From an uncultured Chromatiales bacterium (GTDB lineage Bacteria; Pseudomonadota; Gammaproteobacteria; RBG-16-57-12): DNA of 63,937 bases. The DNA is taken from contig CAZKZP010000008.1 in NCBI GenBank assembly GCA_964557295.1, forward strand, positions 22,897 through 86,833, read 5' to 3'. Shown here one piece after another: positions 1-63,937 of the stretch (position 1 is its first letter; each line of letters starts with the position of its first letter). Below the pieces are notes generated by a model. The model ran no database searches. It was given only the letters and a program-made list of their open reading frames with translations, and was not told the origin of the DNA. The translations under genes and the position numbers were made by a program.

Positions 1-1308
1 ACCGGCATTCTCGGCTGGGAACGCGAAAGCGCGGGCAAAGCCGCCGGAATTCGCCAACTCCTTCCAGAATGGACTGTTGCGTTCGAGTTCGAAATATGAA
101 AATCCAGAGTGATACGGAATCTGTCGGGGAGCCACTGCCAATGGCCGGATGATGATTCCCGGCATGGCCGCATTGACGAGCTGACGGATGCGTTCGACCG
201 GGCCAATCTTGATCTGCGCAGGCAGAAGTGTGCGAATGGTGTTTTCGGGTACATCGGCCCGCACTGCCAGGACAAACGACGCGCTGGTCAACAAACTGCG
301 ATCGTCGATCTGCGCCACGCGGATGCCGAATTTTTTCTCTACCAGCATGAGCGATACCGCGGTCTGTTCATACACCATGCTCAAGCACTGACGCAATGTC
401 GCGATTATCGGTGTGAACGTCAGTTGCAGTTTGTCGTGCAGATACGGTTGAAACAGCGGCGGCCGCTTGTTTTTCATCACAAAGGTCGAGAGCTCACCCA
501 CCATCTGCAACAACTCATGATACAACTGCAAGGGATGCAATCCCTTGAGTTGCGACATGTGGGTGGCCAGCGGTTCGAGCCGGTTCACGACTTGCAACAA
601 CATGTAATCGGCGATTTCCGCCGTGCCGCCCCGTTGGGTATCCGCCAACCGCCCGGCGATGGACTCGCCCCGATGATGCAACAGCCCGACCAGCTCTGAG
701 AGAAAACCGGACAGGCGTGGCGAAGCCGCGCAATCGAGGCACGTCGCGATATATTGGTTGTCCAGCACGACATTCCGGTCTTCACGCGCCTCGCTGACGC
801 GCACCAACCCGATACTGGTGTAACCGCTTTGGTCATCGGATTCCAGCAGCAGTCGCACCCGCGGTTTGCCGATGTCGAGCGTCACCGAGTCGCCGCCGTC
901 AACGGACGTGTCGCGGACCTCGATTTTGGTGCAGGAATAGCGCGCCGCCCCTTGAATATCATCATCAGACAGGATCTCTACGGCACCGGGACGACGCACC
1001 GGCAAGGCCAAGCACACGATGGTGTTATGAGTATTGGCGGGCACCTCGAATACCGGCGGTGGATCATCCCGGTCAGGAATACTGAATGGCGTGCCATCCG
1101 GAAAAACACCTCTGGCGCTCAAAAGCGATATCTTGCCGAGCTTCAGCAGTTGTTCATCGATCTGGAATTCATGCACACCCCAAGCAAAGGCGCCATAGGC
1201 CGAGCACTTGCCGTCAATATAACGCTCGATATAGCGCTCTTGCTGCTGGAAATGCTGTGGATTTAGAAACATCCCCTCTGACCATACTACCTTGCTGTCC
1301 AATGACAT
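1..1308 (-). CDS. tssK: Type VI secretion baseplate protein TssK; C-terminal part lies beyond the left edge
   Basis: Reverse-strand translation from ATG (1308-1306) reads MSLDSKVVWSEGMFLNPQHFQQQERYIERY..., the hallmark TssK N-terminus. The frame stays open to position 1 (436 codons). It is missing from the ORF track because it has no stop in the window. The + strand ORFs 109-699 and 754-1266 are its antisense shadows. Confidence 0.85.
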   Translation of the reverse strand, partial: MSLDSKVVWSEGMFLNPQHFQQQERYIERYIDGKCSAYGAFAWGVHEFQIDEQLLKLGKISLLSARGVFPDGTPFSIPDRDDPPPVFEVPANTHNTIVCLALPVRRPGAVEILSDDDIQGAARYSCTKIEVRDTSVDGGDSVTLDIGKPRVRLLLESDDQSGYTSIGLVRVSEAREDRNVVLDNQYIATCLDCAASPRLSGFLSELVGLLHHRGESIAGRLADTQRGGTAEIADYMLLQVVNRLEPLATHMSQLKGLHPLQLYHELLQMVGELSTFVMKNKRPPLFQPYLHDKLQLTFTPIIATLRQCLSMVYEQTAVSLMLVEKKFGIRVAQIDDRSLLTSASFVLAVRADVPENTIRTLLPAQIKIGPVERIRQLVNAAMPGIIIRPLAVAPRQIPYHSGFSYFELERNSPFWKELANSGGFARAFAFPAENAG

Positions 1309-1331
1309 AGTCGCCGCCTGCGATAGATTTA

Positions 1332-1835
1332 TTATTCACTTACGATACTGATTGAGTTGCCAGATATTTTGATTTTAGCTGAGGTCGTCACCACATTGTT
1401 GGTCACCACGGGAATGATCACTTTGTAATTTGAATTATCGTAGCGCAGAAATTCTGCGAACAAGCCAACTGCCTGGGTACTCTTATCCAGCACGAAACTC
1501 AGCTCAACATCTTCTCCGGGCCTGATGCGCTTCAGCTGCTGTTTGGCGAGCATGTCGCCACCCAATACTTCCTTGTCGCGCTCAAACAATTCCAGGAACG
1601 AGGCGCGTTCAAACACCTTGGCAGACTTGAGTTCATAGAATCGAATAAACAACGGCGCAGGCGTCTTTTGGTCATCCGGGTTGATATCGGGCGCCACGTC
1701 GAAAGACAGCTTGAGATCCGTATCCAGATTGAGCGTCTTCCCTACCTTGCTGTTGACGGTGGAACATGACGGCAGTAACAGCACCAACAGCGCGACTGCC
1801 GCCCATTTGCATAACTTTATCTGCGTGGAATACAT
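1332..1835 (-). CDS. tssJ: Type VI secretion outer-membrane lipoprotein TssJ (SciN/VasD family)
   Basis: 167-aa ORF with signal peptide and lipobox (LVLLLPSC). It has the DINPDD...PLFIRFYELKS...F..ASFLELF pattern typical of TssJ and sits between tagH and tssK. Confidence 0.8.
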   Translation of the reverse strand: MYSTQIKLCKWAAVALLVLLLPSCSTVNSKVGKTLNLDTDLKLSFDVAPDINPDDQKTPAPLFIRFYELKSAKVFERASFLELFERDKEVLGGDMLAKQQLKRIRPGEDVELSFVLDKSTQAVGLFAEFLRYDNSNYKVIIPVVTNNVVTTSAKIKISGNSISIVSE

Positions 1836-1852
1836 GAATGCGCCCTGATCAC

Positions 1853-3364
1853 TTAAAGTGAGTTGCCTTTGTCCTTGCGCGCCGCCTTGCGCGAGATCAT
1901 CAACTTCTGCATCTGATTCTCGTAGGCCTGCACAAAATCGTAACCAAACAAATGCTGGAATGAGTTGTCCATATTGTTCACCAGATCCTGATGAAACTCC
2001 TTGTAGGCATCCCAGTTCTTGCCCTTCTGACCTACCTTGAGGACGCCGCCGCGGTATTTTTCAAAACGCTTTTCGAGCGCCTCCGGATCCAGGCGATCAA
2101 TCATGCCGCGGAACGCCGCTTGTATGCCGGCCAGAACGGCCACCTGATGTTCCGCGATCCCCTGAAAACTCTCCCGCACCGCCTCAATTGGTTTTTGGTA
2201 GGCCCGGTTATCCTTGAGAAACATGTTTTCGAGCGCATCCTCGAGGTTGGCGGAAAATTTCAGAGGATTGTTTTCCACTGGCTGTATGGTCGTGACATTG
2301 ATGCGGAATTCCTCCTTGATGCGCTTGCGAAAACTCAATACCTGCATCAGGCCGGCGACCGCCTCGCGGATCAACTCCCCCGACATCCGGGTGATTTCCA
2401 GCATTTTCTGCTCACTCATGCTGTTCACATCCAGCCCCATGGCCGCGATCAACTCCTTGTCGAGGGAAGACAGCGCGCGCACCGCCGCGGATTGGGCCTG
2501 CGGTCCTTGCGGGGTCTTCGATTGCTGCCGGAGGCTGGCAAGTTCTGCGAGCAAGCGTTTGTTTTCCTCTTCGAGTACCTTACGGGCTTGCTCGGAATGA
2601 ATCAGCCGGTCCAGGAGTTCAGCACTCCCGCCCATGGCTTCCGCTGGCTTGGGTTGGATCGGTATTGGCCTCGACAACGAGGCGGACGCCTCGGCGGGTG
2701 CATAATCATCTCTGTCCCAATCCTCAGGGATCGCGCTGGGCCAGCTGACCGCCTGACTCAGAGGATCGGCAGAATCACCCTGCGTGCTGCGAAATTCGAA
2801 ACTGCTCGGACTGGCGGAACTGCCGTAGCAGTTGGCCCTGTCCAGCGCCGCGAGCGGATCGGTCTCTTCATGGATCGGACCAAAGGGAGTCGCGGCAACA
2901 TGCACTGGCCTGTCCAACGGGGCTGCAAACGGATCATCATGACTCAGAGGACTACCTGCGCCTTGAGGAAACGGCAAGGCTGATGCGCTATCAAAGGGAC
3001 TCGCGCCATAGGGATCATGCAAATTGGCGAAGGTCGCCGCCCCCTCGCGGATCGTGACCAGAAATTCATAATCGCTCAGGGCGAAGCGATCGCCGTCCTT
3101 GAGCGCGATTCGATTGCCGCTGCCCAAGGGCTCATTCGAGCCATTATGAAATGTGCCATTCGTGCTGATGTCGACCAAGTAATACTGACCGCTGTCATAA
3201 CGAATCTCGGCGTGCCGTGACGACATGTAACGGTTGGGATCATCCAGGACCCAGGTATTGTCTGCACCACGTCCTATGGTGCCACCGAGCTCGGTAAAAA
3301 CATGGGATGGTTTATTATAATTGGCACTGCGTGGTGCCTTGGAAATCGTTATCTCAATCGGCAT
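1853..3364 (-). CDS. tagH: T6SS-associated FHA-domain protein TagH (Fha)
   Basis: 503 aa. N-terminal FHA domain (GRGADNTWVLDDPNRYMSSRHAEIRYDSGQYYLVDISTNGTFHNG), then a Pro/Ala/Ser-rich linker and a conserved C-terminal region. It is the first gene of the minus-strand T6SS operon. Confidence 0.85.
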   Translation of the reverse strand: MPIEITISKAPRSANYNKPSHVFTELGGTIGRGADNTWVLDDPNRYMSSRHAEIRYDSGQYYLVDISTNGTFHNGSNEPLGSGNRIALKDGDRFALSDYEFLVTIREGAATFANLHDPYGASPFDSASALPFPQGAGSPLSHDDPFAAPLDRPVHVAATPFGPIHEETDPLAALDRANCYGSSASPSSFEFRSTQGDSADPLSQAVSWPSAIPEDWDRDDYAPAEASASLSRPIPIQPKPAEAMGGSAELLDRLIHSEQARKVLEEENKRLLAELASLRQQSKTPQGPQAQSAAVRALSSLDKELIAAMGLDVNSMSEQKMLEITRMSGELIREAVAGLMQVLSFRKRIKEEFRINVTTIQPVENNPLKFSANLEDALENMFLKDNRAYQKPIEAVRESFQGIAEHQVAVLAGIQAAFRGMIDRLDPEALEKRFEKYRGGVLKVGQKGKNWDAYKEFHQDLVNNMDNSFQHLFGYDFVQAYENQMQKLMISRKAARKDKGNSL

Positions 3365-3590
3365 ACAAGATTCAGTCCCTCACTTAAAGTCGATCGATAT
3401 ATCCCTGTAAAACATCATCTTTTGCTTGGATGGTGCTGCGGCGCGCAACAGTATAGCAGGGCCGGCGGCGACTATGACAGTCTCGCCGAGCTGAAACAAC
3501 CGCATAGTCAAATATAATAAAAAATGTGAGTATATAGAAAGTCTCTGTATTATTATAGAAAAATGAGCAATCGCCAGCCGCACCGAGCGA

Positions 3591-3637
3591 TGCCACCGAT
3601 TTCGATCGCAGTAAGCCATTGAAAAGGAAGGACGGTC
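3591..3637 (+). repeat. Partial copy (C) of the intergenic repeat family also present at 12141-12313 and 41717-41849
   Basis: tgccaccgatttcgatcgcagtaagccattgaaaaggaagga aligns at ~80% (about 37/46 by hand) with tgccgccatcttcgatgggcaataagccattgaaaatgaaggaagg of copy A. That includes an identical 14-mer, taagccattgaaaa. Confidence 0.6.
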
Positions 3638-3729
3638 ATTCGCGCAATGCGCTACATGAGATGGGGTCAGCGGTCGAACTCAGGAGTACTTGGCGCCACC
3701 AAGATACTTTACAGCGCAACGCGAATGAC
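3635..3729. other. Long imperfect hairpin with a nested inner hairpin; function unknown
   Basis: gtcattcgcg (3635-3644) pairs with cgcgaatgac (3720-3729), and tgcgct (3648-3653) pairs with agcgca (3713-3718). The inner stem-loop is agtacttgg-cgcca-ccaagatact (3685-3708). It starts exactly where repeat copy C diverges from copies A and B. Confidence 0.4.
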
Positions 3730-3922
3730 ATATAAAGTATTACAAATTCAGTACTTATGTGCGCTTCGCAATATTCTCGGCATGACGACCAACAAGGTAA
3801 TGGCCGGGGGCCAGGCCAACTGCTGTCGAGTGTATTAGGCGATCGGCTGATAGATGGAAAAACGTTTTACTACTGATGCTGAACCCAAGACTAAACGTAA
3901 TAATTAAGGACAAGACTACACA

Positions 3923-5029
3923 ATGCCATCACCCTCGCTAGTCGACATCAGCAGCTTGCTAGAGCCGGTGTCGTTGGAAAATGCGGCAGGTGCGGATCCC
4001 CGGAAGGATCTTTCACATACATCTGCTTATTCGATTGCGCGGGAGGCCCGCCAATCGGCCCGAGCAGTTGAACGTACCAGTCTATTCGATAACAAGACTT
4101 CCCAGGCGGATGAGCATTGGCGCAAGGTCCTTGATATCGCCCCCAAGATTCTCAAAACCCAGGCGAAAGACCTCGAAGTGGCCTGCTGGTATACCGAAGC
4201 CTTGATACGCAAGGCCGGCTTCCAGGGGTTGCGCGATGGATTTGAAGTCATCCGCGCACTCATCGATAACTATTGGAGCGATCTCTATCCGCTTCCCGAT
4301 GATGATGGCATCGAAACGCGGGTTGCCCCGATTGCCGGTCTGAATGGCGAAGGCGCCGAGGGTGTACTGCTGGCGCCCATACGCAGCACCTTCCTGACCG
4401 AAAACACCCAACATGGCCAATACTCATTTTGGCAATACAAACAGGCGCTGGACGTCCAGCGCATCACCGATGAGATCGCCCGTTCGGAACAGACGGCTAA
4501 ACTCGGTTTTTCACTCGCGGACATCCAGAAGGCGATCGACGAATCCAGCCAACAGTTTTTTGTTGATCTGCGTGATGACCTCAGTCAGTGCCTGGAATTG
4601 TATCGCCTGATCAGCCAAATGCTCAGTGAATACTGTGGCGCGCGGCATGCGCCCCCGGCCAGCAACATTATCAGTCAGCTGGAAGAAACACTCGGCATCG
4701 TCAACCATGTGGCAAAGCATAAGCTGCCGGCGGCCGTCGTTGCACAAGCCGTGGCGGAGTCCCCTATCACCCCCTCCCCCGCCGCGACATCCGGCCCGGT
4801 AAAGTCCCGCGAGGAGGCGTTCCGCCAGCTCCAGCATATCGCGATATTTTTCCGCGATACCGAGCCGCATTCGCCGGTCTCCTACTTGCTCGACAAGGCC
4901 GTCAAATGGGGCAACTTGCCGTTGGGTGAATTGATCCGGGAACTTATCCCCGATCCCCAAGCACGTGAAGTGTACAGTTCGTTAACAGGGGTAGTGACAG
5001 AAAGCAACACACCGCAACACGGAGAATGA
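3923..5029 (+). CDS. tssA: Type VI secretion protein TssA (ImpA N-terminal domain family)
   Basis: 368 aa. The N-terminus ISSLLEPVSLENAAGADPRKDLSHTSAYSIAREARQ matches the ImpA_N pattern. It is the first gene of the plus-strand T6SS operon, directly upstream of tssB. Confidence 0.8.
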   Translation: MPSPSLVDISSLLEPVSLENAAGADPRKDLSHTSAYSIAREARQSARAVERTSLFDNKTSQADEHWRKVLDIAPKILKTQAKDLEVACWYTEALIRKAGFQGLRDGFEVIRALIDNYWSDLYPLPDDDGIETRVAPIAGLNGEGAEGVLLAPIRSTFLTENTQHGQYSFWQYKQALDVQRITDEIARSEQTAKLGFSLADIQKAIDESSQQFFVDLRDDLSQCLELYRLISQMLSEYCGARHAPPASNIISQLEETLGIVNHVAKHKLPAAVVAQAVAESPITPSPAATSGPVKSREEAFRQLQHIAIFFRDTEPHSPVSYLLDKAVKWGNLPLGELIRELIPDPQAREVYSSLTGVVTESNTPQHGE

Positions 5030-5097
5030 GCGCGGGACATGACCAGGTTATCATACCGCACGTTATTTAATTCAGATAAGCGTAGGAGAAAACAAGT

Positions 5098-5622
5098 ATG
5101 ACGGACAGCATCCATGACAAACTGAAGCGTGTAAGGAAACCACGCGTTCACATTACCTATGACGTTGAAACCAACGGCGTCGCCACCAAGAAGGAAATCC
5201 CCTTCGTCATGGGAGTGATGGGGGATTACTCGGGTGATAACGTCGACAATAAAAAGTCCCTCAAGGATCGCAAGTTCTCGCAAATCGACCGGGACAACTT
5301 CAATGACGTCATGACAACCGTCGCACCACAGCTCAACATGAAAGTGGATAACACGTTGGCCGGCGACGGCAGCCAGATGGCGGTGAACCTCAATTTCAAC
5401 AGCATGGAAGACTTCGAGCCGCACAAGGTCGTGGAACAGGTGGAGCCGTTGCAAAAATTGCTGGAGACGCGCAACAAGCTGCGCGATCTGCTCACCAAGG
5501 CCGATCGTTCCGACAAACTCGAAGCGGTGCTCGAAGAAATTCTCAGCAACACCAAGGCGATGCAGGCCCTGTCAAGTGAGCTTGGCGTCAGCGGCGACAG
5601 CAAGGACAAAGGTGATAAATAA
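5098..5622 (+). CDS. tssB: T6SS contractile sheath small subunit TssB (VipA)
   Basis: 174 aa with the typical [12 protein letters not shown]...[15 protein letters not shown] motif. Its stop overlaps the tssC start (TAATG at 5620-5624). Confidence 0.95.
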
Positions 5623-7112
5623 TGAGCTCAAAAGAACAGTTTGAATCCAAAGAAGCGAAAGTCGAGGAAGTCAGCTTCCTCGAGCAGGCCATCTCGGCCA
5701 CCAAACAGACTCCCCGGGATGAAACCGAAGAGCTGTTAAAGGCGCTTACCCAGGAAGCGCTCAAAGGCACGGTGCAATGGGACAAAAATCTCACCGTCAC
5801 CATCACAAACGCCATTGCCGCGATCGATCGGGCCATGTCCAAGCAGCTCTCGGTCATCATGAAGCATGAGAAATTCCAGAAACTGGAAGGCTCGTGGCGC
5901 GGACTGCACTACCTGACCAACAATTCCGAAACCAGCTCACAGCTGAAGATCCGCATGCTCAACATCAGCAAGAAAGAGGTGGCAAAGGATCTGGAAAAGG
6001 CTGTGGAGTTCGATCAAAGCCAACTGTTCAAGAAAATTTATGAAAGCGAATTTGGTATCGCCGGCGGCGAACCCTATAGCGCCATCATCGGAGACTATGA
6101 GTTCTCCTCGCACCCGGATGATGTCAATCTGCTGACGAACATCTCCAACATCGCCGCAGCAGGATTCTGTCCCTTCATTACCGCTTCGTCACCCAAGATG
6201 TTTGGCTTCGAGGATTTTACCGAACTGTCCAAACCGCGCGACCTGGAAAAAATCTTCCAATCGGCGGAGTACGTCAAGTGGCGCAGCTTCCGCGACAGCG
6301 AGGACTCGCGCTTTGTCGTCCTGACCATGCCCCGCGTGCTGGCGCGACTTCCTTACGGCCAGCACAGCAAACCGGTCGAGGAGTTCAATTTCGAGGAAGG
6401 CCGTGTCGATGCCTCAGGCCGCCAGCTCCAGCGCGAACATGACGATTACTGCTGGATGAACGCCTCCTATGCCATGGGTGTAACCCTGACGCGCGCATTT
6501 GCCGAAACCGGCTGGTGCACCACGATTCGCGGCGCGGAGGGTGGCGGCAAAGTACAAGGTCTGCCCAGCCATGTATTTACGAGTGACGATGGCGACGTGG
6601 ACCAAAAATGCCCGACCGAAATCGGCATTACCGATCGGCGCGAAGCGGAGCTGAGCAAGCTAGGTTTCTTGCCATTGTGCCATTACAAAAACACCGATTA
6701 CGCGGTGTTTTTCGGCGCGCAGACGGCGCAGAAGCCCAAAAAGTTCGATGATCCCGATTCGTCCGCGAATGCCGAGATTTCAGCACGCCTGCCCTACATC
6801 ATGGCGACGGCCCGCATCGCCCACTTCCTCAAAGTGATGGCGCGCGACAAGGTCGGCTCATTCATGGAAGCCGCCGATGCGGAACACTGGCTGAATAATT
6901 GGATATCCACGTATGTGAATGCCAATCCATCAGCAAGTCCCGAGATGAAAGCGCGGTTCCCGCTGGCCGAGGCTCGGGTTGAAGTCAAAGAAATTCCCGG
7001 CCAGCCCGGCGTATACAGCGCAATTGCCTGGCTGCGCCCTTGGCTGCAAATGGAAGAACTGACAGCCTCGCTGCGCCTGGTGGCCAACATACCCAAAGCA
7101 GGGGGCGGTTAA
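5622..7112 (+). CDS. tssC: T6SS contractile sheath large subunit TssC (VipB/EvpB family)
   Basis: 496 aa with conserved blocks [47 protein letters not shown] and [10 protein letters not shown]. It is translationally coupled to tssB. Confidence 0.95.
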
Positions 7113-7154
7113 CGGCAGTATCTCGGACCCAGGGACGGGTCCGTAACCCGTGCA

Positions 7155-8684
7155 ATGCAGATATCTAACTCTCAAACTCTTGGCACACATATGAGTGTGG
7201 CTGGTCATCGCGGTATGCTGGACTTCATTCTTGACCAGAAATCCTACGTCACCAATCTCGATCAATTTCTAGCGGAACATGATAATGCGCGCGCCTTGTC
7301 GTACTGGATGCGCGAATTCGTGCCCACTGGCGTTATCAAAAAATCGGCTGACATCACCTACGCCATCGATCGCGCAATCGCCGAGATTGATCAACTCATC
7401 AGTGAGCAGGTCAATGCAATTTTGCACCATCCAAGATTTCAGAAACTGGAAGCGTCCTGGCGTGGACTGTGGTATCTGATCGAACAGGCTGACGGCACAC
7501 AGAATATCAAAATCAAGATGCTGGATATCAACTGGGCAGAGATCTCAAAGGACATTGCCCGCGCACTGGAATTCGATCAGAGCAATCTGTTCCAAAAAAT
7601 ATACAGTGAAGAATTCGGCACAGCGGGCGGGGAACCCTATGGAGTGCTGATAGGTGACTATGAAATCAGTCACCGCACCTCGGAAAAGCACCCCTACGAT
7701 GACATCGCCACCTTGGAGGGATTGGCGCAAATTGCCGCCGCTTCGTTCGCGCCTTTCATCACTGCCGCCTCCTGTGAGTTGTTTGGCATGACTAGCTTTT
7801 CAGGATTGGGCGTACCAATCAAGCTGGAGAACATCTTCAAACAATCCGAATATATTCGGTGGAACTCCTTCCGTGAGAAAGCCGATACACGCTTTGTCGG
7901 CATTGTCGCTCCGCGGATCTTGATGCGGCGCCCTTACCCAACTACGCCCGGCAGTTATAAAGGCGTGTACTTCCATGAACAGTGTGCCGCAACAGATCAG
8001 AGCCAATACCTCTGGGGCAATGCTGCCTATGCATTCGGCGCCATTCTGATCCGTGAATTTGCCAGTATTGGCTGGTTTGGTCACATCCGCGGCGTGCCGC
8101 GCGATTATCTCGCTGGCGGATTGGTCACCACCATCCCCGTTGATTATTTCGAAACTGATGCTGGTCATCTTGCGCCAAAGCCTGTGACCGATGTGATTAT
8201 CACGGATGCTGTTGAAAAAGAGATGAGCGAACTTGGCTTCATTCCACTGTGCCACTGCTATCAGACCACTTACGCAGCCTTTTTCAACAACCAGTCCGCG
8301 CATCAACCAAAATTATTTGGCAGCGATGAGGGCAGAATCAATGCCAAGCTCGCCTCCATGCTGCAACATGTACTGTGCGCCTCGCGTATAGCGCACTACA
8401 TTAAAATCATCATTCGCGACAAAATTGGATCTTTACTGACAGCCCAAGACTGCGAGGATTATCTTCGTGACTGGTTATTCAAATACACGACCAGCCGCGA
8501 AGACATGGCATGGCCAGACCAAGCACAATACCCTTTGCGTGAAGCATCCGTTCAAGTCAAAGAACACCCGGTGAAACAAGGGCAGTTTATGTGCGTTATC
8601 CACTTGAAACCGCACTATCAGCTTGACAATATGGTGACGGAGCTGGAACTCGTCACCGAACTGGCAAATTGGACCAGCAAATGA
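7155..8684 (+). CDS. tssC: Second, divergent TssC-family sheath paralogue occupying the position usually held by hcp
   Basis: 509 aa sharing the same conserved blocks as the upstream TssC (FQKLEASWRGLWYL, EFDQSNLFQKIYSEEFGTAGGEPYGVLIGDYEI, FAPFITAASC). The N- and C-termini are clearly different. The start could alternatively be the ATG at 7191. Confidence 0.85.
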   Translation: MQISNSQTLGTHMSVAGHRGMLDFILDQKSYVTNLDQFLAEHDNARALSYWMREFVPTGVIKKSADITYAIDRAIAEIDQLISEQVNAILHHPRFQKLEASWRGLWYLIEQADGTQNIKIKMLDINWAEISKDIARALEFDQSNLFQKIYSEEFGTAGGEPYGVLIGDYEISHRTSEKHPYDDIATLEGLAQIAAASFAPFITAASCELFGMTSFSGLGVPIKLENIFKQSEYIRWNSFREKADTRFVGIVAPRILMRRPYPTTPGSYKGVYFHEQCAATDQSQYLWGNAAYAFGAILIREFASIGWFGHIRGVPRDYLAGGLVTTIPVDYFETDAGHLAPKPVTDVIITDAVEKEMSELGFIPLCHCYQTTYAAFFNNQSAHQPKLFGSDEGRINAKLASMLQHVLCASRIAHYIKIIIRDKIGSLLTAQDCEDYLRDWLFKYTTSREDMAWPDQAQYPLREASVQVKEHPVKQGQFMCVIHLKPHYQLDNMVTELELVTELANWTSK

Positions 8685-9178
8685 GACGGGTAGACAAAAA
8701 AAGAAAGCTGCGTCCCTCCATCTTGGATCGGTTGATCGATAATGAGCCACACAACCAAGTGGAGGTGGATCTGGGACGTAACCAATACGTCCGGGAATTG
8801 CGCGAGAGCGTCAAGCGTGATCTCGAAAACCTGCTGAATACCCGGTATCACGTGCAACAACCGCCGGACGAACTCAATGAGCTGCAACAATCGTTGTTAA
8901 ATTACGGCATGCCGGACCTGGCAACGCTCAATATCAACGACATTGCCAAGCGCAATGAATTTACCTTCCGCCTGGAAGAAACGCTGCGCGCATTTGAACC
9001 CCGCTTCAAAAGCGTCAAGGTAAGCTTCAACGAAAACAATGACAGCACCGAGCGTACCCTGCGCTTCCGGATTGATGCTGTCATGTATGCCGATCCGGCG
9101 CCAGAAGCCGTCACCTTCGACTCCGTCATGGAATCGGTGACCCGCACCATTACGATCAATGAAATAAACAACGGATAA
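8681..9178 (+). CDS. tssE: T6SS baseplate protein TssE (gp25-like)
   Basis: The ORF-track start at 8669 is a TTG. The ATG at 8681 overlaps the tssC' stop (ATGA). LRPSILDRLIDNEP...LRESVKRDLENLLNTR is the typical TssE/GPW_gp25 signature. Confidence 0.85.
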   Translation: MRRVDKKRKLRPSILDRLIDNEPHNQVEVDLGRNQYVRELRESVKRDLENLLNTRYHVQQPPDELNELQQSLLNYGMPDLATLNINDIAKRNEFTFRLEETLRAFEPRFKSVKVSFNENNDSTERTLRFRIDAVMYADPAPEAVTFDSVMESVTRTITINEINNG

Positions 9179-9207
9179 CCGATCCGTTCATATGAGATGC
9201 AAACACC

Positions 9208-11043
9208 ATGGCTGATGAATTACTAGTCTATTACGAGAAGGAACTGGCGTTCATCCGTCAAATGGGTGCAGAGTTCGCCAAGGAACACCCGAAAATTGCC
9301 GGCCGGCTGGGCATCAATGACGACGTTATCGAAGATCCGCATGTCTCCCGCCTGATCGAGGCGTTTGCCTATCTGAACGCGCGCATCCAGCACAAGCTCG
9401 ACGATGATTTTCCGGAATTATCGGATGCGCTGCTCAACGTGCTTTTCCCGCACTACCAGCGTCCGATCCCGTCCATGTCAATTGTTCACTTCGAGCCGGA
9501 CCGGGAACAGCTTGAATCCAAATATGTTATTCCGCGCGAAACTCAGCTCGACACGGAACAGTTTCAAGGTGTGTTCTGCCGATTCTCGACTGTCTATCCC
9601 ACTGAGCTGCTCCCTCTCGAGTTGACCGCTGCCAGTCTAATGGGATTGCCGCTCACCACGCCAGGCGCCGCGCGCGCACGCGGCGCGATGAGCGTGCTCA
9701 AGCTCTCCTTCAGCACACTTTCCGAGCAGATAAAAATCGCTGACATTCGTCCAGACAAGCTACGGTTCTTTCTGAAAGGTCAGCCGCAGTATGTCAACCC
9801 ACTTTACCAGATGCTGATGAAGGATTGCGTCACCGTCGTGGCTACCGCATCCGAGACGGATGTTGCACCGGTTTTTCTTGGGCAGAATGCCATACAGCCG
9901 GTTGGCTTTGGTTTGGACGAAGGCTTGCTGCCGTATCCTGCCGCCTCCTTCCCAGGATACCGGCTGATCACAGAATTGTTCGTGTTTCCCGAAAAGTTTC
10001 TGTTTTTCGACATCACGAATCTGGAGAAGTGCATTCCCGCCAATGCCACCAACCAGATGCACATTTATATTTATCTGCGCAGCTCGAACATCGAGCTGGA
10101 GCACAATATCAATCAGCAAACCTTCGTGATGGGATGCACCCCGGTCGTCAATCTATTTACGCAGAAAACCGATCCGATAAAGGTCGATCATACCCATCAT
10201 GAGTATCATGTCGTGCCAGACGCGCGCCGCCCGGTCGGATATGAAGTCTATTCCATCGACAAGGTAATGGCATCGACTGCATCGGGTGAAGAAGAGGAAT
10301 TTTTCCCCATGTATGGGCTCGACCACGGCAACCGCGACACACAGCGGCATGCCTACTGGCATGCCGTTCGCCGCAGCGCCAAGCTTGGAATTTATGAGCG
10401 TGACGAAGGCACGGATGTTTTCTTGAATCTCGTTGATTTGGATTTCAATCCCAACCTGCCCGATGACCGCACCCTGAGCATCACGGCCACGTGCAGCAAT
10501 CGTGACATGCCATCACGCCTGCCATTTACGATGGATCAACCGAAACTACAGTGCGCCAATGGCTCCCCACCCTGCTCTCGTATTCGAATGCTGTACAAGC
10601 CGACCAATGTGGTACGCCCGCCATTGCGCAATCATGCCCGCTGGCGCTTGATCTCGCACCTCAATCTCAATTTTTTATCACTGACGGGAAATGACGACGC
10701 CACCCAGGCGCTGAAAGAGATTTTACGCCTGTACGACTTCAAGGAATCATCCGTTACTCGTGCCCTGGTCGACTCCATCACCGCGGTGCGCGCACACCCG
10801 ATCAGCGCGCCCTTGACCATTGATGACCATGCCACCATGTGCCGCGGCATGGAGATCGAAATAGAACTCGATGATCTGCTGCTATCAGGTTGCAGCGCCT
10901 ATCTGTTTGCGACCGTCCTGGAATATTTTTTCGCGCTCTACTGTTCGATAAACAGCTTCACGAAGGTGTTGGTCAAAGTAAAAAGCAAAGAAGGTTATTT
11001 AAAGAAATGTCCACCACGCGCCGGCAACAAAGTATTCCTGTAA
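9208..11043 (+). CDS. tssF: T6SS baseplate protein TssF
   Basis: 611 aa. The N-terminus LLVYYEKELAFIRQMGAEFAKEHPKIAGRLG is the canonical TssF start. Confidence 0.9.
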   Translation: MADELLVYYEKELAFIRQMGAEFAKEHPKIAGRLGINDDVIEDPHVSRLIEAFAYLNARIQHKLDDDFPELSDALLNVLFPHYQRPIPSMSIVHFEPDREQLESKYVIPRETQLDTEQFQGVFCRFSTVYPTELLPLELTAASLMGLPLTTPGAARARGAMSVLKLSFSTLSEQIKIADIRPDKLRFFLKGQPQYVNPLYQMLMKDCVTVVATASETDVAPVFLGQNAIQPVGFGLDEGLLPYPAASFPGYRLITELFVFPEKFLFFDITNLEKCIPANATNQMHIYIYLRSSNIELEHNINQQTFVMGCTPVVNLFTQKTDPIKVDHTHHEYHVVPDARRPVGYEVYSIDKVMASTASGEEEEFFPMYGLDHGNRDTQRHAYWHAVRRSAKLGIYERDEGTDVFLNLVDLDFNPNLPDDRTLSITATCSNRDMPSRLPFTMDQPKLQCANGSPPCSRIRMLYKPTNVVRPPLRNHARWRLISHLNLNFLSLTGNDDATQALKEILRLYDFKESSVTRALVDSITAVRAHPISAPLTIDDHATMCRGMEIEIELDDLLLSGCSAYLFATVLEYFFALYCSINSFTKVLVKVKSKEGYLKKCPPRAGNKVFL

Positions 11044-12143
11044 TTCGAAAACTGTACGATGATGCCGCTGCATTCCGCTTTGTTCAGGCAGTGCGGCTGC
11101 TGGAGCGTTTTGCCGCCTTATCCTGCCAGGATGGGTCATCATTGGCCAGCAAACCTGTAGCACGCTTTCTGCCACCTACGTCGGAATCAGTTCGCTTCCA
11201 TGCCAATTCTTCACTGTCGTTTGCGCCGTCAGAGATTGATTCGATCTCCCTGGACAACTCCGCGGCTGACACTCATCGTCAGCCTCAATTGACAGTCAAC
11301 TTCATAAGCCTGACCGGCGCCGCCGGCGTGCTGCCCTATCATTATACCGAACTTCTGCTGCAACGGTTGAAACTGAAAGACAAGACCCTGGCGGCGTTTT
11401 TTGATCTGTTCAATCACCGCACCATTTCGCTGTTTTACCAAGCCTCGGTGAAATACCGGCTGCCACTCGAATATGAGCGAAACAAGCTCAATCCGCTCCC
11501 CGGTTCGGCTACCGACAGCCATACCCAAGTGTTACTGTCGCTTGTTGGTCTGGGAACCAAAAAACTGACTCAGCGGCTGTATACGCGCGATGAGTCCTTG
11601 CTGTATTACGCGGGGTTATTCAGCAGCAAGATTCGCACCGCACACGGGCTTAGTCAAATTCTGCAACACCATTTCCGGATTCCAGTTGAGATCAAGGAAT
11701 TCATCGGTGAATGGCAGGATCTCATCGATGATGTTCGCACCCGCATGCCTAGCGTGGAAAACCGTCGTGGCCAGAACAATTCTCTCGGCAAATCGGTCAT
11801 GCTGGGTCGCAAAGGCTGGTTTGCCCAAGCGAAATTCCATGTCATTCTCGGGCCGTTGTCACCAACACAGTTACACCAATTTGCTCCAGGCACCGCCACA
11901 CTCAAGGCGCTCGATGAAATCGTCCGGCTGTACGTCAATTTTGAACATAGCTATGAATTCATAATGCGGATACGCCGCGCCGACATTCCAGGGCGTATCG
12001 CATTGAGTAAAGCGCAACCTCCGGTGATGGGCTGGAATACCTGGCTGGCGAGCTCTGCCCTCCGATCCGCGGATCCTGAGCAGACCGTTGATATCCCGGT
12101 CTCTCCCCGGCGGATCAAGATATCGCCTGCAACATTTAAGTAG
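11007..12143 (+). CDS. tssG: T6SS baseplate protein TssG
   Basis: Start chosen at ATG 11007 (MSTTRRQQ...), overlapping the tssF end by 37 nt. The motif AAAFRFVQAVRLLER is typical of the TssG N-terminus. The longer ORF-track start at 10890 lies inside tssF. Confidence 0.85.
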   Translation: MSTTRRQQSIPVIRKLYDDAAAFRFVQAVRLLERFAALSCQDGSSLASKPVARFLPPTSESVRFHANSSLSFAPSEIDSISLDNSAADTHRQPQLTVNFISLTGAAGVLPYHYTELLLQRLKLKDKTLAAFFDLFNHRTISLFYQASVKYRLPLEYERNKLNPLPGSATDSHTQVLLSLVGLGTKKLTQRLYTRDESLLYYAGLFSSKIRTAHGLSQILQHHFRIPVEIKEFIGEWQDLIDDVRTRMPSVENRRGQNNSLGKSVMLGRKGWFAQAKFHVILGPLSPTQLHQFAPGTATLKALDEIVRLYVNFEHSYEFIMRIRRADIPGRIALSKAQPPVMGWNTWLASSALRSADPEQTVDIPVSPRRIKISPATFK

Positions 12144-12313
12144 CTCTGATTGATTAGGGGGCCTCTGATTTTTTAGAGGTTCCGTGCGGCAGCAGGAGCT
12201 GCCGCCATCTTCGATGGGCAATAAGCCATTGAAAATGAAGGAAGGCAAAAATCACCGTTTTTGCTTCCCCTGCTCTGAAAATTCGCGGACGGAATTATTC
12301 AGAGCTTCCTTAG
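12141..12313 (+). repeat. Copy A of a ~130-170-bp hairpin-rich MITE/REP-like intergenic repeat
   Basis: ~85% identical by eye to 41736-41849 over ~110 nt. Imperfect terminal inverted repeats: agctctgattgatt at the left end, against the reverse complement of the right end, agctctgaataatt. Internal hairpins are GCGGCAGC-agga-GCTGCCGC (12186-12205), GGAAGGCAAAAA-tcaccg-TTTTTGCTTCC, and ctctgaaaattc...gaattattcagag. Confidence 0.7.
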
Positions 12314-12366
12314 AATTAATGCAGTCTGGTAGCATATGCGCACAATGGATAGAATAGGCAGGCGTC

Positions 12367-12774
12367 ATGACGAGATGGATCAACATACTTCTCTCAATCC
12401 TTGTGATTTCCGGTTGCGTGAGCCCGGCCCCGGTGCCCAACGCCCAAGGGTTGGCCATCGCAAACATCAAAGTCGAGCAGCGCGGCAAGTACGAGGATAA
12501 TCGCCCATCCATGATGGGTATTTGCAAGGGTTTTTTGCTATCGGAAAATCAAGTGCGCGAATTTTTCGATCATTCCAGCTACCTGCGAGACGACGAGTCC
12601 AGAGCGCGTTATACGATTCTGCCCTGCTATTCCAGCGGCACCGCCACGATCAACGCCGAACCCTATCATTGGGTGATTCGCGCCGGTGGCGTCGGCGAAT
12701 TTTATAACGAGAATGACCGCTTTATTAAAATATGCGGCAAGACATGTTGCAATAAGTTACCCAGCATTTGCTGA
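12367..12774 (+). CDS. Small Cys-rich lipoprotein of unknown function embedded between tssG and clpV
   Basis: 135 aa with signal peptide and lipobox (LSILVISGC). Five further Cys residues, four of them near the C-terminus (KICGKTCCNKLPSIC). I recognise no family. Confidence 0.6.
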   Translation: MTRWINILLSILVISGCVSPAPVPNAQGLAIANIKVEQRGKYEDNRPSMMGICKGFLLSENQVREFFDHSSYLRDDESRARYTILPCYSSGTATINAEPYHWVIRAGGVGEFYNENDRFIKICGKTCCNKLPSIC

Positions 12775-12823
12775 GTGGCAAGACACCATTATGACGATGT
12801 AACCCGACTTTACGGAAGGGGCA

Positions 12824-15541
12824 ATGACAACGAGGACGCCGATGATAACGATCGATTTGAAATCCCTGGTAGGTAAACTGAGCGAGCCATCGCGCACCGC
12901 GCTGGAAGCTGCCGCCGGTTTGTGTCTTGCCCGCATGCATTACAACATCGAAATCGAGCACTGGCTACTCAAGCTGCTCGAAGTCCCCAACACCGATTTG
13001 CGCGCCCTGTTGCAAAAATATCAAATCGATATCGGCCGACTGGCGCTGGAAATCAATCAGGAACTGGACCACATCAAATCAGGTAACGCGCGCGCGCCCG
13101 CGCTGTCGCCGACGTTGGTGGATATCGCCAAGAATGCCTGGATGCTCGCTTCGATCGAGTTTGGCCATCCACAAGTCACCTCCGCCCACATCCTGGCGGC
13201 GCTGATGTTGGATGACAATCTGCGTCGCTCGACTGACGTCAGCAGCGGCGTGTTGAAGACCATACAGCCTGAATCGCTACGTGACATGGTGCGCGCCATC
13301 GTCGGCACCACCTCTGAATCCCGCTCGGCCTCCGCCAAGAACAATCTGTCTGAAGTCGATGCCAGCAGCATGGGCAATTCGGCAGTTCCCAGCAATTCAC
13401 CGGCACTCGACAAATACACTATCAACCTCACAGATGATGCCAAGAACGGCAAGATCGATCCTGTGCTGGGACGCGATGAGGAGATCCGCCAGATCATCGA
13501 CATCCTGATCCGCCGCCGGCAGAACAACCCGATCCTCACCGGTGAGGCTGGCGTAGGGAAAACAGCCGTGGTCGAAGGATTCGCCCTGCGCATAGCCACC
13601 GGAGACGTGCCAGATCAGTTGAAGAATGTCAGCGTACGGGTGCTGGATCTTGGTTTGCTGCAGGCCGGCGCCAGCGTCAAAGGAGAATTCGAAAATCGAC
13701 TCAAGTCGGTCATCAGCGAGGTGCGCGCATCGCCGCAACCCATCATCCTGTTCATCGACGAGGCGCATACACTGATCGGCGCGGGCGGCAAAGAAGGACA
13801 AGGGGACGCCGCCAATCTACTCAAACCGGCGCTGGCGCGCGGCGAGTTGCGCACGATTGCCGCCACCACCTGGGCGGAATACAAAAAATATTTCGAGCGC
13901 GACCCTGCGCTGACGCGCCGCTTCCAAGTCGTCAAGATCGAGGAACCCAGTGAAGACAAGGCCATCAACATGATGCGCGCCATTTCGCAACCGCTACAGA
14001 ATCATCATGGCGTGCGCATACTGGACGAGGCCATCGTCGACTCAGTGCGCCTCTCCAGCCGCTACATCACCGCGCGTCAATTGCCGGACAAGTCTGTCAG
14101 CCTGCTGGATACCGCTTGCGCCCGCGTGGCGCTCAGCCAGAGCGCGACGCCGGCGGCCATCGAGGACACCCGCCGCAACATTTTACAGTGCAAGACCAAT
14201 ATCGCTTCGCTGGCAAAGGAGCATGCTGCGCTCGGCACCAACAGCGAGCGCATCACCGAACTCAAGCAGCACCAGCTCGACCTGGAGACGCAGCTCGAAA
14301 TCCAGGAGACTCAATGGAAGCAGGAAAAAGACTGCGTGGCGCAGATTCATCAACTGCAAAAGCAGATCGAGGAAGATTTTCACCTGCGCGCCATGAGCAA
14401 GGAGGTGCGCAGCCAGCAAAAATTGTCCGAACCGATGACAGATGCCGCGCGCGCCGTGCTCACCCAGCAGCTGCACTCCGCGATGAGTGAGCTGGATAAA
14501 ATCCAGGGCGCGACCCCAATGATTCAAGTCAACGTCGACAGTCAGGCCATTGCCGAGGTGGTGGCCAACTGGACCGGCATCCCCGTCGGCAAGATGATGG
14601 CCGATGAAATCCAGACCGTGATCAATCTCAAGGACGTCCTGGCCGCGCGCGTCATTGGCCAGTCACACGCGCTGAACGCCATCGCCGAAAGCATTCGCAC
14701 TGCCCGCGCCGGGCTGACCGATCCGCGCAAACCGATCGGCGTATTTTTCATGGTCGGCCCCAGCGGCGTGGGCAAGACCGAAACCGCCCTGGCGCTCGCC
14801 GATCTGCTCTACGGCGGCGAACAGAATCTCACCACCATCAACATGTCCGAATTCAAGGAAGAACACAAAGTCTCCATGCTGCTGGGTTCACCACCCGGCT
14901 ACGTCGGCTATGGCGAGGGCGGCGTGCTGACCGAAGCCGTCCGCCGCAAGCCATATAGCGTCGTGCTGCTGGATGAGATGGAAAAAGCGCATCCCGGTGT
15001 GCAGGATGTCTTTTACAACCTGTTCGACAAGGGTACGATCAAGGACGGCGAAGGCCGCGACATCGATTTCAGAAACACCGTCATCATCATGACGTCTAAC
15101 GCCGCGGAAGAACACATTCGCGCCATGTGCGCGCAAAGCGCAACCCTGCCGGAACCGGATGTGCTGCTGGACAACTTCCGACCGCACTTGCTCAGGTATT
15201 TCAAGCCGGCATTTCTCGGCCGCACCACCATCATTCCCTATTATCCGCTGAATGATGAAAACTTGTTGAAGATCACCGCGCTCAACATGAAGCGCATCGA
15301 AAAACGCATCAAACAGTGCTACAACGCCGGCTTCAGCTACGACGAGGATGTGTTGTTGCATATCGTCGCGCGCTGCCAGGAAGTCGATACGGGCGCCAGA
15401 AACATCGAGAACATCATCAACCGCTCGCTGCTTCCCGAACTGTCGGCGCATTGTCTTGCCCGGATGGCGCGCGATGAAGCCATCAGCAGCATCCATGTTG
15501 GGGTGTCGGAGGACGGCCAGTTCCTTTGTCAAATCAGCTGA
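12824..15541 (+). CDS. tssH: T6SS AAA+ ATPase ClpV (TssH)
   Basis: 905 aa with a ClpV-type N-domain (LKSLVGKLSEPSRTALEAAAGLCLARMHYNIEIEHWLLKLLE). Two AAA+ modules carry Walker A motifs GEAGVGKT and GPSGVGKT. Confidence 0.9.
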   Translation: MTTRTPMITIDLKSLVGKLSEPSRTALEAAAGLCLARMHYNIEIEHWLLKLLEVPNTDLRALLQKYQIDIGRLALEINQELDHIKSGNARAPALSPTLVDIAKNAWMLASIEFGHPQVTSAHILAALMLDDNLRRSTDVSSGVLKTIQPESLRDMVRAIVGTTSESRSASAKNNLSEVDASSMGNSAVPSNSPALDKYTINLTDDAKNGKIDPVLGRDEEIRQIIDILIRRRQNNPILTGEAGVGKTAVVEGFALRIATGDVPDQLKNVSVRVLDLGLLQAGASVKGEFENRLKSVISEVRASPQPIILFIDEAHTLIGAGGKEGQGDAANLLKPALARGELRTIAATTWAEYKKYFERDPALTRRFQVVKIEEPSEDKAINMMRAISQPLQNHHGVRILDEAIVDSVRLSSRYITARQLPDKSVSLLDTACARVALSQSATPAAIEDTRRNILQCKTNIASLAKEHAALGTNSERITELKQHQLDLETQLEIQETQWKQEKDCVAQIHQLQKQIEEDFHLRAMSKEVRSQQKLSEPMTDAARAVLTQQLHSAMSELDKIQGATPMIQVNVDSQAIAEVVANWTGIPVGKMMADEIQTVINLKDVLAARVIGQSHALNAIAESIRTARAGLTDPRKPIGVFFMVGPSGVGKTETALALADLLYGGEQNLTTINMSEFKEEHKVSMLLGSPPGYVGYGEGGVLTEAVRRKPYSVVLLDEMEKAHPGVQDVFYNLFDKGTIKDGEGRDIDFRNTVIIMTSNAAEEHIRAMCAQSATLPEPDVLLDNFRPHLLRYFKPAFLGRTTIIPYYPLNDENLLKITALNMKRIEKRIKQCYNAGFSYDEDVLLHIVARCQEVDTGARNIENIINRSLLPELSAHCLARMARDEAISSIHVGVSEDGQFLCQIS

Positions 15542-15593
15542 GGACTTGCTCAAGGCCAGCGCGATTCCACCGGAAACCCTGTATCGACCAACC

Positions 15594-17006
15594 ATGACCA
15601 TCTGCTCACGCTATTTCATTATCGCGCTGCTGGCTTGCCTGCTGTTGTCCACGGCAAGCCTCGCCGCGCCGACCGCCGCACCGCAATCGACCGAGTTCGA
15701 GCGGCTCGATCAGCAATTCCAGCAATTCACCGCTGGTTTGTATTCGAAGCACGCGCCTTCGCTGGCACCAACCATCTTCGAAACCCCGGAACAACTCAAG
15801 ACAGCGGTGGCGCAGCATCTCGCCAACAAAGAGCCGCTGCTGGCCGCTGCGGCCGTGCACACCAATCTAGCGCTCGTCCAGGCGCATATCAACCATCCCG
15901 CGGCGATCGACTATATTGCGCTGCTACTCGATCAGAATGCGTGGCAAGCCGCCAGCGCGCTCCATGCCCTCGCGCAAGAGGAAGGCAGCAAGGCCCTGAT
16001 CTCCAATGTCTCCTATCTGGTTGCCCGCCACCACTTTGAACGCAACGACTGGCAGCGCTGCATCGAACTGCTGGACGGCATCACCGCCGACTTGCCGCAA
16101 GCGCGCGCCCAGCATGCGCTGCTGATGCAAGGCATCGCCTTGCAGAAACTGAAGCAACACCGTGACGCCCTCAAGTTCTATGCCAAGATTTCATCGACCT
16201 CACCGTATTACGTTCAGGCGCGCATGAACATGGCGGTCGCCAATATCCGCCAGGATTGGTGGACCGATGCGCACATCATCATCAATGACCTGCTGAAAGA
16301 TCCGGCCGTAGCCGGTGATGTGCAAACCCAAGACCGGCTGTACACCATGCTGGGTTACTCCTTTCTGCAACAACGTTTCTATCGCAACGCCCGCGAATCC
16401 TTTCGCAATGTTGGACAAGACAGCATTTACGCGCATCAGGCCCTGCTGGGTATCGCACTGGCCGCAGGCCATCAGGACGACCACATCGGCGCACTCAATG
16501 CGGCGCGACTGCTCAAGGACAGCCACAAACCGGTCTTGCCAGTCGATGAGGCCTATCTCTTGCTGCCCTATTTTTATGAAAAGCTCCAGCAGCCCGCCAC
16601 CGCCTCCGCCGCGTATGACGAAGCGGTGCAGTATTTCACCAATCACATCGCCGCGATAAATGCCGTGCTGCAGATCGATTTGTCCGGCTTTCGCCAACAG
16701 CATCAGGTCGAGCGCGACCAGCGGCTGCATTTCCAAAACCAGTCGATCGCACTCCCCAAGCGCATGCCGCGCGCCTTTCTGCACCATTACCAACAGCTCG
16801 ATCAATACCGCGCTCCACTGGCGGCATTGGCGGACCCGCAACTCTCCCGGCAATTCACCCAGCTTGAGGATGCCTACGCCGCCGCGCTTTATACGCTGAC
16901 ACATGAGGCGCTCAATGAGCGCATCTCCCAGCTGTCGCATTATCTAAATCAATCGCGGTACAGCATTGCGCGCCTGTTTGACACCCACGAGGCCATCAAG
17001 CCGTGA
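15594..17006 (+). CDS. Exported helical-repeat (TPR-like) protein, module gene A
   Basis: Start set at ATG 15594, 52 nt after the clpV stop; the ORF-track start at 15348 overlaps clpV. Signal peptide MTICSRYFIIALLACLLLSTASLAAP. 470 aa, Ala/Leu/Gln-rich helical repeats, no catalytic motif seen. Confidence 0.65.
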   Translation: MTICSRYFIIALLACLLLSTASLAAPTAAPQSTEFERLDQQFQQFTAGLYSKHAPSLAPTIFETPEQLKTAVAQHLANKEPLLAAAAVHTNLALVQAHINHPAAIDYIALLLDQNAWQAASALHALAQEEGSKALISNVSYLVARHHFERNDWQRCIELLDGITADLPQARAQHALLMQGIALQKLKQHRDALKFYAKISSTSPYYVQARMNMAVANIRQDWWTDAHIIINDLLKDPAVAGDVQTQDRLYTMLGYSFLQQRFYRNARESFRNVGQDSIYAHQALLGIALAAGHQDDHIGALNAARLLKDSHKPVLPVDEAYLLLPYFYEKLQQPATASAAYDEAVQYFTNHIAAINAVLQIDLSGFRQQHQVERDQRLHFQNQSIALPKRMPRAFLHHYQQLDQYRAPLAALADPQLSRQFTQLEDAYAAALYTLTHEALNERISQLSHYLNQSRYSIARLFDTHEAIKP

Positions 17007-19792
17007 TACGCATTTTTGTCTTGACCGCATGCGTTTTTTGCCTCGCCGCCTGTTCGGCGCCGGCGGTTCGTCCCACCTTGCGCGATGCCGACGTGGACGG
17101 CCCGCACCAGAATCAAAACAGCGCGGTGATTGCACCGCGCAGCGCGGAGGAGATCAAACGCGCCTACGCGGAATACCTCCGGTTCGCGGCAAAAAATGAG
17201 CTTTCGCGCCAAGATGCCTTGCTGCGCATGGCCCAGATGGAATTCAACCTTTCCGAAAAAATGGCGAGAGACATGGACCAAGAGCTCGCTAATGCCTCCG
17301 AGGACGAGTTTCTCGCGGCTTCCTTGAAACACACGATCGAATTGCTGCTGACATCGCTGCGCGACTATCCGGACTCAAAAGACAACGACAAGGCGTATTA
17401 TCAACTCGCCAGGGCCTATGATCAGCTCGGCGAATTCGCAAAATCACTTGAAGCCTTGCAGCAGCTGACGACCAAGCACAAATCCTCGCCACTTTATCTG
17501 GAGTCGCTGTTTCGCATCGCGGAAGACAATTTCAGCCGCAAGCAGTACAGCAAGGCCGAGGATCTTTACACCGAGATCATCATCGCCAAAAAGAACAATC
17601 CGTTTTATGAGAAGGCACTCTACAAACGCGGCTGGTCCCGATTCAAGCAGGATTATTACAGCGATGCCGCCGATGATTTCGCCAAGGCCATCGGCCTCAA
17701 TCCATTCGATGATTACCGCGAGCTGGCCGCCGCGCAGAAAGAACAGATGGATGAGTATTTTCGCGCCATCGCACTCACATTCATCTATCAAGGTGGCGCT
17801 GCCCCGCTGTCCTCCTTCATGAAGGATCACCCGGATTACAAGCACGTCTACCCCATCTATTCCAGTGTGAGCGACCTTTATTTGAAGCAGGAACAGTACA
17901 CCGATGCAGCCGACATCCTGGAACGCTTCATCAAAGTCGCGCCAAAATCACAGCACGCGCCCGCGGCGCAGCTGAAAATCATCGACATCTGGAAAACCGC
18001 AGGATTCACTCAGCGAGTGATCCATTCGATCGAATCCGCCTATGGCGCATACCATTCCAAAAGCGTTTTCTGGTCCGACAAGTCCGCAGACTCTGATGCC
18101 TACAAGCAAGCACGGGCCGCGCTGAAGGAACACATCATGACCGCGGCAGCCCACCAGCACCATGAATACAACCAGAGCCGCAAAGAGCAATCCTTCGAAC
18201 AAGCAAAAAAATGGTATGAGCGATATCTGGAACACTATGAAACCGAAGCGCGCAAGGATAACGTGCATTTCCTGTACGCGGATCTGCTCAATCGCCACAC
18301 GGATCTTCCGCAGGCTTTGCACCACTATGAACAGGCCGCCTATGACTCGGACATCATACTCAACAAGGATGCCGCTTATGAATCAATCATCGTTTCCGCA
18401 CAAATCTACAAGAATGCGCGCGGCGCCGATTCCGCGAAGGCCCATCTCGACAAACTGATCAAATACTCGCAACTGTACACCCAGCTTTACCCGACCGACA
18501 GCCGCGCCGTGAGCATATTGACCTATGCCGCCGAAACCGCTTTCGAAACAGAGAAATATGCCGAGGCCATCGAGATCGCCGGCTCGGCATCAGCCAGTGG
18601 CGCTGGTGCCACGAACTTGAATCTGATCAAAGCGCATTCATATTACCGGTTACAGCAATACCAGAGTGCCGAGGAAAGTTATCGCTCCATCAGCGACGTA
18701 TCCCCCGCGTATCGGAACATGCGGCAAGTACAGGACAATCTTGCACTCTCGATTTACAAGCAAGCGGAAGCCGCGGCGGTGGCCAAGGATATCGAGCAGG
18801 CGCTGCATCATTATTCACGCATCTCCACCACGGCGACGACGTCGGCGGTGGCCGCAACCGGCCTCTATGAGGCCATTGCGCTGGCCATCACTAATGGCCG
18901 ATGGGAAAACGCTGTCGCTTATTGTCGACGCTTCCAGACGCTTTACCCAGAACATCCGCAAAGCCACGATGTGACCAAACAGCTCAGCATTGCGCTATTG
19001 GAATCCAAGCAATACACCGATGCGGCCACTGTCCTCGACACCCTTTCGAAAAGCGACGAGGATAGCGAATACCAGATGGCTGCATTGTGGAAGGCTGCTG
19101 AATTATATGAGGCGGAAAAAAACCATACGGCCGCGCTAAGTAAATATGAGGAATACGTCGAGCGTTTCAGATCACCCTACCCGCAGTATCTAGAGGCAAT
19201 GCACAAGCTGGTGCAGCTTTATAGTCAGCAAGGCGAAAATCTGAAGGCGATGAGCTGGCACCGTAGGATTATCGACGAAGATGGTCGAGCCAACAGCGCC
19301 AGCAAGAATGATCGCACAAAGTACATTGCTTCACTTGCTGCGATTGCACTTGCGGAGCAGGAACAGGCTGGCTTCAAATCTATCCGTCTGGCGCTACCCT
19401 TGGAGCAGACACTCAAGCACAAGAAACAGGTCATGCAGGCAGCGATCACGCTTTATAGTAAGGCTGCATCGTATGGCATCGCCGATACCGTCACGGCGGC
19501 GACCTACGCCATTGCCGAAATCTACCTTGAGTTCAGCAAATCGTTGCTGGAGTCCGAGCGGCCTGGCAACCTCAGCATCACCGAGGAAGAACAATATAAA
19601 ATTCTTCTGGAGGACCAGGCCTTTCCATTCGAAGAGAAGGCTATTGAATTCTATGAGGCGAATCTTGGGCACATCAAGAATGGTCATCAAGATCAATGGG
19701 TCGCAAAGAGTTACGCGCAACTAAAGACACTGTTCCCAACCCGCTACAACCGTGAGGCTTTGCTGGATGAGTATGTTGATGTCCCGCATTAA
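17003..19792 (+). CDS. Large TPR-repeat lipoprotein (BamD/YbgF-like repeats), module gene B
   Basis: 929 aa. The GTG start overlaps the gene A stop (GTGA). Lipobox VFCLAAC|S. Many TPR-like units, for example KAYYQLARAYDQLGEFAKSLEALQQL and EKALYKRGWSRFKQDYYSDAADDFAKAI. Confidence 0.7.
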   Translation: MIRIFVLTACVFCLAACSAPAVRPTLRDADVDGPHQNQNSAVIAPRSAEEIKRAYAEYLRFAAKNELSRQDALLRMAQMEFNLSEKMARDMDQELANASEDEFLAASLKHTIELLLTSLRDYPDSKDNDKAYYQLARAYDQLGEFAKSLEALQQLTTKHKSSPLYLESLFRIAEDNFSRKQYSKAEDLYTEIIIAKKNNPFYEKALYKRGWSRFKQDYYSDAADDFAKAIGLNPFDDYRELAAAQKEQMDEYFRAIALTFIYQGGAAPLSSFMKDHPDYKHVYPIYSSVSDLYLKQEQYTDAADILERFIKVAPKSQHAPAAQLKIIDIWKTAGFTQRVIHSIESAYGAYHSKSVFWSDKSADSDAYKQARAALKEHIMTAAAHQHHEYNQSRKEQSFEQAKKWYERYLEHYETEARKDNVHFLYADLLNRHTDLPQALHHYEQAAYDSDIILNKDAAYESIIVSAQIYKNARGADSAKAHLDKLIKYSQLYTQLYPTDSRAVSILTYAAETAFETEKYAEAIEIAGSASASGAGATNLNLIKAHSYYRLQQYQSAEESYRSISDVSPAYRNMRQVQDNLALSIYKQAEAAAVAKDIEQALHHYSRISTTATTSAVAATGLYEAIALAITNGRWENAVAYCRRFQTLYPEHPQSHDVTKQLSIALLESKQYTDAATVLDTLSKSDEDSEYQMAALWKAAELYEAEKNHTAALSKYEEYVERFRSPYPQYLEAMHKLVQLYSQQGENLKAMSWHRRIIDEDGRANSASKNDRTKYIASLAAIALAEQEQAGFKSIRLALPLEQTLKHKKQVMQAAITLYSKAASYGIADTVTAATYAIAEIYLEFSKSLLESERPGNLSITEEEQYKILLEDQAFPFEEKAIEFYEANLGHIKNGHQDQWVAKSYAQLKTLFPTRYNREALLDEYVDVPH

Positions 19793-20396
19793 TCGCCACC
19801 TGATCAGTCTGTCGTTACTGCTGTGGTTAACGGCATGTTCCTCCATGGGCACGGCACCCGACAAGGATAAATCATCGCTAACGTCAACGGCGGAAAATAC
19901 TGATGCCGCGCTCGCTGACGCTGAGCGCGCGCTATACGCGCAAGCGCTCGCAGATCTGCAGGCGAATCGGTTCGCACCCGCAGAGGCCGCCTTCACGCGG
20001 CTCGCCGAGCAGCATCCCAAACTCGCCGGCCCCTGGGCCAACCTCGGCTTGATCTATATCAAGCAGGATCAACTCGATCGAGCCGCGGATATGCTCATGC
20101 GCGCCCTGGAAAACCAACCGGATCTGGCGCAAGCGAAGCAGTTGCTGGGATACATCGAGAACAAACGCGGGCATTACCTCAAGGCACGTGATTTATATCT
20201 CGAAGCGCTCGCCGCTAAACCCGACTACGCCGTCGCGCACTACAATCTAGCGCTGCTGTATGACATCTATCTGCGCGATATACCCAAGGCCATTGAACAC
20301 TACACGCGCTATCTTGCATTGGCCGGTCGCGAGGACAAACGCACCGCCGACTGGGTCAATGAGCTCACATCCTCTCTGAAGCGAGATGAACAATGA
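19779..20396 (+). CDS. TPR lipoprotein, module gene C
   Basis: Start chosen at ATG 19779 (MSRINRHLISLSLLLWLTAC|SS, lipobox); 19767 and 19773 are alternatives. It overlaps the end of gene B by 14 nt. About 205 aa with 3-4 TPR units (LGLIYIKQDQLDRAADMLMRALENQPD...). Confidence 0.65.
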   Translation: MSRINRHLISLSLLLWLTACSSMGTAPDKDKSSLTSTAENTDAALADAERALYAQALADLQANRFAPAEAAFTRLAEQHPKLAGPWANLGLIYIKQDQLDRAADMLMRALENQPDLAQAKQLLGYIENKRGHYLKARDLYLEALAAKPDYAVAHYNLALLYDIYLRDIPKAIEHYTRYLALAGREDKRTADWVNELTSSLKRDEQ

Positions 20397-20647
20397 AACG
20401 GACCATGCTCATCACATGCACACTCCTGCTCCTTCCCGGACTAAACTCTCTGCACGCCGAAGAAACGGTGCAGATGGAAACCACCATTATCAAAGGAAAT
20501 AAGGAGCTTCCGCAAATTCTCTACATCGTGCCTTGGCGCGATCTGAATGAGGAACGACGCGAGGAACAACAGCTCGTGTTGCACAGTCTTTACGGGGAAT
20601 TATTCGATCCGGTATTTCCTGAGCGTGCGAACTCCCCGACCGAGTGA
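20393..20647 (+). CDS. Small secreted protein, module gene D
   Basis: 84 aa. The ATG overlaps the gene C stop (ATGA). Signal peptide MKRTMLITCTLLLLPGLNSLHA|EE. The mature ~60-aa part is a charged peptide. No family recognised. Confidence 0.5.
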   Translation: MKRTMLITCTLLLLPGLNSLHAEETVQMETTIIKGNKELPQILYIVPWRDLNEERREEQQLVLHSLYGELFDPVFPERANSPTE

Positions 20648-20667
20648 GCCATGCGAAATGCGCTTAC

Positions 20668-22923
20668 CTACCCCAGCCGAACTCGATACGCCTCTTCCAG
20701 CGAGGTTTCCTTGGCATAGGCACGGCTCAAGGCATTTCGCGTGAGCGAGACCATGCCATTTTCAATCGCCTTTTTATAGATGGTTTCAGTGCTGGCACGT
20801 TGTTCGATCAATGTGCGCAGTTCGGAACTCATCGTGAGCAGCTCATACACCGCCATGCGCCCGCTGTATCCGATGTGGTGACATTGATCACAGCCGCGGC
20901 CGCGATAGAATACCGTGTCTTCAGGCACATTCAGTGAATGGCGCATAGTTCGATTGACCGGCTCCACCTCAAGGCAATGTGCGCAGTTCTTGCGCACCAG
21001 GCGTTGCGCCAGCACACCGATGACAGTCGAGCTGACCAAATACGGCTCAACCCCCATTTCGAGCAATCGAGTGATGGTTCCCGCCGCGCTGTTGGTGTGC
21101 AGTGTGGTGAGCACCAAGTGCCCGGTGAGCGCGCTTTCAACGGCGATCTTGGCCGTTTCGGCATCGCGGATCTCTCCGACCATGATGACATCCGGATCAT
21201 GGCGCAATATATGGCGCAATGATTCGGCGAAGGTGTAACCCAGATTCGCACGCACATGGATCTGTTCGACCCCATCGATCTGGTATTCCACCGGATCTTC
21301 GACCGTGATGATATTGACGTTCTGGGTGATGACTTCCTGCAACGCGGCGTACAAGGTCGTGGTCTTGCCGGAGCCCGTCGGGCCGGTGACCAGCAACATG
21401 CCGTAATTCATATGGAGCAGGTCGCGAAAGATTTCCTCGTCGCTGCTCGAAAATCCCAATTCGGAGATCTGCCGCAAGCCCACCTTGGTGTTGAGCAGGC
21501 GCAGCACCACGCTCTCGCCGTTGATCGTCGGGATGACCGAGATGCGCAGATCCACCAAGCCGTCCCGGTCGCTGATGCGCGTTCGGCCATCCTGCGGCAG
21601 GCGCCGTTCGGTGATATCCATGCGCCCGAGGATCTTAATGCGGCTGACGACGGCCGGGAGCAGGCTGCGGGAAAAGGAGCGGATCTTGATCAAGGTGCCG
21701 TCGATGCGATAGAGCATATGGACTTCGTGCTCGAGCGGCCGGATATGAATGTCCGATGCCTTCTTGCGGATGGCGTCGATGATGATGCCATTGACCAGGC
21801 GCACGATTGGCATTTCCGAGGCCAAACGCATCGCTTCCTGGATATCAACGATTTCGTCATCGGAGAATTTGGCGCGCTGCTCTTCCGCCACATTCAGCTC
21901 ATCGACCAGGCGCGTATCGCTGCCGTAGTGCTTGTCGAGGGCGAGTTCGATCTCCTCACGGGAGGATACCGCAAGCTCGATCTGCTTGCCGGTGATGAAA
22001 CGCAGCATGCCGATGGCTTCCACATTGGTGGGATCCTCGATCGCAACAACGATCCGGTCACGATACTGGGAGAGCGGCAGCATCATGTACTTGAACGCCA
22101 TTTCTCCCGGCACCGCGTTCAGCAGATAGTGATCGATTTCGAAATCCTTCAGCATCACATACGGGATGCCGAATTTGCGCGCCAGTTTCAGATGCACGTC
22201 CCTGGAGTTGACCGCGCCCATGCCCTCGAGTATCGCCCCGAGTTTCTTCCACTTTTCGATTTTTTGCTGTTCCAAGGCACGCGTCAGCGTGTCCGAGGTG
22301 ATCAAGCCGCTTTCGACCAGCAATTCACCAATCCGGTGATTGTCATAATATTGAAGATGGTTTGCCGCGTATTGCGTTTGCTTTTCGAGAAAATCGATCA
22401 ATTCCTTCGCCGTATGGACTTGGAATGCATGATCGGCGAGCTTGTCCGTCGAGGCCTGAATCGGCGCGAGTTTGCCCGCTGGGGACGCATCGAGTTTGAA
22501 GCCGCTCAACTGGAGGCTCGGTATGAATACGCGCTTGATCAGGCGGTCTACATGCAAAACGAACAAGTGCAGCCCGCACACATCTTTTTCATGCGCGCAC
22601 AGCCGCCCGGCGAGGGATTTGCCATCGGTGTAATCGGCCTGAAAATTCTGGAGCGCAACACCGCCGCTCGCCACCGGCTCCGCTAACTTGAGCTTCTGTT
22701 TGAATTCAAGGATGCGCAGATTCTGAAATGGAATGCGCACTGCAATGTCATCACGGCCCATCACAAGGGCGCACTGTTCCTGATCACTCAGGCCAAGCAA
22801 CTCACCCGCCTGCTCGCCACCGGCAACCAAGTGGGCCGTCACAAGTCGGGAGTGGCGCAAGGTTCCGGCCGTGGAAACACACGGCGGAATCTCCGGCAAT
22901 GGATTGAATTCGACATGCTCCAC
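20668..22923 (-). CDS. Orphan GspE/PilB-family secretion ATPase with an unassigned ~190-aa N-terminal extension and a T2SSE_N/MshEN-like region
   Basis: 751 aa. GTG start preceded by GGGAGGAG. Walker A GPTGSGKTTT, Walker B/Asp box DPDVIMVGEIRD, His box GHLVLTTLHTN, and tetra-Cys CAHC...CDQC. The motif RIGELLVESGLITSDTLTRALEQQ is at about residues 197-220. No gspF/pilC, pilin or secretin gene is nearby. Confidence 0.85.
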   Translation of the reverse strand: MEHVEFNPLPEIPPCVSTAGTLRHSRLVTAHLVAGGEQAGELLGLSDQEQCALVMGRDDIAVRIPFQNLRILEFKQKLKLAEPVASGGVALQNFQADYTDGKSLAGRLCAHEKDVCGLHLFVLHVDRLIKRVFIPSLQLSGFKLDASPAGKLAPIQASTDKLADHAFQVHTAKELIDFLEKQTQYAANHLQYYDNHRIGELLVESGLITSDTLTRALEQQKIEKWKKLGAILEGMGAVNSRDVHLKLARKFGIPYVMLKDFEIDHYLLNAVPGEMAFKYMMLPLSQYRDRIVVAIEDPTNVEAIGMLRFITGKQIELAVSSREEIELALDKHYGSDTRLVDELNVAEEQRAKFSDDEIVDIQEAMRLASEMPIVRLVNGIIIDAIRKKASDIHIRPLEHEVHMLYRIDGTLIKIRSFSRSLLPAVVSRIKILGRMDITERRLPQDGRTRISDRDGLVDLRISVIPTINGESVVLRLLNTKVGLRQISELGFSSSDEEIFRDLLHMNYGMLLVTGPTGSGKTTTLYAALQEVITQNVNIITVEDPVEYQIDGVEQIHVRANLGYTFAESLRHILRHDPDVIMVGEIRDAETAKIAVESALTGHLVLTTLHTNSAAGTITRLLEMGVEPYLVSSTVIGVLAQRLVRKNCAHCLEVEPVNRTMRHSLNVPEDTVFYRGRGCDQCHHIGYSGRMAVYELLTMSSELRTLIEQRASTETIYKKAIENGMVSLTRNALSRAYAKETSLEEAYRVRLG

Positions 22924-23009
22924 CCTGCACTCCTCCCCGACATTGAGATCGGTAGGTTATCGGCAACCTAAAAAATACACTTTAACAACGCCGAAACTGC
23001 GGAGCCCGC

Positions 23010-24398
23010 TTACTTGCCGGTGTGCTTCATCAGCCGGCGCTTCTTGCGCACCTGTCGCTCCGTCAAGATATTGCGCCGCCCTGCAAAGGGGTTTTTTCCC
23101 GAGCGGAATTCAAGCTTGATCGGTGTGCCTTCGATGCGCAGCGCCTTGCGGTAGACGTTGCTCAAGTAGCGCTTGTAGGCATCCGGCACGGCCTCGGCCT
23201 GATTGCCGTGGATAACGATGAGCGGCGGATTCTTTCCGCCTTGATGCGCATAACGCAACTTGATGCGCCGGCCTTTGACCAGCGGCGGCTGATGCGCTTG
23301 CAAGGCGTCTTCCAGAATCCTGGTCAGCGCCGGCGTGGGCATGTCGATGTTCGCGGAAGCGAAGGCGCGATCGATGGATTCATACAGATTGCCCACTCCG
23401 CTGCCATGCAGCGCGGAGATGAAATGGAATTTGGCGAAATCGATGAAGTCCAAGCGCAGCTCGAGATCACTTCTGAGTTTGTCCTTCTCCTCCGGCGTCA
23501 TCCCGTCCCATTTATTGACAGCGATGATGACCGCGCGTCCCGCGTGCAACACCAGACCGAGCAGACTCGCATCCTGATCCGTCACGCTCTCGCGGGCATC
23601 GATCACCAGGATCACGACATGGGCGGACTCGATCGCTTGCAGCGTTTTGATCACGCTGAATCTTTCAACGCCCTCGTCGACACTCCGCTTGCGGCGCATG
23701 CCGGCCGTATCGATCAAGGTGTAGCGTTTGCCGTGATGTTCGAATGGGATGCTGATGCTGTCACGCGTGGTGCCGGGCAGATCAAACACCACCACGCGCT
23801 CTTCCCCGAGCAAGCGGTTGACCAGCGTGGACTTGCCGACATTGGGCCGCCCGACTACGGCGATTTTGATGCCGGCATCCTCTTCGATGGCCTGCGCTTC
23901 CCCGGTAATTTGATCCGCCGGAATCACCTGCTCGATCAGTGCGCTCACCCCGCGCCCATGCGCGGCGGCGATGGGATAACACTCGCCCAAGCCCAGTGCG
24001 TAGAAATCGGATTTGGCCATTTCCGCATCAAGGCCGTCGGTCTTGTTGACGACCAGGAACACCGGCTTGCCCGTCTGGCGCAGACGCTTGGCGATGGCAT
24101 GATCACCCGGAGTCAGCCCGTCTCTGGCATCGACCATGAACAGCACGCTATCGGCTTCCTCGATGGCCTGGAGGGTCTGGTGCGCCATTTCGCCATCGAT
24201 GCCGCGCTCATCACCGCTTAAGCCTCCGGTGTCGACGACGATGTAATGGCGCTCGCCCAGCCGGCCGGTGCCGTAGATACGATCGCGCGTCACGCCAGGT
24301 TGGTCGGCGACGATGGCGTCGCGCGTTTTGGTCAGGCAGTTGAACAGCGTAGATTTGCCCACATTGGGGCGCCCGACGAGGGCGATGACAGGCAACAT
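23010..24398 (-). CDS. der: Ribosome-associated GTPase Der (EngA)
   Basis: 462 aa with two tandem G domains ([12 protein letters not shown] and [12 protein letters not shown]) plus a KH-like C-terminus. Confidence 0.95.
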
Positions 24399-24403
24399 GA
24401 TGA

Positions 24404-25645
24404 TTAATGATCTCGCTTCAGAGTGAAGGCCACCACGCGCCCCTTGTTGTCGGCGGCGACCAGCGTGTCATCGATCAACATCGGCGGCACAGTCAGGCCG
24501 GTGGCGACCGTGTAATGGTCGGGCAAGCCGCCGCGATTGTAATCATCCCATACGTCCAGTTCGAGACCGAAGTAACGATCGATAACATATTGCAGCGTCA
24601 TCTGCGCGGCTTTCTCCCCGGTCTGCCGGTCCAGCCAATACAGGTTGCCCTGCTGATCGCCCAGGACCAGGTATCGTTGATAGAGTGTTGGCTTCGTAAT
24701 CAGCTTGGCGCCGAGCTGATCCTGCTTCCACACCGCCACGCCGCTCTGCCGATCGATGGCATGTACCGCGCCTTCGGAGTCCGCAATGTAGATGTACTTG
24801 TCATCGAGCGTCATGCCGGCATACGACGATAGATCCTTGTACCAGAGCACGCGACCTTGCGCCTGATCCACCGCCACCAGCCGGCCATGATAGGCAATGG
24901 CATAGACCACCTGCTGATCGATGAGCGCCTCGGCATCGATATCGACGATGCGCTTGAGCTCGGATCTGCCCTGCGGGAACGCTACCGCGACCTCCCACAA
25001 CACGCTGCCGTTACTGATGTCGATTGCAACCAATTTGCCGCTGGCAAAGCCGCTCACCACCATGCCGTTGCCGACGGCCATCGGGCTGTTCGTGCCGCGC
25101 AAGGTCAACACCGGCACGCCGCGCTGCTCAGTCCATAACGTCTTGCCGGAAGTCGCGTCGAGACCGAACAATTTCCCATCGTTGGTCTGCACCGCCACTA
25201 CCCCGCGATCGATAACGGGGCTACCCAGGATTTCGCTCGAAAGCCTTTGTCGCCAGCGCACGGTGCCATCGGCTGAGTTGAGCGCGATGAGGCTCGCCTC
25301 ATCCGTCCCGAGCAGAACCATATGGTCGCGGTAATACAGCCCGCCGGTGACGTGTTCGTCGATTTCCGCCTGCCAGCGTTCTTCGCCGGACTTGATGTCG
25401 TAGGAAACCACCTTGCCGCGCCAGTCTGCCGAAAAGATCTGAGTTTGATCGCTGGCAAGCTGAAGCTTGAGGAAATGCTTGCCAAAGCCGGAGCCGTTGC
25501 GGGCCGTCCACAAGGTGTGGATCGGCACCGCGCCAGGATGATCCTGCGCCACGGGCGCTGTCGCCGCCGCACGCGCTGGCGTTACCGCGGCAAGCAATAG
25601 CAAGATCGAAACAACAGCCGCCTTCACGGCATCGAGCGATGGCAT
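24404..25645 (-). CDS. bamB: Outer-membrane protein assembly factor BamB (PQQ-like beta-propeller)
   Basis: 413 aa with repeated propeller blades (G.V.A.D...G...W). Conserved position between yfgM and der. The signal peptide has no lipobox Cys. Confidence 0.85.
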
Positions 25646-26274
25646 TACTGAATGTTTTCCAGCTTGAGATTGAGTATCGACAGACGTGTGCTGCCGCCCT
25701 CACCAATCGTGTCTAGCGCCTTCTTGTAGGCATCCTTGGCCTTGGCCGGATCATTCAAGCGCACATAGGCGTCGCCCATGGCTTCGCTGACCAGACTGGT
25801 GAACGACTCTGTGGTGATCTCATTTAACCACTTGATCGCTTCCTCAGGTTGTCCTTCGCTGATCAGGATCTTCGCCAGGCGTAATTTGGCGACGTTTTTC
25901 AGTTCGGGCATGTCCGCCTTTTCGATCACCCAGCGCAGATGCGCGCGCGCGGCGACCTTGTCACCTTGCTCGAACTTCGCCTTCGCCAGATTCAGCGCCG
26001 CGAGTTGCGCGTATACAGTGTCTGCATACTGTCCGACGATCTTGCCTCCGTTCTCTTCGACGGCATCCCATTTGCCGAGCACGACATTGTCCAGCATCTC
26101 CAGATACGCGGCGGAGGCGCCCTCGAGATCCGCATGGCGGTCCTTTTGCCAGAGTTGATAGGCAAACAGCGCGCCCAAGCCGATCAAGACGCCGGCGAGG
26201 ATCGACTTGCCGTTCTCCTTCCAGAAATTGCGCAAGGTATCGATCTGTTCCAGCTCAGTGTTGTCATACGCCAC
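25645..26274 (-). CDS. yfgM: YfgM-family membrane-anchored TPR-like protein
   Basis: 209 aa with an N-terminal TM segment (ILAGVLIGLGALFAYQLW) and a TPR-like C-terminus. Conserved hisS-yfgM-bamB synteny. Confidence 0.75.
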   Translation of the reverse strand: MAYDNTELEQIDTLRNFWKENGKSILAGVLIGLGALFAYQLWQKDRHADLEGASAAYLEMLDNVVLGKWDAVEENGGKIVGQYADTVYAQLAALNLAKAKFEQGDKVAARAHLRWVIEKADMPELKNVAKLRLAKILISEGQPEEAIKWLNEITTESFTSLVSEAMGDAYVRLNDPAKAKDAYKKALDTIGEGGSTRLSILNLKLENIQ

Positions 26275-26302
26275 TTCAATGCTCTCCTACAATGATTCGA
26301 AT

Positions 26303-27586
<1,284 letters not shown>

Positions 27587-27606
27587 TGTAAAACTCCGAG
27601 AAGCGA

Positions 27607-28731
27607 TTAGACCGACACGATGGGAATGACTTTGTTCGTCTCGGCGTCGGCGGTTTTTCTTTTTGCGATTTCCGTCCGGACCACTCGCTCGACTTCATCG
27701 ACCAATTCCTCATTGGTGACCTTATGATCCGGCTTGCCATTGATGTAGAGCAGATTCGGGGTGCCGCCGGTCAAACCGACATGAACCTCCTTGGCCTCGC
27801 CCGGTCCGTTGACCACGCAGCCGATGATGGCAAGATCCAATGGCTCGATGATGTCGTCGAGCCGCTGCTCCAGCGCATTGACCACGCTGATGACATCGAA
27901 GTTCTGCCGGGAACAGGAGGGACAGGCGATGAAATTCACGCCCTTGCTACGCAGATGCAAGCTTTTCAGTATGTCGAATCCAACCCGGATCTCCTCGACC
28001 GGCGCCGCCGCCAACGACACCCGGATGGTATCGCCGATCCCCTCGGCCAGCAGCATGCCGAGGCCGATGGCGGATTTGACCGCGCCGGAGCGAAAGCCGC
28101 CCGCCTCGGTAATGCCGAGGTGAAAAGGCTGCTCGATCTGCGCGGCCAACGCACGATAGGCCGCCACCGTCATGAACACATCCGAGGCCTTCAGGCTGAT
28201 CTTGTACTCCTGAAAATTGAGCCGGTCCAGGATCTCGATGTGACGCATGGCGGACTCCACCAGGGCCGCCGGCGTGGGCTCGCCGTATTTCTGTTGCAGC
28301 TCCTTCTCCAGCGAGCCGGCATTGACGCCGATGCGGATCGGAATCCCGCGATCTTGCGCCGCGCTGACGACGGCACGCACGCGATCTTCTCGTCCGATAT
28401 TGCCGGGATTGATGCGCAAACAGTCCACGCCCAATTCCGCCACGCGCAACGCGATGCGGTAATCAAAATGAATATCCGCCACCAGCGGGACGTCCACTTG
28501 TTTCTTGATCTTCCCAAAAGCCTCGGCCGCCTCCATGTCCGGCACGGAGACGCGCACGATATCGGCGCCAACAGCCTCCAGCCCCTTGATCTGCGCGACC
28601 GTCGCCGCGACATCGGCGGTAAGCGTATTGGTCATCGACTGCACGCTGATCGGCGCATCGCCGCCGACGGGGACATTGCCGACCATGATTTGGCGTGTCT
28701 TACGACGCGCGATTTTGTGCCTGAATTGCAT
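27607..28731 (-). CDS. ispG: 4-hydroxy-3-methylbut-2-en-1-yl diphosphate synthase IspG
   Basis: 374 aa. The motifs [28 protein letters not shown] and CPSCSR are typical of GcpE/IspG. Confidence 0.95.
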
Positions 28732-28770
28732 GCGCTGTTCTCCGCTTAGTCTCTGCGCTGCGAGCGATCG

Positions 28771-29637
28771 TCAATCAATGGTGAAGCGCGCGATATCCTT
28801 GCGAATAAACGGCTTGTGATCATAGGGTTTGCCATCGACCAGGATCTCGACGCCAGGCGCGTAGCCCAGCATGACGTTGAATGGCGCGACACCCTTGATC
28901 TTTTTCACTTGTCCGTGGCGGATCAATTGAAATAGCAACTGCGTTTTGTTCGCATCGGTCACCTCAACCCAGGAATCGCCGAGGCCGCGCACAGTCACTT
29001 CGGTATATACCGGCGGCACTGCCTGAGCTACCGCGGGGGCGGGCTCTGCCGCGACCACGGGCGCTTGCGCGGTTTCTGCAGCGGGCAGCGGCAGGGCAAG
29101 TTCCTGCATGTTGCCTTCCTCAACCGGCGCTTGAGGTTCCGGGACGCTCTCCGCAGCGATCGGCGCTGCCGCGGCAGTCTCTGGTGCGGGCGTCGTCTCA
29201 GCGGCGACGGTTTGCGTCGCTTCTCCGCTGGCGGGGGGCCGATCTACCGCCGGTTCACTCACGTACCAGAACCAGATGGCCGCCGTGATCACGCCAGCGG
29301 CCAACACGGTGGCGATATGCCGCATATTGATCACGCTCTCCGCCGCCGTTTTTCTCACCGCGACTTGATAATCCACCTTCGGAACGGAGTGCGATTCACT
29401 GACGCTCGCCTCATAGAGCTTGAGCAAGGGCTCGGCATTGAGTTGCAGCAAGCGGGCGTAATTGCGCAGATAGCCGCGTGTGTAGATCGGCTCGGGCAAC
29501 TCATCATAGGCCTCATTCTCCATGGCGCTGATCCTGCTTGGATCCAGGCGCAAGGCTGCGCCGACCTCTTCGATCGACAATCCTTTTTCCAGACGCTTTT
29601 CCTTCAATTGTTGGCCGAACCGCGTTGACTCAGACAT
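28771..29637 (-). CDS. rodZ: Cytoskeleton protein RodZ (HTH + TM + C-terminal domain)
   Basis: Start chosen at ATG 29637 (MSESTRFGQQLKEKRLEKGLSIEEVGAALRL, an XRE-type HTH); the ORF-track ATG at 29667 is possible. Central TM segment, Ala/Pro-rich linker, conserved position next to ispG. Confidence 0.75.
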   Translation of the reverse strand: MSESTRFGQQLKEKRLEKGLSIEEVGAALRLDPSRISAMENEAYDELPEPIYTRGYLRNYARLLQLNAEPLLKLYEASVSESHSVPKVDYQVAVRKTAAESVINMRHIATVLAAGVITAAIWFWYVSEPAVDRPPASGEATQTVAAETTPAPETAAAAPIAAESVPEPQAPVEEGNMQELALPLPAAETAQAPVVAAEPAPAVAQAVPPVYTEVTVRGLGDSWVEVTDANKTQLLFQLIRHGQVKKIKGVAPFNVMLGYAPGVEILVDGKPYDHKPFIRKDIARFTID

Positions 29638-29684
29638 ATTGTTCCAGGCTTCTACTGCACAATTCATAGTTCATATCGTCAAAT

Positions 29685-30428
29685 TCAATAACCGATCAGA
29701 CTCTTTGCCTGTTCCGAATCAGGAAACAGGCCTTTCAGCTGACGGGCATATTCAGTGGCGCGTTCCTTGGCCTGTAGCCCTTCCTCGATTTTGATGGACA
29801 GCCACAAGGTCGCAGGGTCGTGTTTGGTGACCGCCTCCATCCGCTGAACATAGGCGCGCCCCTTCAGATATTCCTGCTGGCGATAACTCAGTTCCGCCAT
29901 CGCATGCAAGGACACCGGCAGCTTTGGATTGATATCCAACGCCTTGCGGAACGATCGCTCCGCATCCTCATGGTTTTGCTCGCGCATCGCGCACAAGCCG
30001 GCGTTTTCATACGCCAGCTCCGGCGTCTTGTACATGGGGTTCTTCACCGCGGCCTCAAATTGCGCATAGGCCTCCTTGTAGCGGCGCTGATCGCACAAAA
30101 ACGTGCCGTAATTATTCCGCCCATTGGGGTCCTTGGGATCGAGGTCTACCGCTTTGCTGTAATGCTGATCAGCCTGTTCGATTTCCCCCAGCTGAACATA
30201 GAGTATGGCAATCGCATGGTGCGCACTGGCGTACTGTGGCGCCACGGCAATGGCCTTGTTTAGATTGGTGAGCGCCAGATCCTTTTTGCCTTGCTGCATA
30301 TATCCGATACCCAGCTGGATATGGGTGTCCGCAAGATTCTGCTCTTCCTTGGCCTTTTTGGGATTGCCGGCGCACGCGGTGAGCGCCAGTGTCAGCACGA
30401 CGACCAACATCATTCCGGTTGTTTTCAC
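29685..30428 (-). CDS. pilW: Type IV pilus biogenesis/stability TPR lipoprotein PilW (PilF in P. aeruginosa)
   Basis: 247 aa with lipobox LALTAC|A and TPR units. Conserved rlmN-pilW-rodZ synteny. Confidence 0.8.
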
Positions 30429-31540
30429 GTCCTGGCCTCCACCACTGGAATGATGCGCCGTTGCGCACGCTTGGTCTTATCCTGCACCTTGCCGGCCAGT
30501 TGTCCGCACGCCGCGTCGATATCATCACCACGGGTCTTGCGCGTGATGGTGGTCATGCCAGCGTGGTAGAGCACGTCACGGAAACGATCGATTGCGGCGG
30601 CATCGGAACATTCGTAGCCGGAGTCGGGAAACGGATTGAACGGGATCAAATTCACCTTCGCGGGAATCCCCTGCAATAGCTTGACCAAGGCCTTGGCGTG
30701 CTGCGGTGTATCATTGATGCCCTTGAGCATGACATATTCGAAGGTGATCTTGCGCCGCCCATCTCGATCTAAATAACGACGGCACGCCGCCATCAGTTCC
30801 TTGATCGGATATTTTTTGTTGATGGGCACCAGTTCGTTGCGCAAGTCATCCGATGTGGCGTGCAGCGACACCGCCAGGCTGACATCGCACACCGCCTTGA
30901 GGCGATCGAGCGCTGGCACCACGCCGGCGGTACTCAGCGTGACACGGCGTTTGGATAGTCCATAGGTGAAATCATCCAACATCAGATGGATGGCTCGGAC
31001 CACATTGTCGAAATTCAGCAAGGGCTCGCCCATGCCCATGAGGACCACGTTGGTCACCACGCGCTGATTGACAGGATCGGTTTCCAGCTGGCGCTTGGCG
31101 ATCCAGATCTGGCCGATGATCTCCGCGGTGGAGAGATTGCGGTTGAAGCCTTGCTTGGCGGTCGAGCAGAAGCTGCACTCCAGCGCGCATCCCACCTGGG
31201 ATGAAACGCACAGCGTGCCGCGATCATCCTCCGGGATGAACACCATCTCGACCGAATTGCCGTGATCGAGTTCGAGCAGCCACTTGCGGGTACCGTCCTT
31301 CGATTTCTGTTCGATGAGCACTTTTGGCACACGAATTTCACAGCGGTCGGCGAGCTGCTCGCGCAGGGACTTGCTGAGATTGCTCATCGCGCTGAAGTCC
31401 GCGACACCCCGCTGGTGGATCCATTGCAGCACCTGAGAAGCGCGAAAGGCCTTCTCGCCGAGCTCGACGAAAAAGGCCTCCATCGCTGCGCGATCGAGAT
31501 CCAGCAGATTGATCTTGCCAGTATCCTCCAGTGCCATCAC
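30425..31540 (-). CDS. rlmN: 23S rRNA/tRNA adenine-C2 methyltransferase RlmN (radical SAM)
   Basis: 371 aa with the radical-SAM [10 protein letters not shown] motif and a conserved C-terminal Cys (DIDAACGQL). Confidence 0.95.
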
Positions 31541-31549
31541 ATCCTCACC

Positions 31550-31978
31550 TTAGCGAGTGCGCTTGCAAATCCCTTCCGGGAAGAAGAAGTCGATTTCGAC
31601 CTTGGCGTTTTCGAGGCTGTCGGAACCGTGCACGGCGTTTTCATCGATCGACTTGGCAAAGTCCGCGCGGATCGTGCCCGGGGCCGCGTCCTTGGGATTG
31701 GTGGCGCCCATCAGCTCGCGGTTCTTGGCCACGGCGTTTTCACCTTCCAGGACCTGGATCATCACCGGGCCGGAGATCATGAAGCTCACCAAGTCATTGA
31801 AAAACGGACGCGCTTTGTGCACGGCATAAAAGCCTTCCGCCTGGGCGCGGCTCAGTTGGGCCATCTTGGCGGCGACGACCTTCAGGCCGTTTTTCTCGAA
31901 GCGGCTGTAGATCTCGCCGATGACATTTTTTGCCACCGCATCGGGCTTGATGATGGAAATAGTGCGTTCGATTGCCAT
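31550..31978 (-). CDS. ndk: Nucleoside diphosphate kinase
   Basis: Start at ATG 31978 ([15 protein letters not shown]...). Active-site NAVHGSDS present. The longer ORF-track start at 32059 adds a non-conserved extension. Confidence 0.95.
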
Positions 31979-32160
31979 CCAGTAACTCCTAATATATTGA
32001 TTTGATTTAAGTAAATATAATAACGGCGCACCCCTTGCCCCGTCTGATAAATGGCGCACATTCTAGCGCGCTTTGCGCCAGGCTGGCAATCAAAAGGGTT
32101 GATTTGACTGGAACTTATTGCGTGAGGGCGCGTTCGCCGCAGGGAAGAGTCACGGAACGC

Positions 32161-32355
32161 TCAGGACCGTTCTTCGATCCACGCCATCTGGATCGCCTCC
32201 AGCACCTTTTCGCCCGCATGCGCCGGGTCGTCGTCGAAGCCGTCGAGGTCGAGAACCCATTGGTAGAGGTCGGTGAATTTCACATACTGCGGATCGACCT
32301 CCGAATGGTTCTCGTCCAGCGCGATGACGATCTCGTAGACATCTACCCACTTCAT
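32161..32355 (-). CDS. iscX: Fe-S assembly protein IscX
   Basis: 64 aa; MKWVDVYEIVIALDENH...DDDP is the typical IscX/YfhJ sequence. It follows fdx. Confidence 0.85.
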   Translation of the reverse strand: MKWVDVYEIVIALDENHSEVDPQYVKFTDLYQWVLDLDGFDDDPAHAGEKVLEAIQMAWIEERS

Positions 32356-32358
32356 GGC

Positions 32359-32694
32359 TTACCCCTCGGAGACTAGGTTGATCGTGTATTTGGGAATCTC
32401 CACCACCAGGTCGGTATCGCCGACGATGGCCTGGCAGCTCAGGCGCGATTCCGGCTCCAGCCCCCAGGCCTTGTCCAGCATGTCTTCTTCGGTTTCGCTG
32501 GGCGCATTGAGGGAGCCGTAGCCCTCGCGCACGATGACGTGACACGTGGTGCAGGCGCAGGACTTCTCGCAGGCGTGCTCGATGTCGATCTCGTGGGCCA
32601 GGGCGGCATCCAGGATGCTGGTCCCCGGCGCGGCCTCGATGACGGCCCCTGCCGGGCAGTGCTGGTGGTGCGGTAAAAAAATGATCTTGGTCAT
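32359..32694 (-). CDS. fdx: ISC-system [2Fe-2S] ferredoxin
   Basis: 111 aa with Cys ligands in CEKSCACTTCH plus a distal Cys (LSCQ). Confidence 0.9.
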   Translation of the reverse strand: MTKIIFLPHHQHCPAGAVIEAAPGTSILDAALAHEIDIEHACEKSCACTTCHVIVREGYGSLNAPSETEEDMLDKAWGLEPESRLSCQAIVGDTDLVVEIPKYTINLVSEG

Positions 32695-32709
32695 GATGTA
32701 AAATCCAAC

Positions 32710-34578
32710 TTACAACTCATCGATTTGATGCCCGGTCAACGCCTGGCGGATGCCGTGATCCATGCGCCGCGCGGCGAATCCGGCCGTGTGTTGCTCCAGG
32801 TCGGTGGTCGCGGCCTTGAGCGCCGCAGGATCGCTTTGGGTCAGCGCCGCTTCCAGCCGGGCCATGGCCTGCTCGATCCGGCGGCGTTCGTCCTCGGCCA
32901 GCAAGGCACTGTCCTGCGCCAGCGCCGCGGTCACCCCCTCGATCAGGCGCTTGGCCTCGACCTGTTGCTCGCGCAGGCGCCGCTGCTCCATATCCTCGCG
33001 CGCATGCTGCATGGAATCGCGCAACATCCGCTCGATCTCGTTCTCCGCCAGTCCGTAGGAGGGCTTGACCTCGACGCGGCTCGCCACGCCCGAGGTCTCC
33101 TCGCGCGCGGACACCGTCAGCAGCCCATCCGCATCCACTTGGAAGGTCACGCAAATCCGCGCCGCGCCCGCGACCATCGGCGGGATGCCGGTGAGATTGA
33201 AGCGCGCCAGGGAGCGACAATCGCTCACCAGTTCGCGCTCCCCCTGCACGACATGAATGCCCATAGCGGTTTGCCCGTCCTTGAAGGTGGTGAACTCCTG
33301 GGCGCGCGCCACTGGGATCGTGGTGTTGCGCGGGATGATCTTCTCCACCAGGCCGCCCATCACTTCCAGACCCAGCGAGAGCGGGATCACATCGAGCAAC
33401 AGGGCCTGTTCGCCGGACTTGTTTCCGATCAGGATGTCGGCCTGCTGCGCGGCCCCGAGCGCGACGACCTTGTCGGGATCGATGTCGGAGAGCGGCGGCC
33501 GTCCGAAAAATTCCGCCACCTTCTCCCGCACCCGCGGCACGCGCGTCGAGCCGCCGACCAGCACCACCTGCTGGATGTCCCCGGGGGCGATCCCGGCATC
33601 GCGCAGGGCACGGCGGCAAGAGGTGATCGTCCTGGCGAGCAAGGGTTCGATCAGGGCGTTGAACTGATCACGGGTGATCTGGCCCTGCCAGTCGGCGCCA
33701 AAGGATTGATCGAGCCGGATGGCGGCGTGTTCATGCTCGGTCAGCGATTCCTTGACTGCGCGCGCAATGGCCAGCACATGGCGCAATTGCGTGTGGGCGG
33801 CGTCATCGCGGATGCCCGCCTGCTGCATGATCCACTCGGCGAGCAGATGATCGAAATCATCGCCGCCCAGGGCGGAATCCCCGCCGGTCGACAGGACCTC
33901 GAACACACCCTGGTGCATGCGCAGGATCGAGACATCGAAGGTGCCGCCGCCGAGATCGTAGACGACCACGACCCCTTCCTCGCCGCGATCCAGGCCATAG
34001 GCCAAGGCGGCGGCGGTCGGCTCATTGAGCAGGCGCAACACCTTCAGACCGGCCAGCGTGGCCGCGTCCTTGGTCGCTTGGCGCTGCGCATCGTCGAAAT
34101 AGGCCGGCACGGTGATCACCGCGCCCTGCAATTCCCCGCCGAGTGCGTCCTCGGCGCGCACCTTCAGCACCTTGAGGATCTCCGCCGAGACCTCCACCGG
34201 ACTGACCTCCCCGGCCGCGGTCGCGAGCTTGGGCATGCCCGCATCCGCGGCGATGAAGTGATAGGGGCTGCGGCCGCCCAGCTGTTTCACGTCCTCGATC
34301 CCGCGACCCATCAGGCGCTTGACCGAGGCGATGGTGTTCAAGGGATCGCGCGCGGCGCCCGCCAAGGCGCGCTGACCCACGATCACCTCGCCGGAGGGCA
34401 GATAGCGCACCACCGAGGGCAGGAGATGCTGGCCCGCGTCATCGGGGAGGGTGACGGCCAGACCGCTGCGGACCGAGGCCACCAGCGAATTGGTGGTGCC
34501 GAGGTCGATGCCGACGGCCAAACGATGTTGGTGAGGCGCGGCTGATTGTCCCGGCTCACTGATTTGCAATAACGCCAT
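32710..34578 (-). CDS. hscA: Fe-S cluster assembly chaperone HscA (Hsp70 family)
   Basis: 622 aa with Hsp70 motifs ([19 protein letters not shown]). Confidence 0.95.
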
Positions 34579-34604
34579 GGTTTAATCCAATGTAGAAATC
34601 GTGC

Positions 34605-35126
34605 TCACAATCGCGCTTCGAGCGACTCGGCCTCTTCGGCCAGCTTGCGGATGAATTGCCACTTCACCACCGCCTCACTCGCCTGCTCAAGCTGGCCCGG
34701 CGCCGCGAAGGCGTCCAGCAACGTTTGCGCGCAGTTTTTTTCGAGCTGGCGGATATGTTTGAAAAGCGCGTCGAGCCGCGCGGGATTGCGCGCCCGCTCG
34801 ATGGCCGCCAGCTCCTCGCGCAGTTCCATCTGTTCCATCAGAAACGCGGGATCGCGCACTTGGCGCTGCCCGGGATCGACCCCGTTGAGCCGCAACAAAT
34901 ACTGCGCCCGTTTGAGGTCATCACGCAAGGTGTGATAGGCATCGTTGATCAGCGTCGCATGCTGCTGGGCGAGACGCCGTTCCTGGTCGCTCGCGTGGGC
35001 GTAACGGTCCGGATGGATTACCCGCTGCAAGTCACGGTAGCGGGCGCTGAGCGCCACCCCATCGAGTGGGAATTGGACAGGCAATTGAAAAAGTGCAAAA
35101 AAATTCGTATCGAGCGGCTGCTTCAT
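34605..35126 (-). CDS. hscB: Co-chaperone HscB (J-domain)
   Basis: 173 aa with a J-domain carrying HPD (VIHPDRY). Confidence 0.9.
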   Translation of the reverse strand: MKQPLDTNFFALFQLPVQFPLDGVALSARYRDLQRVIHPDRYAHASDQERRLAQQHATLINDAYHTLRDDLKRAQYLLRLNGVDPGQRQVRDPAFLMEQMELREELAAIERARNPARLDALFKHIRQLEKNCAQTLLDAFAAPGQLEQASEAVVKWQFIRKLAEEAESLEARL

Positions 35127-35144
35127 GAGGGATGCGCGGCCGTC

Positions 35145-35468
35145 TCAGACGGTGAAGCTTTCACCGCACCCGCAGGCCGCTTTGACGTTCGGGTTATTGA
35201 ATTTGAAGCCTTCGTTCAGGCCTTCGCGCACGAAGTCGAGCTCGGTGCCGTCGAGATACAGCAGGCTTTTCCCGTCCACGACCACCTTCACGCCCTTGTC
35301 CTCGAAGACCTGATCCGAGGCATCGATCGCATCGGTGAATTCGAGCACATAGGCCATGCCGGAACAGCCGCTGGTCCTGACGCCCAGGCGCAGCCCGGCG
35401 CCTTTGCCGCGGTTCTCCAAGAACTTCTTGACGTGCTTGGCAGCCGATTCAGTGAGTGTAATCGCCAT
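35145..35468 (-). CDS. iscA: Iron-sulfur cluster insertion protein IscA
   Basis: 107 aa with GCSG... and a C-terminal CGCGESF motif. Confidence 0.95.
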
Positions 35469-35484
35469 AGAACACTACCTCCGT

Positions 35485-35868
35485 CTAGGGATTGCGTTTC
35501 TTTTTCAGATCCTCGATGGCCGCGCGAATCGCGTCTTCGGCCAGCACCGAGCAGTGGATCTTCACCGGCGGCAGCGCCAACTCCTCGGCGATCGCGGTGT
35601 TCTTGATCGTGGTGGCCTCGTCGAGGGTCTTGCCCTTGAGCCACTCGGTCACCAGTGAGCTCGACGCGATGGCCGAGCCGCAGCCGTAGGTCTTGAAGCA
35701 CGCATCCTCGATGACGCCCTGCGCGTTAACCTTGATCTGCAGCTTCATCACATCGCCGCAGGCGGGCGCCCCCACCATGCCGGTGCCGACGTTGGCATCA
35801 TCCTTGTCGAATGAGCCGACGTTGCGCGGATTCTCGTAATGATCCAAAACCTTTTCACTGTATGCCAT
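35485..35868 (-). CDS. iscU: Fe-S cluster scaffold IscU
   Basis: Start at ATG 35868 (MAYSEKVLDHYENPRNVG), preceded by AGGTGA. The track start at 35874 is a TTG. Conserved Cys residues and the LPPVK motif are present. Confidence 0.95.
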   Translation of the reverse strand: MAYSEKVLDHYENPRNVGSFDKDDANVGTGMVGAPACGDVMKLQIKVNAQGVIEDACFKTYGCGSAIASSSLVTEWLKGKTLDEATTIKNTAIAEELALPPVKIHCSVLAEDAIRAAIEDLKKKRNP

Positions 35869-35888
35869 ATCCAATCACCTCGGGCCGC

Positions 35889-37103
35889 TTAGTGCGCCGC
35901 CCATTTAACACTGTTCAAATCAATACCGTCTTTGTGCATCTCCCAGAGCGGGGACAGTTCGCGCAACTTGCTCAGCTTGTCGTGAATGAGGCGCAAGGCG
36001 TTCTCGATGTCCTCGGCAGTGGTGAAGCGGCCGAAAGAGAAGCGGATCGAGCTGTGCGCCAGCTCGTCGCTGCGCCCGATGGCGCGCAACACATACGACG
36101 GCTCCAGGCTGGCCGAGGTGCAGGCAGAACCAGAGGACACCGCCAGATTCTTCAGCGCCATCAGCAATGACTCGCCTTCCACGAAATTGAAACTGACATT
36201 CAGATTATGCGGCACGCGCTGCTCCAGATCACCGTTGATGAACACCTCTTCGATATCCTGGATGCCGGCGAGGAAGCGGTCGCGCAAGGCGCGGATGCGC
36301 TTGGTCTCCTCGACCATCTCCTCGCGCGCGATACGGTAGGCCTCGCCCATGCCGACGATCTGGTGCACCGGCAAGGTGCCCGAGCGCATGCCGCGCTCAT
36401 GACCGCCGCCGTGCATCTGCGCCTCGATGCGCACCCGCGGCTTGCGGCGCACGTACAAGGCGCCGATGCCCTTGGGACCGTAGATCTTGTGCGCCGAGAG
36501 CGAGAGCAGATCCACCTTCATCTTCTCCATGTCGATCGTGACCTTGCCGGCGCTCTGCGCGGCATCGACGTGAAAGATGATGCCGCGGCTGCGGCAGAGT
36601 TCGCCGATCGCAGCGATGTCCTGGATCACGCCGATTTCATTATTAACGTGCATGATCGACACCAGAATCGTGTCATCGCGCATCGCATGCGCCAGCGTGT
36701 CGAGGTCGATCAGGCCATTGGCCTGCGGACTCAGATACGTCACCTCGAAGCCTTCGCGCTCGAGCTGGCGGCAACTGTCCAACACTGCCTTGTGCTCGGT
36801 CTTGCAGGTGATGATGTGCTTGCCCTTGGTCTTGTAGAAGTGCGCCGCGCCCTTGATCGCCAGGTTGTCGGACTCGGTCGCGCCGGAGGTCCAGACGATC
36901 TCCTTGGGGTCGGCATTGATCAGCGCCGCCACCTGTTGACGCGCCCATTCGACCGCCTCTTCCGACTGCCAGCCATACACATGCGAGCGCGAGGCGGGAT
37001 TGCCGAACTCGCCGTCCATCGTCAGGTAGCCCATCATCTTTTTCGCCACGCGTGGATCAACCGGAGTGGTCGCTGCGTAGTCGAGATAGATCGGTCGATT
37101 CAT
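35889..37103 (-). CDS. iscS: Cysteine desulfurase IscS
   Basis: 404 aa with PLP-lysine [10 protein letters not shown], catalytic loop [19 protein letters not shown], and the long C-terminal tail typical of IscS. Confidence 0.95.
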
Positions 37104-37144
37104 AAACAGTAGTACCTCAAAGCCATTTCATTGATCATTTATGG

Positions 37145-38302
37145 TCAAACAGGCAGGCAACTGCCCATTTGCCGGAAGATATCGACTTGCGCGCCCAGCG
37201 CGGCCAGAAAATCATCGACATCCTGCCCAGTGTTATCCTTCCCGAAGCTCACCCGGATCGCGCCTTGTGCGACCGCATCGGACAGCCCCATCGCGCGCAG
37301 CACATGGCTGGGCTTGCCGCTGGCGGATTCACAGGCCGAACCGCTCGAAAGCGCGAATCCGGCCGCATCCAGATTCATCATCAGGGTCTCGCCGTCGATA
37401 TTCTCCACGGCGAAAAAAATCGTATTTGGCAGACGCTGCGCGGCATGCGAGAACAACACCACGCCCGGCAACCGCTGCAATCCTTGCTCCAGGCCTTCCC
37501 GCAACTGCAACAGCTGCGCCCGCCGCTCGGCGAGTTCCCGCTTGGCAAGCTCGGCGGCCTTGCCGAAGCCAACGATGGCCGCCACATTCTCGGTGCCCGC
37601 GCGCCGGCCCTTTTCCTGGCCGCCGCCGCACAGCATCGGACTCAGGTCGACGGCCTTGTCGATGATCAGCGCCCCGCAGCCTTTCGGACCATAGATCTTG
37701 TGGCTCGACAGGGTCATCAGGTGCACGCCCAGCGCCGGGAAGTCCACCTCCAGCTTGCCCAAGGCCTGCACGGCATCGGTGTGGAAGATCACACCCGCTG
37801 CGCGCGCCTGCCGCGCCAGTGACGCGATATCCTGTATCGCGCCGGTCTCGTTGTTGGCCAGCATGACCGAGACCAAGCGCGGTCGCCGGCGCAACGCGGC
37901 CTGATACTCTTCCTGCTTCAGCATCCCTATGTGATCGACCGACAACAGGTCGACCGTCCATCCATGATTGGTTAGTTGCTTGGCCGGTTCCAGCAGCGAA
38001 GCATGTTCAATCGCCGACACCGCCACCCGCCCGACACCCGAGGCAGGATTCAGCCCTGCCATAATCATATTGTTGGCCTCAGTACCGCCGCTGGTAAATA
38101 CCACTTGCGTAGGATGTGCGTTGACCAACTCGGCTACCCGTTCCCTGGCCTGATCGAGGGCAGCGCGCGCGTGGCGCCCGAGGACATGCTGGCTTGAGGC
38201 GTTGCCGTATTCCCGGGAGTAATACGGCATCATGGCCGCCGCGACGCGTTCATCGCAGGGCGTCGTGGCATTATGATCGAGGTACACCACCCGGCCAGCC
38301 AC
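37145..38302 (-). CDS. Second class I (NifS/IscS-like) cysteine desulfurase between iscR and iscS
   Basis: 385 aa with PLP-lysine [10 protein letters not shown] and catalytic loop SSGSACESASGKPSHVLRA. The C-terminus is shorter than that of the adjacent IscS. Confidence 0.85.
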   Translation of the reverse strand: MAGRVVYLDHNATTPCDERVAAAMMPYYSREYGNASSQHVLGRHARAALDQARERVAELVNAHPTQVVFTSGGTEANNMIMAGLNPASGVGRVAVSAIEHASLLEPAKQLTNHGWTVDLLSVDHIGMLKQEEYQAALRRRPRLVSVMLANNETGAIQDIASLARQARAAGVIFHTDAVQALGKLEVDFPALGVHLMTLSSHKIYGPKGCGALIIDKAVDLSPMLCGGGQEKGRRAGTENVAAIVGFGKAAELAKRELAERRAQLLQLREGLEQGLQRLPGVVLFSHAAQRLPNTIFFAVENIDGETLMMNLDAAGFALSSGSACESASGKPSHVLRAMGLSDAVAQGAIRVSFGKDNTGQDVDDFLAALGAQVDIFRQMGSCLPV

Positions 38303-38315
38303 CGGCCTCTGCGCC

Positions 38316-38783
38316 TCAGACTATCGAAATCTCTTTCACACCGTGAACGGCCGCATTCTGCCGGATGGCGACCTGCTGGACACGCTGACGGCTCACCAAG
38401 TCGCCCAGCGAGATGCTGGCGAGGAAGCCCTGAATCTGCTGGCTGAGCTCTTCCCACAGCTCATGCGTGAGACAGGGGCCATCGCCACGGCAATTTTCCT
38501 TGCCTTCACACTTCATTACGTCCACGTATTCATCCACGGCGGTAATGACATCGGCCACGGCAATCTGATGGGAGTTGCGACTCAGGCGATAACCGCCGCC
38601 AGGTCCACGCGTGCTCAGCACCAGGCCTTGCTTACGCAAACGGGCGAAGAGTTGTTCCAAATACGACAGGGAGATCCCCTGCCGCTGAGAAATATCGGCC
38701 AGAGTAATGGGGCCCTGCTCGCCGTGGATGGCCAGATCCAGCATTGCAGTGACTGCGTAGCGACCCTTGGTTGTCAGTCTCAT
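38316..38783 (-). CDS. iscR: Fe-S cluster regulator IscR (Rrf2 family)
   Basis: 155 aa. [18 protein letters not shown] is a winged-helix N-terminus, and the cluster ligands are spaced CX5CX5C ([13 protein letters not shown]). Confidence 0.9.
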
Positions 38784-38874
38784 ACTCGATAGTCCTCTTG
38801 CTAATTAATCCAGGAAAATATTCAGAAATTGAATATTCTCTGCTAATCCCATACACTTATGCTTATAGTCAGTC

Positions 38875-38903
38875 TATTATCCATACCTTAGCAAAACTGT
38901 CAA
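38875..38903 (-). promoter_or_regulatory. Putative sigma-70 promoter of the iscR operon
   Basis: On the minus strand: TTGACA (38903-38898), 17-nt spacer, ATAATA (38880-38875). It is followed by the palindromic ATAGACTGACTAT and a GAATATTCA-n5-TGAATATT inverted repeat, which are possible IscR operators. Confidence 0.4.
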
Positions 38904-38938
38904 GATTTAGATCAATAAAAACCTTCACCCAGAACGCA

Positions 38939-39700
38939 CTAATTCTCCGGCTTGTTTTCATTGATCTCGCAACCATCCAACGCGGGCAGCTTGACATCCG
39001 TCACCTTGACCCCCGCCCGCTCCATCGCCTGATTCATCAGCTCGATCTTTTGATCCAAGGCATGGATATGATCCAACAAGCAGTTGATGGCGTGCGCCAC
39101 GGGGTCCGGCATGTCCGCTGAGGTGCCGTAGGCATCGAAGCCCATTTTCTGGGCGATTTTCTGCCGAGTCTCGTCCTGTTCCTTGGACTTTTTGCTCACG
39201 ATACGGCCGGGGATGCCCACCACCGTCGCCCCGCCGGGCACGGGCTTGACCACCACCGCGTTCGAGCCGATGCGCGCGCCGTCGCCGATCTCGATCGGCC
39301 CGAGCACCTTGGCCCCGGCGCCGACGACGACATCATTACCCAGCGTGGGGTGACGTTTACCCTTCTGCCAGCTGGTGCCGCCCAGGGTGACGCCGTGATA
39401 CAGGGTGCAATCATCCCCGATCTCCGCCGTCTCGCCGATCACCACCCCCATCCCGTGGTCGATGAAAAATCGCCGGCCGATCTTCGCGCCGGGATGGATC
39501 TCGATGCCCGTCAGCCAGCGCGAGATCGTGGAAATGAACCGCGCCAGCCACTTGAAGCCGCGCTTCCACAGCCCGTGCGCTAGGCGGTGCATCTGCAGGG
39601 CGTGCAGCCCTGGATAGGTGGTGAGGACCTCAAAGACATTGCGCGCAGCCGGATCGCGCTCGAATACGCACTGGATATCTTCTCTCAATCGTTTAAACAT
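38939..39700 (-). CDS. cysE: Serine O-acetyltransferase
   Basis: 253 aa with a left-handed beta-helix hexapeptide region ([24 protein letters not shown]). The trmJ-cysE-iscR order matches Pseudomonas. Confidence 0.9.
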
Positions 39701-39745
39701 GGGCTTGCCATTCTTGTTTGCATTTTTGAAGTCGATTAATCGATC

Positions 39746-40489
39746 TTATTTGTTTTTGATCGAGTTCTCCATCTCGGTCAGGATGCCGCGCAGGATGTTG
39801 ATCTCCACCTTCTCCAGGCCAGTGCGGTTGAACAGCCGTCTGAGACGGCGCATGACCAACCGGGGATTCTCCGGGTCCATGAAACCGATCTTGACCAGCA
39901 CCTGCTCGAAATGCCCGAACAGCCGCTCGATCTCATCCGATGTGGCCAGCGGGGCCTGCTCCGCCTGGGCGGGAGCCACGCCTTCCAGTGTCTGCATCCG
40001 CAACTCGTAACACAGCACCTGCACGGCCGCCCCGACATTGAGCGAGCTGAAGTCGGGATTGCACGGAATATTCACCAGATAGTTGCAGCGATCCAGCTCC
40101 TCATTGTGCAGGCCGGTCTGCTCCCGGCCAAACACGATGGCGATCTCCGACTCGGTCGGTTGCTGCGCGACCAAGGCGGCGCACTCGCGCGCATTGACCT
40201 GCGGCCAGGCGATGTAGCGGCGCCGGGCGCTGCTGCCGAACACCAGGCTGCATCCGGCGAGCGCCTCATCGAGCGTCGCGCAGACCTGCGCCCGCGCCAG
40301 GACATCGTCGGCGCCGGAGGCGCGCGCCACGGCATCCTCGTGTGGAAATGCCTGCGGGTCCACCAGATAAAGCCGATCGAGTCCCATGTTTTTCATGGCC
40401 CGCGCCGCCGAACCGATATTCCCCGGATGCGAGGTGTTGACCAGTACGATTCTGATGTTCTGCATATACCCAACCAAGGCCGCTGACAC
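39746..40489 (-). CDS. trmJ: tRNA (cytidine/uridine-2'-O)-methyltransferase TrmJ (SpoU family)
   Basis: 247 aa with SPOUT motifs (VLVNTSHPGNIGSAARAM, IVFGREQTGL). It is divergent from suhB. Confidence 0.85.
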   Translation of the reverse strand: MSAALVGYMQNIRIVLVNTSHPGNIGSAARAMKNMGLDRLYLVDPQAFPHEDAVARASGADDVLARAQVCATLDEALAGCSLVFGSSARRRYIAWPQVNARECAALVAQQPTESEIAIVFGREQTGLHNEELDRCNYLVNIPCNPDFSSLNVGAAVQVLCYELRMQTLEGVAPAQAEQAPLATSDEIERLFGHFEQVLVKIGFMDPENPRLVMRRLRRLFNRTGLEKVEINILRGILTEMENSIKNK

Positions 40490-40667
40490 AAACTTGTCGG
40501 GATGATAACAAAATTCCAGCCCGCGCTTGCGGCAAAACCTGCGCGGCGGATTTGATTTGTCTCACGCGTAACTTGCCTGTTAGAATGACGCCCCTTTTTC
40601 AGTCACAGTTCATTCGGGCCAGTCACCACTGGCCCAAGCGACCGAGACCATAGACGGAAGTCCCTCG

Positions 40668-41465
40668 ATGAATCCGATGTTGAATATAGCCATCCGCGCC
40701 GCACGCAAGGCCGGTGATGTCATCGCCCGCTCGCTCGACACGGTCGACCGCCTCGATGTGGTCAGCAAGTCGCGCAACGACTTCGTGAGCGAGGTCGATC
40801 AGCGCGCCGAACAGGAAATCATCTCGATCCTGCGCAAGGCTTTTCCTGACCACGCCATCCTGGCCGAGGAAAGCGGCAATCAAGCGGGCAACGACTATCA
40901 ATGGATCATCGATCCGCTCGACGGCACCACCAATTTTCTACATGGGTTCCCGCAATTCGCCGTCTCCATCGGCCTGCTGCACAAGGGGCGCATCGAGGTT
41001 GGGGTTGTGTATGATCCCCTGCGCCAGGAACTGTTCTGCGCCTCGCGCGGCAACGGCGCCATGCTCAACGACCGCCGCATCCGCGTGAGCGCCCGCAAGG
41101 GCCTGGAAGGCGCGTTGCTCGGCACCGGCTTTCCGTTCAAGGAAATGACCCATCTCGACTGCTACCTGGCCACCTTCAAGGCGCTTCTGCCGAAAACCGC
41201 CGGCATCCGCCGCCCCGGTTCGGCCGCGCTGGATCTGGCCTATGTCGCCGCCGGGCGCCTCGACGGATTCTGGGAGATCGGACTGCAACCCTGGGATATG
41301 GCCGCCGGAACGCTGCTGATCCAGGAAGCCGGCGGTCTGGTCACCGACTTCGCCGGGGGCAGTGATTTTCTCGCCACTGGCAATGTCGTCGCCGGCGCCC
41401 CGAAGGTCTTCCACGCCCTGCTGCAAACGATCCAGCCGCATTTGACGCCCGCGTTGGCAAAATAG
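40668..41465 (+). CDS. suhB: Inositol monophosphatase family protein SuhB
   Basis: 265 aa with the WIIDPLDGTTNF and WDMAAG motifs. Confidence 0.9.
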   Translation: MNPMLNIAIRAARKAGDVIARSLDTVDRLDVVSKSRNDFVSEVDQRAEQEIISILRKAFPDHAILAEESGNQAGNDYQWIIDPLDGTTNFLHGFPQFAVSIGLLHKGRIEVGVVYDPLRQELFCASRGNGAMLNDRRIRVSARKGLEGALLGTGFPFKEMTHLDCYLATFKALLPKTAGIRRPGSAALDLAYVAAGRLDGFWEIGLQPWDMAAGTLLIQEAGGLVTDFAGGSDFLATGNVVAGAPKVFHALLQTIQPHLTPALAK

Positions 41466-41528
41466 CCTTCAAGATCTCGTCGGACCGCCCGATCACAGTT
41501 AAGAACACCCTGTGAGGAGGTCCGACCC

Positions 41529-41684
41529 ATGAAATCCACCGCACGAAAAAATCCCGCGCGCTCCATGCGCAAGGCCCTGACCGGGCTGGCCGAAATGGCG
41601 CGCGAGGCGCTCCGCCCCAGCCCGGCGTATCAATATCAGCCCATCCCGATCAAGGCCACGGTACGACGTCGCCGCCAAAGGTAA
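41529..41684 (+). CDS. Candidate small basic protein (51 aa), not in the ORF track
   Basis: ATG at 41529 preceded by GAGGAGG (41514-41520). It translates to MKSTARKNPARSMRKALTGLAEMAREALRPSPAYQYQPIPIKATVRRRRQR, with TAA at 41682-41684. No homology is known to me. Confidence 0.4.
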   Translation: MKSTARKNPARSMRKALTGLAEMAREALRPSPAYQYQPIPIKATVRRRRQR

Positions 41685-41716
41685 CCCCACCATCGCCCAG
41701 CGCCGTGGCTTAGGGA

Positions 41717-41849
41717 ACCTCTGATTGATTAGAGATGCCGCCATTTTCGATGGCAACAAGTCATTGAAAATGAAGGAAAGCAAAAATCACAGTTTTTGCT
41801 TTCCGTGCCCTGAAAATTCCAGGCGGGAATTATTTCAGAGCTTCCTTAG
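41717..41849 (+). repeat. Copy B of the MITE/REP-like intergenic repeat
   Basis: It aligns with copy A (12141-12313). It lacks the A-specific GC hairpin and carries a perfect 12-bp stem, GGAAAGCAAAAA-tcacag-TTTTTGCTTTCC. Confidence 0.7.
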
Positions 41850-41944
41850 TGAGTTGTGCTTCACAAATCGACATTGAACTGTTCCTCAAAGCGATCCATT
41901 CGTTATAATCCCTCTTTGTCGCACGCATCCAAGGGGGATGGAAA

Positions 41945-43048
41945 ATGGATCAGCTGTCGAAACTCTTGAAAACCATGACACAAGTCGGCGCGTCCGACCT
42001 GTTTCTCAGCCCAGGCCGACCGCCGGCGTTTCGCGTCAACGGCAAGATACTCCCGCCCGACGGCCCCAACCTGACACCGGACAAGATCGAGCAGATGGCG
42101 CGACTGCTGATGATGGAAGAACAGCACCAGGCGTTTCAGCAGAATCCGGATCTCAACCTCGGCATCACGCTCCCGAACATCGGGCGCTTTCGCGTCAACA
42201 TCTTTCGCCAGCGCCACCACGTGGCCATGGTCGTACGCGCCATCCCCGACAAGGTGCGCAGCATCACCGAACTCGGCCTGCCGGAGACCCTGAGCCAGCT
42301 GGTCATGCTGCAGAGCGGCCTGGTGATCATCGTCGGGCCGGCCGGCACCGGCAAGTCCACCACGCTTGCCGCGCTGATCGAACAACGCGCGCGCAATGAA
42401 GTCTGCCATGTGATGACGCTGGAAGACCCGATCGAATACCTCTTCAAGCATGAGCACAGCGTCATCAATCAGCGCGAGATCGGCACTGACACCATCTCCT
42501 ATCACCAAGGCTTGATCAATGCGCTGCGGCAGTCGCCCGATGTGCTGATGCTGGGCGAGATCCGTGAGCGCGATGTGCTGGAACTGATGCTCGAATTCAG
42601 CGACACCGGCCACCTGTGCATGGCGACGATGCATGCCAAGAGCGTGGTGCAGACCATCGAGCGCATGCTGCTGATGTTCCCGGAAAACGAGCGCGGCCGC
42701 GCCCTGAACGCCTTGGCGCAGAATCTGCGCGCCGTCGTCGCCCAACGCTTGATCCCCGATGTCAGGGGCAAACTCGCGCTGGCCTACGAGATGCACACCT
42801 TCACCGCGCACACCAAGGATCTGATCCGCCGCAATGAAATCGGCGCCATCGAGGAGTTCATCCACAAGGACACCTCGGGCATGAGCCAGACCATGGATCA
42901 GTCGCTGTTCAAGCTATTCAAGGCCGGCCGGATCAGCCCGCAAACGGCCTTGAAGCACGCCAACTCGATCGCCAATATGCGCCTGCAAATGCGTCTGGAG
43001 CAAAAGCCCGCGGCGCTAGCCGTCGCCAAGCATGAAATCAGCGAATAG
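41945..43048 (+). CDS. PilT/PilU-family hexameric ATPase (orphan)
   Basis: 367 aa. Walker A GPAGTGKSTT, LEDPIEY, Walker B SPDVLMLGEIRE, His box GHLCMATMHA. The PilT AIRNLIRE motif is degenerate (HTKDLIRRN), as in PilU-like proteins. Confidence 0.85.
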   Translation: MDQLSKLLKTMTQVGASDLFLSPGRPPAFRVNGKILPPDGPNLTPDKIEQMARLLMMEEQHQAFQQNPDLNLGITLPNIGRFRVNIFRQRHHVAMVVRAIPDKVRSITELGLPETLSQLVMLQSGLVIIVGPAGTGKSTTLAALIEQRARNEVCHVMTLEDPIEYLFKHEHSVINQREIGTDTISYHQGLINALRQSPDVLMLGEIRERDVLELMLEFSDTGHLCMATMHAKSVVQTIERMLLMFPENERGRALNALAQNLRAVVAQRLIPDVRGKLALAYEMHTFTAHTKDLIRRNEIGAIEEFIHKDTSGMSQTMDQSLFKLFKAGRISPQTALKHANSIANMRLQMRLEQKPAALAVAKHEISE

Positions 43049-43051
43049 ACG

Positions 43052-43876
43052 ATGACCGAGGCGCCCCCCATGCTCCCGCTCGTCGTTGAGCCGGATCAGC
43101 TCGAAGCAGCCGGGGGCATTCCCCGGCTGCTGATCGTCGATCTGTGCAGCCGCGAGAGTTACGAGAAGACACACATCCCTGGCGCGGTGCATCTGGAATA
43201 CGCGCGCATCGTCGAGCATCGACCACCGATCATGGGGCTGTTACCCGATACCGAGCGGCTGGCGGAAGTCCTTGGCGCCCTCGGCGTGCGTTCCGACACC
43301 CACGTGGTGGCCTATGACAACGAAGGCGGCGGCAAGGCCAGCCGTCTGCTCTGGACCCTGGATGCCAGTGGCCACACGCGGTTTTCATTGTTGAATGGCG
43401 GACTGGTCGCCTGGATCGAGGAAGGCCACAAGGTGGAAAGCAGCGCAACCGATCCCATTCGCAACACCTGTTCGATCACTCCCAATCCAGCCACCCGCGC
43501 GGACAAGGCCTACATCCTCGCCCAGCTGCCGCGCGCGGATCTCGGCCTGCTCGATGCGCGCTCCCCCGGCGAATTTATCGGCGCCGATCAACGCGCCGCC
43601 CGCGGCGGACACATCCCGGGCGCCAAAAATCTCGAATGGACGGATGCCTTGGACAAGGGCAACCACCTGCGCCTCAAACCCGCCGCGCAATTGCGCGCGA
43701 TGCTGCACACGGCCGGCCTCACGCCGGAGAAAGAGATCATCACCTACTGCCACTCGCACCATCGCTCCGCGCTGTGGTATGTCATCCTGAAGGCGCTGGG
43801 TTACCCGCGCGTCCGCGGCTACCCCGGCTCCTGGTCGGACTGGGGCAACGACGCCTCCACCCCCATCGAAAAGTAA
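43052..43876 (+). CDS. Tandem-rhodanese sulfurtransferase
   Basis: 274 aa with two rhodanese-like halves. Active-site loop YCHSHHRS. It starts 3 nt after the stop of the PilT-like gene. Confidence 0.8.
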   Translation: MTEAPPMLPLVVEPDQLEAAGGIPRLLIVDLCSRESYEKTHIPGAVHLEYARIVEHRPPIMGLLPDTERLAEVLGALGVRSDTHVVAYDNEGGGKASRLLWTLDASGHTRFSLLNGGLVAWIEEGHKVESSATDPIRNTCSITPNPATRADKAYILAQLPRADLGLLDARSPGEFIGADQRAARGGHIPGAKNLEWTDALDKGNHLRLKPAAQLRAMLHTAGLTPEKEIITYCHSHHRSALWYVILKALGYPRVRGYPGSWSDWGNDASTPIEK

Positions 43877-43897
43877 GCCGCGCAGCGATACCCCCGC

Positions 43898-46465
43898 ATG
43901 AATGCCGTCATGAAAGACCTTTCCAGCCACACCCCGATGATGCAGCAATATCTGCGCATCAAGGCCGATCATCCGGACACCCTGGTGTTCTATCGCATGG
44001 GTGATTTCTATGAGCTGTTCTACGATGACGCGCGCAAGGCGGCACGCCTGCTCGACATCACCCTCACCGCGCGCGGGCAGTCCGCCGGCGAGCCGATCCC
44101 GATGGCGGGCGTGCCCTACCACTCGGCGGAAGGCTACCTGGCCAAGCTGGTCAAGTGCGGCGAATCGGTCGTGATCTGCGAGCAGGTCGGTGACCCCGCC
44201 ACCGCCAAAGGGCCGGTCGAACGCCAAGTGGTACGCATCATCACGCCGGGCACGGTGACCGACGAGGCCCTGCTCGAAGACCGCCACGACAACCTCCTGG
44301 CGGCGGTCGCCCAGGCGGGGGATCACTTCGGCTTGGCAACGCTCGATCTCGCCAGCGGCCGGTTTACCGCCATGCGCCTGGAGGGCGCGACCCTGCTGCA
44401 CAGCGAGCTGGGCCGCCTGTCGCCGGCGGAGCTCCTCATCAGCGAGGATCTGCCCAAGGAGATCCTGGGGGAGCGCGCGGGACTGCGCCGCCAAGCGCCG
44501 TGGCATTTTGAACTCGCCACCGCGCGGCGGCTGCTCACCCAACAATTCCAGACGCGCGACCTCGCCGGCTTCGGCTGCGACCACCTGCCCGAGGTCATCG
44601 CCGCCGCTGGCTGTCTGCTGCACTACGTGAAAGAAACCCAGCGCACCGCCCTACCGCACATCCGGGCGCTACGCCTCGAGCAGCACGACGAGGCCATCCA
44701 GCTCGACGGCGCCACGCGGCGCAACCTGGAGCTGGAACACAATCTCAACGGCGGCACCGAGCACACCCTGGCCTGGGTGATCGACCGCACCGCCACCGCC
44801 ATGGGCAGCCGCCAATTGCGCCGCTGGCTGCACCGCCCCTTGCGCCGGCACGAGATCATCCATCAACGGCTGGACGCGATCGCCGCCCTGCTCGAAAGCG
44901 GCGTCTTCAGTGAGACCCATGACCTCCTGCGCCGGGTCGGCGACATCGAACGCATCCTGGCCCGCGTCGCGCTGAAAAGCGCCCGGCCGCGCGATCTCAG
45001 GCAACTGGGCCTGGCCCTCGCGCAACTGCCCGCGCTCCAGCAACTGCTGCATCCCTTCGACGACACCTTGTTGCACGCCCTCCGGCAACGCATGGGCGAG
45101 CACCCCGCATTGGCGGAGCTCTTGCGCCGGGCGATCGTCGAGAGCCCGCCGATGCTGATCCGCGACGGCGGCGTGATCGCCCCGGGTTACGACGCCGAGC
45201 TCGACGAGCTGCGTACACTGAAGGACCACGCGGGCGAGTTCCTGGTGGAACTGGAGGCGCGCGAGAAGGCACGCACCGGCATCCCCACCCTCAAGGTGGA
45301 CTACAACAAGGTGCACGGTTTTTACATCGAGGTCAGCAAGGCCCAGAGCGTGAAGGTCCCGGATGACTACATCCGCCGCCAGACCTTGAAGGGCGCCGAG
45401 CGCTATATCACGCCGGAACTCAAGGGCTTCGAGGACAAGATCCTGAGCGCCCGGGAACGGGCGCTGGCGCGGGAAAAGGCGCTGTATGACCTGCTTTTGG
45501 ATGAACTGCTCCAGCACCTGCCCGCCTTGCAGGAATGCGCAAGCGCGCTGGCCGGGCTCGACTGCCTCGGCAATCTGGCCGAACGCGCCCAGACCCTGGA
45601 CCTGTGCCGCCCGACGCTGACCGAGCGCCCCGGCATCAGCATCAAGGCCGGGCGCCACCCGGTGGTCGAACAGGTGCTCGACAGCCCGTTCATCCCCAAC
45701 GACATCGAGCTCAACGATAAGCGGCGCATGCTGATCATCACCGGCCCGAACATGGGCGGCAAATCCACCTTCATGCGCCAGACCGCCCTGATCACGCTGC
45801 TCGCCTGCATCGGCAGCTACGTGCCGGCGCAAGCGGCCACCATCGGCCCGGTCGACCGCATCTTCACCCGCATCGGCGCCTCCGATGACTTGGCCAGCGG
45901 CCGCTCCACCTTCATGGTGGAGATGACGGAAACTGCCAACATCCTGCACAACGCCACGCCCAACAGCCTGGTGCTGATGGACGAGATCGGTCGCGGCACC
46001 AGCACCTTCGATGGCCTGTCGCTGGCCTGGGCCTGCGCTGAACAACTGGCCGAGGAGATCCAGGCCTACACCTTGTTCTCCACGCATTATTTCGAACTCA
46101 CCGCCCTGGCCGAGACGCTCAAACACACCGCCAATGTGCACCTGGACGCCGTGGAACACGGCGATCAGATCGTCTTCCTGCACGCCATCAAAGAGGGTCC
46201 GGCCAATCAGAGTTACGGCCTGCAAGTGGCCGCCCTGGCCGGTGTGCCGCAAGCGGTGATCCGCCGGGCCAAGGAGCGCCTGCGCCTGCTGGAAACCCAG
46301 AGCGTGCGCGAAGTGGAGCGCCGCGATTCTCACCAGATCTCCCTCTTCCCGCCCGAGCCCGAACATCCGGCCTTGACGCTGCTGGAGGAGATCCTGCCCG
46401 ACCATCTCACCCCGCGCCAGGCACTGGATCAGATCTACCGATTAAAAGAATTGATGCGCAAATAA
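43898..46465 (+). CDS. mutS: DNA mismatch repair protein MutS
   Basis: 855 aa with N-terminal [31 protein letters not shown] and Walker [10 protein letters not shown]. Confidence 0.95.
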
Positions 46466-46574
46466 CCATCTTTAGCTTGTTGCCCGGTTTGATCATGTTC
46501 TAGATTTTAGACAGACTCTGAGTGACACTGAGTCATCGGTGCTTCCCCACAAACAACAAGCATAGGAGTCGTCA

Positions 46575-46898
46575 ATGACATACGTGGTCACGGAAAACTG
46601 CATCAAGTGCAAATACACCGATTGTGTCGAGGTCTGCCCGGTGGACTGCTTTCACGAGGGACCGAACTTTCTGGTGATCGATCCTGATGAGTGCATCGAC
46701 TGCGCCCTGTGCGAGCCCGAATGCCCGGCCAATGCCATCTTCGCCGAGGACGATGTCCCCAAGGACCAACAACAATTCACCGCCCTCAATGCCGAACTGG
46801 CCAAGGAGTGGCCGGTGCTCAGCGAAGTCAAACCGGCGCCGGCGGATGCCGCCGAATGGAACGGCAAACCAAACAAGCTGCAATACCTGGAGCGCTGA
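46575..46898 (+). CDS. fdxA: 7Fe ([3Fe-4S][4Fe-4S]) ferredoxin FdxA
   Basis: 107 aa with [14 protein letters not shown] and [12 protein letters not shown]. The mutS-fdxA adjacency matches Pseudomonas. Confidence 0.9.
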
Positions 46899-46928
46899 TC
46901 GCGCGGTAGTGGCCAAGAATAATCTCGC

Positions 46929-47243
46929 ACACCCTCACCCCAGCCCTCTCCCGCCCGCGGGAGAGGGGGCAAAAGGCAGATGGCTTTGATTGCCGCCAAG
47001 ATTAGCCCAACAACCAAAAAGATCCGATGTGAATCGCCTGTAATTTCACACCGTCATCCCGGCAAATAGCGGGACCCAGTGTTCACCTGACAGTTGCTTT
47101 AAACCCGTAAAAGCCACATCGCCTTTCAAGTTTGACTAGGTGGCCATAGGGTCGGAACCCCCTCTCCCGCAGGCGGGAGAGGGCCGGGGTGAGGGGATAA
47201 AATGGAAGCCACTTCTGTTTGTCTCCCTCACCCCAGCCCTGGG
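46929..47243. repeat. Cluster of REP-type palindromic elements in the fdxA-dnaQ spacer
   Basis: CCCTCACCCCAGCC followed by the palindrome CCCTCTCCCGC-cc-GCGGGAGAGGG (46944-46967). The same unit occurs inverted at 47158-47197 (palindrome at 47160-47183). A truncated arm, ccctcaccccagccct, lies at 47225-47240. There is also a small hairpin tcccg-gcaaatag-cggga at 47057-47074. Confidence 0.75.
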
Positions 47244-47263
47244 GGTAATGGGCCAGGCACGCA

Positions 47264-47974
47264 TCACGGCTTAGGCCAGACAAGCTGCCCGCCGCTGGCC
47301 TTGTCCACCGCCGCGAGCCGCGCGCTATGCGCCTCCAGTTCCTTCTCATCCGCGTGGATCACACGCAGCGTGGGCCGGTCGGCGGCAATGCGTTCGATCG
47401 CCTTGGCCCGCACCGCGCCGGTCTCGGCCTGGAGGCCGTCGAGCGAGAGCGCGGCCTGGCCGCCGGTCATCGCCAGATAGACATCGGCAAGGATTTCCGA
47501 GTCGAGCAACGCGCCGTGGAGCTCGCGCCGGGAGTTGTCGATGTGGTAGCGCTTGCACAAGGCATCGAGATTGTTCTTCTGCCCCGGGTGCAGGGCGCGC
47601 GCCATTTGCAGCGTGTCGATCACGCCGCAGAAGTCGGTGATCTTCCCCAGCGCGCCGTCGGCGCGCTGCAATTCATGATTGAGGAATCCGATATCGAAGG
47701 GGGCATTGTGAATGATCAGCTCGGCCCCGCGCAGATAATCGAGCAGATCGTGCATGATGTCATCGAAGCGCGGTTTGTCGGCCAGGAACTCGTTGGTCAA
47801 CCCATGCACCTCGATCGCGCCGGCGTCGATCGCGCGATCGGGCTGGAGGTATTGGTGGAAGTTGTTTCCGGTCAGGCGGCGGTTGATCAGCTCGACACAC
47901 CCGATTTCGATGATGCGATGGCCTTCGGAGGGCTCCAGGCCGGTGGTTTCGGTATCCAGTACGATCTGCCGCAT
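47264..47974 (-). CDS. dnaQ: DNA polymerase III epsilon subunit (proofreading exonuclease)
   Basis: 236 aa with Exo I VLDTETTGL, Exo II IHNAPFDIGFL, and Exo III HGALLDSEILADVY. Confidence 0.9.
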   Translation of the reverse strand: MRQIVLDTETTGLEPSEGHRIIEIGCVELINRRLTGNNFHQYLQPDRAIDAGAIEVHGLTNEFLADKPRFDDIMHDLLDYLRGAELIIHNAPFDIGFLNHELQRADGALGKITDFCGVIDTLQMARALHPGQKNNLDALCKRYHIDNSRRELHGALLDSEILADVYLAMTGGQAALSLDGLQAETGAVRAKAIERIAADRPTLRVIHADEKELEAHSARLAAVDKASGGQLVWPKP

Positions 47975-47976
47975 GT

Positions 47977-48435
47977 CTAGACCTCTTGTGTTTGTGTGGC
48001 GAGCATTTCATCGATGGCCTTGTTGGCCAGGGCGTCGGCCTGTTCGTTCTCGGGGTGTTCGTTGTGTCCGCGCACCCAGTGCCAGGCTACTTGATGGCGG
48101 CCGACCGCCGCATCGAGGCGTTGCCAGAGATCGACGTTCTTGACCGGGGCCTTGCTCGCGGTCTTCCAGCCGCGGCGCCTCCAGTCCTTGATCCAGGTGG
48201 TGATGCCGTTTTTCACGTACTGCGAATCCGTGGTCAAGGCCACCTGGCACGGGCGTTTGAGACTCTCCAGCGCCATGATGGCCGCCATCAGCTCCATGCG
48301 GTTGTTGGTGGTGTGGGCCTCGGCCCCATAGAGTTCCTTCTCCTTGCCCTTGTAACGCAGCAGCGCACCCCAGCCGCCCGGGCCCGGGTTGCCGCGACAG
48401 GCGCCGTCGGTGTAAATCTCGACTACATCGCTCAT
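47977..48435 (-). CDS. rnhA: Ribonuclease HI
   Basis: 152 aa; [19 protein letters not shown]...TNNRMEL...TDSQYV are the typical RNase H motifs. Confidence 0.95.
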
Positions 48436-49232
48436 TTCCGATGACTCCGCACGCTCGTTTTGGGCACCCCGATTGGATTGGGATTAAGACTCGCAGGCCG
48501 CGTCCAACGCGGTTTTACCGGCGTGAAGGTGATCACCCGTTTCTTCGCCACCAAGAGATAGCCCCCGCCCAGCGCGGGCCAATAACGCTTCCCCACCCGC
48601 TCCATGAACTCCAGGCGACGCATCATCCCCGGGTAGCGTAATGGGGGGCGGTAGAAAAACACGTCATGATACACCAGGTCGAACCCCAGCAGCTCCAGCC
48701 AGTCCATGATGCGCGTCATGCCGAAGAACTCCCCCTGCCAGGGCGCATCCGGCTTGCCGCACTTCGACAGCAGCCGCCGTGCGCCCCAGAGACTCCAGGG
48801 ATTGATTCCCAGGATCACCACATGCCCCTCCGGGATGAGCACCCGATCGATCTCGCGCAGGATCTGATGGGGGCGCGGGTGCAGTTCGAGGCTGTGCGGC
48901 AAGGCAACCACGTCGACCCCATCCGTCACAATCGGCAGCGCATCCAGATCACAGAACACCCGGCTGCAAGTCTGCCCTTCCGCCGGCGGCAGGGTCTTGT
49001 CCATGAGGGTGCGGTGCCAGATCCGGCTGCCCCCCAGCAGATCGCATCCGCCGATCCGCCCGATCTGCACCAGGTGGTAGCCGAACAGATTGGGCAGCAC
49101 CTCATCCAGACGATGCCGCGCCTCGGCCAGGAATTCCCGGCCGAGCGAGGTCTCGTACCAAGCATCGAGATTGTGCCGCAAATCGGCATAATCCTTCTCC
49201 TTGGTGTAGAATTGACGGAATCTATTCAACAT
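48432..49232 (-). CDS. Class I SAM-dependent methyltransferase (conserved partner of rnhA/gloB)
   Basis: Start chosen at ATG 49232 (MLNRFRQFY...); the track start at 49265 is a TTG. Same position as the methyltransferase between gloB and rnhA in pseudomonads. The family call is by synteny and general fold pattern only. Confidence 0.65.
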
Positions 49233-49264
49233 ATCGTTTTCAATGGGGGCATTGGGGCGGCGCA

Positions 49265-50038
49265 ATGATCAAGGTCACCGCGGTACCGGCATTTTCCGAC
49301 AATTATATCTGGTTGATCGGCCGGGAGAACAATCCTCACGTCGCACTGGTCGATCCCGGCGATCATACGCCAGTACTCGCCTACGTGCGCGAACAACAGC
49401 TGACACCGTGCGCCATTCTGATCACCCATCACCATGGCGACCACATCGGCGGCATCGCCGGCCTGCTGCGCGAGTATGACATCCCAGTCTACGGACCGAA
49501 ACACGAGCGCATCCCCCACATCAGCCACCCGCTCGAGGAAGGCGACACGGTAATCCTCGAAGCAATCGACGCGACCTTCCGCGTGATCGACACCCCCGGC
49601 CATACCTCAGGCCATATCTGTTACTATGGGGCCGGTTCGCTGTTTTGCGGGGATACACTGTTTACCTGCGGCTGCGGGCGGCTATTCGAAGGCAGCGCGG
49701 AGCAGATGCAGCAGTCCCTGGCCAAGATCCGCGCCTTGCCCGACCAGACGCGCGTTTATTGCGCCCACGAATATACCCTGGCCAACATCGGGTTTGCCCT
49801 GATCGCCGATCCCGCCAATCAGGCGCTCCAAGCGCGCCACACGGAAGACGCCGCCACACGCCGGCGCGGGCAGGGCACGGTGCCCAGCCTGCTGGGCCTG
49901 GAAAAGCAGACCAATCCCTTTTTACGCTGGGATGACAAGAATTTGATCGCCGCCGCAGAAAAATTCCTGGGGAAGGGCTTAAAATCCCCTGCGGAAATCT
50001 TCGGCGCCATCCGATACTGGAAAGATACCCTGGACTGA
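49265..50038 (+). CDS. gloB: Hydroxyacylglutathione hydrolase (glyoxalase II)
   Basis: 257 aa with the metallo-beta-lactamase motif ILITHHHGDHIGG. Confidence 0.9.
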   Translation: MIKVTAVPAFSDNYIWLIGRENNPHVALVDPGDHTPVLAYVREQQLTPCAILITHHHGDHIGGIAGLLREYDIPVYGPKHERIPHISHPLEEGDTVILEAIDATFRVIDTPGHTSGHICYYGAGSLFCGDTLFTCGCGRLFEGSAEQMQQSLAKIRALPDQTRVYCAHEYTLANIGFALIADPANQALQARHTEDAATRRRGQGTVPSLLGLEKQTNPFLRWDDKNLIAAAEKFLGKGLKSPAEIFGAIRYWKDTLD

Positions 50039-50072
50039 ACCTGACATTGCACAGGAAAGAGCAGATAACGCC

Positions 50073-51812
50073 ATGAAATATCTCAGAAGAAGCACATGCA
50101 GCGGTCTCTCCGCCTTATTGCTGGTCAGCGGGGTGCTCGCCGGGTGCGCCTCGCACGCGCCCAAGCAGGAACTCCAAATCACGGAGCAGCCCCTGTCCCG
50201 GTCCCCGGCTTCGTCCGCCACGGAGGCTCCGGCGGCGGCCGAGCAGGACGAAATCAAAACCGCGCTCGCACCTGCCGCGCCGGTGGCAACCGAATCCCCA
50301 ACCCACAGTTCCGCGAAGGTCGCGAGCGAGACCGAATCAGGCGAGGACTCCTCCGAAAGGCTTCTGTCGGCCTCAGAGGCGGAAACGACCTCTGAAATCG
50401 ACGCATCCTCCGATCTCTGGCAACGCATCCGCGCCGGCTTCGCCCTTCCGGATCGTGAAAATCCGGGCGTCGAGACCGACAGACAGTGGTTCCTCGGCCA
50501 TCAGGACTACCTCCAGCGCACCCTGGAACGCGCCCGGCCATATCTCTTTTATATCGTCGAAGAGGTTCAGATCCGCGGCATGCCCACGGATCTCGCGTTG
50601 CTCCCGATCATCGAAAGCGCCTTCCAACCCTTCGCCTATTCGCATGGCCGCGCGGCGGGCATCTGGCAATTCATCCCAGGCACCGGGCGTCTCTACGGCC
50701 TGAAGCAGAACTGGTGGTATGACGGCCGGCGCGATATCTACGCCTCAACCCAGGCCGCGCTGAACCTGCTGCAAGCACTCCATAAGCAGTTCGGCGGTGA
50801 CTGGCTGCTGGCCCTCGCCGCCTACAACTCCGGCGCCGGCACCGTCTCACGCGCCATCAAAAAGAACCAGCAGCTCGGCAAGCCGACCGATTTCTGGTCC
50901 CTGGACCTGCCGCGGGAGACACGCGGTTATGTCCCCCGGCTGCTGGCGATCACCGATGTGGTGGACAAGGCCGAGGATTATGGCGTCAGCCTGCTCGACG
51001 TCCCCAACGAGCCGTATTTCGCGGTCGTTGACGTCTCCACACAAATCGATCTGGCCGTCGCCGCCGAACTCGCCGGCCTCGAGACTGACGATCTGTATCG
51101 GCTCAATCCCGGTTTCAATCGCTGGGCGACCGATCCCGAAGGTCCGCATCAACTGCTGGTGCCGCTCGCAAATGCACAGGGCTTTTCCGAAGCACTGGAG
51201 CAATTGCCGGAAGACCAACGCGTCAAGTGGGTACGCCATAAGATCGAAGCGGGCGAAAACCTCAACACCATTGCGAAAAAATACCACACCTCCACGGCAC
51301 TGGTGGCCGAGGTCAACGACCTGCGTACACACGCGCTACGCGCGGGCAATTATCTGTTGATTCCCGCCGCCAAAAAGGAACTCGCCAATTACTCCCTCAC
51401 CGCGGACCGCCGACTGGCGTCGTTGCAGAATCAAGAACGCGATGGGCACAAGACCTCCTATGTGGTCCGGGCCGGCGACACATTTTGGAGTATCGCGCGC
51501 CAATTCAACGTCGCGGTGAAACAACTCGCGAGCTGGAACGGGATGGCGCCGCGGGATACGCTTAAGGCGAATCAAAAGTTGGTGGTGTGGACCAAGTCCC
51601 AACCACTTGCCGCCAAGGCGGCAAATGGCATCACACAAAAGATCCGCTACGTCGTGCGCCGGGGGGATTCCCTCGCCGCGATCGCCGGCAAATTCCAGGT
51701 CACGATCAAAGACCTGATCCGCTGGAACGGACTGAGCAACCGAAAACACCTCCAGCCCGGACAACAGCTGACCTTGTTCATCGATGTCATCAAGCAATCG
51801 GGCAACGGATAG
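50073..51812 (+). CDS. mltD: Membrane-bound lytic murein transglycosylase D (SLT domain + 3 LysM)
   Basis: 579 aa with lipobox VLAGC|A, SLT catalytic region IIESAFQPFAYSHGRAAGIWQF, and three LysM repeats (HKIEAGENLNTIAKKY, YVVRAGDTFWSIARQF, YVVRRGDSLAAIAGKF). Confidence 0.85.
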   Translation: MKYLRRSTCSGLSALLLVSGVLAGCASHAPKQELQITEQPLSRSPASSATEAPAAAEQDEIKTALAPAAPVATESPTHSSAKVASETESGEDSSERLLSASEAETTSEIDASSDLWQRIRAGFALPDRENPGVETDRQWFLGHQDYLQRTLERARPYLFYIVEEVQIRGMPTDLALLPIIESAFQPFAYSHGRAAGIWQFIPGTGRLYGLKQNWWYDGRRDIYASTQAALNLLQALHKQFGGDWLLALAAYNSGAGTVSRAIKKNQQLGKPTDFWSLDLPRETRGYVPRLLAITDVVDKAEDYGVSLLDVPNEPYFAVVDVSTQIDLAVAAELAGLETDDLYRLNPGFNRWATDPEGPHQLLVPLANAQGFSEALEQLPEDQRVKWVRHKIEAGENLNTIAKKYHTSTALVAEVNDLRTHALRAGNYLLIPAAKKELANYSLTADRRLASLQNQERDGHKTSYVVRAGDTFWSIARQFNVAVKQLASWNGMAPRDTLKANQKLVVWTKSQPLAAKAANGITQKIRYVVRRGDSLAAIAGKFQVTIKDLIRWNGLSNRKHLQPGQQLTLFIDVIKQSGNG

Positions 51813-51823
51813 CGATCGCGCAT

Positions 51824-51851
51824 AAAAAAACGGGGGAAGCGACTTCCCCCG
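51824..51851 (-). terminator. Intrinsic-terminator-like hairpin whose U-tract is on the minus strand
   Basis: aaaaaaa-CGGGGGAAG-cga-CTTCCCCCG. Read on the minus strand, this is a GC-rich 9-bp stem followed by TTTTTTT. On the plus strand, downstream of mltD, no T-run follows the stem. Confidence 0.5.
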
Positions 51852-52127
51852 CGCATACATACCCAACTCACCTGCACCGTCTTGTTTGTTGGCAGTGGAT
51901 CGCTAATGAAAAGTCCGGGCTTCATCCATCACCGCTCCGCTCGCGTTTCGCTTGCAGTCGCGGCTTGCAGCCGCATCTGATTCCCAGCCCAGACCTCCTG
52001 GCATTCCGCCCGCCCCCCGGCCATGCGCCCGGAAATACTATAAGTTTTATTTCAAGATTTCATAACCGCGGCCGAATCTTATAGAAGTCTTAAATTTTCA
52101 TTTCCCCAAGATTAAAACCTCGAACCC

Positions 52128-53177
52128 ATGAACAAGAACAAAACCCTCTTGATCTGCCAGGCGAGCACCGGAAGTCGACAGCTCCTCTCCCATCTGGAGC
52201 ATTGCGGATACCAGCCGCTCTACGCCAGCCGCGCCAAACGCGGTCTGGAGATGTTGCAGAAAGATCCCGTGTCGGTAGTCATCATCGGCGGCGATCTCCT
52301 CGATATGGAGGTGCTCACGCTGTTGCGCATCATCAAGGCCATTGACACGCATATCCAAGTGATCCTGATGACAGCGCATCCAAGCCCCGCATTCGTCATC
52401 AGGGCATTCCGGGAACAGTCCTTCGATGTGCTCTGCAACGCCGAGGAGTCGACATCGGGGCTCGGCGCCGTCATCGAGCGGGCGCTCGAGAGGGCCAAAC
52501 ACCTGCGGGAAACCAGCAACCTCCTCCAGCAGCTCAAATCCTGCAACAGCAAATACTCCGCCATCAACAATGAAAACCAGCTGCTCATCAAACAACTGAG
52601 CGAAAAGAATCAAGAGTTGACGCAAGCCAACGAAATGCTCATGCGACTGGCCTATCGCGACAGCCTGACGGGATTGGCCAATCTACGCTGTTTCCGCGAA
52701 AGCCTGCGTCAGGAGATCGCGCGCTCTGAACGCTACAAACACATATTCTCGCTGGCGTTTCTCGACATCGACTATTTCAAGCACTACAACGACGCCAATG
52801 GCCATCCCGCCGGGGATCGGCTCTTGCATGCCTTCGCTGAACTGCTGCAGGAAGAGGTCCGCACCTCGGACAGCGTGTTCCGTTACGGCGGCGAGGAATT
52901 CATCGTGATCCTGCCTTCGACCGACAAGGGCAACGCCGTCATGGTGGCTGAGAGACTCGTGCAAAGCATCGCTGACTATCCTTTCTTCGAGCGGGAAAAA
53001 CATCCCGGCGGCAGAATCACCGCCAGCATCGGCGTGGCATCGTTCCCCGAGGACGGCGCCACAGCGGAGATCCTGATTCAAAACGCCGATCAGGCCCTCT
53101 ATCAAGCCAAACGCGCAGGACGCAACACGGCGCGCACCTTGGAGCAAAATCATCGATTCGAATCTCTGAGGGCCTGA
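52128..53177 (+). CDS. Diguanylate cyclase with a degenerate N-terminal receiver-like domain (REC*-coiled coil-GGDEF)
   Basis: 349 aa with a GGEEF active site and an RxxD I-site five residues upstream (RTSD-SVFRY-GGEEF). The receiver-like domain lacks the N-terminal acidic pair (LLICQAS) and the conserved Lys (FDVLCNAEE). Confidence 0.85.
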   Translation: MNKNKTLLICQASTGSRQLLSHLEHCGYQPLYASRAKRGLEMLQKDPVSVVIIGGDLLDMEVLTLLRIIKAIDTHIQVILMTAHPSPAFVIRAFREQSFDVLCNAEESTSGLGAVIERALERAKHLRETSNLLQQLKSCNSKYSAINNENQLLIKQLSEKNQELTQANEMLMRLAYRDSLTGLANLRCFRESLRQEIARSERYKHIFSLAFLDIDYFKHYNDANGHPAGDRLLHAFAELLQEEVRTSDSVFRYGGEEFIVILPSTDKGNAVMVAERLVQSIADYPFFEREKHPGGRITASIGVASFPEDGATAEILIQNADQALYQAKRAGRNTARTLEQNHRFESLRA

Positions 53178-53269
53178 GCCTCACACGTCACTCGGGTCTG
53201 CCCTCTCGATATTGCGCATCCGCGCTATTCTCAGTAAGGTGTTGGAGATATTCTTCAACGAGGCTTCGC

Positions 53270-54451
53270 ATGGCTTACTCATCCTTTCACCCGCCGCAGC
53301 GCACCTTGATGGGTCCGGGCCCATCGGACATCGCCCCCCGCGTTCTCGCCGCCATGGCCCGTCCGACGATCGGCCATCTCGATCCGGCTTTCATCGGGAT
53401 GATGGATGAGGTCAAGGCGATGCTGCAATACGCGTTTCAAACCAAGAACGCGATGACCTTGCCGGTCTCCGGCCCCGGCTCGGCCGGCATGGAAACCTGC
53501 TTCGTCAATCTGATCGAACCCGGCGACGAAGTGATCGTATGCCAGAACGGCGTGTTCGGCGGCCGGATGAAGGAGAATGTGCAACGCCACGGCGGCATCG
53601 CCGTCATGGTGCAGGACGGCTGGGGCAAACCCGTTGACCCAAACAAGGTGGCGGAGGCGCTTAAAGCCCATCCCAAGGCCAAGCTCGTCGCCTTCGTTCA
53701 TGCGGAGACCTCCACCGGGGCGCAGTCCGACGCCAAGACCATTTGCGACATCGCGCGGCGGCACGATTGTCTCACCATCGTCGACACCGTCACCTCACTC
53801 GGCGGAACCCCCGTGTTGGTGGATGACTGGGGCGCCGATGCCGTCTATGCCGGCACACAGAAATGCCTCTCCTGTGTGCCCGGCCTCGCGCCCGTCACCT
53901 TTTCCGATCGCGCGGTCGCGATGATCAAGGGCCGCACGGCGCCCATACACAGCTGGTTCATGGATTTGAGCCTGATCATGGGGTACTGGGGCGCCAGCCA
54001 CCGGCGCGCCTACCATCACACCGCCCCCATCAATGCCTTGTATGCGCTGCACGAGGCGCTGGTCATGTTGCAAGAAGAAGGACTGGAGAACGCCTGGGCC
54101 AGACATCTGAAACACCACCACGCCTTGCGCGCCGGCCTGGAAGCGATGGGCCTGGCATTCGTCGTGGACGAAGCGTATCGCCTGCCGCAATTGAACGCCG
54201 TGCGTATTCCTGAAGGTGTCGATGACGCGGCGGTACGCGCCCGCTTGCTCCAGGAGTACGGGCTCGAGATCGGCGCCGGGCTCGGCGAAATGGCGGCGAA
54301 GGTGTGGCGCATCGGCCTCATGGGACAGTCGTGCACGGCGCGCAACGTGCTCTACTGTCTGCACGCGCTGGAAGGCGTGCTCACGCAGCTCAACGCGCCG
54401 ATCGAGCGCGGGGTCGCGATTGCCGCCGCGCAGGCGCGTTTGAGCGGTTAG
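53270..54451 (+). CDS. Class V aminotransferase (serine-pyruvate / alanine-glyoxylate aminotransferase type)
   Basis: 393 aa; N-terminal LMGPGPSDIAPRVLAAM and PLP-lysine GTQKCLS are typical of the AGXT/SPT family. Confidence 0.8.
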   Translation: MAYSSFHPPQRTLMGPGPSDIAPRVLAAMARPTIGHLDPAFIGMMDEVKAMLQYAFQTKNAMTLPVSGPGSAGMETCFVNLIEPGDEVIVCQNGVFGGRMKENVQRHGGIAVMVQDGWGKPVDPNKVAEALKAHPKAKLVAFVHAETSTGAQSDAKTICDIARRHDCLTIVDTVTSLGGTPVLVDDWGADAVYAGTQKCLSCVPGLAPVTFSDRAVAMIKGRTAPIHSWFMDLSLIMGYWGASHRRAYHHTAPINALYALHEALVMLQEEGLENAWARHLKHHHALRAGLEAMGLAFVVDEAYRLPQLNAVRIPEGVDDAAVRARLLQEYGLEIGAGLGEMAAKVWRIGLMGQSCTARNVLYCLHALEGVLTQLNAPIERGVAIAAAQARLSG

Positions 54452-54455
54452 CGCC

Positions 54456-55265
54456 CTACTTCAGCATGGTGGCCGGTGTTGGAATCAACTCGATGGCAAA
54501 GATCGCCGGCCAATTCTTGCCGGTCACATAGATGCGGTCGCGCGCCGGATCATAGGCAATGCCATTGAGGACGCCCGACTCTCCGCGGTAGCCGGAGCGC
54601 GCCAGCAGGCCGGTGAGATCGATGACGCCTGTCACCTGTCCGGAATCCGGCGCGATCATCACGATATAATCGGTCTGCCAGATATTGGCGAAGATCCGGC
54701 CTTTGATGAACTCCAGCTCGTTGAGATTCTTGACCGGCTGGCCCCGCAGCGTGACCTGCACTTTGCCCAGCACACGCAGCGAGTCTGGATCATGGAAATA
54801 CAGTTGATCGCTGCCGTCGCTCAAAATCAGCCGCCGGCCATCGTGGGTCAGCCCCCACCCCTCAGTCGCATATTCAAACGAGCCCATGCGTTCCAGGGTG
54901 TTCTTGTCGTAGATGAATCCGATCCTGGATCGCCAAGTCAACTGAAACAATCGTTTGCCAAGGATCGTAATGCCCTCGCCGAAATACCGACTCGCCAGAT
55001 CGTTCCGCAGCAAAATCTTGCCTGTGGCAAGTTCGATTTTTCGGATGCTCGACTGTCCATAAAGCCCCGTGCTCAGATATAAATCATCCTGTTCGACGCT
55101 CAAGCCCTGCGTGAAGGCCGCGATGTCGTGCGGATGACTCTGGAGTATCCGGTAGGTGTAATACTGCACGGGGTTTGGCGTGGATGGCCGCGCCGCGACC
55201 GGTGTGATCATCCAAGGCAAGATGAAAAGAATGAATATGCTGATGACTGTGAGCGCGCGTGGCAT
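54456..55265 (-). CDS. Glutaminyl-peptide cyclotransferase (plant/bacterial beta-propeller type), secreted
   Basis: 269 aa with a signal peptide. YRILQSHPHDIAAFTQGL...LYLSTGLYGQSSIRKIELATGKIL matches the glutamine cyclotransferase family. Its stop lies 4 nt from the convergent aminotransferase stop. Confidence 0.75.
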   Translation of the reverse strand: MPRALTVISIFILFILPWMITPVAARPSTPNPVQYYTYRILQSHPHDIAAFTQGLSVEQDDLYLSTGLYGQSSIRKIELATGKILLRNDLASRYFGEGITILGKRLFQLTWRSRIGFIYDKNTLERMGSFEYATEGWGLTHDGRRLILSDGSDQLYFHDPDSLRVLGKVQVTLRGQPVKNLNELEFIKGRIFANIWQTDYIVMIAPDSGQVTGVIDLTGLLARSGYRGESGVLNGIAYDPARDRIYVTGKNWPAIFAIELIPTPATMLK

Positions 55266-55305
55266 GAGCGAGGCCGATCAATGCAATTCGGCCATTATAG
55301 CGCGC

Positions 55306-56532
55306 TCAACGCTTCTTGGCAGCGCCGCTGGGCAGACCGTCCAATAAGGCGTTCAGCTCCTCGTCGTTGAGCAGGGCATCCGCATCGACCATGGCATCTT
55401 TGGAATGGGGCTTACCGGAAAGCTCCACATCGGCCCGATCCAGCATCTTTTCCAAATCGATTTCAGCCGGCTCATCATCGCGTCGCTGCACCTCCGCGTG
55501 GGCGCTCGCCTTCTTCGGACCTCCCACATCGAGATCGATAACGATGTCACCATCATCGTCGGGCGTCGCGGGGACATTGGATTTGACTTCCGCGGCGCTC
55601 CCGATCTCATGGAACAAACTGCTTTCTTTCTCGGTCGCGACGATCTTCTCTTCCAGACGACGCATCTGTTCCATCTTCAACGTTTCCACGCACAACTTGA
55701 GATCGGTGCTGGCGCCATCCATTTTGTTGACCTCTGCCTCGAGCTGCGCTAGATCTGCGCGACTGAGCTGCTCGGACGAAGCCAACCCTTTGATGGAGTC
55801 GATATTGGCGCCGCTCTGCGCGAGCATCGTTCTCAGCTCATTGAATCCATCCAGTGAATCGGCCAAGTCCTCCTGGTCGAGTCCCGGCACCTCGTCCAAC
55901 AGATCCTTGCCCGTGAGTCCTTCCAGCGTATCGAGATTGTCGAACAGCTTCTCCTTGAACTGTTCCAGCGCCGCCACCTTGGCACTGACCTTATCGGCAG
56001 TGACATTTCCACTGGCCAGCTCGGAGATGTCATGCACCAGATCCTGCACCACGCCCATATAGCCGTACATGGTATCCTGCATGCCGGAAAAACTTTCCTT
56101 GGCCTTCTTCCATGCCTGACTCGCCACCTCGACCACCGGCGCGGCTTCCTGCGGCGGCTGCGGCAGCAAATCCGTCAACCCGGAAAACAACCTGCTCCAC
56201 TGGGTCTGCACCTGATCGTTGCCGCTGAGGCTGGTCTGCTCGTTTTGCAGATAGGCCATTCTGAATTGCAGAAACCTGATTTCCTCGGCGGACAACTCTT
56301 TATTGTTGATCTTGCCTGCATCGTCCATGTCGAGAAACTCGCGCGTTTCATGCATGAGATAATCGAACAACTGGTGGGCATTCATGCCGGGCTCTTCTGC
56401 GCGCTCGCTCATCATTTGCCGCAGCTTCTTGTTGGCATTGGCATTCTTGCGGAACAGCAGGGCGATAATCACGCTCATGAGCAATATCGCCTCGCCCATG
56501 AACAGAACTGCCAAAGTCATGCCGGTACTCAT
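55306..56532 (-). CDS. Single-pass membrane protein with a long acidic coiled-coil cytoplasmic region; unknown function
   Basis: 408 aa. GAGGAG lies 3 nt upstream of the ATG. N-terminal TM segment (LAVLFMGEAILLMSVIIALLF) followed by RKNANANKK. The rest is Asp/Glu/Leu-rich and ends ...DALLNDEELNALLDGLPSGAAKKR. Confidence 0.55.
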   Translation of the reverse strand: MSTGMTLAVLFMGEAILLMSVIIALLFRKNANANKKLRQMMSERAEEPGMNAHQLFDYLMHETREFLDMDDAGKINNKELSAEEIRFLQFRMAYLQNEQTSLSGNDQVQTQWSRLFSGLTDLLPQPPQEAAPVVEVASQAWKKAKESFSGMQDTMYGYMGVVQDLVHDISELASGNVTADKVSAKVAALEQFKEKLFDNLDTLEGLTGKDLLDEVPGLDQEDLADSLDGFNELRTMLAQSGANIDSIKGLASSEQLSRADLAQLEAEVNKMDGASTDLKLCVETLKMEQMRRLEEKIVATEKESSLFHEIGSAAEVKSNVPATPDDDGDIVIDLDVGGPKKASAHAEVQRRDDEPAEIDLEKMLDRADVELSGKPHSKDAMVDADALLNDEELNALLDGLPSGAAKKR

Positions 56533-56596
56533 AGTCTCCTCGCCTTGTTCCAGGCGCCGAAAAAACGCGTTTTCATGCGCTCGAAGTGGTCACCGC

Positions 56597-58468
56597 TTAT
56601 TTCTTGTCCAACTCGCCATCATCGAAAATGCCGTCCATCTCCTTGGCGATCCGATCGGAATCGTTGTCCTTCATCTCTTCAAAGACAATCTCTTCGCGCG
56701 CGGCATCCTCCTCGGCCAGCGCCGCGCGCTTGCCCTCCTGGCTGGCGGATTGCTCCGCACCTGCCGGAGATGGTTTCTCACCGCTCGTTCGTTTCTTTGC
56801 CGTGGCATCGGTGTCCGCCGGCGCGGCTGGCGCAGCCTTCTTTTTGATCACGAAGAAATATACGGCCGCCGCCGCCAAGCCGACGACGAGATTCACCACG
56901 ACGAAGATGACGATTCCGAACATGATACCGGACTCTTCTTCCGCTCCGGCGTGCGGCACCGCAGCAGGGCTTGGCTGGGGATGAGCCGTCTCCTTCACTG
57001 CGGCGGGTGTCGGTACCGGGCTTTCGATCACCGCATGCTCCTTGACTGCATGCCCCAACGGGGCCGGCGGCGCGGGTGTCTCAGCGACCTGAAAGGTGGT
57101 GGGGGCGCTATCACTCAGATCGATGAAGACCTTGTCGTCCTTGTGCGTGACCGCGTGCAATGCCTCCTCGGGCGTGATCGGCGGCACCAGATCCAGGATC
57201 TTGACCATCTGGCGGTCGAAGGTGGCACCGATGGCATTGATGACGATACTGTAACGCCCCTGTTTGTCCAGCGCGAGATCGGCTTGATACTTGCCGCTCG
57301 GCGCCTGTGTGGCGTCCTGCACCGGGTCGACTTGCTTGTTGATCGAGGTTTTTTCCGGCAATGAGGCATTCAAACCAAGTTCCACACTCCCCAAGACCTC
57401 GGGCTTGGTGATGATACTGCCGCCGTCTTCCAACCAAGAAGTGATGAGCAGGCTATCTCCTGGCTGCGGAGAGACGGGCGTGAAATCCACGTGCAACTTC
57501 AGATCGGTGATGACGTAGGCGCGATTGCCCTCGGCCACGGGACTGATCTGCCATGCCCCTGGTTTCGGCTCCTTGATCGTGATCAGATCGAATTCGGGAG
57601 ACTCCATCCAGCGCGTGAAATCGCCATGGGCTTGCGCCGTCAAGATTTCATTGGCGGGCGATGTGAGGGTTACCACCTCGCCGCGGCCGTCTTTGCCGGC
57701 GACGATGGTGATCTCCTTCACCGAGGCGTCGATCTGGAAGGTTTTGCCTTTGAACGGGATGACATCCGGGGTTTTGCTTTGTTCGAAGATGGCGGCGAAG
57801 ACGCGGTGCAGTTCCTTGTCGGTCTGCGCGAGATTGAACTGGCCGCCGGTCAACGATGCGATGCTTTGCAGCAGGCGGGTATCGGATTCATCGGTGAAGG
57901 CGATGGTGTGTATGGCCACGCCCTTTTCCTTGAGTCCCGGCACCACCCCGGTGAGCGCCGCTTCGATGGCCTGCCTGGATTCCCGCGCATCCCCCAGATC
58001 CATCCGGCCGTCGGACATCAGCACGATCATGCGCCTGCGCTTTTCATCGGCGTCTCTTTCCAGCACCTTGCCGGCGGCCTCCAAGGCGGCGGTGATATTG
58101 GTGTAAGCGCCCTTGGAAGAAATCTTTTCAACGGCGCCGAACAGTCTGGCCTGGCTTTGATCGGGCGTGTTTGGCGTGAGATACACGATGGGATAGCCCT
58201 GATCGCTGAAGCTCACCACGCTTACGCGGTCATTCCCATCGAGCAAGGAGATCAGCAGCCGCGCTGCGGGCTTGCGCAGTTCCTGCGGATCGTTTTTTTT
58301 CATGCTGCCGGAGCTGTCCATCACCAGCACGATATCGAGCGGCGCCGCGGCGAGCGCCACCGCCGCGAGCATCCACAGGAACAGGACCGCCGGCAGATGC
58401 CGGATTACGCGCCTGATATTCGTTTGTCTTCCCATCTCCGAAACGTCTCTGCTCATTGTGGTTATCAT
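56597..58468 (-). CDS. VWA-domain protein with N-terminal signal/anchor, periplasmic beta-rich region, C-terminal TM segment and acidic cytoplasmic tail
   Basis: 623 aa with MIDAS motif VLVMDSSGSM. C-terminal TM segment IMFGIVIFVVVNLVVGLAAAAVYFFVI followed by KKK and an acidic tail. The start is ambiguous (58468, 58456 or 58435). Confidence 0.75.
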   Translation of the reverse strand: MITTMSRDVSEMGRQTNIRRVIRHLPAVLFLWMLAAVALAAAPLDIVLVMDSSGSMKKNDPQELRKPAARLLISLLDGNDRVSVVSFSDQGYPIVYLTPNTPDQSQARLFGAVEKISSKGAYTNITAALEAAGKVLERDADEKRRRMIVLMSDGRMDLGDARESRQAIEAALTGVVPGLKEKGVAIHTIAFTDESDTRLLQSIASLTGGQFNLAQTDKELHRVFAAIFEQSKTPDVIPFKGKTFQIDASVKEITIVAGKDGRGEVVTLTSPANEILTAQAHGDFTRWMESPEFDLITIKEPKPGAWQISPVAEGNRAYVITDLKLHVDFTPVSPQPGDSLLITSWLEDGGSIITKPEVLGSVELGLNASLPEKTSINKQVDPVQDATQAPSGKYQADLALDKQGRYSIVINAIGATFDRQMVKILDLVPPITPEEALHAVTHKDDKVFIDLSDSAPTTFQVAETPAPPAPLGHAVKEHAVIESPVPTPAAVKETAHPQPSPAAVPHAGAEEESGIMFGIVIFVVVNLVVGLAAAAVYFFVIKKKAAPAAPADTDATAKKRTSGEKPSPAGAEQSASQEGKRAALAEEDAAREEIVFEEMKDNDSDRIAKEMDGIFDDGELDKK

Positions 58469-58486
58469 AGGTTGAGCCTGAACACG

Positions 58487-58544
58487 TAGCCTGGATTGAG
58501 CGCCTTTTGCGCAACCCGGATCTCGCTTCGTTCAACCCAGGCTA
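58487..58544. repeat. REP-like long hairpin downstream of pepN
   Basis: tagcctggattgagcg (58487-58502) pairs 14/16 with cgttcaacccaggcta (58529-58544). The sequence resembles common proteobacterial REP-type repeats. It may act as the pepN 3' stem-loop. Confidence 0.5.
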
Positions 58545-58606
58545 TTGATAGAGGCATTATCGGAAGGCGCTGGTAAATGTTTAATCCTCTGGCAGTTTAT
58601 GACTTT

Positions 58607-61261
58607 TCACGCCAACCCCTTGGAGACTACCTCATAAACATCTTTCGAGATGCCCGGGGCATTGAGGATGCGTTCGAGTTGAGCCCTCATGCCCCGCTGG
58701 CGATCCTGATCGTACTTGCGCCACATGATCAGGGGATTCACCAGGCGTGAGGCGATCTGCGGATTGATCTCATTGAGCTGGATCACCTGCTCGGCCAAAA
58801 ACGCGTAGCCCGCCCCGTCCGGCTGGTGGAATTGCGCCGGATTGGACGAACAGAACACGCCGATCACCGAGCGCACCTTGTTCGGGTTGGTGATCTTGAA
58901 GGCTGGGTGCTGAATCAGTTTCCGCACCCGCGCCAGCGCGCCCGGCAACCTCGAGGCGGCCTGGATGCTGAACCATTTGTCGACCACCAGGGATTCCTTC
59001 TCCCACTTCCGGTAGAACTCGGCCAGCGCCGGCTCGGCCAGATCGGCGCGGGTGTTGACCAGCGCCGTCAGCGCGGCCAGGACATCGGTCATGTTATTCG
59101 CGTGGTGGAATTGCGCCTGACATTGGCGGATCATCGGATCATCCTCCCGTTCCATCAAATAGCCCAGCGCACAGTTCTTGAGGGCGCGGCGGCCGATGGC
59201 CTCGGGAGTGACCCGATACGGCCCGGAGTCGGCATTCGCCTGATACATGACGCGCCAAGCGTCTTCGAGATGCTGCGCGAGCTGCCGGCGGACAAACACC
59301 CGCGCCTGATGGATCGCCAGCGGATCGATCTCCGCCATGAACTCGCTCAGATAGGTCTCACCCGGCAGGGTCAAGGCCTGCGCCAGCATCGCCTTATCGC
59401 CCGATTCCGTGCCGACGAGTTGTGCCCACGCCTGGAGATAGGCGCGATCGAGTTGCAACTCCCGTCCGGCCCGAATGTCGTCCACCAGCCGCAGGAGGAT
59501 ACGCACCGAGAGTTGCTGACCGGCATCCCAGCGATTGAAATCATCCGTATCACGAGCCATCAAGAAGCTGAGCTGCTCATCATCCAGATCGATGTCGAGC
59601 TTGGCCGGGGCGGAAAAGCCGCGCAACATCGAAGGAATCGGCCGTTGCGGAATGCCGGTGAATTCGAACACCTCTTCGGCGCGCGTCAGCGCCAGCACAC
59701 GCGTGCCGTGAACGGCCTGCGCCTCACCTTGAAGCCGCAGCGGCAACTCCTTGCCATCGCGGCCCATCAGTCCCAGCGCGACCGGAATCTGCATCGGCTG
59801 TTTTTCCGGCTGCCCCGGCGTGGGCGGGCACGACTGCTTGATCGTCAAACGCAACACCTGTTGCGCCGGGAGATACTCCGTGCGCGCGGTCAACACCGGC
59901 GTGCCCGCCTGGCTGTACCACAGGCGAAACTGGGTCAGATCATATCCCGTGGCGTCCTCCATCGCCTGGACGAAATCCTCGGTGGTCACGGCTGCGCCAT
60001 CGTGGCGCGCAAAGTAGAGATCGCACCCCTTGCGGAAGCCCTCGGCCCCGAGCAGGTTGTGGATCATGCGAATGACCTCGGCCCCCTTCTCATACACCGT
60101 GGCGGTGTAGAAATTGTTGATCTCGACATAGGAATCCGGTCGGATCGGATGAGCCATGGGACCGGCGTCTTCCCGGAACTGATGGGTGCGCAGCATGTTC
60201 ACGTCCTGGATGCGCTTGACCCCGCGCGACTGCATGTCGGCGCTGAACTCCTGATCGCGGAAGACCGTGAATCCCTCCTTCAGGCTGAGCTGGAACCAGT
60301 CCCGGCAGGTCACCCGGTTGCCGGACCAGTTGTGGAAGTACTCATGCCCGATCACGCCCTCGATATTCTGATAATCCTGATCGGTGGCGGTCTCCGCCTT
60401 GGCCAGCACGTATTTGGAGTTGAAGATATTGAGGCCCTTGTTTTCCATCGCGCCCATGTTGAAATCGTCCACCGCGACGACCATGTAGCGTTGCAGATCG
60501 TATTCGCGCCCATAGACCTCCTCGTCCCAGCGCATCGCCCGGCGCAGGGATTCCAGGGCGAATGCGCACTGATCGAGGTTGTGCTCCTCGACATAAATGT
60601 AGAGCTCGATCCTGCGCCCCGACATCGTGACGAACTCGCCCTGGATCTGCGCCAGATCTCCGGCGACCAGCGCGAACAGATAACTGGGCTTGGGAAAGGG
60701 GTCTTCCCAGACCGCATAATGGGCGCCGCCGTCCCCCACCCCGGTCTCGATCAGATTGCCGTTGGCCAGCAGCACCGGAAACCGCGCCCGGTCGGCCACA
60801 ATCGTCGTGGTGAAACGCGCCATCACATCCGGCCGGTCGATGTAGTACGTCATGCGGCGGAAGCCCTCCGGCTCGCACTGCGTGCAGTAGATGCCGCCGG
60901 ATTTGTACAAGCCAGACAAGGCGGTGTTCTTCTCCGGTTCGACCCGCGTGACCACGCGCAACCTGAAGCGTTCCGGCACATTGAAGACGGTCAGTGTGGT
61001 CGCGGTCCCGAGGTAATCAGCTTCGCGGAGCGGCTGATCGTTGAGCGTGATCGAACAGAGCTCCAATTCTTCGCCATCCAGCACCAGATCGGGCTGACCT
61101 TCCGCCGCGGGATTGCGAGCCACTTCTAGGCGCGACTCGATTTCGCAATAATTTTGATGAAACTTAAATCGTAAATCGACTGTCTCAATCAAATACGGTG
61201 ACGGTCGATAATCATTGAGGAATACGGCGGAAGGAAGCGCCGGCGTGTTGTTGTCTGCCAT
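58607..61261 (-). CDS. pepN: Aminopeptidase N
   Basis: Start at ATG 61261 (MADNNTPALPSAVFLNDYRPSPY). GAMEN motif and HEYFHNWSGNRVTCRDWFQLSLKEG (HExxH-18-E) present. 884 aa. Confidence 0.95.
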   Translation of the reverse strand: MADNNTPALPSAVFLNDYRPSPYLIETVDLRFKFHQNYCEIESRLEVARNPAAEGQPDLVLDGEELELCSITLNDQPLREADYLGTATTLTVFNVPERFRLRVVTRVEPEKNTALSGLYKSGGIYCTQCEPEGFRRMTYYIDRPDVMARFTTTIVADRARFPVLLANGNLIETGVGDGGAHYAVWEDPFPKPSYLFALVAGDLAQIQGEFVTMSGRRIELYIYVEEHNLDQCAFALESLRRAMRWDEEVYGREYDLQRYMVVAVDDFNMGAMENKGLNIFNSKYVLAKAETATDQDYQNIEGVIGHEYFHNWSGNRVTCRDWFQLSLKEGFTVFRDQEFSADMQSRGVKRIQDVNMLRTHQFREDAGPMAHPIRPDSYVEINNFYTATVYEKGAEVIRMIHNLLGAEGFRKGCDLYFARHDGAAVTTEDFVQAMEDATGYDLTQFRLWYSQAGTPVLTARTEYLPAQQVLRLTIKQSCPPTPGQPEKQPMQIPVALGLMGRDGKELPLRLQGEAQAVHGTRVLALTRAEEVFEFTGIPQRPIPSMLRGFSAPAKLDIDLDDEQLSFLMARDTDDFNRWDAGQQLSVRILLRLVDDIRAGRELQLDRAYLQAWAQLVGTESGDKAMLAQALTLPGETYLSEFMAEIDPLAIHQARVFVRRQLAQHLEDAWRVMYQANADSGPYRVTPEAIGRRALKNCALGYLMEREDDPMIRQCQAQFHHANNMTDVLAALTALVNTRADLAEPALAEFYRKWEKESLVVDKWFSIQAASRLPGALARVRKLIQHPAFKITNPNKVRSVIGVFCSSNPAQFHQPDGAGYAFLAEQVIQLNEINPQIASRLVNPLIMWRKYDQDRQRGMRAQLERILNAPGISKDVYEVVSKGLA

Positions 61262-61460
61262 CGGATGATCCTGTACTTCGGTGTGTAAGAGATGATTGGG
61301 TAATAATCCCGGATTTTCCATTGCACCGTGTTGTGCGTTCCCAGTAGCTCGCCTATGGGAAATTCGGGATAATTATTGACTATACGCAACATAATACTCT
61401 AAGGTAAATTTCTCCATAACAATTAATATGATAATGTCTGGACTGTGCGACTTTCCGATA

Positions 61461-62801
61461 ATGAATTCTGTGGCGAATAGAAAAATCCTGACGGCAGCAT
61501 TGATAGGGCTTGCCCTGCTGCAACTTCCGGCGGCCGCTTGGGCCGAACTGAGCATGGAAGAAAAGACCATCGTTGAACAATGCGATGCCTGTCACTCCAC
61601 CGATCAAGAAGCCAAGGTCTTCGGCATCCCCTATCTCGCCGGACAATATCCCCAATACATCATCAAACAGATCGACGACTACAACACCAACCGGCGGCGC
61701 GGACACGAACAGGCGCCGTTTCCCAAGGGAATCTCCGATGAATCCTGGGATAATATCAGCCAGCGCCTGAGCCGCGTACTATACCTGCCTCGGATCCCGG
61801 AGCTGAACACCGAGCTGCTCACCCTGATGCGCAAGGGGGAACGCCTCTACACCAGCGGCGACGAAACCACCGGCGCCAAACAGTGCGTGCAATGCCATGG
61901 CGAAAAAGGCATGGGCCGCTCGAAGAACATCAGTCTGTTTCCCGTCTTGAAACATCAGGACAAAACCTATCTGATCAGCCAGCTCCAGAAATACCGCAAG
62001 GATGAGCGCACCAATGATCAGGTCTCCATGATGCGCGGGATCGCCAAGACATTGTCGGATGACGACATCCTCGCAGTCGCCACCTATCTGGCCTTTCTCC
62101 CGGAGCGCATGCCCGAGCCGATGGAAATCGCCGCGCCCCAAAAGGCCCCGGCGGCCAAATCACCGCGGCCGGAACCTCCCAAGAAGACACCGGAACCCAA
62201 GCCGGTCGTCGAAAAACCCGTTCAGACGCCCAAGGTGGTCGCGCAAGCCACGCCTGAGGCCAAGCCCACGGCAAAACCCGCCGCCCCGGTCGTGACCGAG
62301 GTGCCAAAGCCAACACCCAAGCCCCAGGAACCCGTCGCCAAAGCGGAAGCGCCTAAGACGGAACCCGCGAAACCCACTGAACCACCCAAGGCCGAGGCGC
62401 GGCCGCTGAAAATCGAAAGCGCACCCGCGATCAGCATCAGTACGCTGCCCGCCGAGCCACTAGTGGAAACCGCAGTGGAGGTGGTGGCGCCTAAGGCCAC
62501 CACCGCAGAATCAGAACCCCCGGCCAGCGCGCGTCAGACACCAGCGTCAAAGGCGGAGCAGATCAGCCGCGGCAAGAACATCGCAGTCGTATGCGAGGCA
62601 TGCCACGGCACGCAAGGCCGCAGCACCAATCCGAGCACGCCGAGGCTCGCCGGACAGCACGCCGGCTACATCGCCAAGCAGCTCAAGGACTTCAAGGCGG
62701 GCCGACGCTCCGATGCGGTGATGTCGAGCATGGCGGCATCCTTGTCCGATCAGGACATCAGAGACGTCGCGGAATATTTCGCGGCTCAGAAAAGATTTTG
62801 A
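61461..62801 (+). CDS. Tri-haem c-type cytochrome: c4-like di-haem N-terminal part, ~170-aa Pro/Ala/Lys-rich linker, third class I domain
   Basis: Start chosen at ATG 61461 (MNSVANRKILTAALIGLALLQLPAAAWA, a signal peptide). Three CxxCH motifs are present: CDACH, CVQCH and CEACH. Confidence 0.8.
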   Translation: MNSVANRKILTAALIGLALLQLPAAAWAELSMEEKTIVEQCDACHSTDQEAKVFGIPYLAGQYPQYIIKQIDDYNTNRRRGHEQAPFPKGISDESWDNISQRLSRVLYLPRIPELNTELLTLMRKGERLYTSGDETTGAKQCVQCHGEKGMGRSKNISLFPVLKHQDKTYLISQLQKYRKDERTNDQVSMMRGIAKTLSDDDILAVATYLAFLPERMPEPMEIAAPQKAPAAKSPRPEPPKKTPEPKPVVEKPVQTPKVVAQATPEAKPTAKPAAPVVTEVPKPTPKPQEPVAKAEAPKTEPAKPTEPPKAEARPLKIESAPAISISTLPAEPLVETAVEVVAPKATTAESEPPASARQTPASKAEQISRGKNIAVVCEACHGTQGRSTNPSTPRLAGQHAGYIAKQLKDFKAGRRSDAVMSSMAASLSDQDIRDVAEYFAAQKRF

Positions 62802-62837
62802 TACAAAGGGATTCCACCGCACAGGACCGCGCTATGC

Positions 62838-63887
62838 TCAGTCCGCGCTCAGGCCGTTTCGCTCAGGATCATAGAGCACATAGCGATTGCGCCCCTGCTC
62901 CTTCGCCTGGTAGAGGGCCTTGTCGGCCATTTCAACCACATCCAACGGCTCCAACTCATCCCTGGCGTTGACCATGGCCACCCCGATGCTGATGGTGACA
63001 TGATCAGCGGCGGCTGAGTGCGCGTGGGGGATATTCTCCTGCTCGACACTCCGGCGCATCTCCTCGGCGATGATCGCCGCGCCCGCCAGTTCCGTATCCG
63101 GCAATACCGCCACGAATTCCTCGCCTCCGTAACGCGCGAAGAAATCGCCCGGACGCTTGATGATCCTGCTGATCGCACGCGCCACCCGCCGCAGGCAGTC
63201 ATCCCCGCCCTGATGTCCGTAGCTGTCGTTGTATCTTTTGAAATAGTCGATGTCCAACAGGATGACGGATATGGCGGAATGATCGCGCGAGGCGCGCTTC
63301 CACTCCTGCTGCAACACCTCATCGAAATGCCGGCGGTTGGCGACGCCCGTGAGCCCATCGAGCACCGACAAGCGTTGCAGCACCGCGTTGCTTTCCTCGA
63401 GCTTGCGGCGCAACTCCTGCAGCGCCTTGAAGGCCTCATCGCGTTGCTTCTGCAAGAGATAGCTGCGGGAATGCGCGCGGATGCGCGCGATCAGCTCGAT
63501 TCGATCCGGCAGCTTCACGAGGTAATCATTCGCACCGTTGGTGAAGGCCTGGCTCTTGTCCATCGGGTCCTCGCGGCTGGACAAGACGATCACCGGCACA
63601 TTGGCCGTGGCGGGATTGTTGCGGTAGAAACGCAGCAGCGTATAACCATCGACATCCGGCATGATGAGATCCTGCAAGATGACGGTCGGCTGGATACGGC
63701 TAGCCGTCTGCACCGCCACGGCAGGATCGGCGCAATAATGAAACTCGATGTCCGACTCCGTGGCCAGCATGCGGCGAATGGCCTCGGCCACCATCTTCTG
63801 ATCATCGATCAGCAAGACGACCGTTTTCTGGTACTCGGCCAGTTCCTCGATCGGCCGGTTGTCTAGACCGCCGTCTTGATCACTCAT
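62838..63887 (-). CDS. Response-regulator diguanylate cyclase (REC-coiled coil-GGDEF, WspR/PleD-like)
   Basis: 349 aa with a canonical receiver (LLIDDQ, LQDLIMPDVDG, VLSS, DYLVKLP). GGEEF with an RxxD I-site (RPGD-FFARY-GGEEF). SD GAGAGG lies upstream of the ATG. Confidence 0.9.
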   Translation of the reverse strand: MSDQDGGLDNRPIEELAEYQKTVVLLIDDQKMVAEAIRRMLATESDIEFHYCADPAVAVQTASRIQPTVILQDLIMPDVDGYTLLRFYRNNPATANVPVIVLSSREDPMDKSQAFTNGANDYLVKLPDRIELIARIRAHSRSYLLQKQRDEAFKALQELRRKLEESNAVLQRLSVLDGLTGVANRRHFDEVLQQEWKRASRDHSAISVILLDIDYFKRYNDSYGHQGGDDCLRRVARAISRIIKRPGDFFARYGGEEFVAVLPDTELAGAAIIAEEMRRSVEQENIPHAHSAAADHVTISIGVAMVNARDELEPLDVVEMADKALYQAKEQGRNRYVLYDPERNGLSAD

Positions 63888-63900
63888 CGCCTCTCACCAT

Positions 63901-63937
63901 GTCACTTTGTCTGCGGTTCATGCGCAGACAAAGTGAC
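63901..63937. promoter_or_regulatory. Perfect 15-bp inverted repeat just upstream of the WspR-like gene, at the window edge
   Basis: GTCACTTTGTCTGCG-gttcatg-CGCAGACAAAGTGAC. The repeat is separated from the start codon by 13 nt that contain the SD. Confidence 0.6.

Follow-up and report, generated by a model that had tools for sequence, protein, structure and literature searches.

A T6SS-Linked Module of Exported TPR Proteins Probably Related to the Agl-Glt Core Complex in an Uncultured Chromatiales Bacterium

Gene Content of the Locus

The window, meaning the whole stretch of 63,937 nucleotides analysed, carries two divergent arms of T6SS genes, the first of which ends in a module of four genes, designated A to D:

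1-1308, minus strand: tssK (arm 2; Pfam and reading frame), cut by the window edge
1332-1835, minus strand: tssJ (arm 2; Pfam)
1853-3364, minus strand: fha (arm 2, divergent; Pfam)
3923-12143, plus strand: tssA, tssB, tssC1, tssC2, tssE, tssF and tssG (arm 1, upstream of clpV; Pfam)
12367-12774, plus strand: 135-aa lipoprotein between tssG and clpV, lipobox conserved
12824-15541, plus strand: clpV (tssH), directly upstream of the module; orthologues Pfam-labelled in related loci L001 and L002
15594-17006, plus strand: gene A, 470-aa periplasmic TPR protein with SPase-I signal peptide; putative GltC-like member
17003-19792, plus strand: gene B, 929-aa TPR lipoprotein (lipobox LAAC, Cys17); putative GltD-like central scaffold
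19779-20396, plus strand: gene C, TPR lipoprotein of about 205 aa (lipobox LTAC); putative GltE-like protein
20393-20647, plus strand: gene D, 84-aa secreted protein occupying the GltF slot

The four chained, exported open reading frames reported downstream of clpV by an initial annotation of this DNA are present. The ATG of gene A (15594) lies 52 nt after the clpV stop (15541); its reading frame is open from 15348, and the signal peptide starts at 15594. A promoter and terminator at this junction had been named as evidence against a link with clpV, and a simple consensus scan of the gap found no promoter-like or terminator-like site. Genes A and B overlap by GTGA (17003-17006), gene B stops with TAA at 19790-19792, and genes C and D overlap by ATGA (20393-20396), with the stop of D at 20647. 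Gene C could start at ATG 19767, 19773 or 19779, all of which precede its lipobox, giving a B/C overlap of 14 to 26 nt.

The export signals proposed for all four proteins were borne out and are conserved in orthologues, with SPase-I-type signal peptides on A and D in all of them and a lipobox-like motif in 68 of 80 orthologues of B and 63 of 73 of C; the lipobox Cys17 of B is invariant (24/24 aligned homologues). S, A or G mostly follows the Cys of the lipobox, and the E. coli sorting rule suggests that B and C may be targeted to the outer membrane.

Arm 1 has an identical gene order in all related loci. The 135-aa lipoprotein, which matches no family and is present in 12 of 80 loci, is an optional accessory. 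The lower-GC block noted earlier is real, with a GC content of 0.54-0.55 over positions 1-20647 versus 0.605 over 23010-63937.

Family Searches and Predicted Structures

The HMM searches that had been proposed returned only generic TPR matches for A, B and C, every one scoring under the family cut-offs. For B, which has more than 290 full-length homologues, the best NCBIfam match was CpoB/YbgF; with 63.9 bits against a cut-off of 90.1, spread over six stretches, this match reflects generic TPR similarity. The sole direct match of the module to any myxobacterial model was that of C to the NCBIfam GltE model NF033758 (E=7.8e-9), whose 35 bits fall far short of the cut-off, 225. One source names a homologue of B "TPR domain protein, putative component of TonB system". 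The AlphaFold2 model of B (mean pLDDT 86.3) is an all-alpha superhelix of TPRs whose N-terminal stretch is of low confidence, blocks across residues 1-50 averaging pLDDT 44-63. Foldseek matches of B are long TPR scaffolds only, among them 9hmf, a periplasmic TPR scaffold from the flagellar motor of Campylobacter.

No match to D was found in Pfam, NCBIfam or PDB, and AlphaFold2 run on D alone gave two short strands at pLDDT 61. The invariant motif IKGNKELPxILYxVPW stands at the N-terminus of mature D. Every one of its 88 close homologues is unnamed; a profile search reached 805 representative clusters at E<=1e-3, and the distant members retain the N-terminal motif. One distant member, P0462, is the small gene between the GltE-like gene and ExbB in a stand-alone operon (L165).

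Conservation of the Linkage to the T6SS

The A-B-C-D unit was kept in 80/80 related species-level loci long enough to show all four genes, with A directly upstream of B in every locus, so the module is not a chance arrangement. The gene-neighbourhood analysis proposed earlier supports the claim that A-D are a TPR scaffold of the periplasm and outer membrane with a tie to the T6SS: in 54 of 80 loci the gene immediately preceding A is a clpV orthologue (72-82% identity), and 67 of 75 judgeable species-level loci have T6SS or T6SS-linked motor genes. Beyond the 54 clpV loci, 12 have other T6SS genes and one has the kinase-motor block only. In about 19 loci, D is followed by a convergent hcp-vgrG-PAAR operon. 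Loci in which the module has separated from clpV retain it together with hcp-vgrG-PAAR (L015, L026, L036 and L163) or with kinase-exbB-exbD-exbD-gltG (L047 and L060). Against such a tie, about 5-8 of the 75 loci have no T6SS gene within 10 kb, and about 100 kb separate A-D from the T6SS core in one or more genomes. The convergent GspE-like ATPase, whose co-occurrence with the module had also been raised, adjoins A-D in none of the 80 loci and is unrelated to them.

In relatives, arm 2 continues beyond tssK with tssL, tssM, tagF, pppA, kinase-FGE, exbB, exbD, exbD and a gltG-like gene. Among metagenome loci found with TssK of the window, the order fha-tssJ-tssK-tssL-tssM-tagF-pppA-kinaseFGE occurs in all 24 full-length loci and exbB directly follows the kinase in 22, the remaining two being cut or without exbB; over the full 80 loci of this search, exbB is present in 35 and the kinase in 40. 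The same continuation occurs on contig CALNYZ010000018.1, and both T6SS arms are contiguous on one 2.1-Mb contig. The kinase of these relatives is PpkA-type and fused to a periplasmic TagR (FGE-sulfatase)-type domain, TagR being COG1262 of the FGE family. One kinase-FGE protein (P0238) is recorded on only one NCBI contig, whose 86,833 bp equal the size of the contig bearing gene B of the window, and 14 contig sizes are common to the match lists of B and the kinase. We infer that the motor half lies just past the left edge of the window, and thus that this genome has the motor arm. The earlier statement that no motor, TonB-like or OmpA-like gene is present holds for the window but misleads for the locus, as the other arm in relatives encodes a TolQR/ExbBD-type motor and a TonB-like protein. 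This split layout is carried by Kangiellaceae, Cellvibrionaceae, Colwellia, Psychromonas, Thiotrichaceae, Ectothiorhodospiraceae and Woeseiaceae. The T6SS cluster of Teredinibacter turnerae (TERTU_1639-1668) is directly bordered by homologues of AglRQS (TERTU_1670-1672).

Homology to the Stand-Alone Agl-Glt Core Operon

A gammaproteobacterial Agl-Glt core operon was published in 2011 (Luciano et al. 2011, PMC3169522) and has been termed a stand-alone basal machinery (PMC3858216); its order is GltC-like, GltD-like, GltE-like, small protein, ExbB, ExbD, ExbD and GltG-like TonB (PMC3169522). The L165 operon has this content, with a GltC-like protein of 626 aa, GltD-like of 946, GltE-like of 213, small of 98 and GltG-like of 321. 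Protein A shares 22% identity over 249 aa with the first of these, a TPR protein (E=3e-12), B 31% over 889 aa with the GltD-like protein (E=9e-139), C 34% over 183 aa with the GltE-like TPR lipoprotein (E=5e-31), and D 53% over 32 aa with the small protein. Identities to the L165 counterparts are 59%, 43%, 42% and 32% for the T6SS-linked ExbB, ExbD, ExbD and GltG-like proteins; the last of these proteins passes NF033768 of NCBIfam (AgmX/PglI C-terminal domain; 69.7 bits, cut-off 40) and matches GltG at E=2.4e-10. The T6SS-linked set therefore has a homologue for each of the eight core-operon genes, motor included, in sizes and order that agree with Table S3 of PMC3169522.

From these alignments, A-D are very probably a paralogue of the periplasmic/outer-membrane half of the Agl-Glt core complex, and what the initial annotation called loosely reminiscent of Glt proteins is true homology to the core family. 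Its size-based mapping onto GltE, GltD and GltF does not hold; judged against the gammaproteobacterial operon, gene position and homology make A GltC-like, B GltD-like and C GltE-like and place D in the GltF slot. The proposal of a novel envelope system does not hold either, the module being a paralogue of the gene set in PMC3169522. Homologues in a known system away from T6SS loci, named earlier as evidence against the proposal, were found in part: close homologues (>=38% identity) are in T6SS loci, while the remoter paralogues form the known ExbBD-associated TPR operon outside them. Since these stand-alone paralogues occur without a T6SS, the core machine has a function of its own. No description of a core copy split over the ends of a T6SS locus was found in the literature, and this context, in many Gammaproteobacteria, appears to be new; it gives a long-unexplained core machine a testable job.

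Proposed Function and Alternative Explanations

The best explanation, to which we give a probability of roughly 0.55, is that A-D and the motor form a T6SS-dedicated, proton-motive-force-driven trans-envelope transducer, most likely one that feeds or positions the assembly of this T6SS under Fha/PpkA control. If the 2025 AlphaFold model of Agl-Glt (PMC11761067) is taken as a guide, B would be a TPR pillar tethered to the outer membrane, with its C-terminal part bound by C; A would connect the pillar with an outer-membrane partner, and the conserved N-terminal strand of D would bridge A to the TonB-like C-terminal domain of the GltG-like inner-membrane protein, itself driven by an ExbB/ExbD/ExbD stator. 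As the motor half directly follows a PpkA-type kinase with a TagR-type domain, the eight proteins may act as one energised transducer that sets where or when a T6SS regulated by Fha, PpkA, PppA and TagF assembles, most likely taking the place of TagQRST as envelope input to the kinase. A functional dependence on or for the T6SS is likely; the narrower idea that the module is the input to the PpkA-Fha switch is tentative, the tie between kinase and motor being positional.

The same proton-driven machine might instead act mechanically and independently of the kinase, moving, anchoring or localising TssJLM or remodelling the envelope at cell-cell contacts. Agl-Glt forms focal adhesions in this manner and transduces force rather than acting as a sensor (PMC11761067; PMC3858216); TPR outer-membrane lipoproteins TslA/TagM1 place T6SS assembly at contacts in i4b systems (PMC9251886); and B is predicted to be a long rigid scaffold, with 9hmf among its matches. 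Six relatives carry, next to hcp, a ShlB-type outer-membrane transporter and a giant protein from which an adhesin partner could come, but the ShlB-type gene is not universal, and the motor genes sit directly after the kinase even when apart from the T6SS core (L047 and L060), which makes this role somewhat unlikely. An independent envelope machine with a basal core-complex function, travelling with the T6SS island and without functional tie to it, would fit the stand-alone paralogous operons (PMC3169522 Table S3), the few A-D loci distant from T6SS genes and the lower GC of the entire block. It is improbable given that the operon halves occupy opposite ends of the T6SS locus in a layout conserved from Kangiellaceae to Woeseiaceae, that A follows clpV so closely, and that the module remains with hcp-vgrG or the T6SS kinase after rearrangement.

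A static factor without a motor, comparable to TslA/TagM1, BamD or PilW and serving the T6SS membrane complex as a periplasmic TPR pilotin or in its assembly, would account for two outer-membrane-type TPR lipoproteins, the weak matches to BamD, CpoB, PilW and PorW models and a window without motor genes. However, those matches are all far below family cut-offs, and each core-operon gene, motor included, has its T6SS-linked homologue. TslA/TagM1 (PMC9251886) are likewise exported or lipoprotein TPR accessories encoded in the T6SS cluster, but A-D differ in two of four TslA-like features, lying downstream of clpV and not upstream of tssBC, with an acidic mature pI of 4.5-6.6 and not >8.7, and they comprise four proteins plus a motor; a static factor is thus very improbable. 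The database name of one B homologue points to TonB2-type nutrient uptake, in which the TPR protein TtpD2 of Vibrio vulnificus is reported to be essential for TonB2-dependent iron uptake (PMC6957404). Such a TtpD-like component is scarcely credible here, as no annotated locus has a gene for a TonB-dependent receptor, TtpB or TtpC, the motor combines two paralogues of ExbD with a C-terminal domain of the GltG/AgmX type, and the genomic context is T6SS.

Comparison with Known Systems

Compared with the gammaproteobacterial core operon, all eight genes are matched, with the same sizes and the same order within each half. However, the set is split here, with A-D behind clpV at the end of arm 1 and, in relatives, the motor half behind the kinase at the end of arm 2; A is shorter (470 aa vs 550-690 aa), the C-terminal half of D differs, and the additional secreted protein (about 175 aa) that precedes the stand-alone operon (L165 and L166) is absent. 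The gliding and spore-coat machines of Myxococcus evolved from this eight-gene, proton-motive-force-driven core complex; there, a TolQR-like stator drives the TonB-like GltG, GltG engages the GltD pillar, and GltE, GltC and the small GltF complete the periplasmic transducer (PMC11761067). Agl-Glt and Agl-Nfs of Myxococcus xanthus thus have the ancestral core in common with the T6SS-linked set, AglR corresponding to ExbB and AglQ/AglS to the two ExbD proteins, and D is likened to GltF by gene slot. However, the loci examined have no homologues of GltA/B/H/K, CglB, GltI, GltJ or AglZ, their GltG-like protein (312-343 aa) is without a cytoplasmic FHA domain, and the carriers are not known gliders.

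The layout of fha, tssJ, tssK, tssL, tssM, tagF, pppA and a ppkA-type kinase is the same as in the H1-T6SS of P. aeruginosa. Both systems have a TagR-type FGE domain, here fused to the kinase, and an outer-membrane lipoprotein and periplasmic proteins where, as in TagQRST-PpkA-Fha1-PppA, envelope input to the kinase is expected. However, these loci are without TagQ, TagS or TagT; the slot beside the kinase holds the ExbB/ExbD/ExbD/GltG-like motor, and A-D occupy the vgrG slot. TolB and Pal of the Tol-Pal system with CpoB/YbgF, like the receptor and TtpB/TtpC of TonB2 with TtpD, are absent here and two ExbD paralogues are present, but all three systems share a 5:2-family stator, a TonB/TolA-like transducer and one or more periplasmic TPR proteins.

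Gene Organization and Export Signals of the A–D Module

The window begins within a T6SS locus laid out like HSI-I of P. aeruginosa, as follows from the genes identified (fha, tssJ, TssK, tssA–G, and clpV), with a second tssC occupying the hcp slot and the four-gene module A–D the vgrG slot. No homologue of hcp, vgrG, PAAR, or a kinase was found anywhere in the window, nor any of ExbB or ExbD, in agreement with the earlier remark that it holds no motor gene. The features of the T6SS block and its border are listed below.

Features of the T6SS block and its border (window coordinates)
1-1308, minus strand, N-terminal 436 aa of TssK, the frame continuing past the window edge
1332-1835, minus strand, tssJ (Pfam)
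1853-3364, minus strand, fha (Pfam)
Upstream of clpV, plus strand, tssA, tssB, two tssC, tssE, tssF, and tssG (Pfam)
5622-7112 and 7155-8684, plus strand, the tandem tssC (VipB) paralogues, 41% identical
12367-12774, plus strand, 135-aa lipoprotein between tssG and clpV, no Pfam or NCBIfam match
Stop at 15541, plus strand, clpV
15594-17006, plus strand, A, 470 aa, starting 52 nt after the clpV stop
17003-19792, plus strand, B, 929 aa, GTG start, GTGA overlap with the A stop
Start at ATG 19767, 19773, or 19779 (all in frame), plus strand, C, overlapping the B 3' end
20393-20647, plus strand, D, 84 aa, ATGA overlap with the C stop
20668-22923, minus strand, GspE/PilB-like ATPase, 751 aa, MshEN domain, convergent with D at 20 nt
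23010-24398, minus strand, der, abutting the T6SS block

The tssC pair is kept in every related locus. The four chained ORFs that the initial annotation had placed after clpV were recovered in the arrangement claimed, and a simple consensus scan of the clpV-A gap revealed no promoter-like or terminator-like site. Only the overlap between B and C needs qualification, as the 14 nt proposed applies to one of the three possible ATGs of C, across which the overlap ranges from 14 to 26 nt. Export signals are indeed present on all four proteins and kept in their orthologues: A and D carry SPase-I-type signal peptides, the lipobox Cys17 of B is invariant in aligned homologues, and a lipobox-like motif was detected in 68/80 B orthologues and 63/73 C orthologues, the residue following the Cys being mostly S, A, or G. 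The mature proteins have a pI of 6.55 (A), 5.77 (B), 5.60 (C), and 4.54 (D).

HMM searches, as had been suggested, gave only generic, sub-threshold TPR matches for A–C in Pfam and NCBIfam, and none for D in either collection. The named TPR families were rejected by their curated NCBIfam cut-offs, including CpoB/YbgF (score 63.9, cut-off 90.1), BamD (50.2, cut-off 81.4), PilW (39.5, cut-off 154), PEP-CTERM/PrsT (39.4, cut-off 312), and PorW (20.2, cut-off 250). When the PDB was searched by sequence with a profile of B and with A and D, the matches had weak E-values and were confined to designed TPRs and CpoB, or there were none; B had no tblastn match among plasmids. The TPR-like TagJ/ImpE, which is cytoplasmic and binds TssB, was discarded because all four proteins are exported and no ImpE match was obtained. 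TslA/TagM1-like proteins (PMC9251886) likewise combine a signal peptide or lipoprotein signal with a TPR domain, but their genes precede tssBC in the same orientation and their pI is above 8.7, whereas A–D lie downstream of clpV and all have a lower pI; this assignment was therefore rejected on position and pI.

In one predicted protein of the representative library (P0404, 361 aa), a C-like TPR lipoprotein and a D-like sequence are combined. This could be a read-through of gene calling or a natural fusion, which, if real, would support a physical pairing of C and D.

Kinase and Motor Genes of the Other Arm

The divergent arm of the T6SS, which leaves the window within tssK, was followed in 80 metagenome loci retrieved with the TssK of the window, 24 of which were full-length. 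All 24 share the order fha-tssJ-tssK-tssL-tssM-tagF-pppA, followed by the gene for a Ser/Thr kinase, about 860-900 aa long and ending in an FGE-sulfatase domain (Pfam). By synteny and Pfam, a MotA/ExbB gene comes after the kinase in 22/24, sometimes with a small ORF in between, the remaining two loci being cut or lacking it, and ExbD follows ExbB wherever the flank extends that far. On the 2.1-Mb contig CALNYZ010000018.1, this arm continues with ExbB, ExbD, ExbD, and a 312-aa protein, and is contiguous with the arm ending in clpV-A-B-C-D (related loci L164 and L013). The last protein of the arm is TonB-like; its orthologue in the related locus L060 matches the AgmX/PglI C-terminal domain model NF033768 of NCBIfam with 69.7 bits (cut-off 40) and also GltG (E = 2.4e-10). 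The two halves lie about 25-30 kb apart at the ends of the T6SS and are adjacent only in L047 and L060, where a divergent kinase-exbB-exbD-exbD-gltG block adjoins A–D with no T6SS core between them.

The motor arm is probably also present in the genome of the window, since a kinase-FGE protein found as a singleton (P0238) sits on one NCBI contig of 86,833 bp, the same size as the contig that carries B. Of the contig that carries B, 63,937 bp fall within the window, and about 11-12 kb would be required for the missing arm.

The kinase of this T6SS subtype is PpkA-like and fused to an FGE domain, the family of TagR; more than 3600 database proteins match it at E<=1e-50. Some of these are named by NCBI [quoted passage not shown]. 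Examples of the gene lie at 17536-20106 in L083, 5411-8077 in L060, and 10001-12775 in L164.

Homology to the Agl-Glt Core Operon

The core complex encoded by aglR, aglQ, aglS, gltD, gltE, gltG, and gltC has been described as conserved and linked in Gammaproteobacteria (PMC3169522). The operons of Table S3 in that work contain genes for a GltC-like protein of 550-690 aa, a GltD-like protein of 930-1016 aa, a GltE-like protein of 160-263 aa, one unlisted gene, AglR (205-272 aa), AglQ and AglS (about 160-190 aa each), and a GltG-like protein of 321-334 aa (PMC3169522). In this complex the motor consists of one TolQ/ExbB-like protein, AglR, and two of the TolR/ExbD kind, AglQ and AglS, and GltG is a TonB-like protein ending in the AgmX/PglI domain. 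A profile of D recovered 805 representative clusters, the distant ones retaining its N-terminal motif, and one of these distant relatives (P0462) is encoded within a stand-alone operon of the Table S3 type, L165. Homologues were found for each gene of L165 in the T6SS-linked set.

Comparison of the T6SS-linked proteins with the stand-alone operon L165
B and the 946-aa protein in GltD position (not MXAN_4870 itself, of which the Table S3 operons are given as homologues): 31% over 889 aa, E = 9e-139
C and the 213-aa protein: 34% over 183 aa, E = 5e-31
A and the 626-aa protein: 22% over 249 aa, E = 3e-12, plus collinear weaker segments
D motif and the small protein: 53% over 32 aa, E = 2e-10
T6SS-linked ExbB: 59%, E = 6e-89
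T6SS-linked first ExbD: 43%, E = 4e-37
T6SS-linked second ExbD: 42%, E = 8e-45
T6SS-linked GltG-like protein and the 321-aa protein: 32% over the full length, E = 1e-47

A–D thus correspond gene by gene to the opening half of the core operon, of which the T6SS-linked set is a full paralogous copy split over the ends of the T6SS locus. The module comprises a large exported GltD-like TPR protein, for which 930-1190 aa is the range in the core complex (PMC3169522), a GltE-like TPR lipoprotein after it, and a GltC-like TPR protein before it, and the core genes are divided between both ends of the T6SS locus rather than linked in a single cluster. A holds the position of the GltC-like protein of L165, and the stand-alone versions exceed it in length by about 100-200 aa. 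C is a family relative of Myxococcus xanthus GltE, not an equivalog, as the myxobacterial model NF033758 scored 35 bits against a cut-off of 225. The resemblance of D to GltF of M. xanthus (MXAN_4868) is limited to size, a signal peptide, the slot behind the GltE-like gene, and a predicted structure that is mostly disordered. The loose resemblance to Glt components remarked on in the initial annotation accordingly reflects true homology to the core operon, although the mapping by size was off, A being GltC-like and C GltE-like.

Published data for Teredinibacter turnerae are consistent with the split-operon reading, as the "orphan" AglRQS set TERTU_1670-1672 of Table S3 (PMC3169522) lies right beside the T6SS cluster TERTU_1639-1668 reported in the genome paper. 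Ahead of the gene for the GltC-like protein, the stand-alone operons have one more gene, for a secreted protein of about 175 aa (4126-4656 in L165 and 31-555 in L166), which is absent from the T6SS-linked version.

Conservation of the Module and Its Linkage to the T6SS

More than 290 full-length homologues of B were found, with 44-76% identity and nearly all unnamed. A scan with one genome per species detected relatives of B in 254 species, and the best 80 of these 254 were inspected. Almost all of the 80 are labelled Gammaproteobacteria, and they include Kangiellaceae, Cellvibrionaceae (Teredinibacter, Saccharophagus, and Cellvibrio), Colwellia, and Psychromonas, together with Thiotrichaceae, Ectothiorhodospiraceae, and Woeseiaceae. 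A, B, C, and D occur together in every locus of sufficient length. The co-occurrence with clpV and the T6SS raised by the initial annotation was evident, with clpV directly upstream of A in 54/80 loci, other T6SS genes in 12 more, and the kinase-motor block alone in one. The link to the T6SS is thus confirmed in 67 species-level loci among the best 80 of 254 species with a B relative. Five further loci are too short to judge, and eight have no T6SS or motor gene in their flanks, three of which have genes that elsewhere accompany the T6SS. In about 19 loci, D is followed by a convergent hcp-vgrG-DUF6484-DUF2169-PAAR-like-HEAT operon. On contig Ga0316204_10000020, A–D lie about 100 kb from the T6SS core, with genes for PAAR, DUF6931, vgrG, hcp, and a ShlB-type transporter as neighbours.

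Predicted Structures

The AlphaFold2 model of B is an all-alpha TPR superhelix (mean pLDDT 86.3), in which the 10-residue blocks of residues 1-50 average 44-63; such a low-confidence N-terminus would fit a flexible tether behind the lipid anchor. Foldseek searches with this model returned solely long TPR scaffolds, eukaryotic and with TM <0.25, although a periplasmic one, from the flagellar motor of Campylobacter, was also among the matches; this tells nothing beyond "scaffold". D modelled alone has low confidence and two short strands. In the 2025 AlphaFold model of the Agl-Glt machinery, GltD forms a central pillar, with the TonB-like domain of GltG binding its N-terminal part and GltE its C-terminal part; GltC joins outer-membrane barrels, and GltF, small and mostly disordered, contributes a strand to the domain of GltG, with its C-terminal helix inserted into GltC (PMC11761067). 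By analogy, the predicted models of B and D appear to match this arrangement. The N-terminal strand motif of D, IKGNKELPxILYxVPW, is common to T6SS-linked and stand-alone copies and its C-terminal half differs, and we infer that the strand may bind the conserved motor side and the tail the poorly conserved A.

Possible Role of the Core Complex in the T6SS

Together, A–D and the four proteins of the motor half probably form one trans-envelope transducer driven by the proton-motive force and dedicated to this T6SS. The system has all parts of the switch that works by threonine phosphorylation, with Fha and TagF in addition to a PpkA-type kinase and PppA. TagQ, TagS, and TagT are absent from this T6SS type, and the TagR-type domain (COG1262/FGE) is fused to the kinase. 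In HSI-I (gene order PA0070-PA0091), tagQRST adjoin the kinase, the spot taken here by the motor genes. The presence of a complete switch without TagQ, TagS, and TagT, combined with a motor next to the kinase, leads us to favour the transducer as the input that the kinase receives from the envelope. A close rival gives the same machine a mechanical function, in positioning or anchoring. The other explanations, in which the genes hitch-hike with the T6SS, act as a static pilotin, or belong to a TonB2-type uptake system, seem less likely. In TonB2 systems the TPR protein TtpD is linked with TtpB/TtpC, ExbB2, ExbD2, and TonB2; neither TtpB/TtpC-like genes nor TonB-dependent receptors were found in the annotated loci. 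In its fullest form, the envelope-input reading would have an ExbBD/TolQR-type proton-driven motor with a Glt-like shaft in the periplasm act as an integral, energised part of the T6SS, gripping or sensing the outer membrane at contacts and, through the fused PpkA-TagR kinase, triggering or aiming its firing, a tentative proposal to which we assign a probability of about 0.35. If true, no earlier T6SS would have had an envelope input driven by a motor, and the finding would point to an ancestral, non-motility job of the core behind the myxobacterial gliding machine.

The family and its motor partners are already known, and it is the T6SS link that appears to be new, judging from the literature searched. 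No paper on the association was found in searches combining the T6SS with ExbB/ExbD, AglR/GltD, gliding, or TolQ. Boyer 2009 makes no mention of ExbB, TolQ, TonB, or TPR, and in the passages of a 2026 review of T6SS accessory factors no such item is listed and a term search gave no TPR. The core complex has been recognized as conserved in many Gammaproteobacteria since the 2011 work, and T6SS maps have left its genes as unassigned neighbours of HSI-I-like clusters; the T6SS figure of the Teredinibacter turnerae genome paper greys out genes without a clear T6S link. Linkage to the T6SS would give the complex a concrete, testable role, and several carriers are cultured, among them Teredinibacter waterburyi Bs02, Aliikangiella coralliicola M105, Saccharophagus sp. 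K07, Cellvibrio sp. ARAG 10.3, and Psychromonas sp. Urea-02u-13, so that genetic testing is possible. For a machine that has been an orphan for 15 years, the link offers a function that can be tested, and it points to a possible new principle of T6SS control in which a contractile weapon may be governed by an energised trans-envelope transducer.

Genomic Surroundings and Additional Linked Genes

The lower GC content attributed to the block was verified, with 0.54-0.55 for positions 1-20647 and 0.605 for the rest of the window. Beyond der, the minus-strand ORFs extending to 32059 are taken by us, by order and size only, to be the housekeeping run bamB-yfgM-hisS-ispG-rodZ-pilW-rlmN-ndk. As the block abuts der and these ORFs read as housekeeping genes, it looks like an insertion next to der.

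The GspE/PilB-like ATPase convergent with D has an N-terminal extension of about 190 aa, and its MshEN domain is a c-di-GMP-binding domain. It is an orphan, with no pilus or T2SS partner genes alongside it in the window. Neighbourhood mining, as proposed earlier, found it adjoining A–D in none of the 80 related loci, and it was rejected as their partner. The 135-aa lipoprotein encoded between tssG and clpV shows a conserved lipobox as well as a CKGF motif; only 12/80 related loci carry its gene.

An outer-membrane transporter of the ShlB/FhaC type (POTRA_2) is encoded together with a giant protein (1172 to >3500 aa) beside hcp in at least six related loci (transporter at 19946-21985 in L008, 16432-18309 in L015, 13659-15611 in L060, and 17101-18987 in L163). 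The pair looks like T6SS-linked two-partner secretion and could provide the Glt-like module with a partner in the outer membrane or with an adhesin. Three genes (about 605, 278, and 165-174 aa) separate clpV from A in another related locus (L030, 3228-6387). The 605-aa and 278-aa proteins of L016 have no Pfam match. Immediately before A, the genes for 278 aa and approximately 165 aa are found again in L016 (5161-8313) and at the start of L022, and L016 also has the 605-aa gene, so these genes may represent a further optional accessory set.
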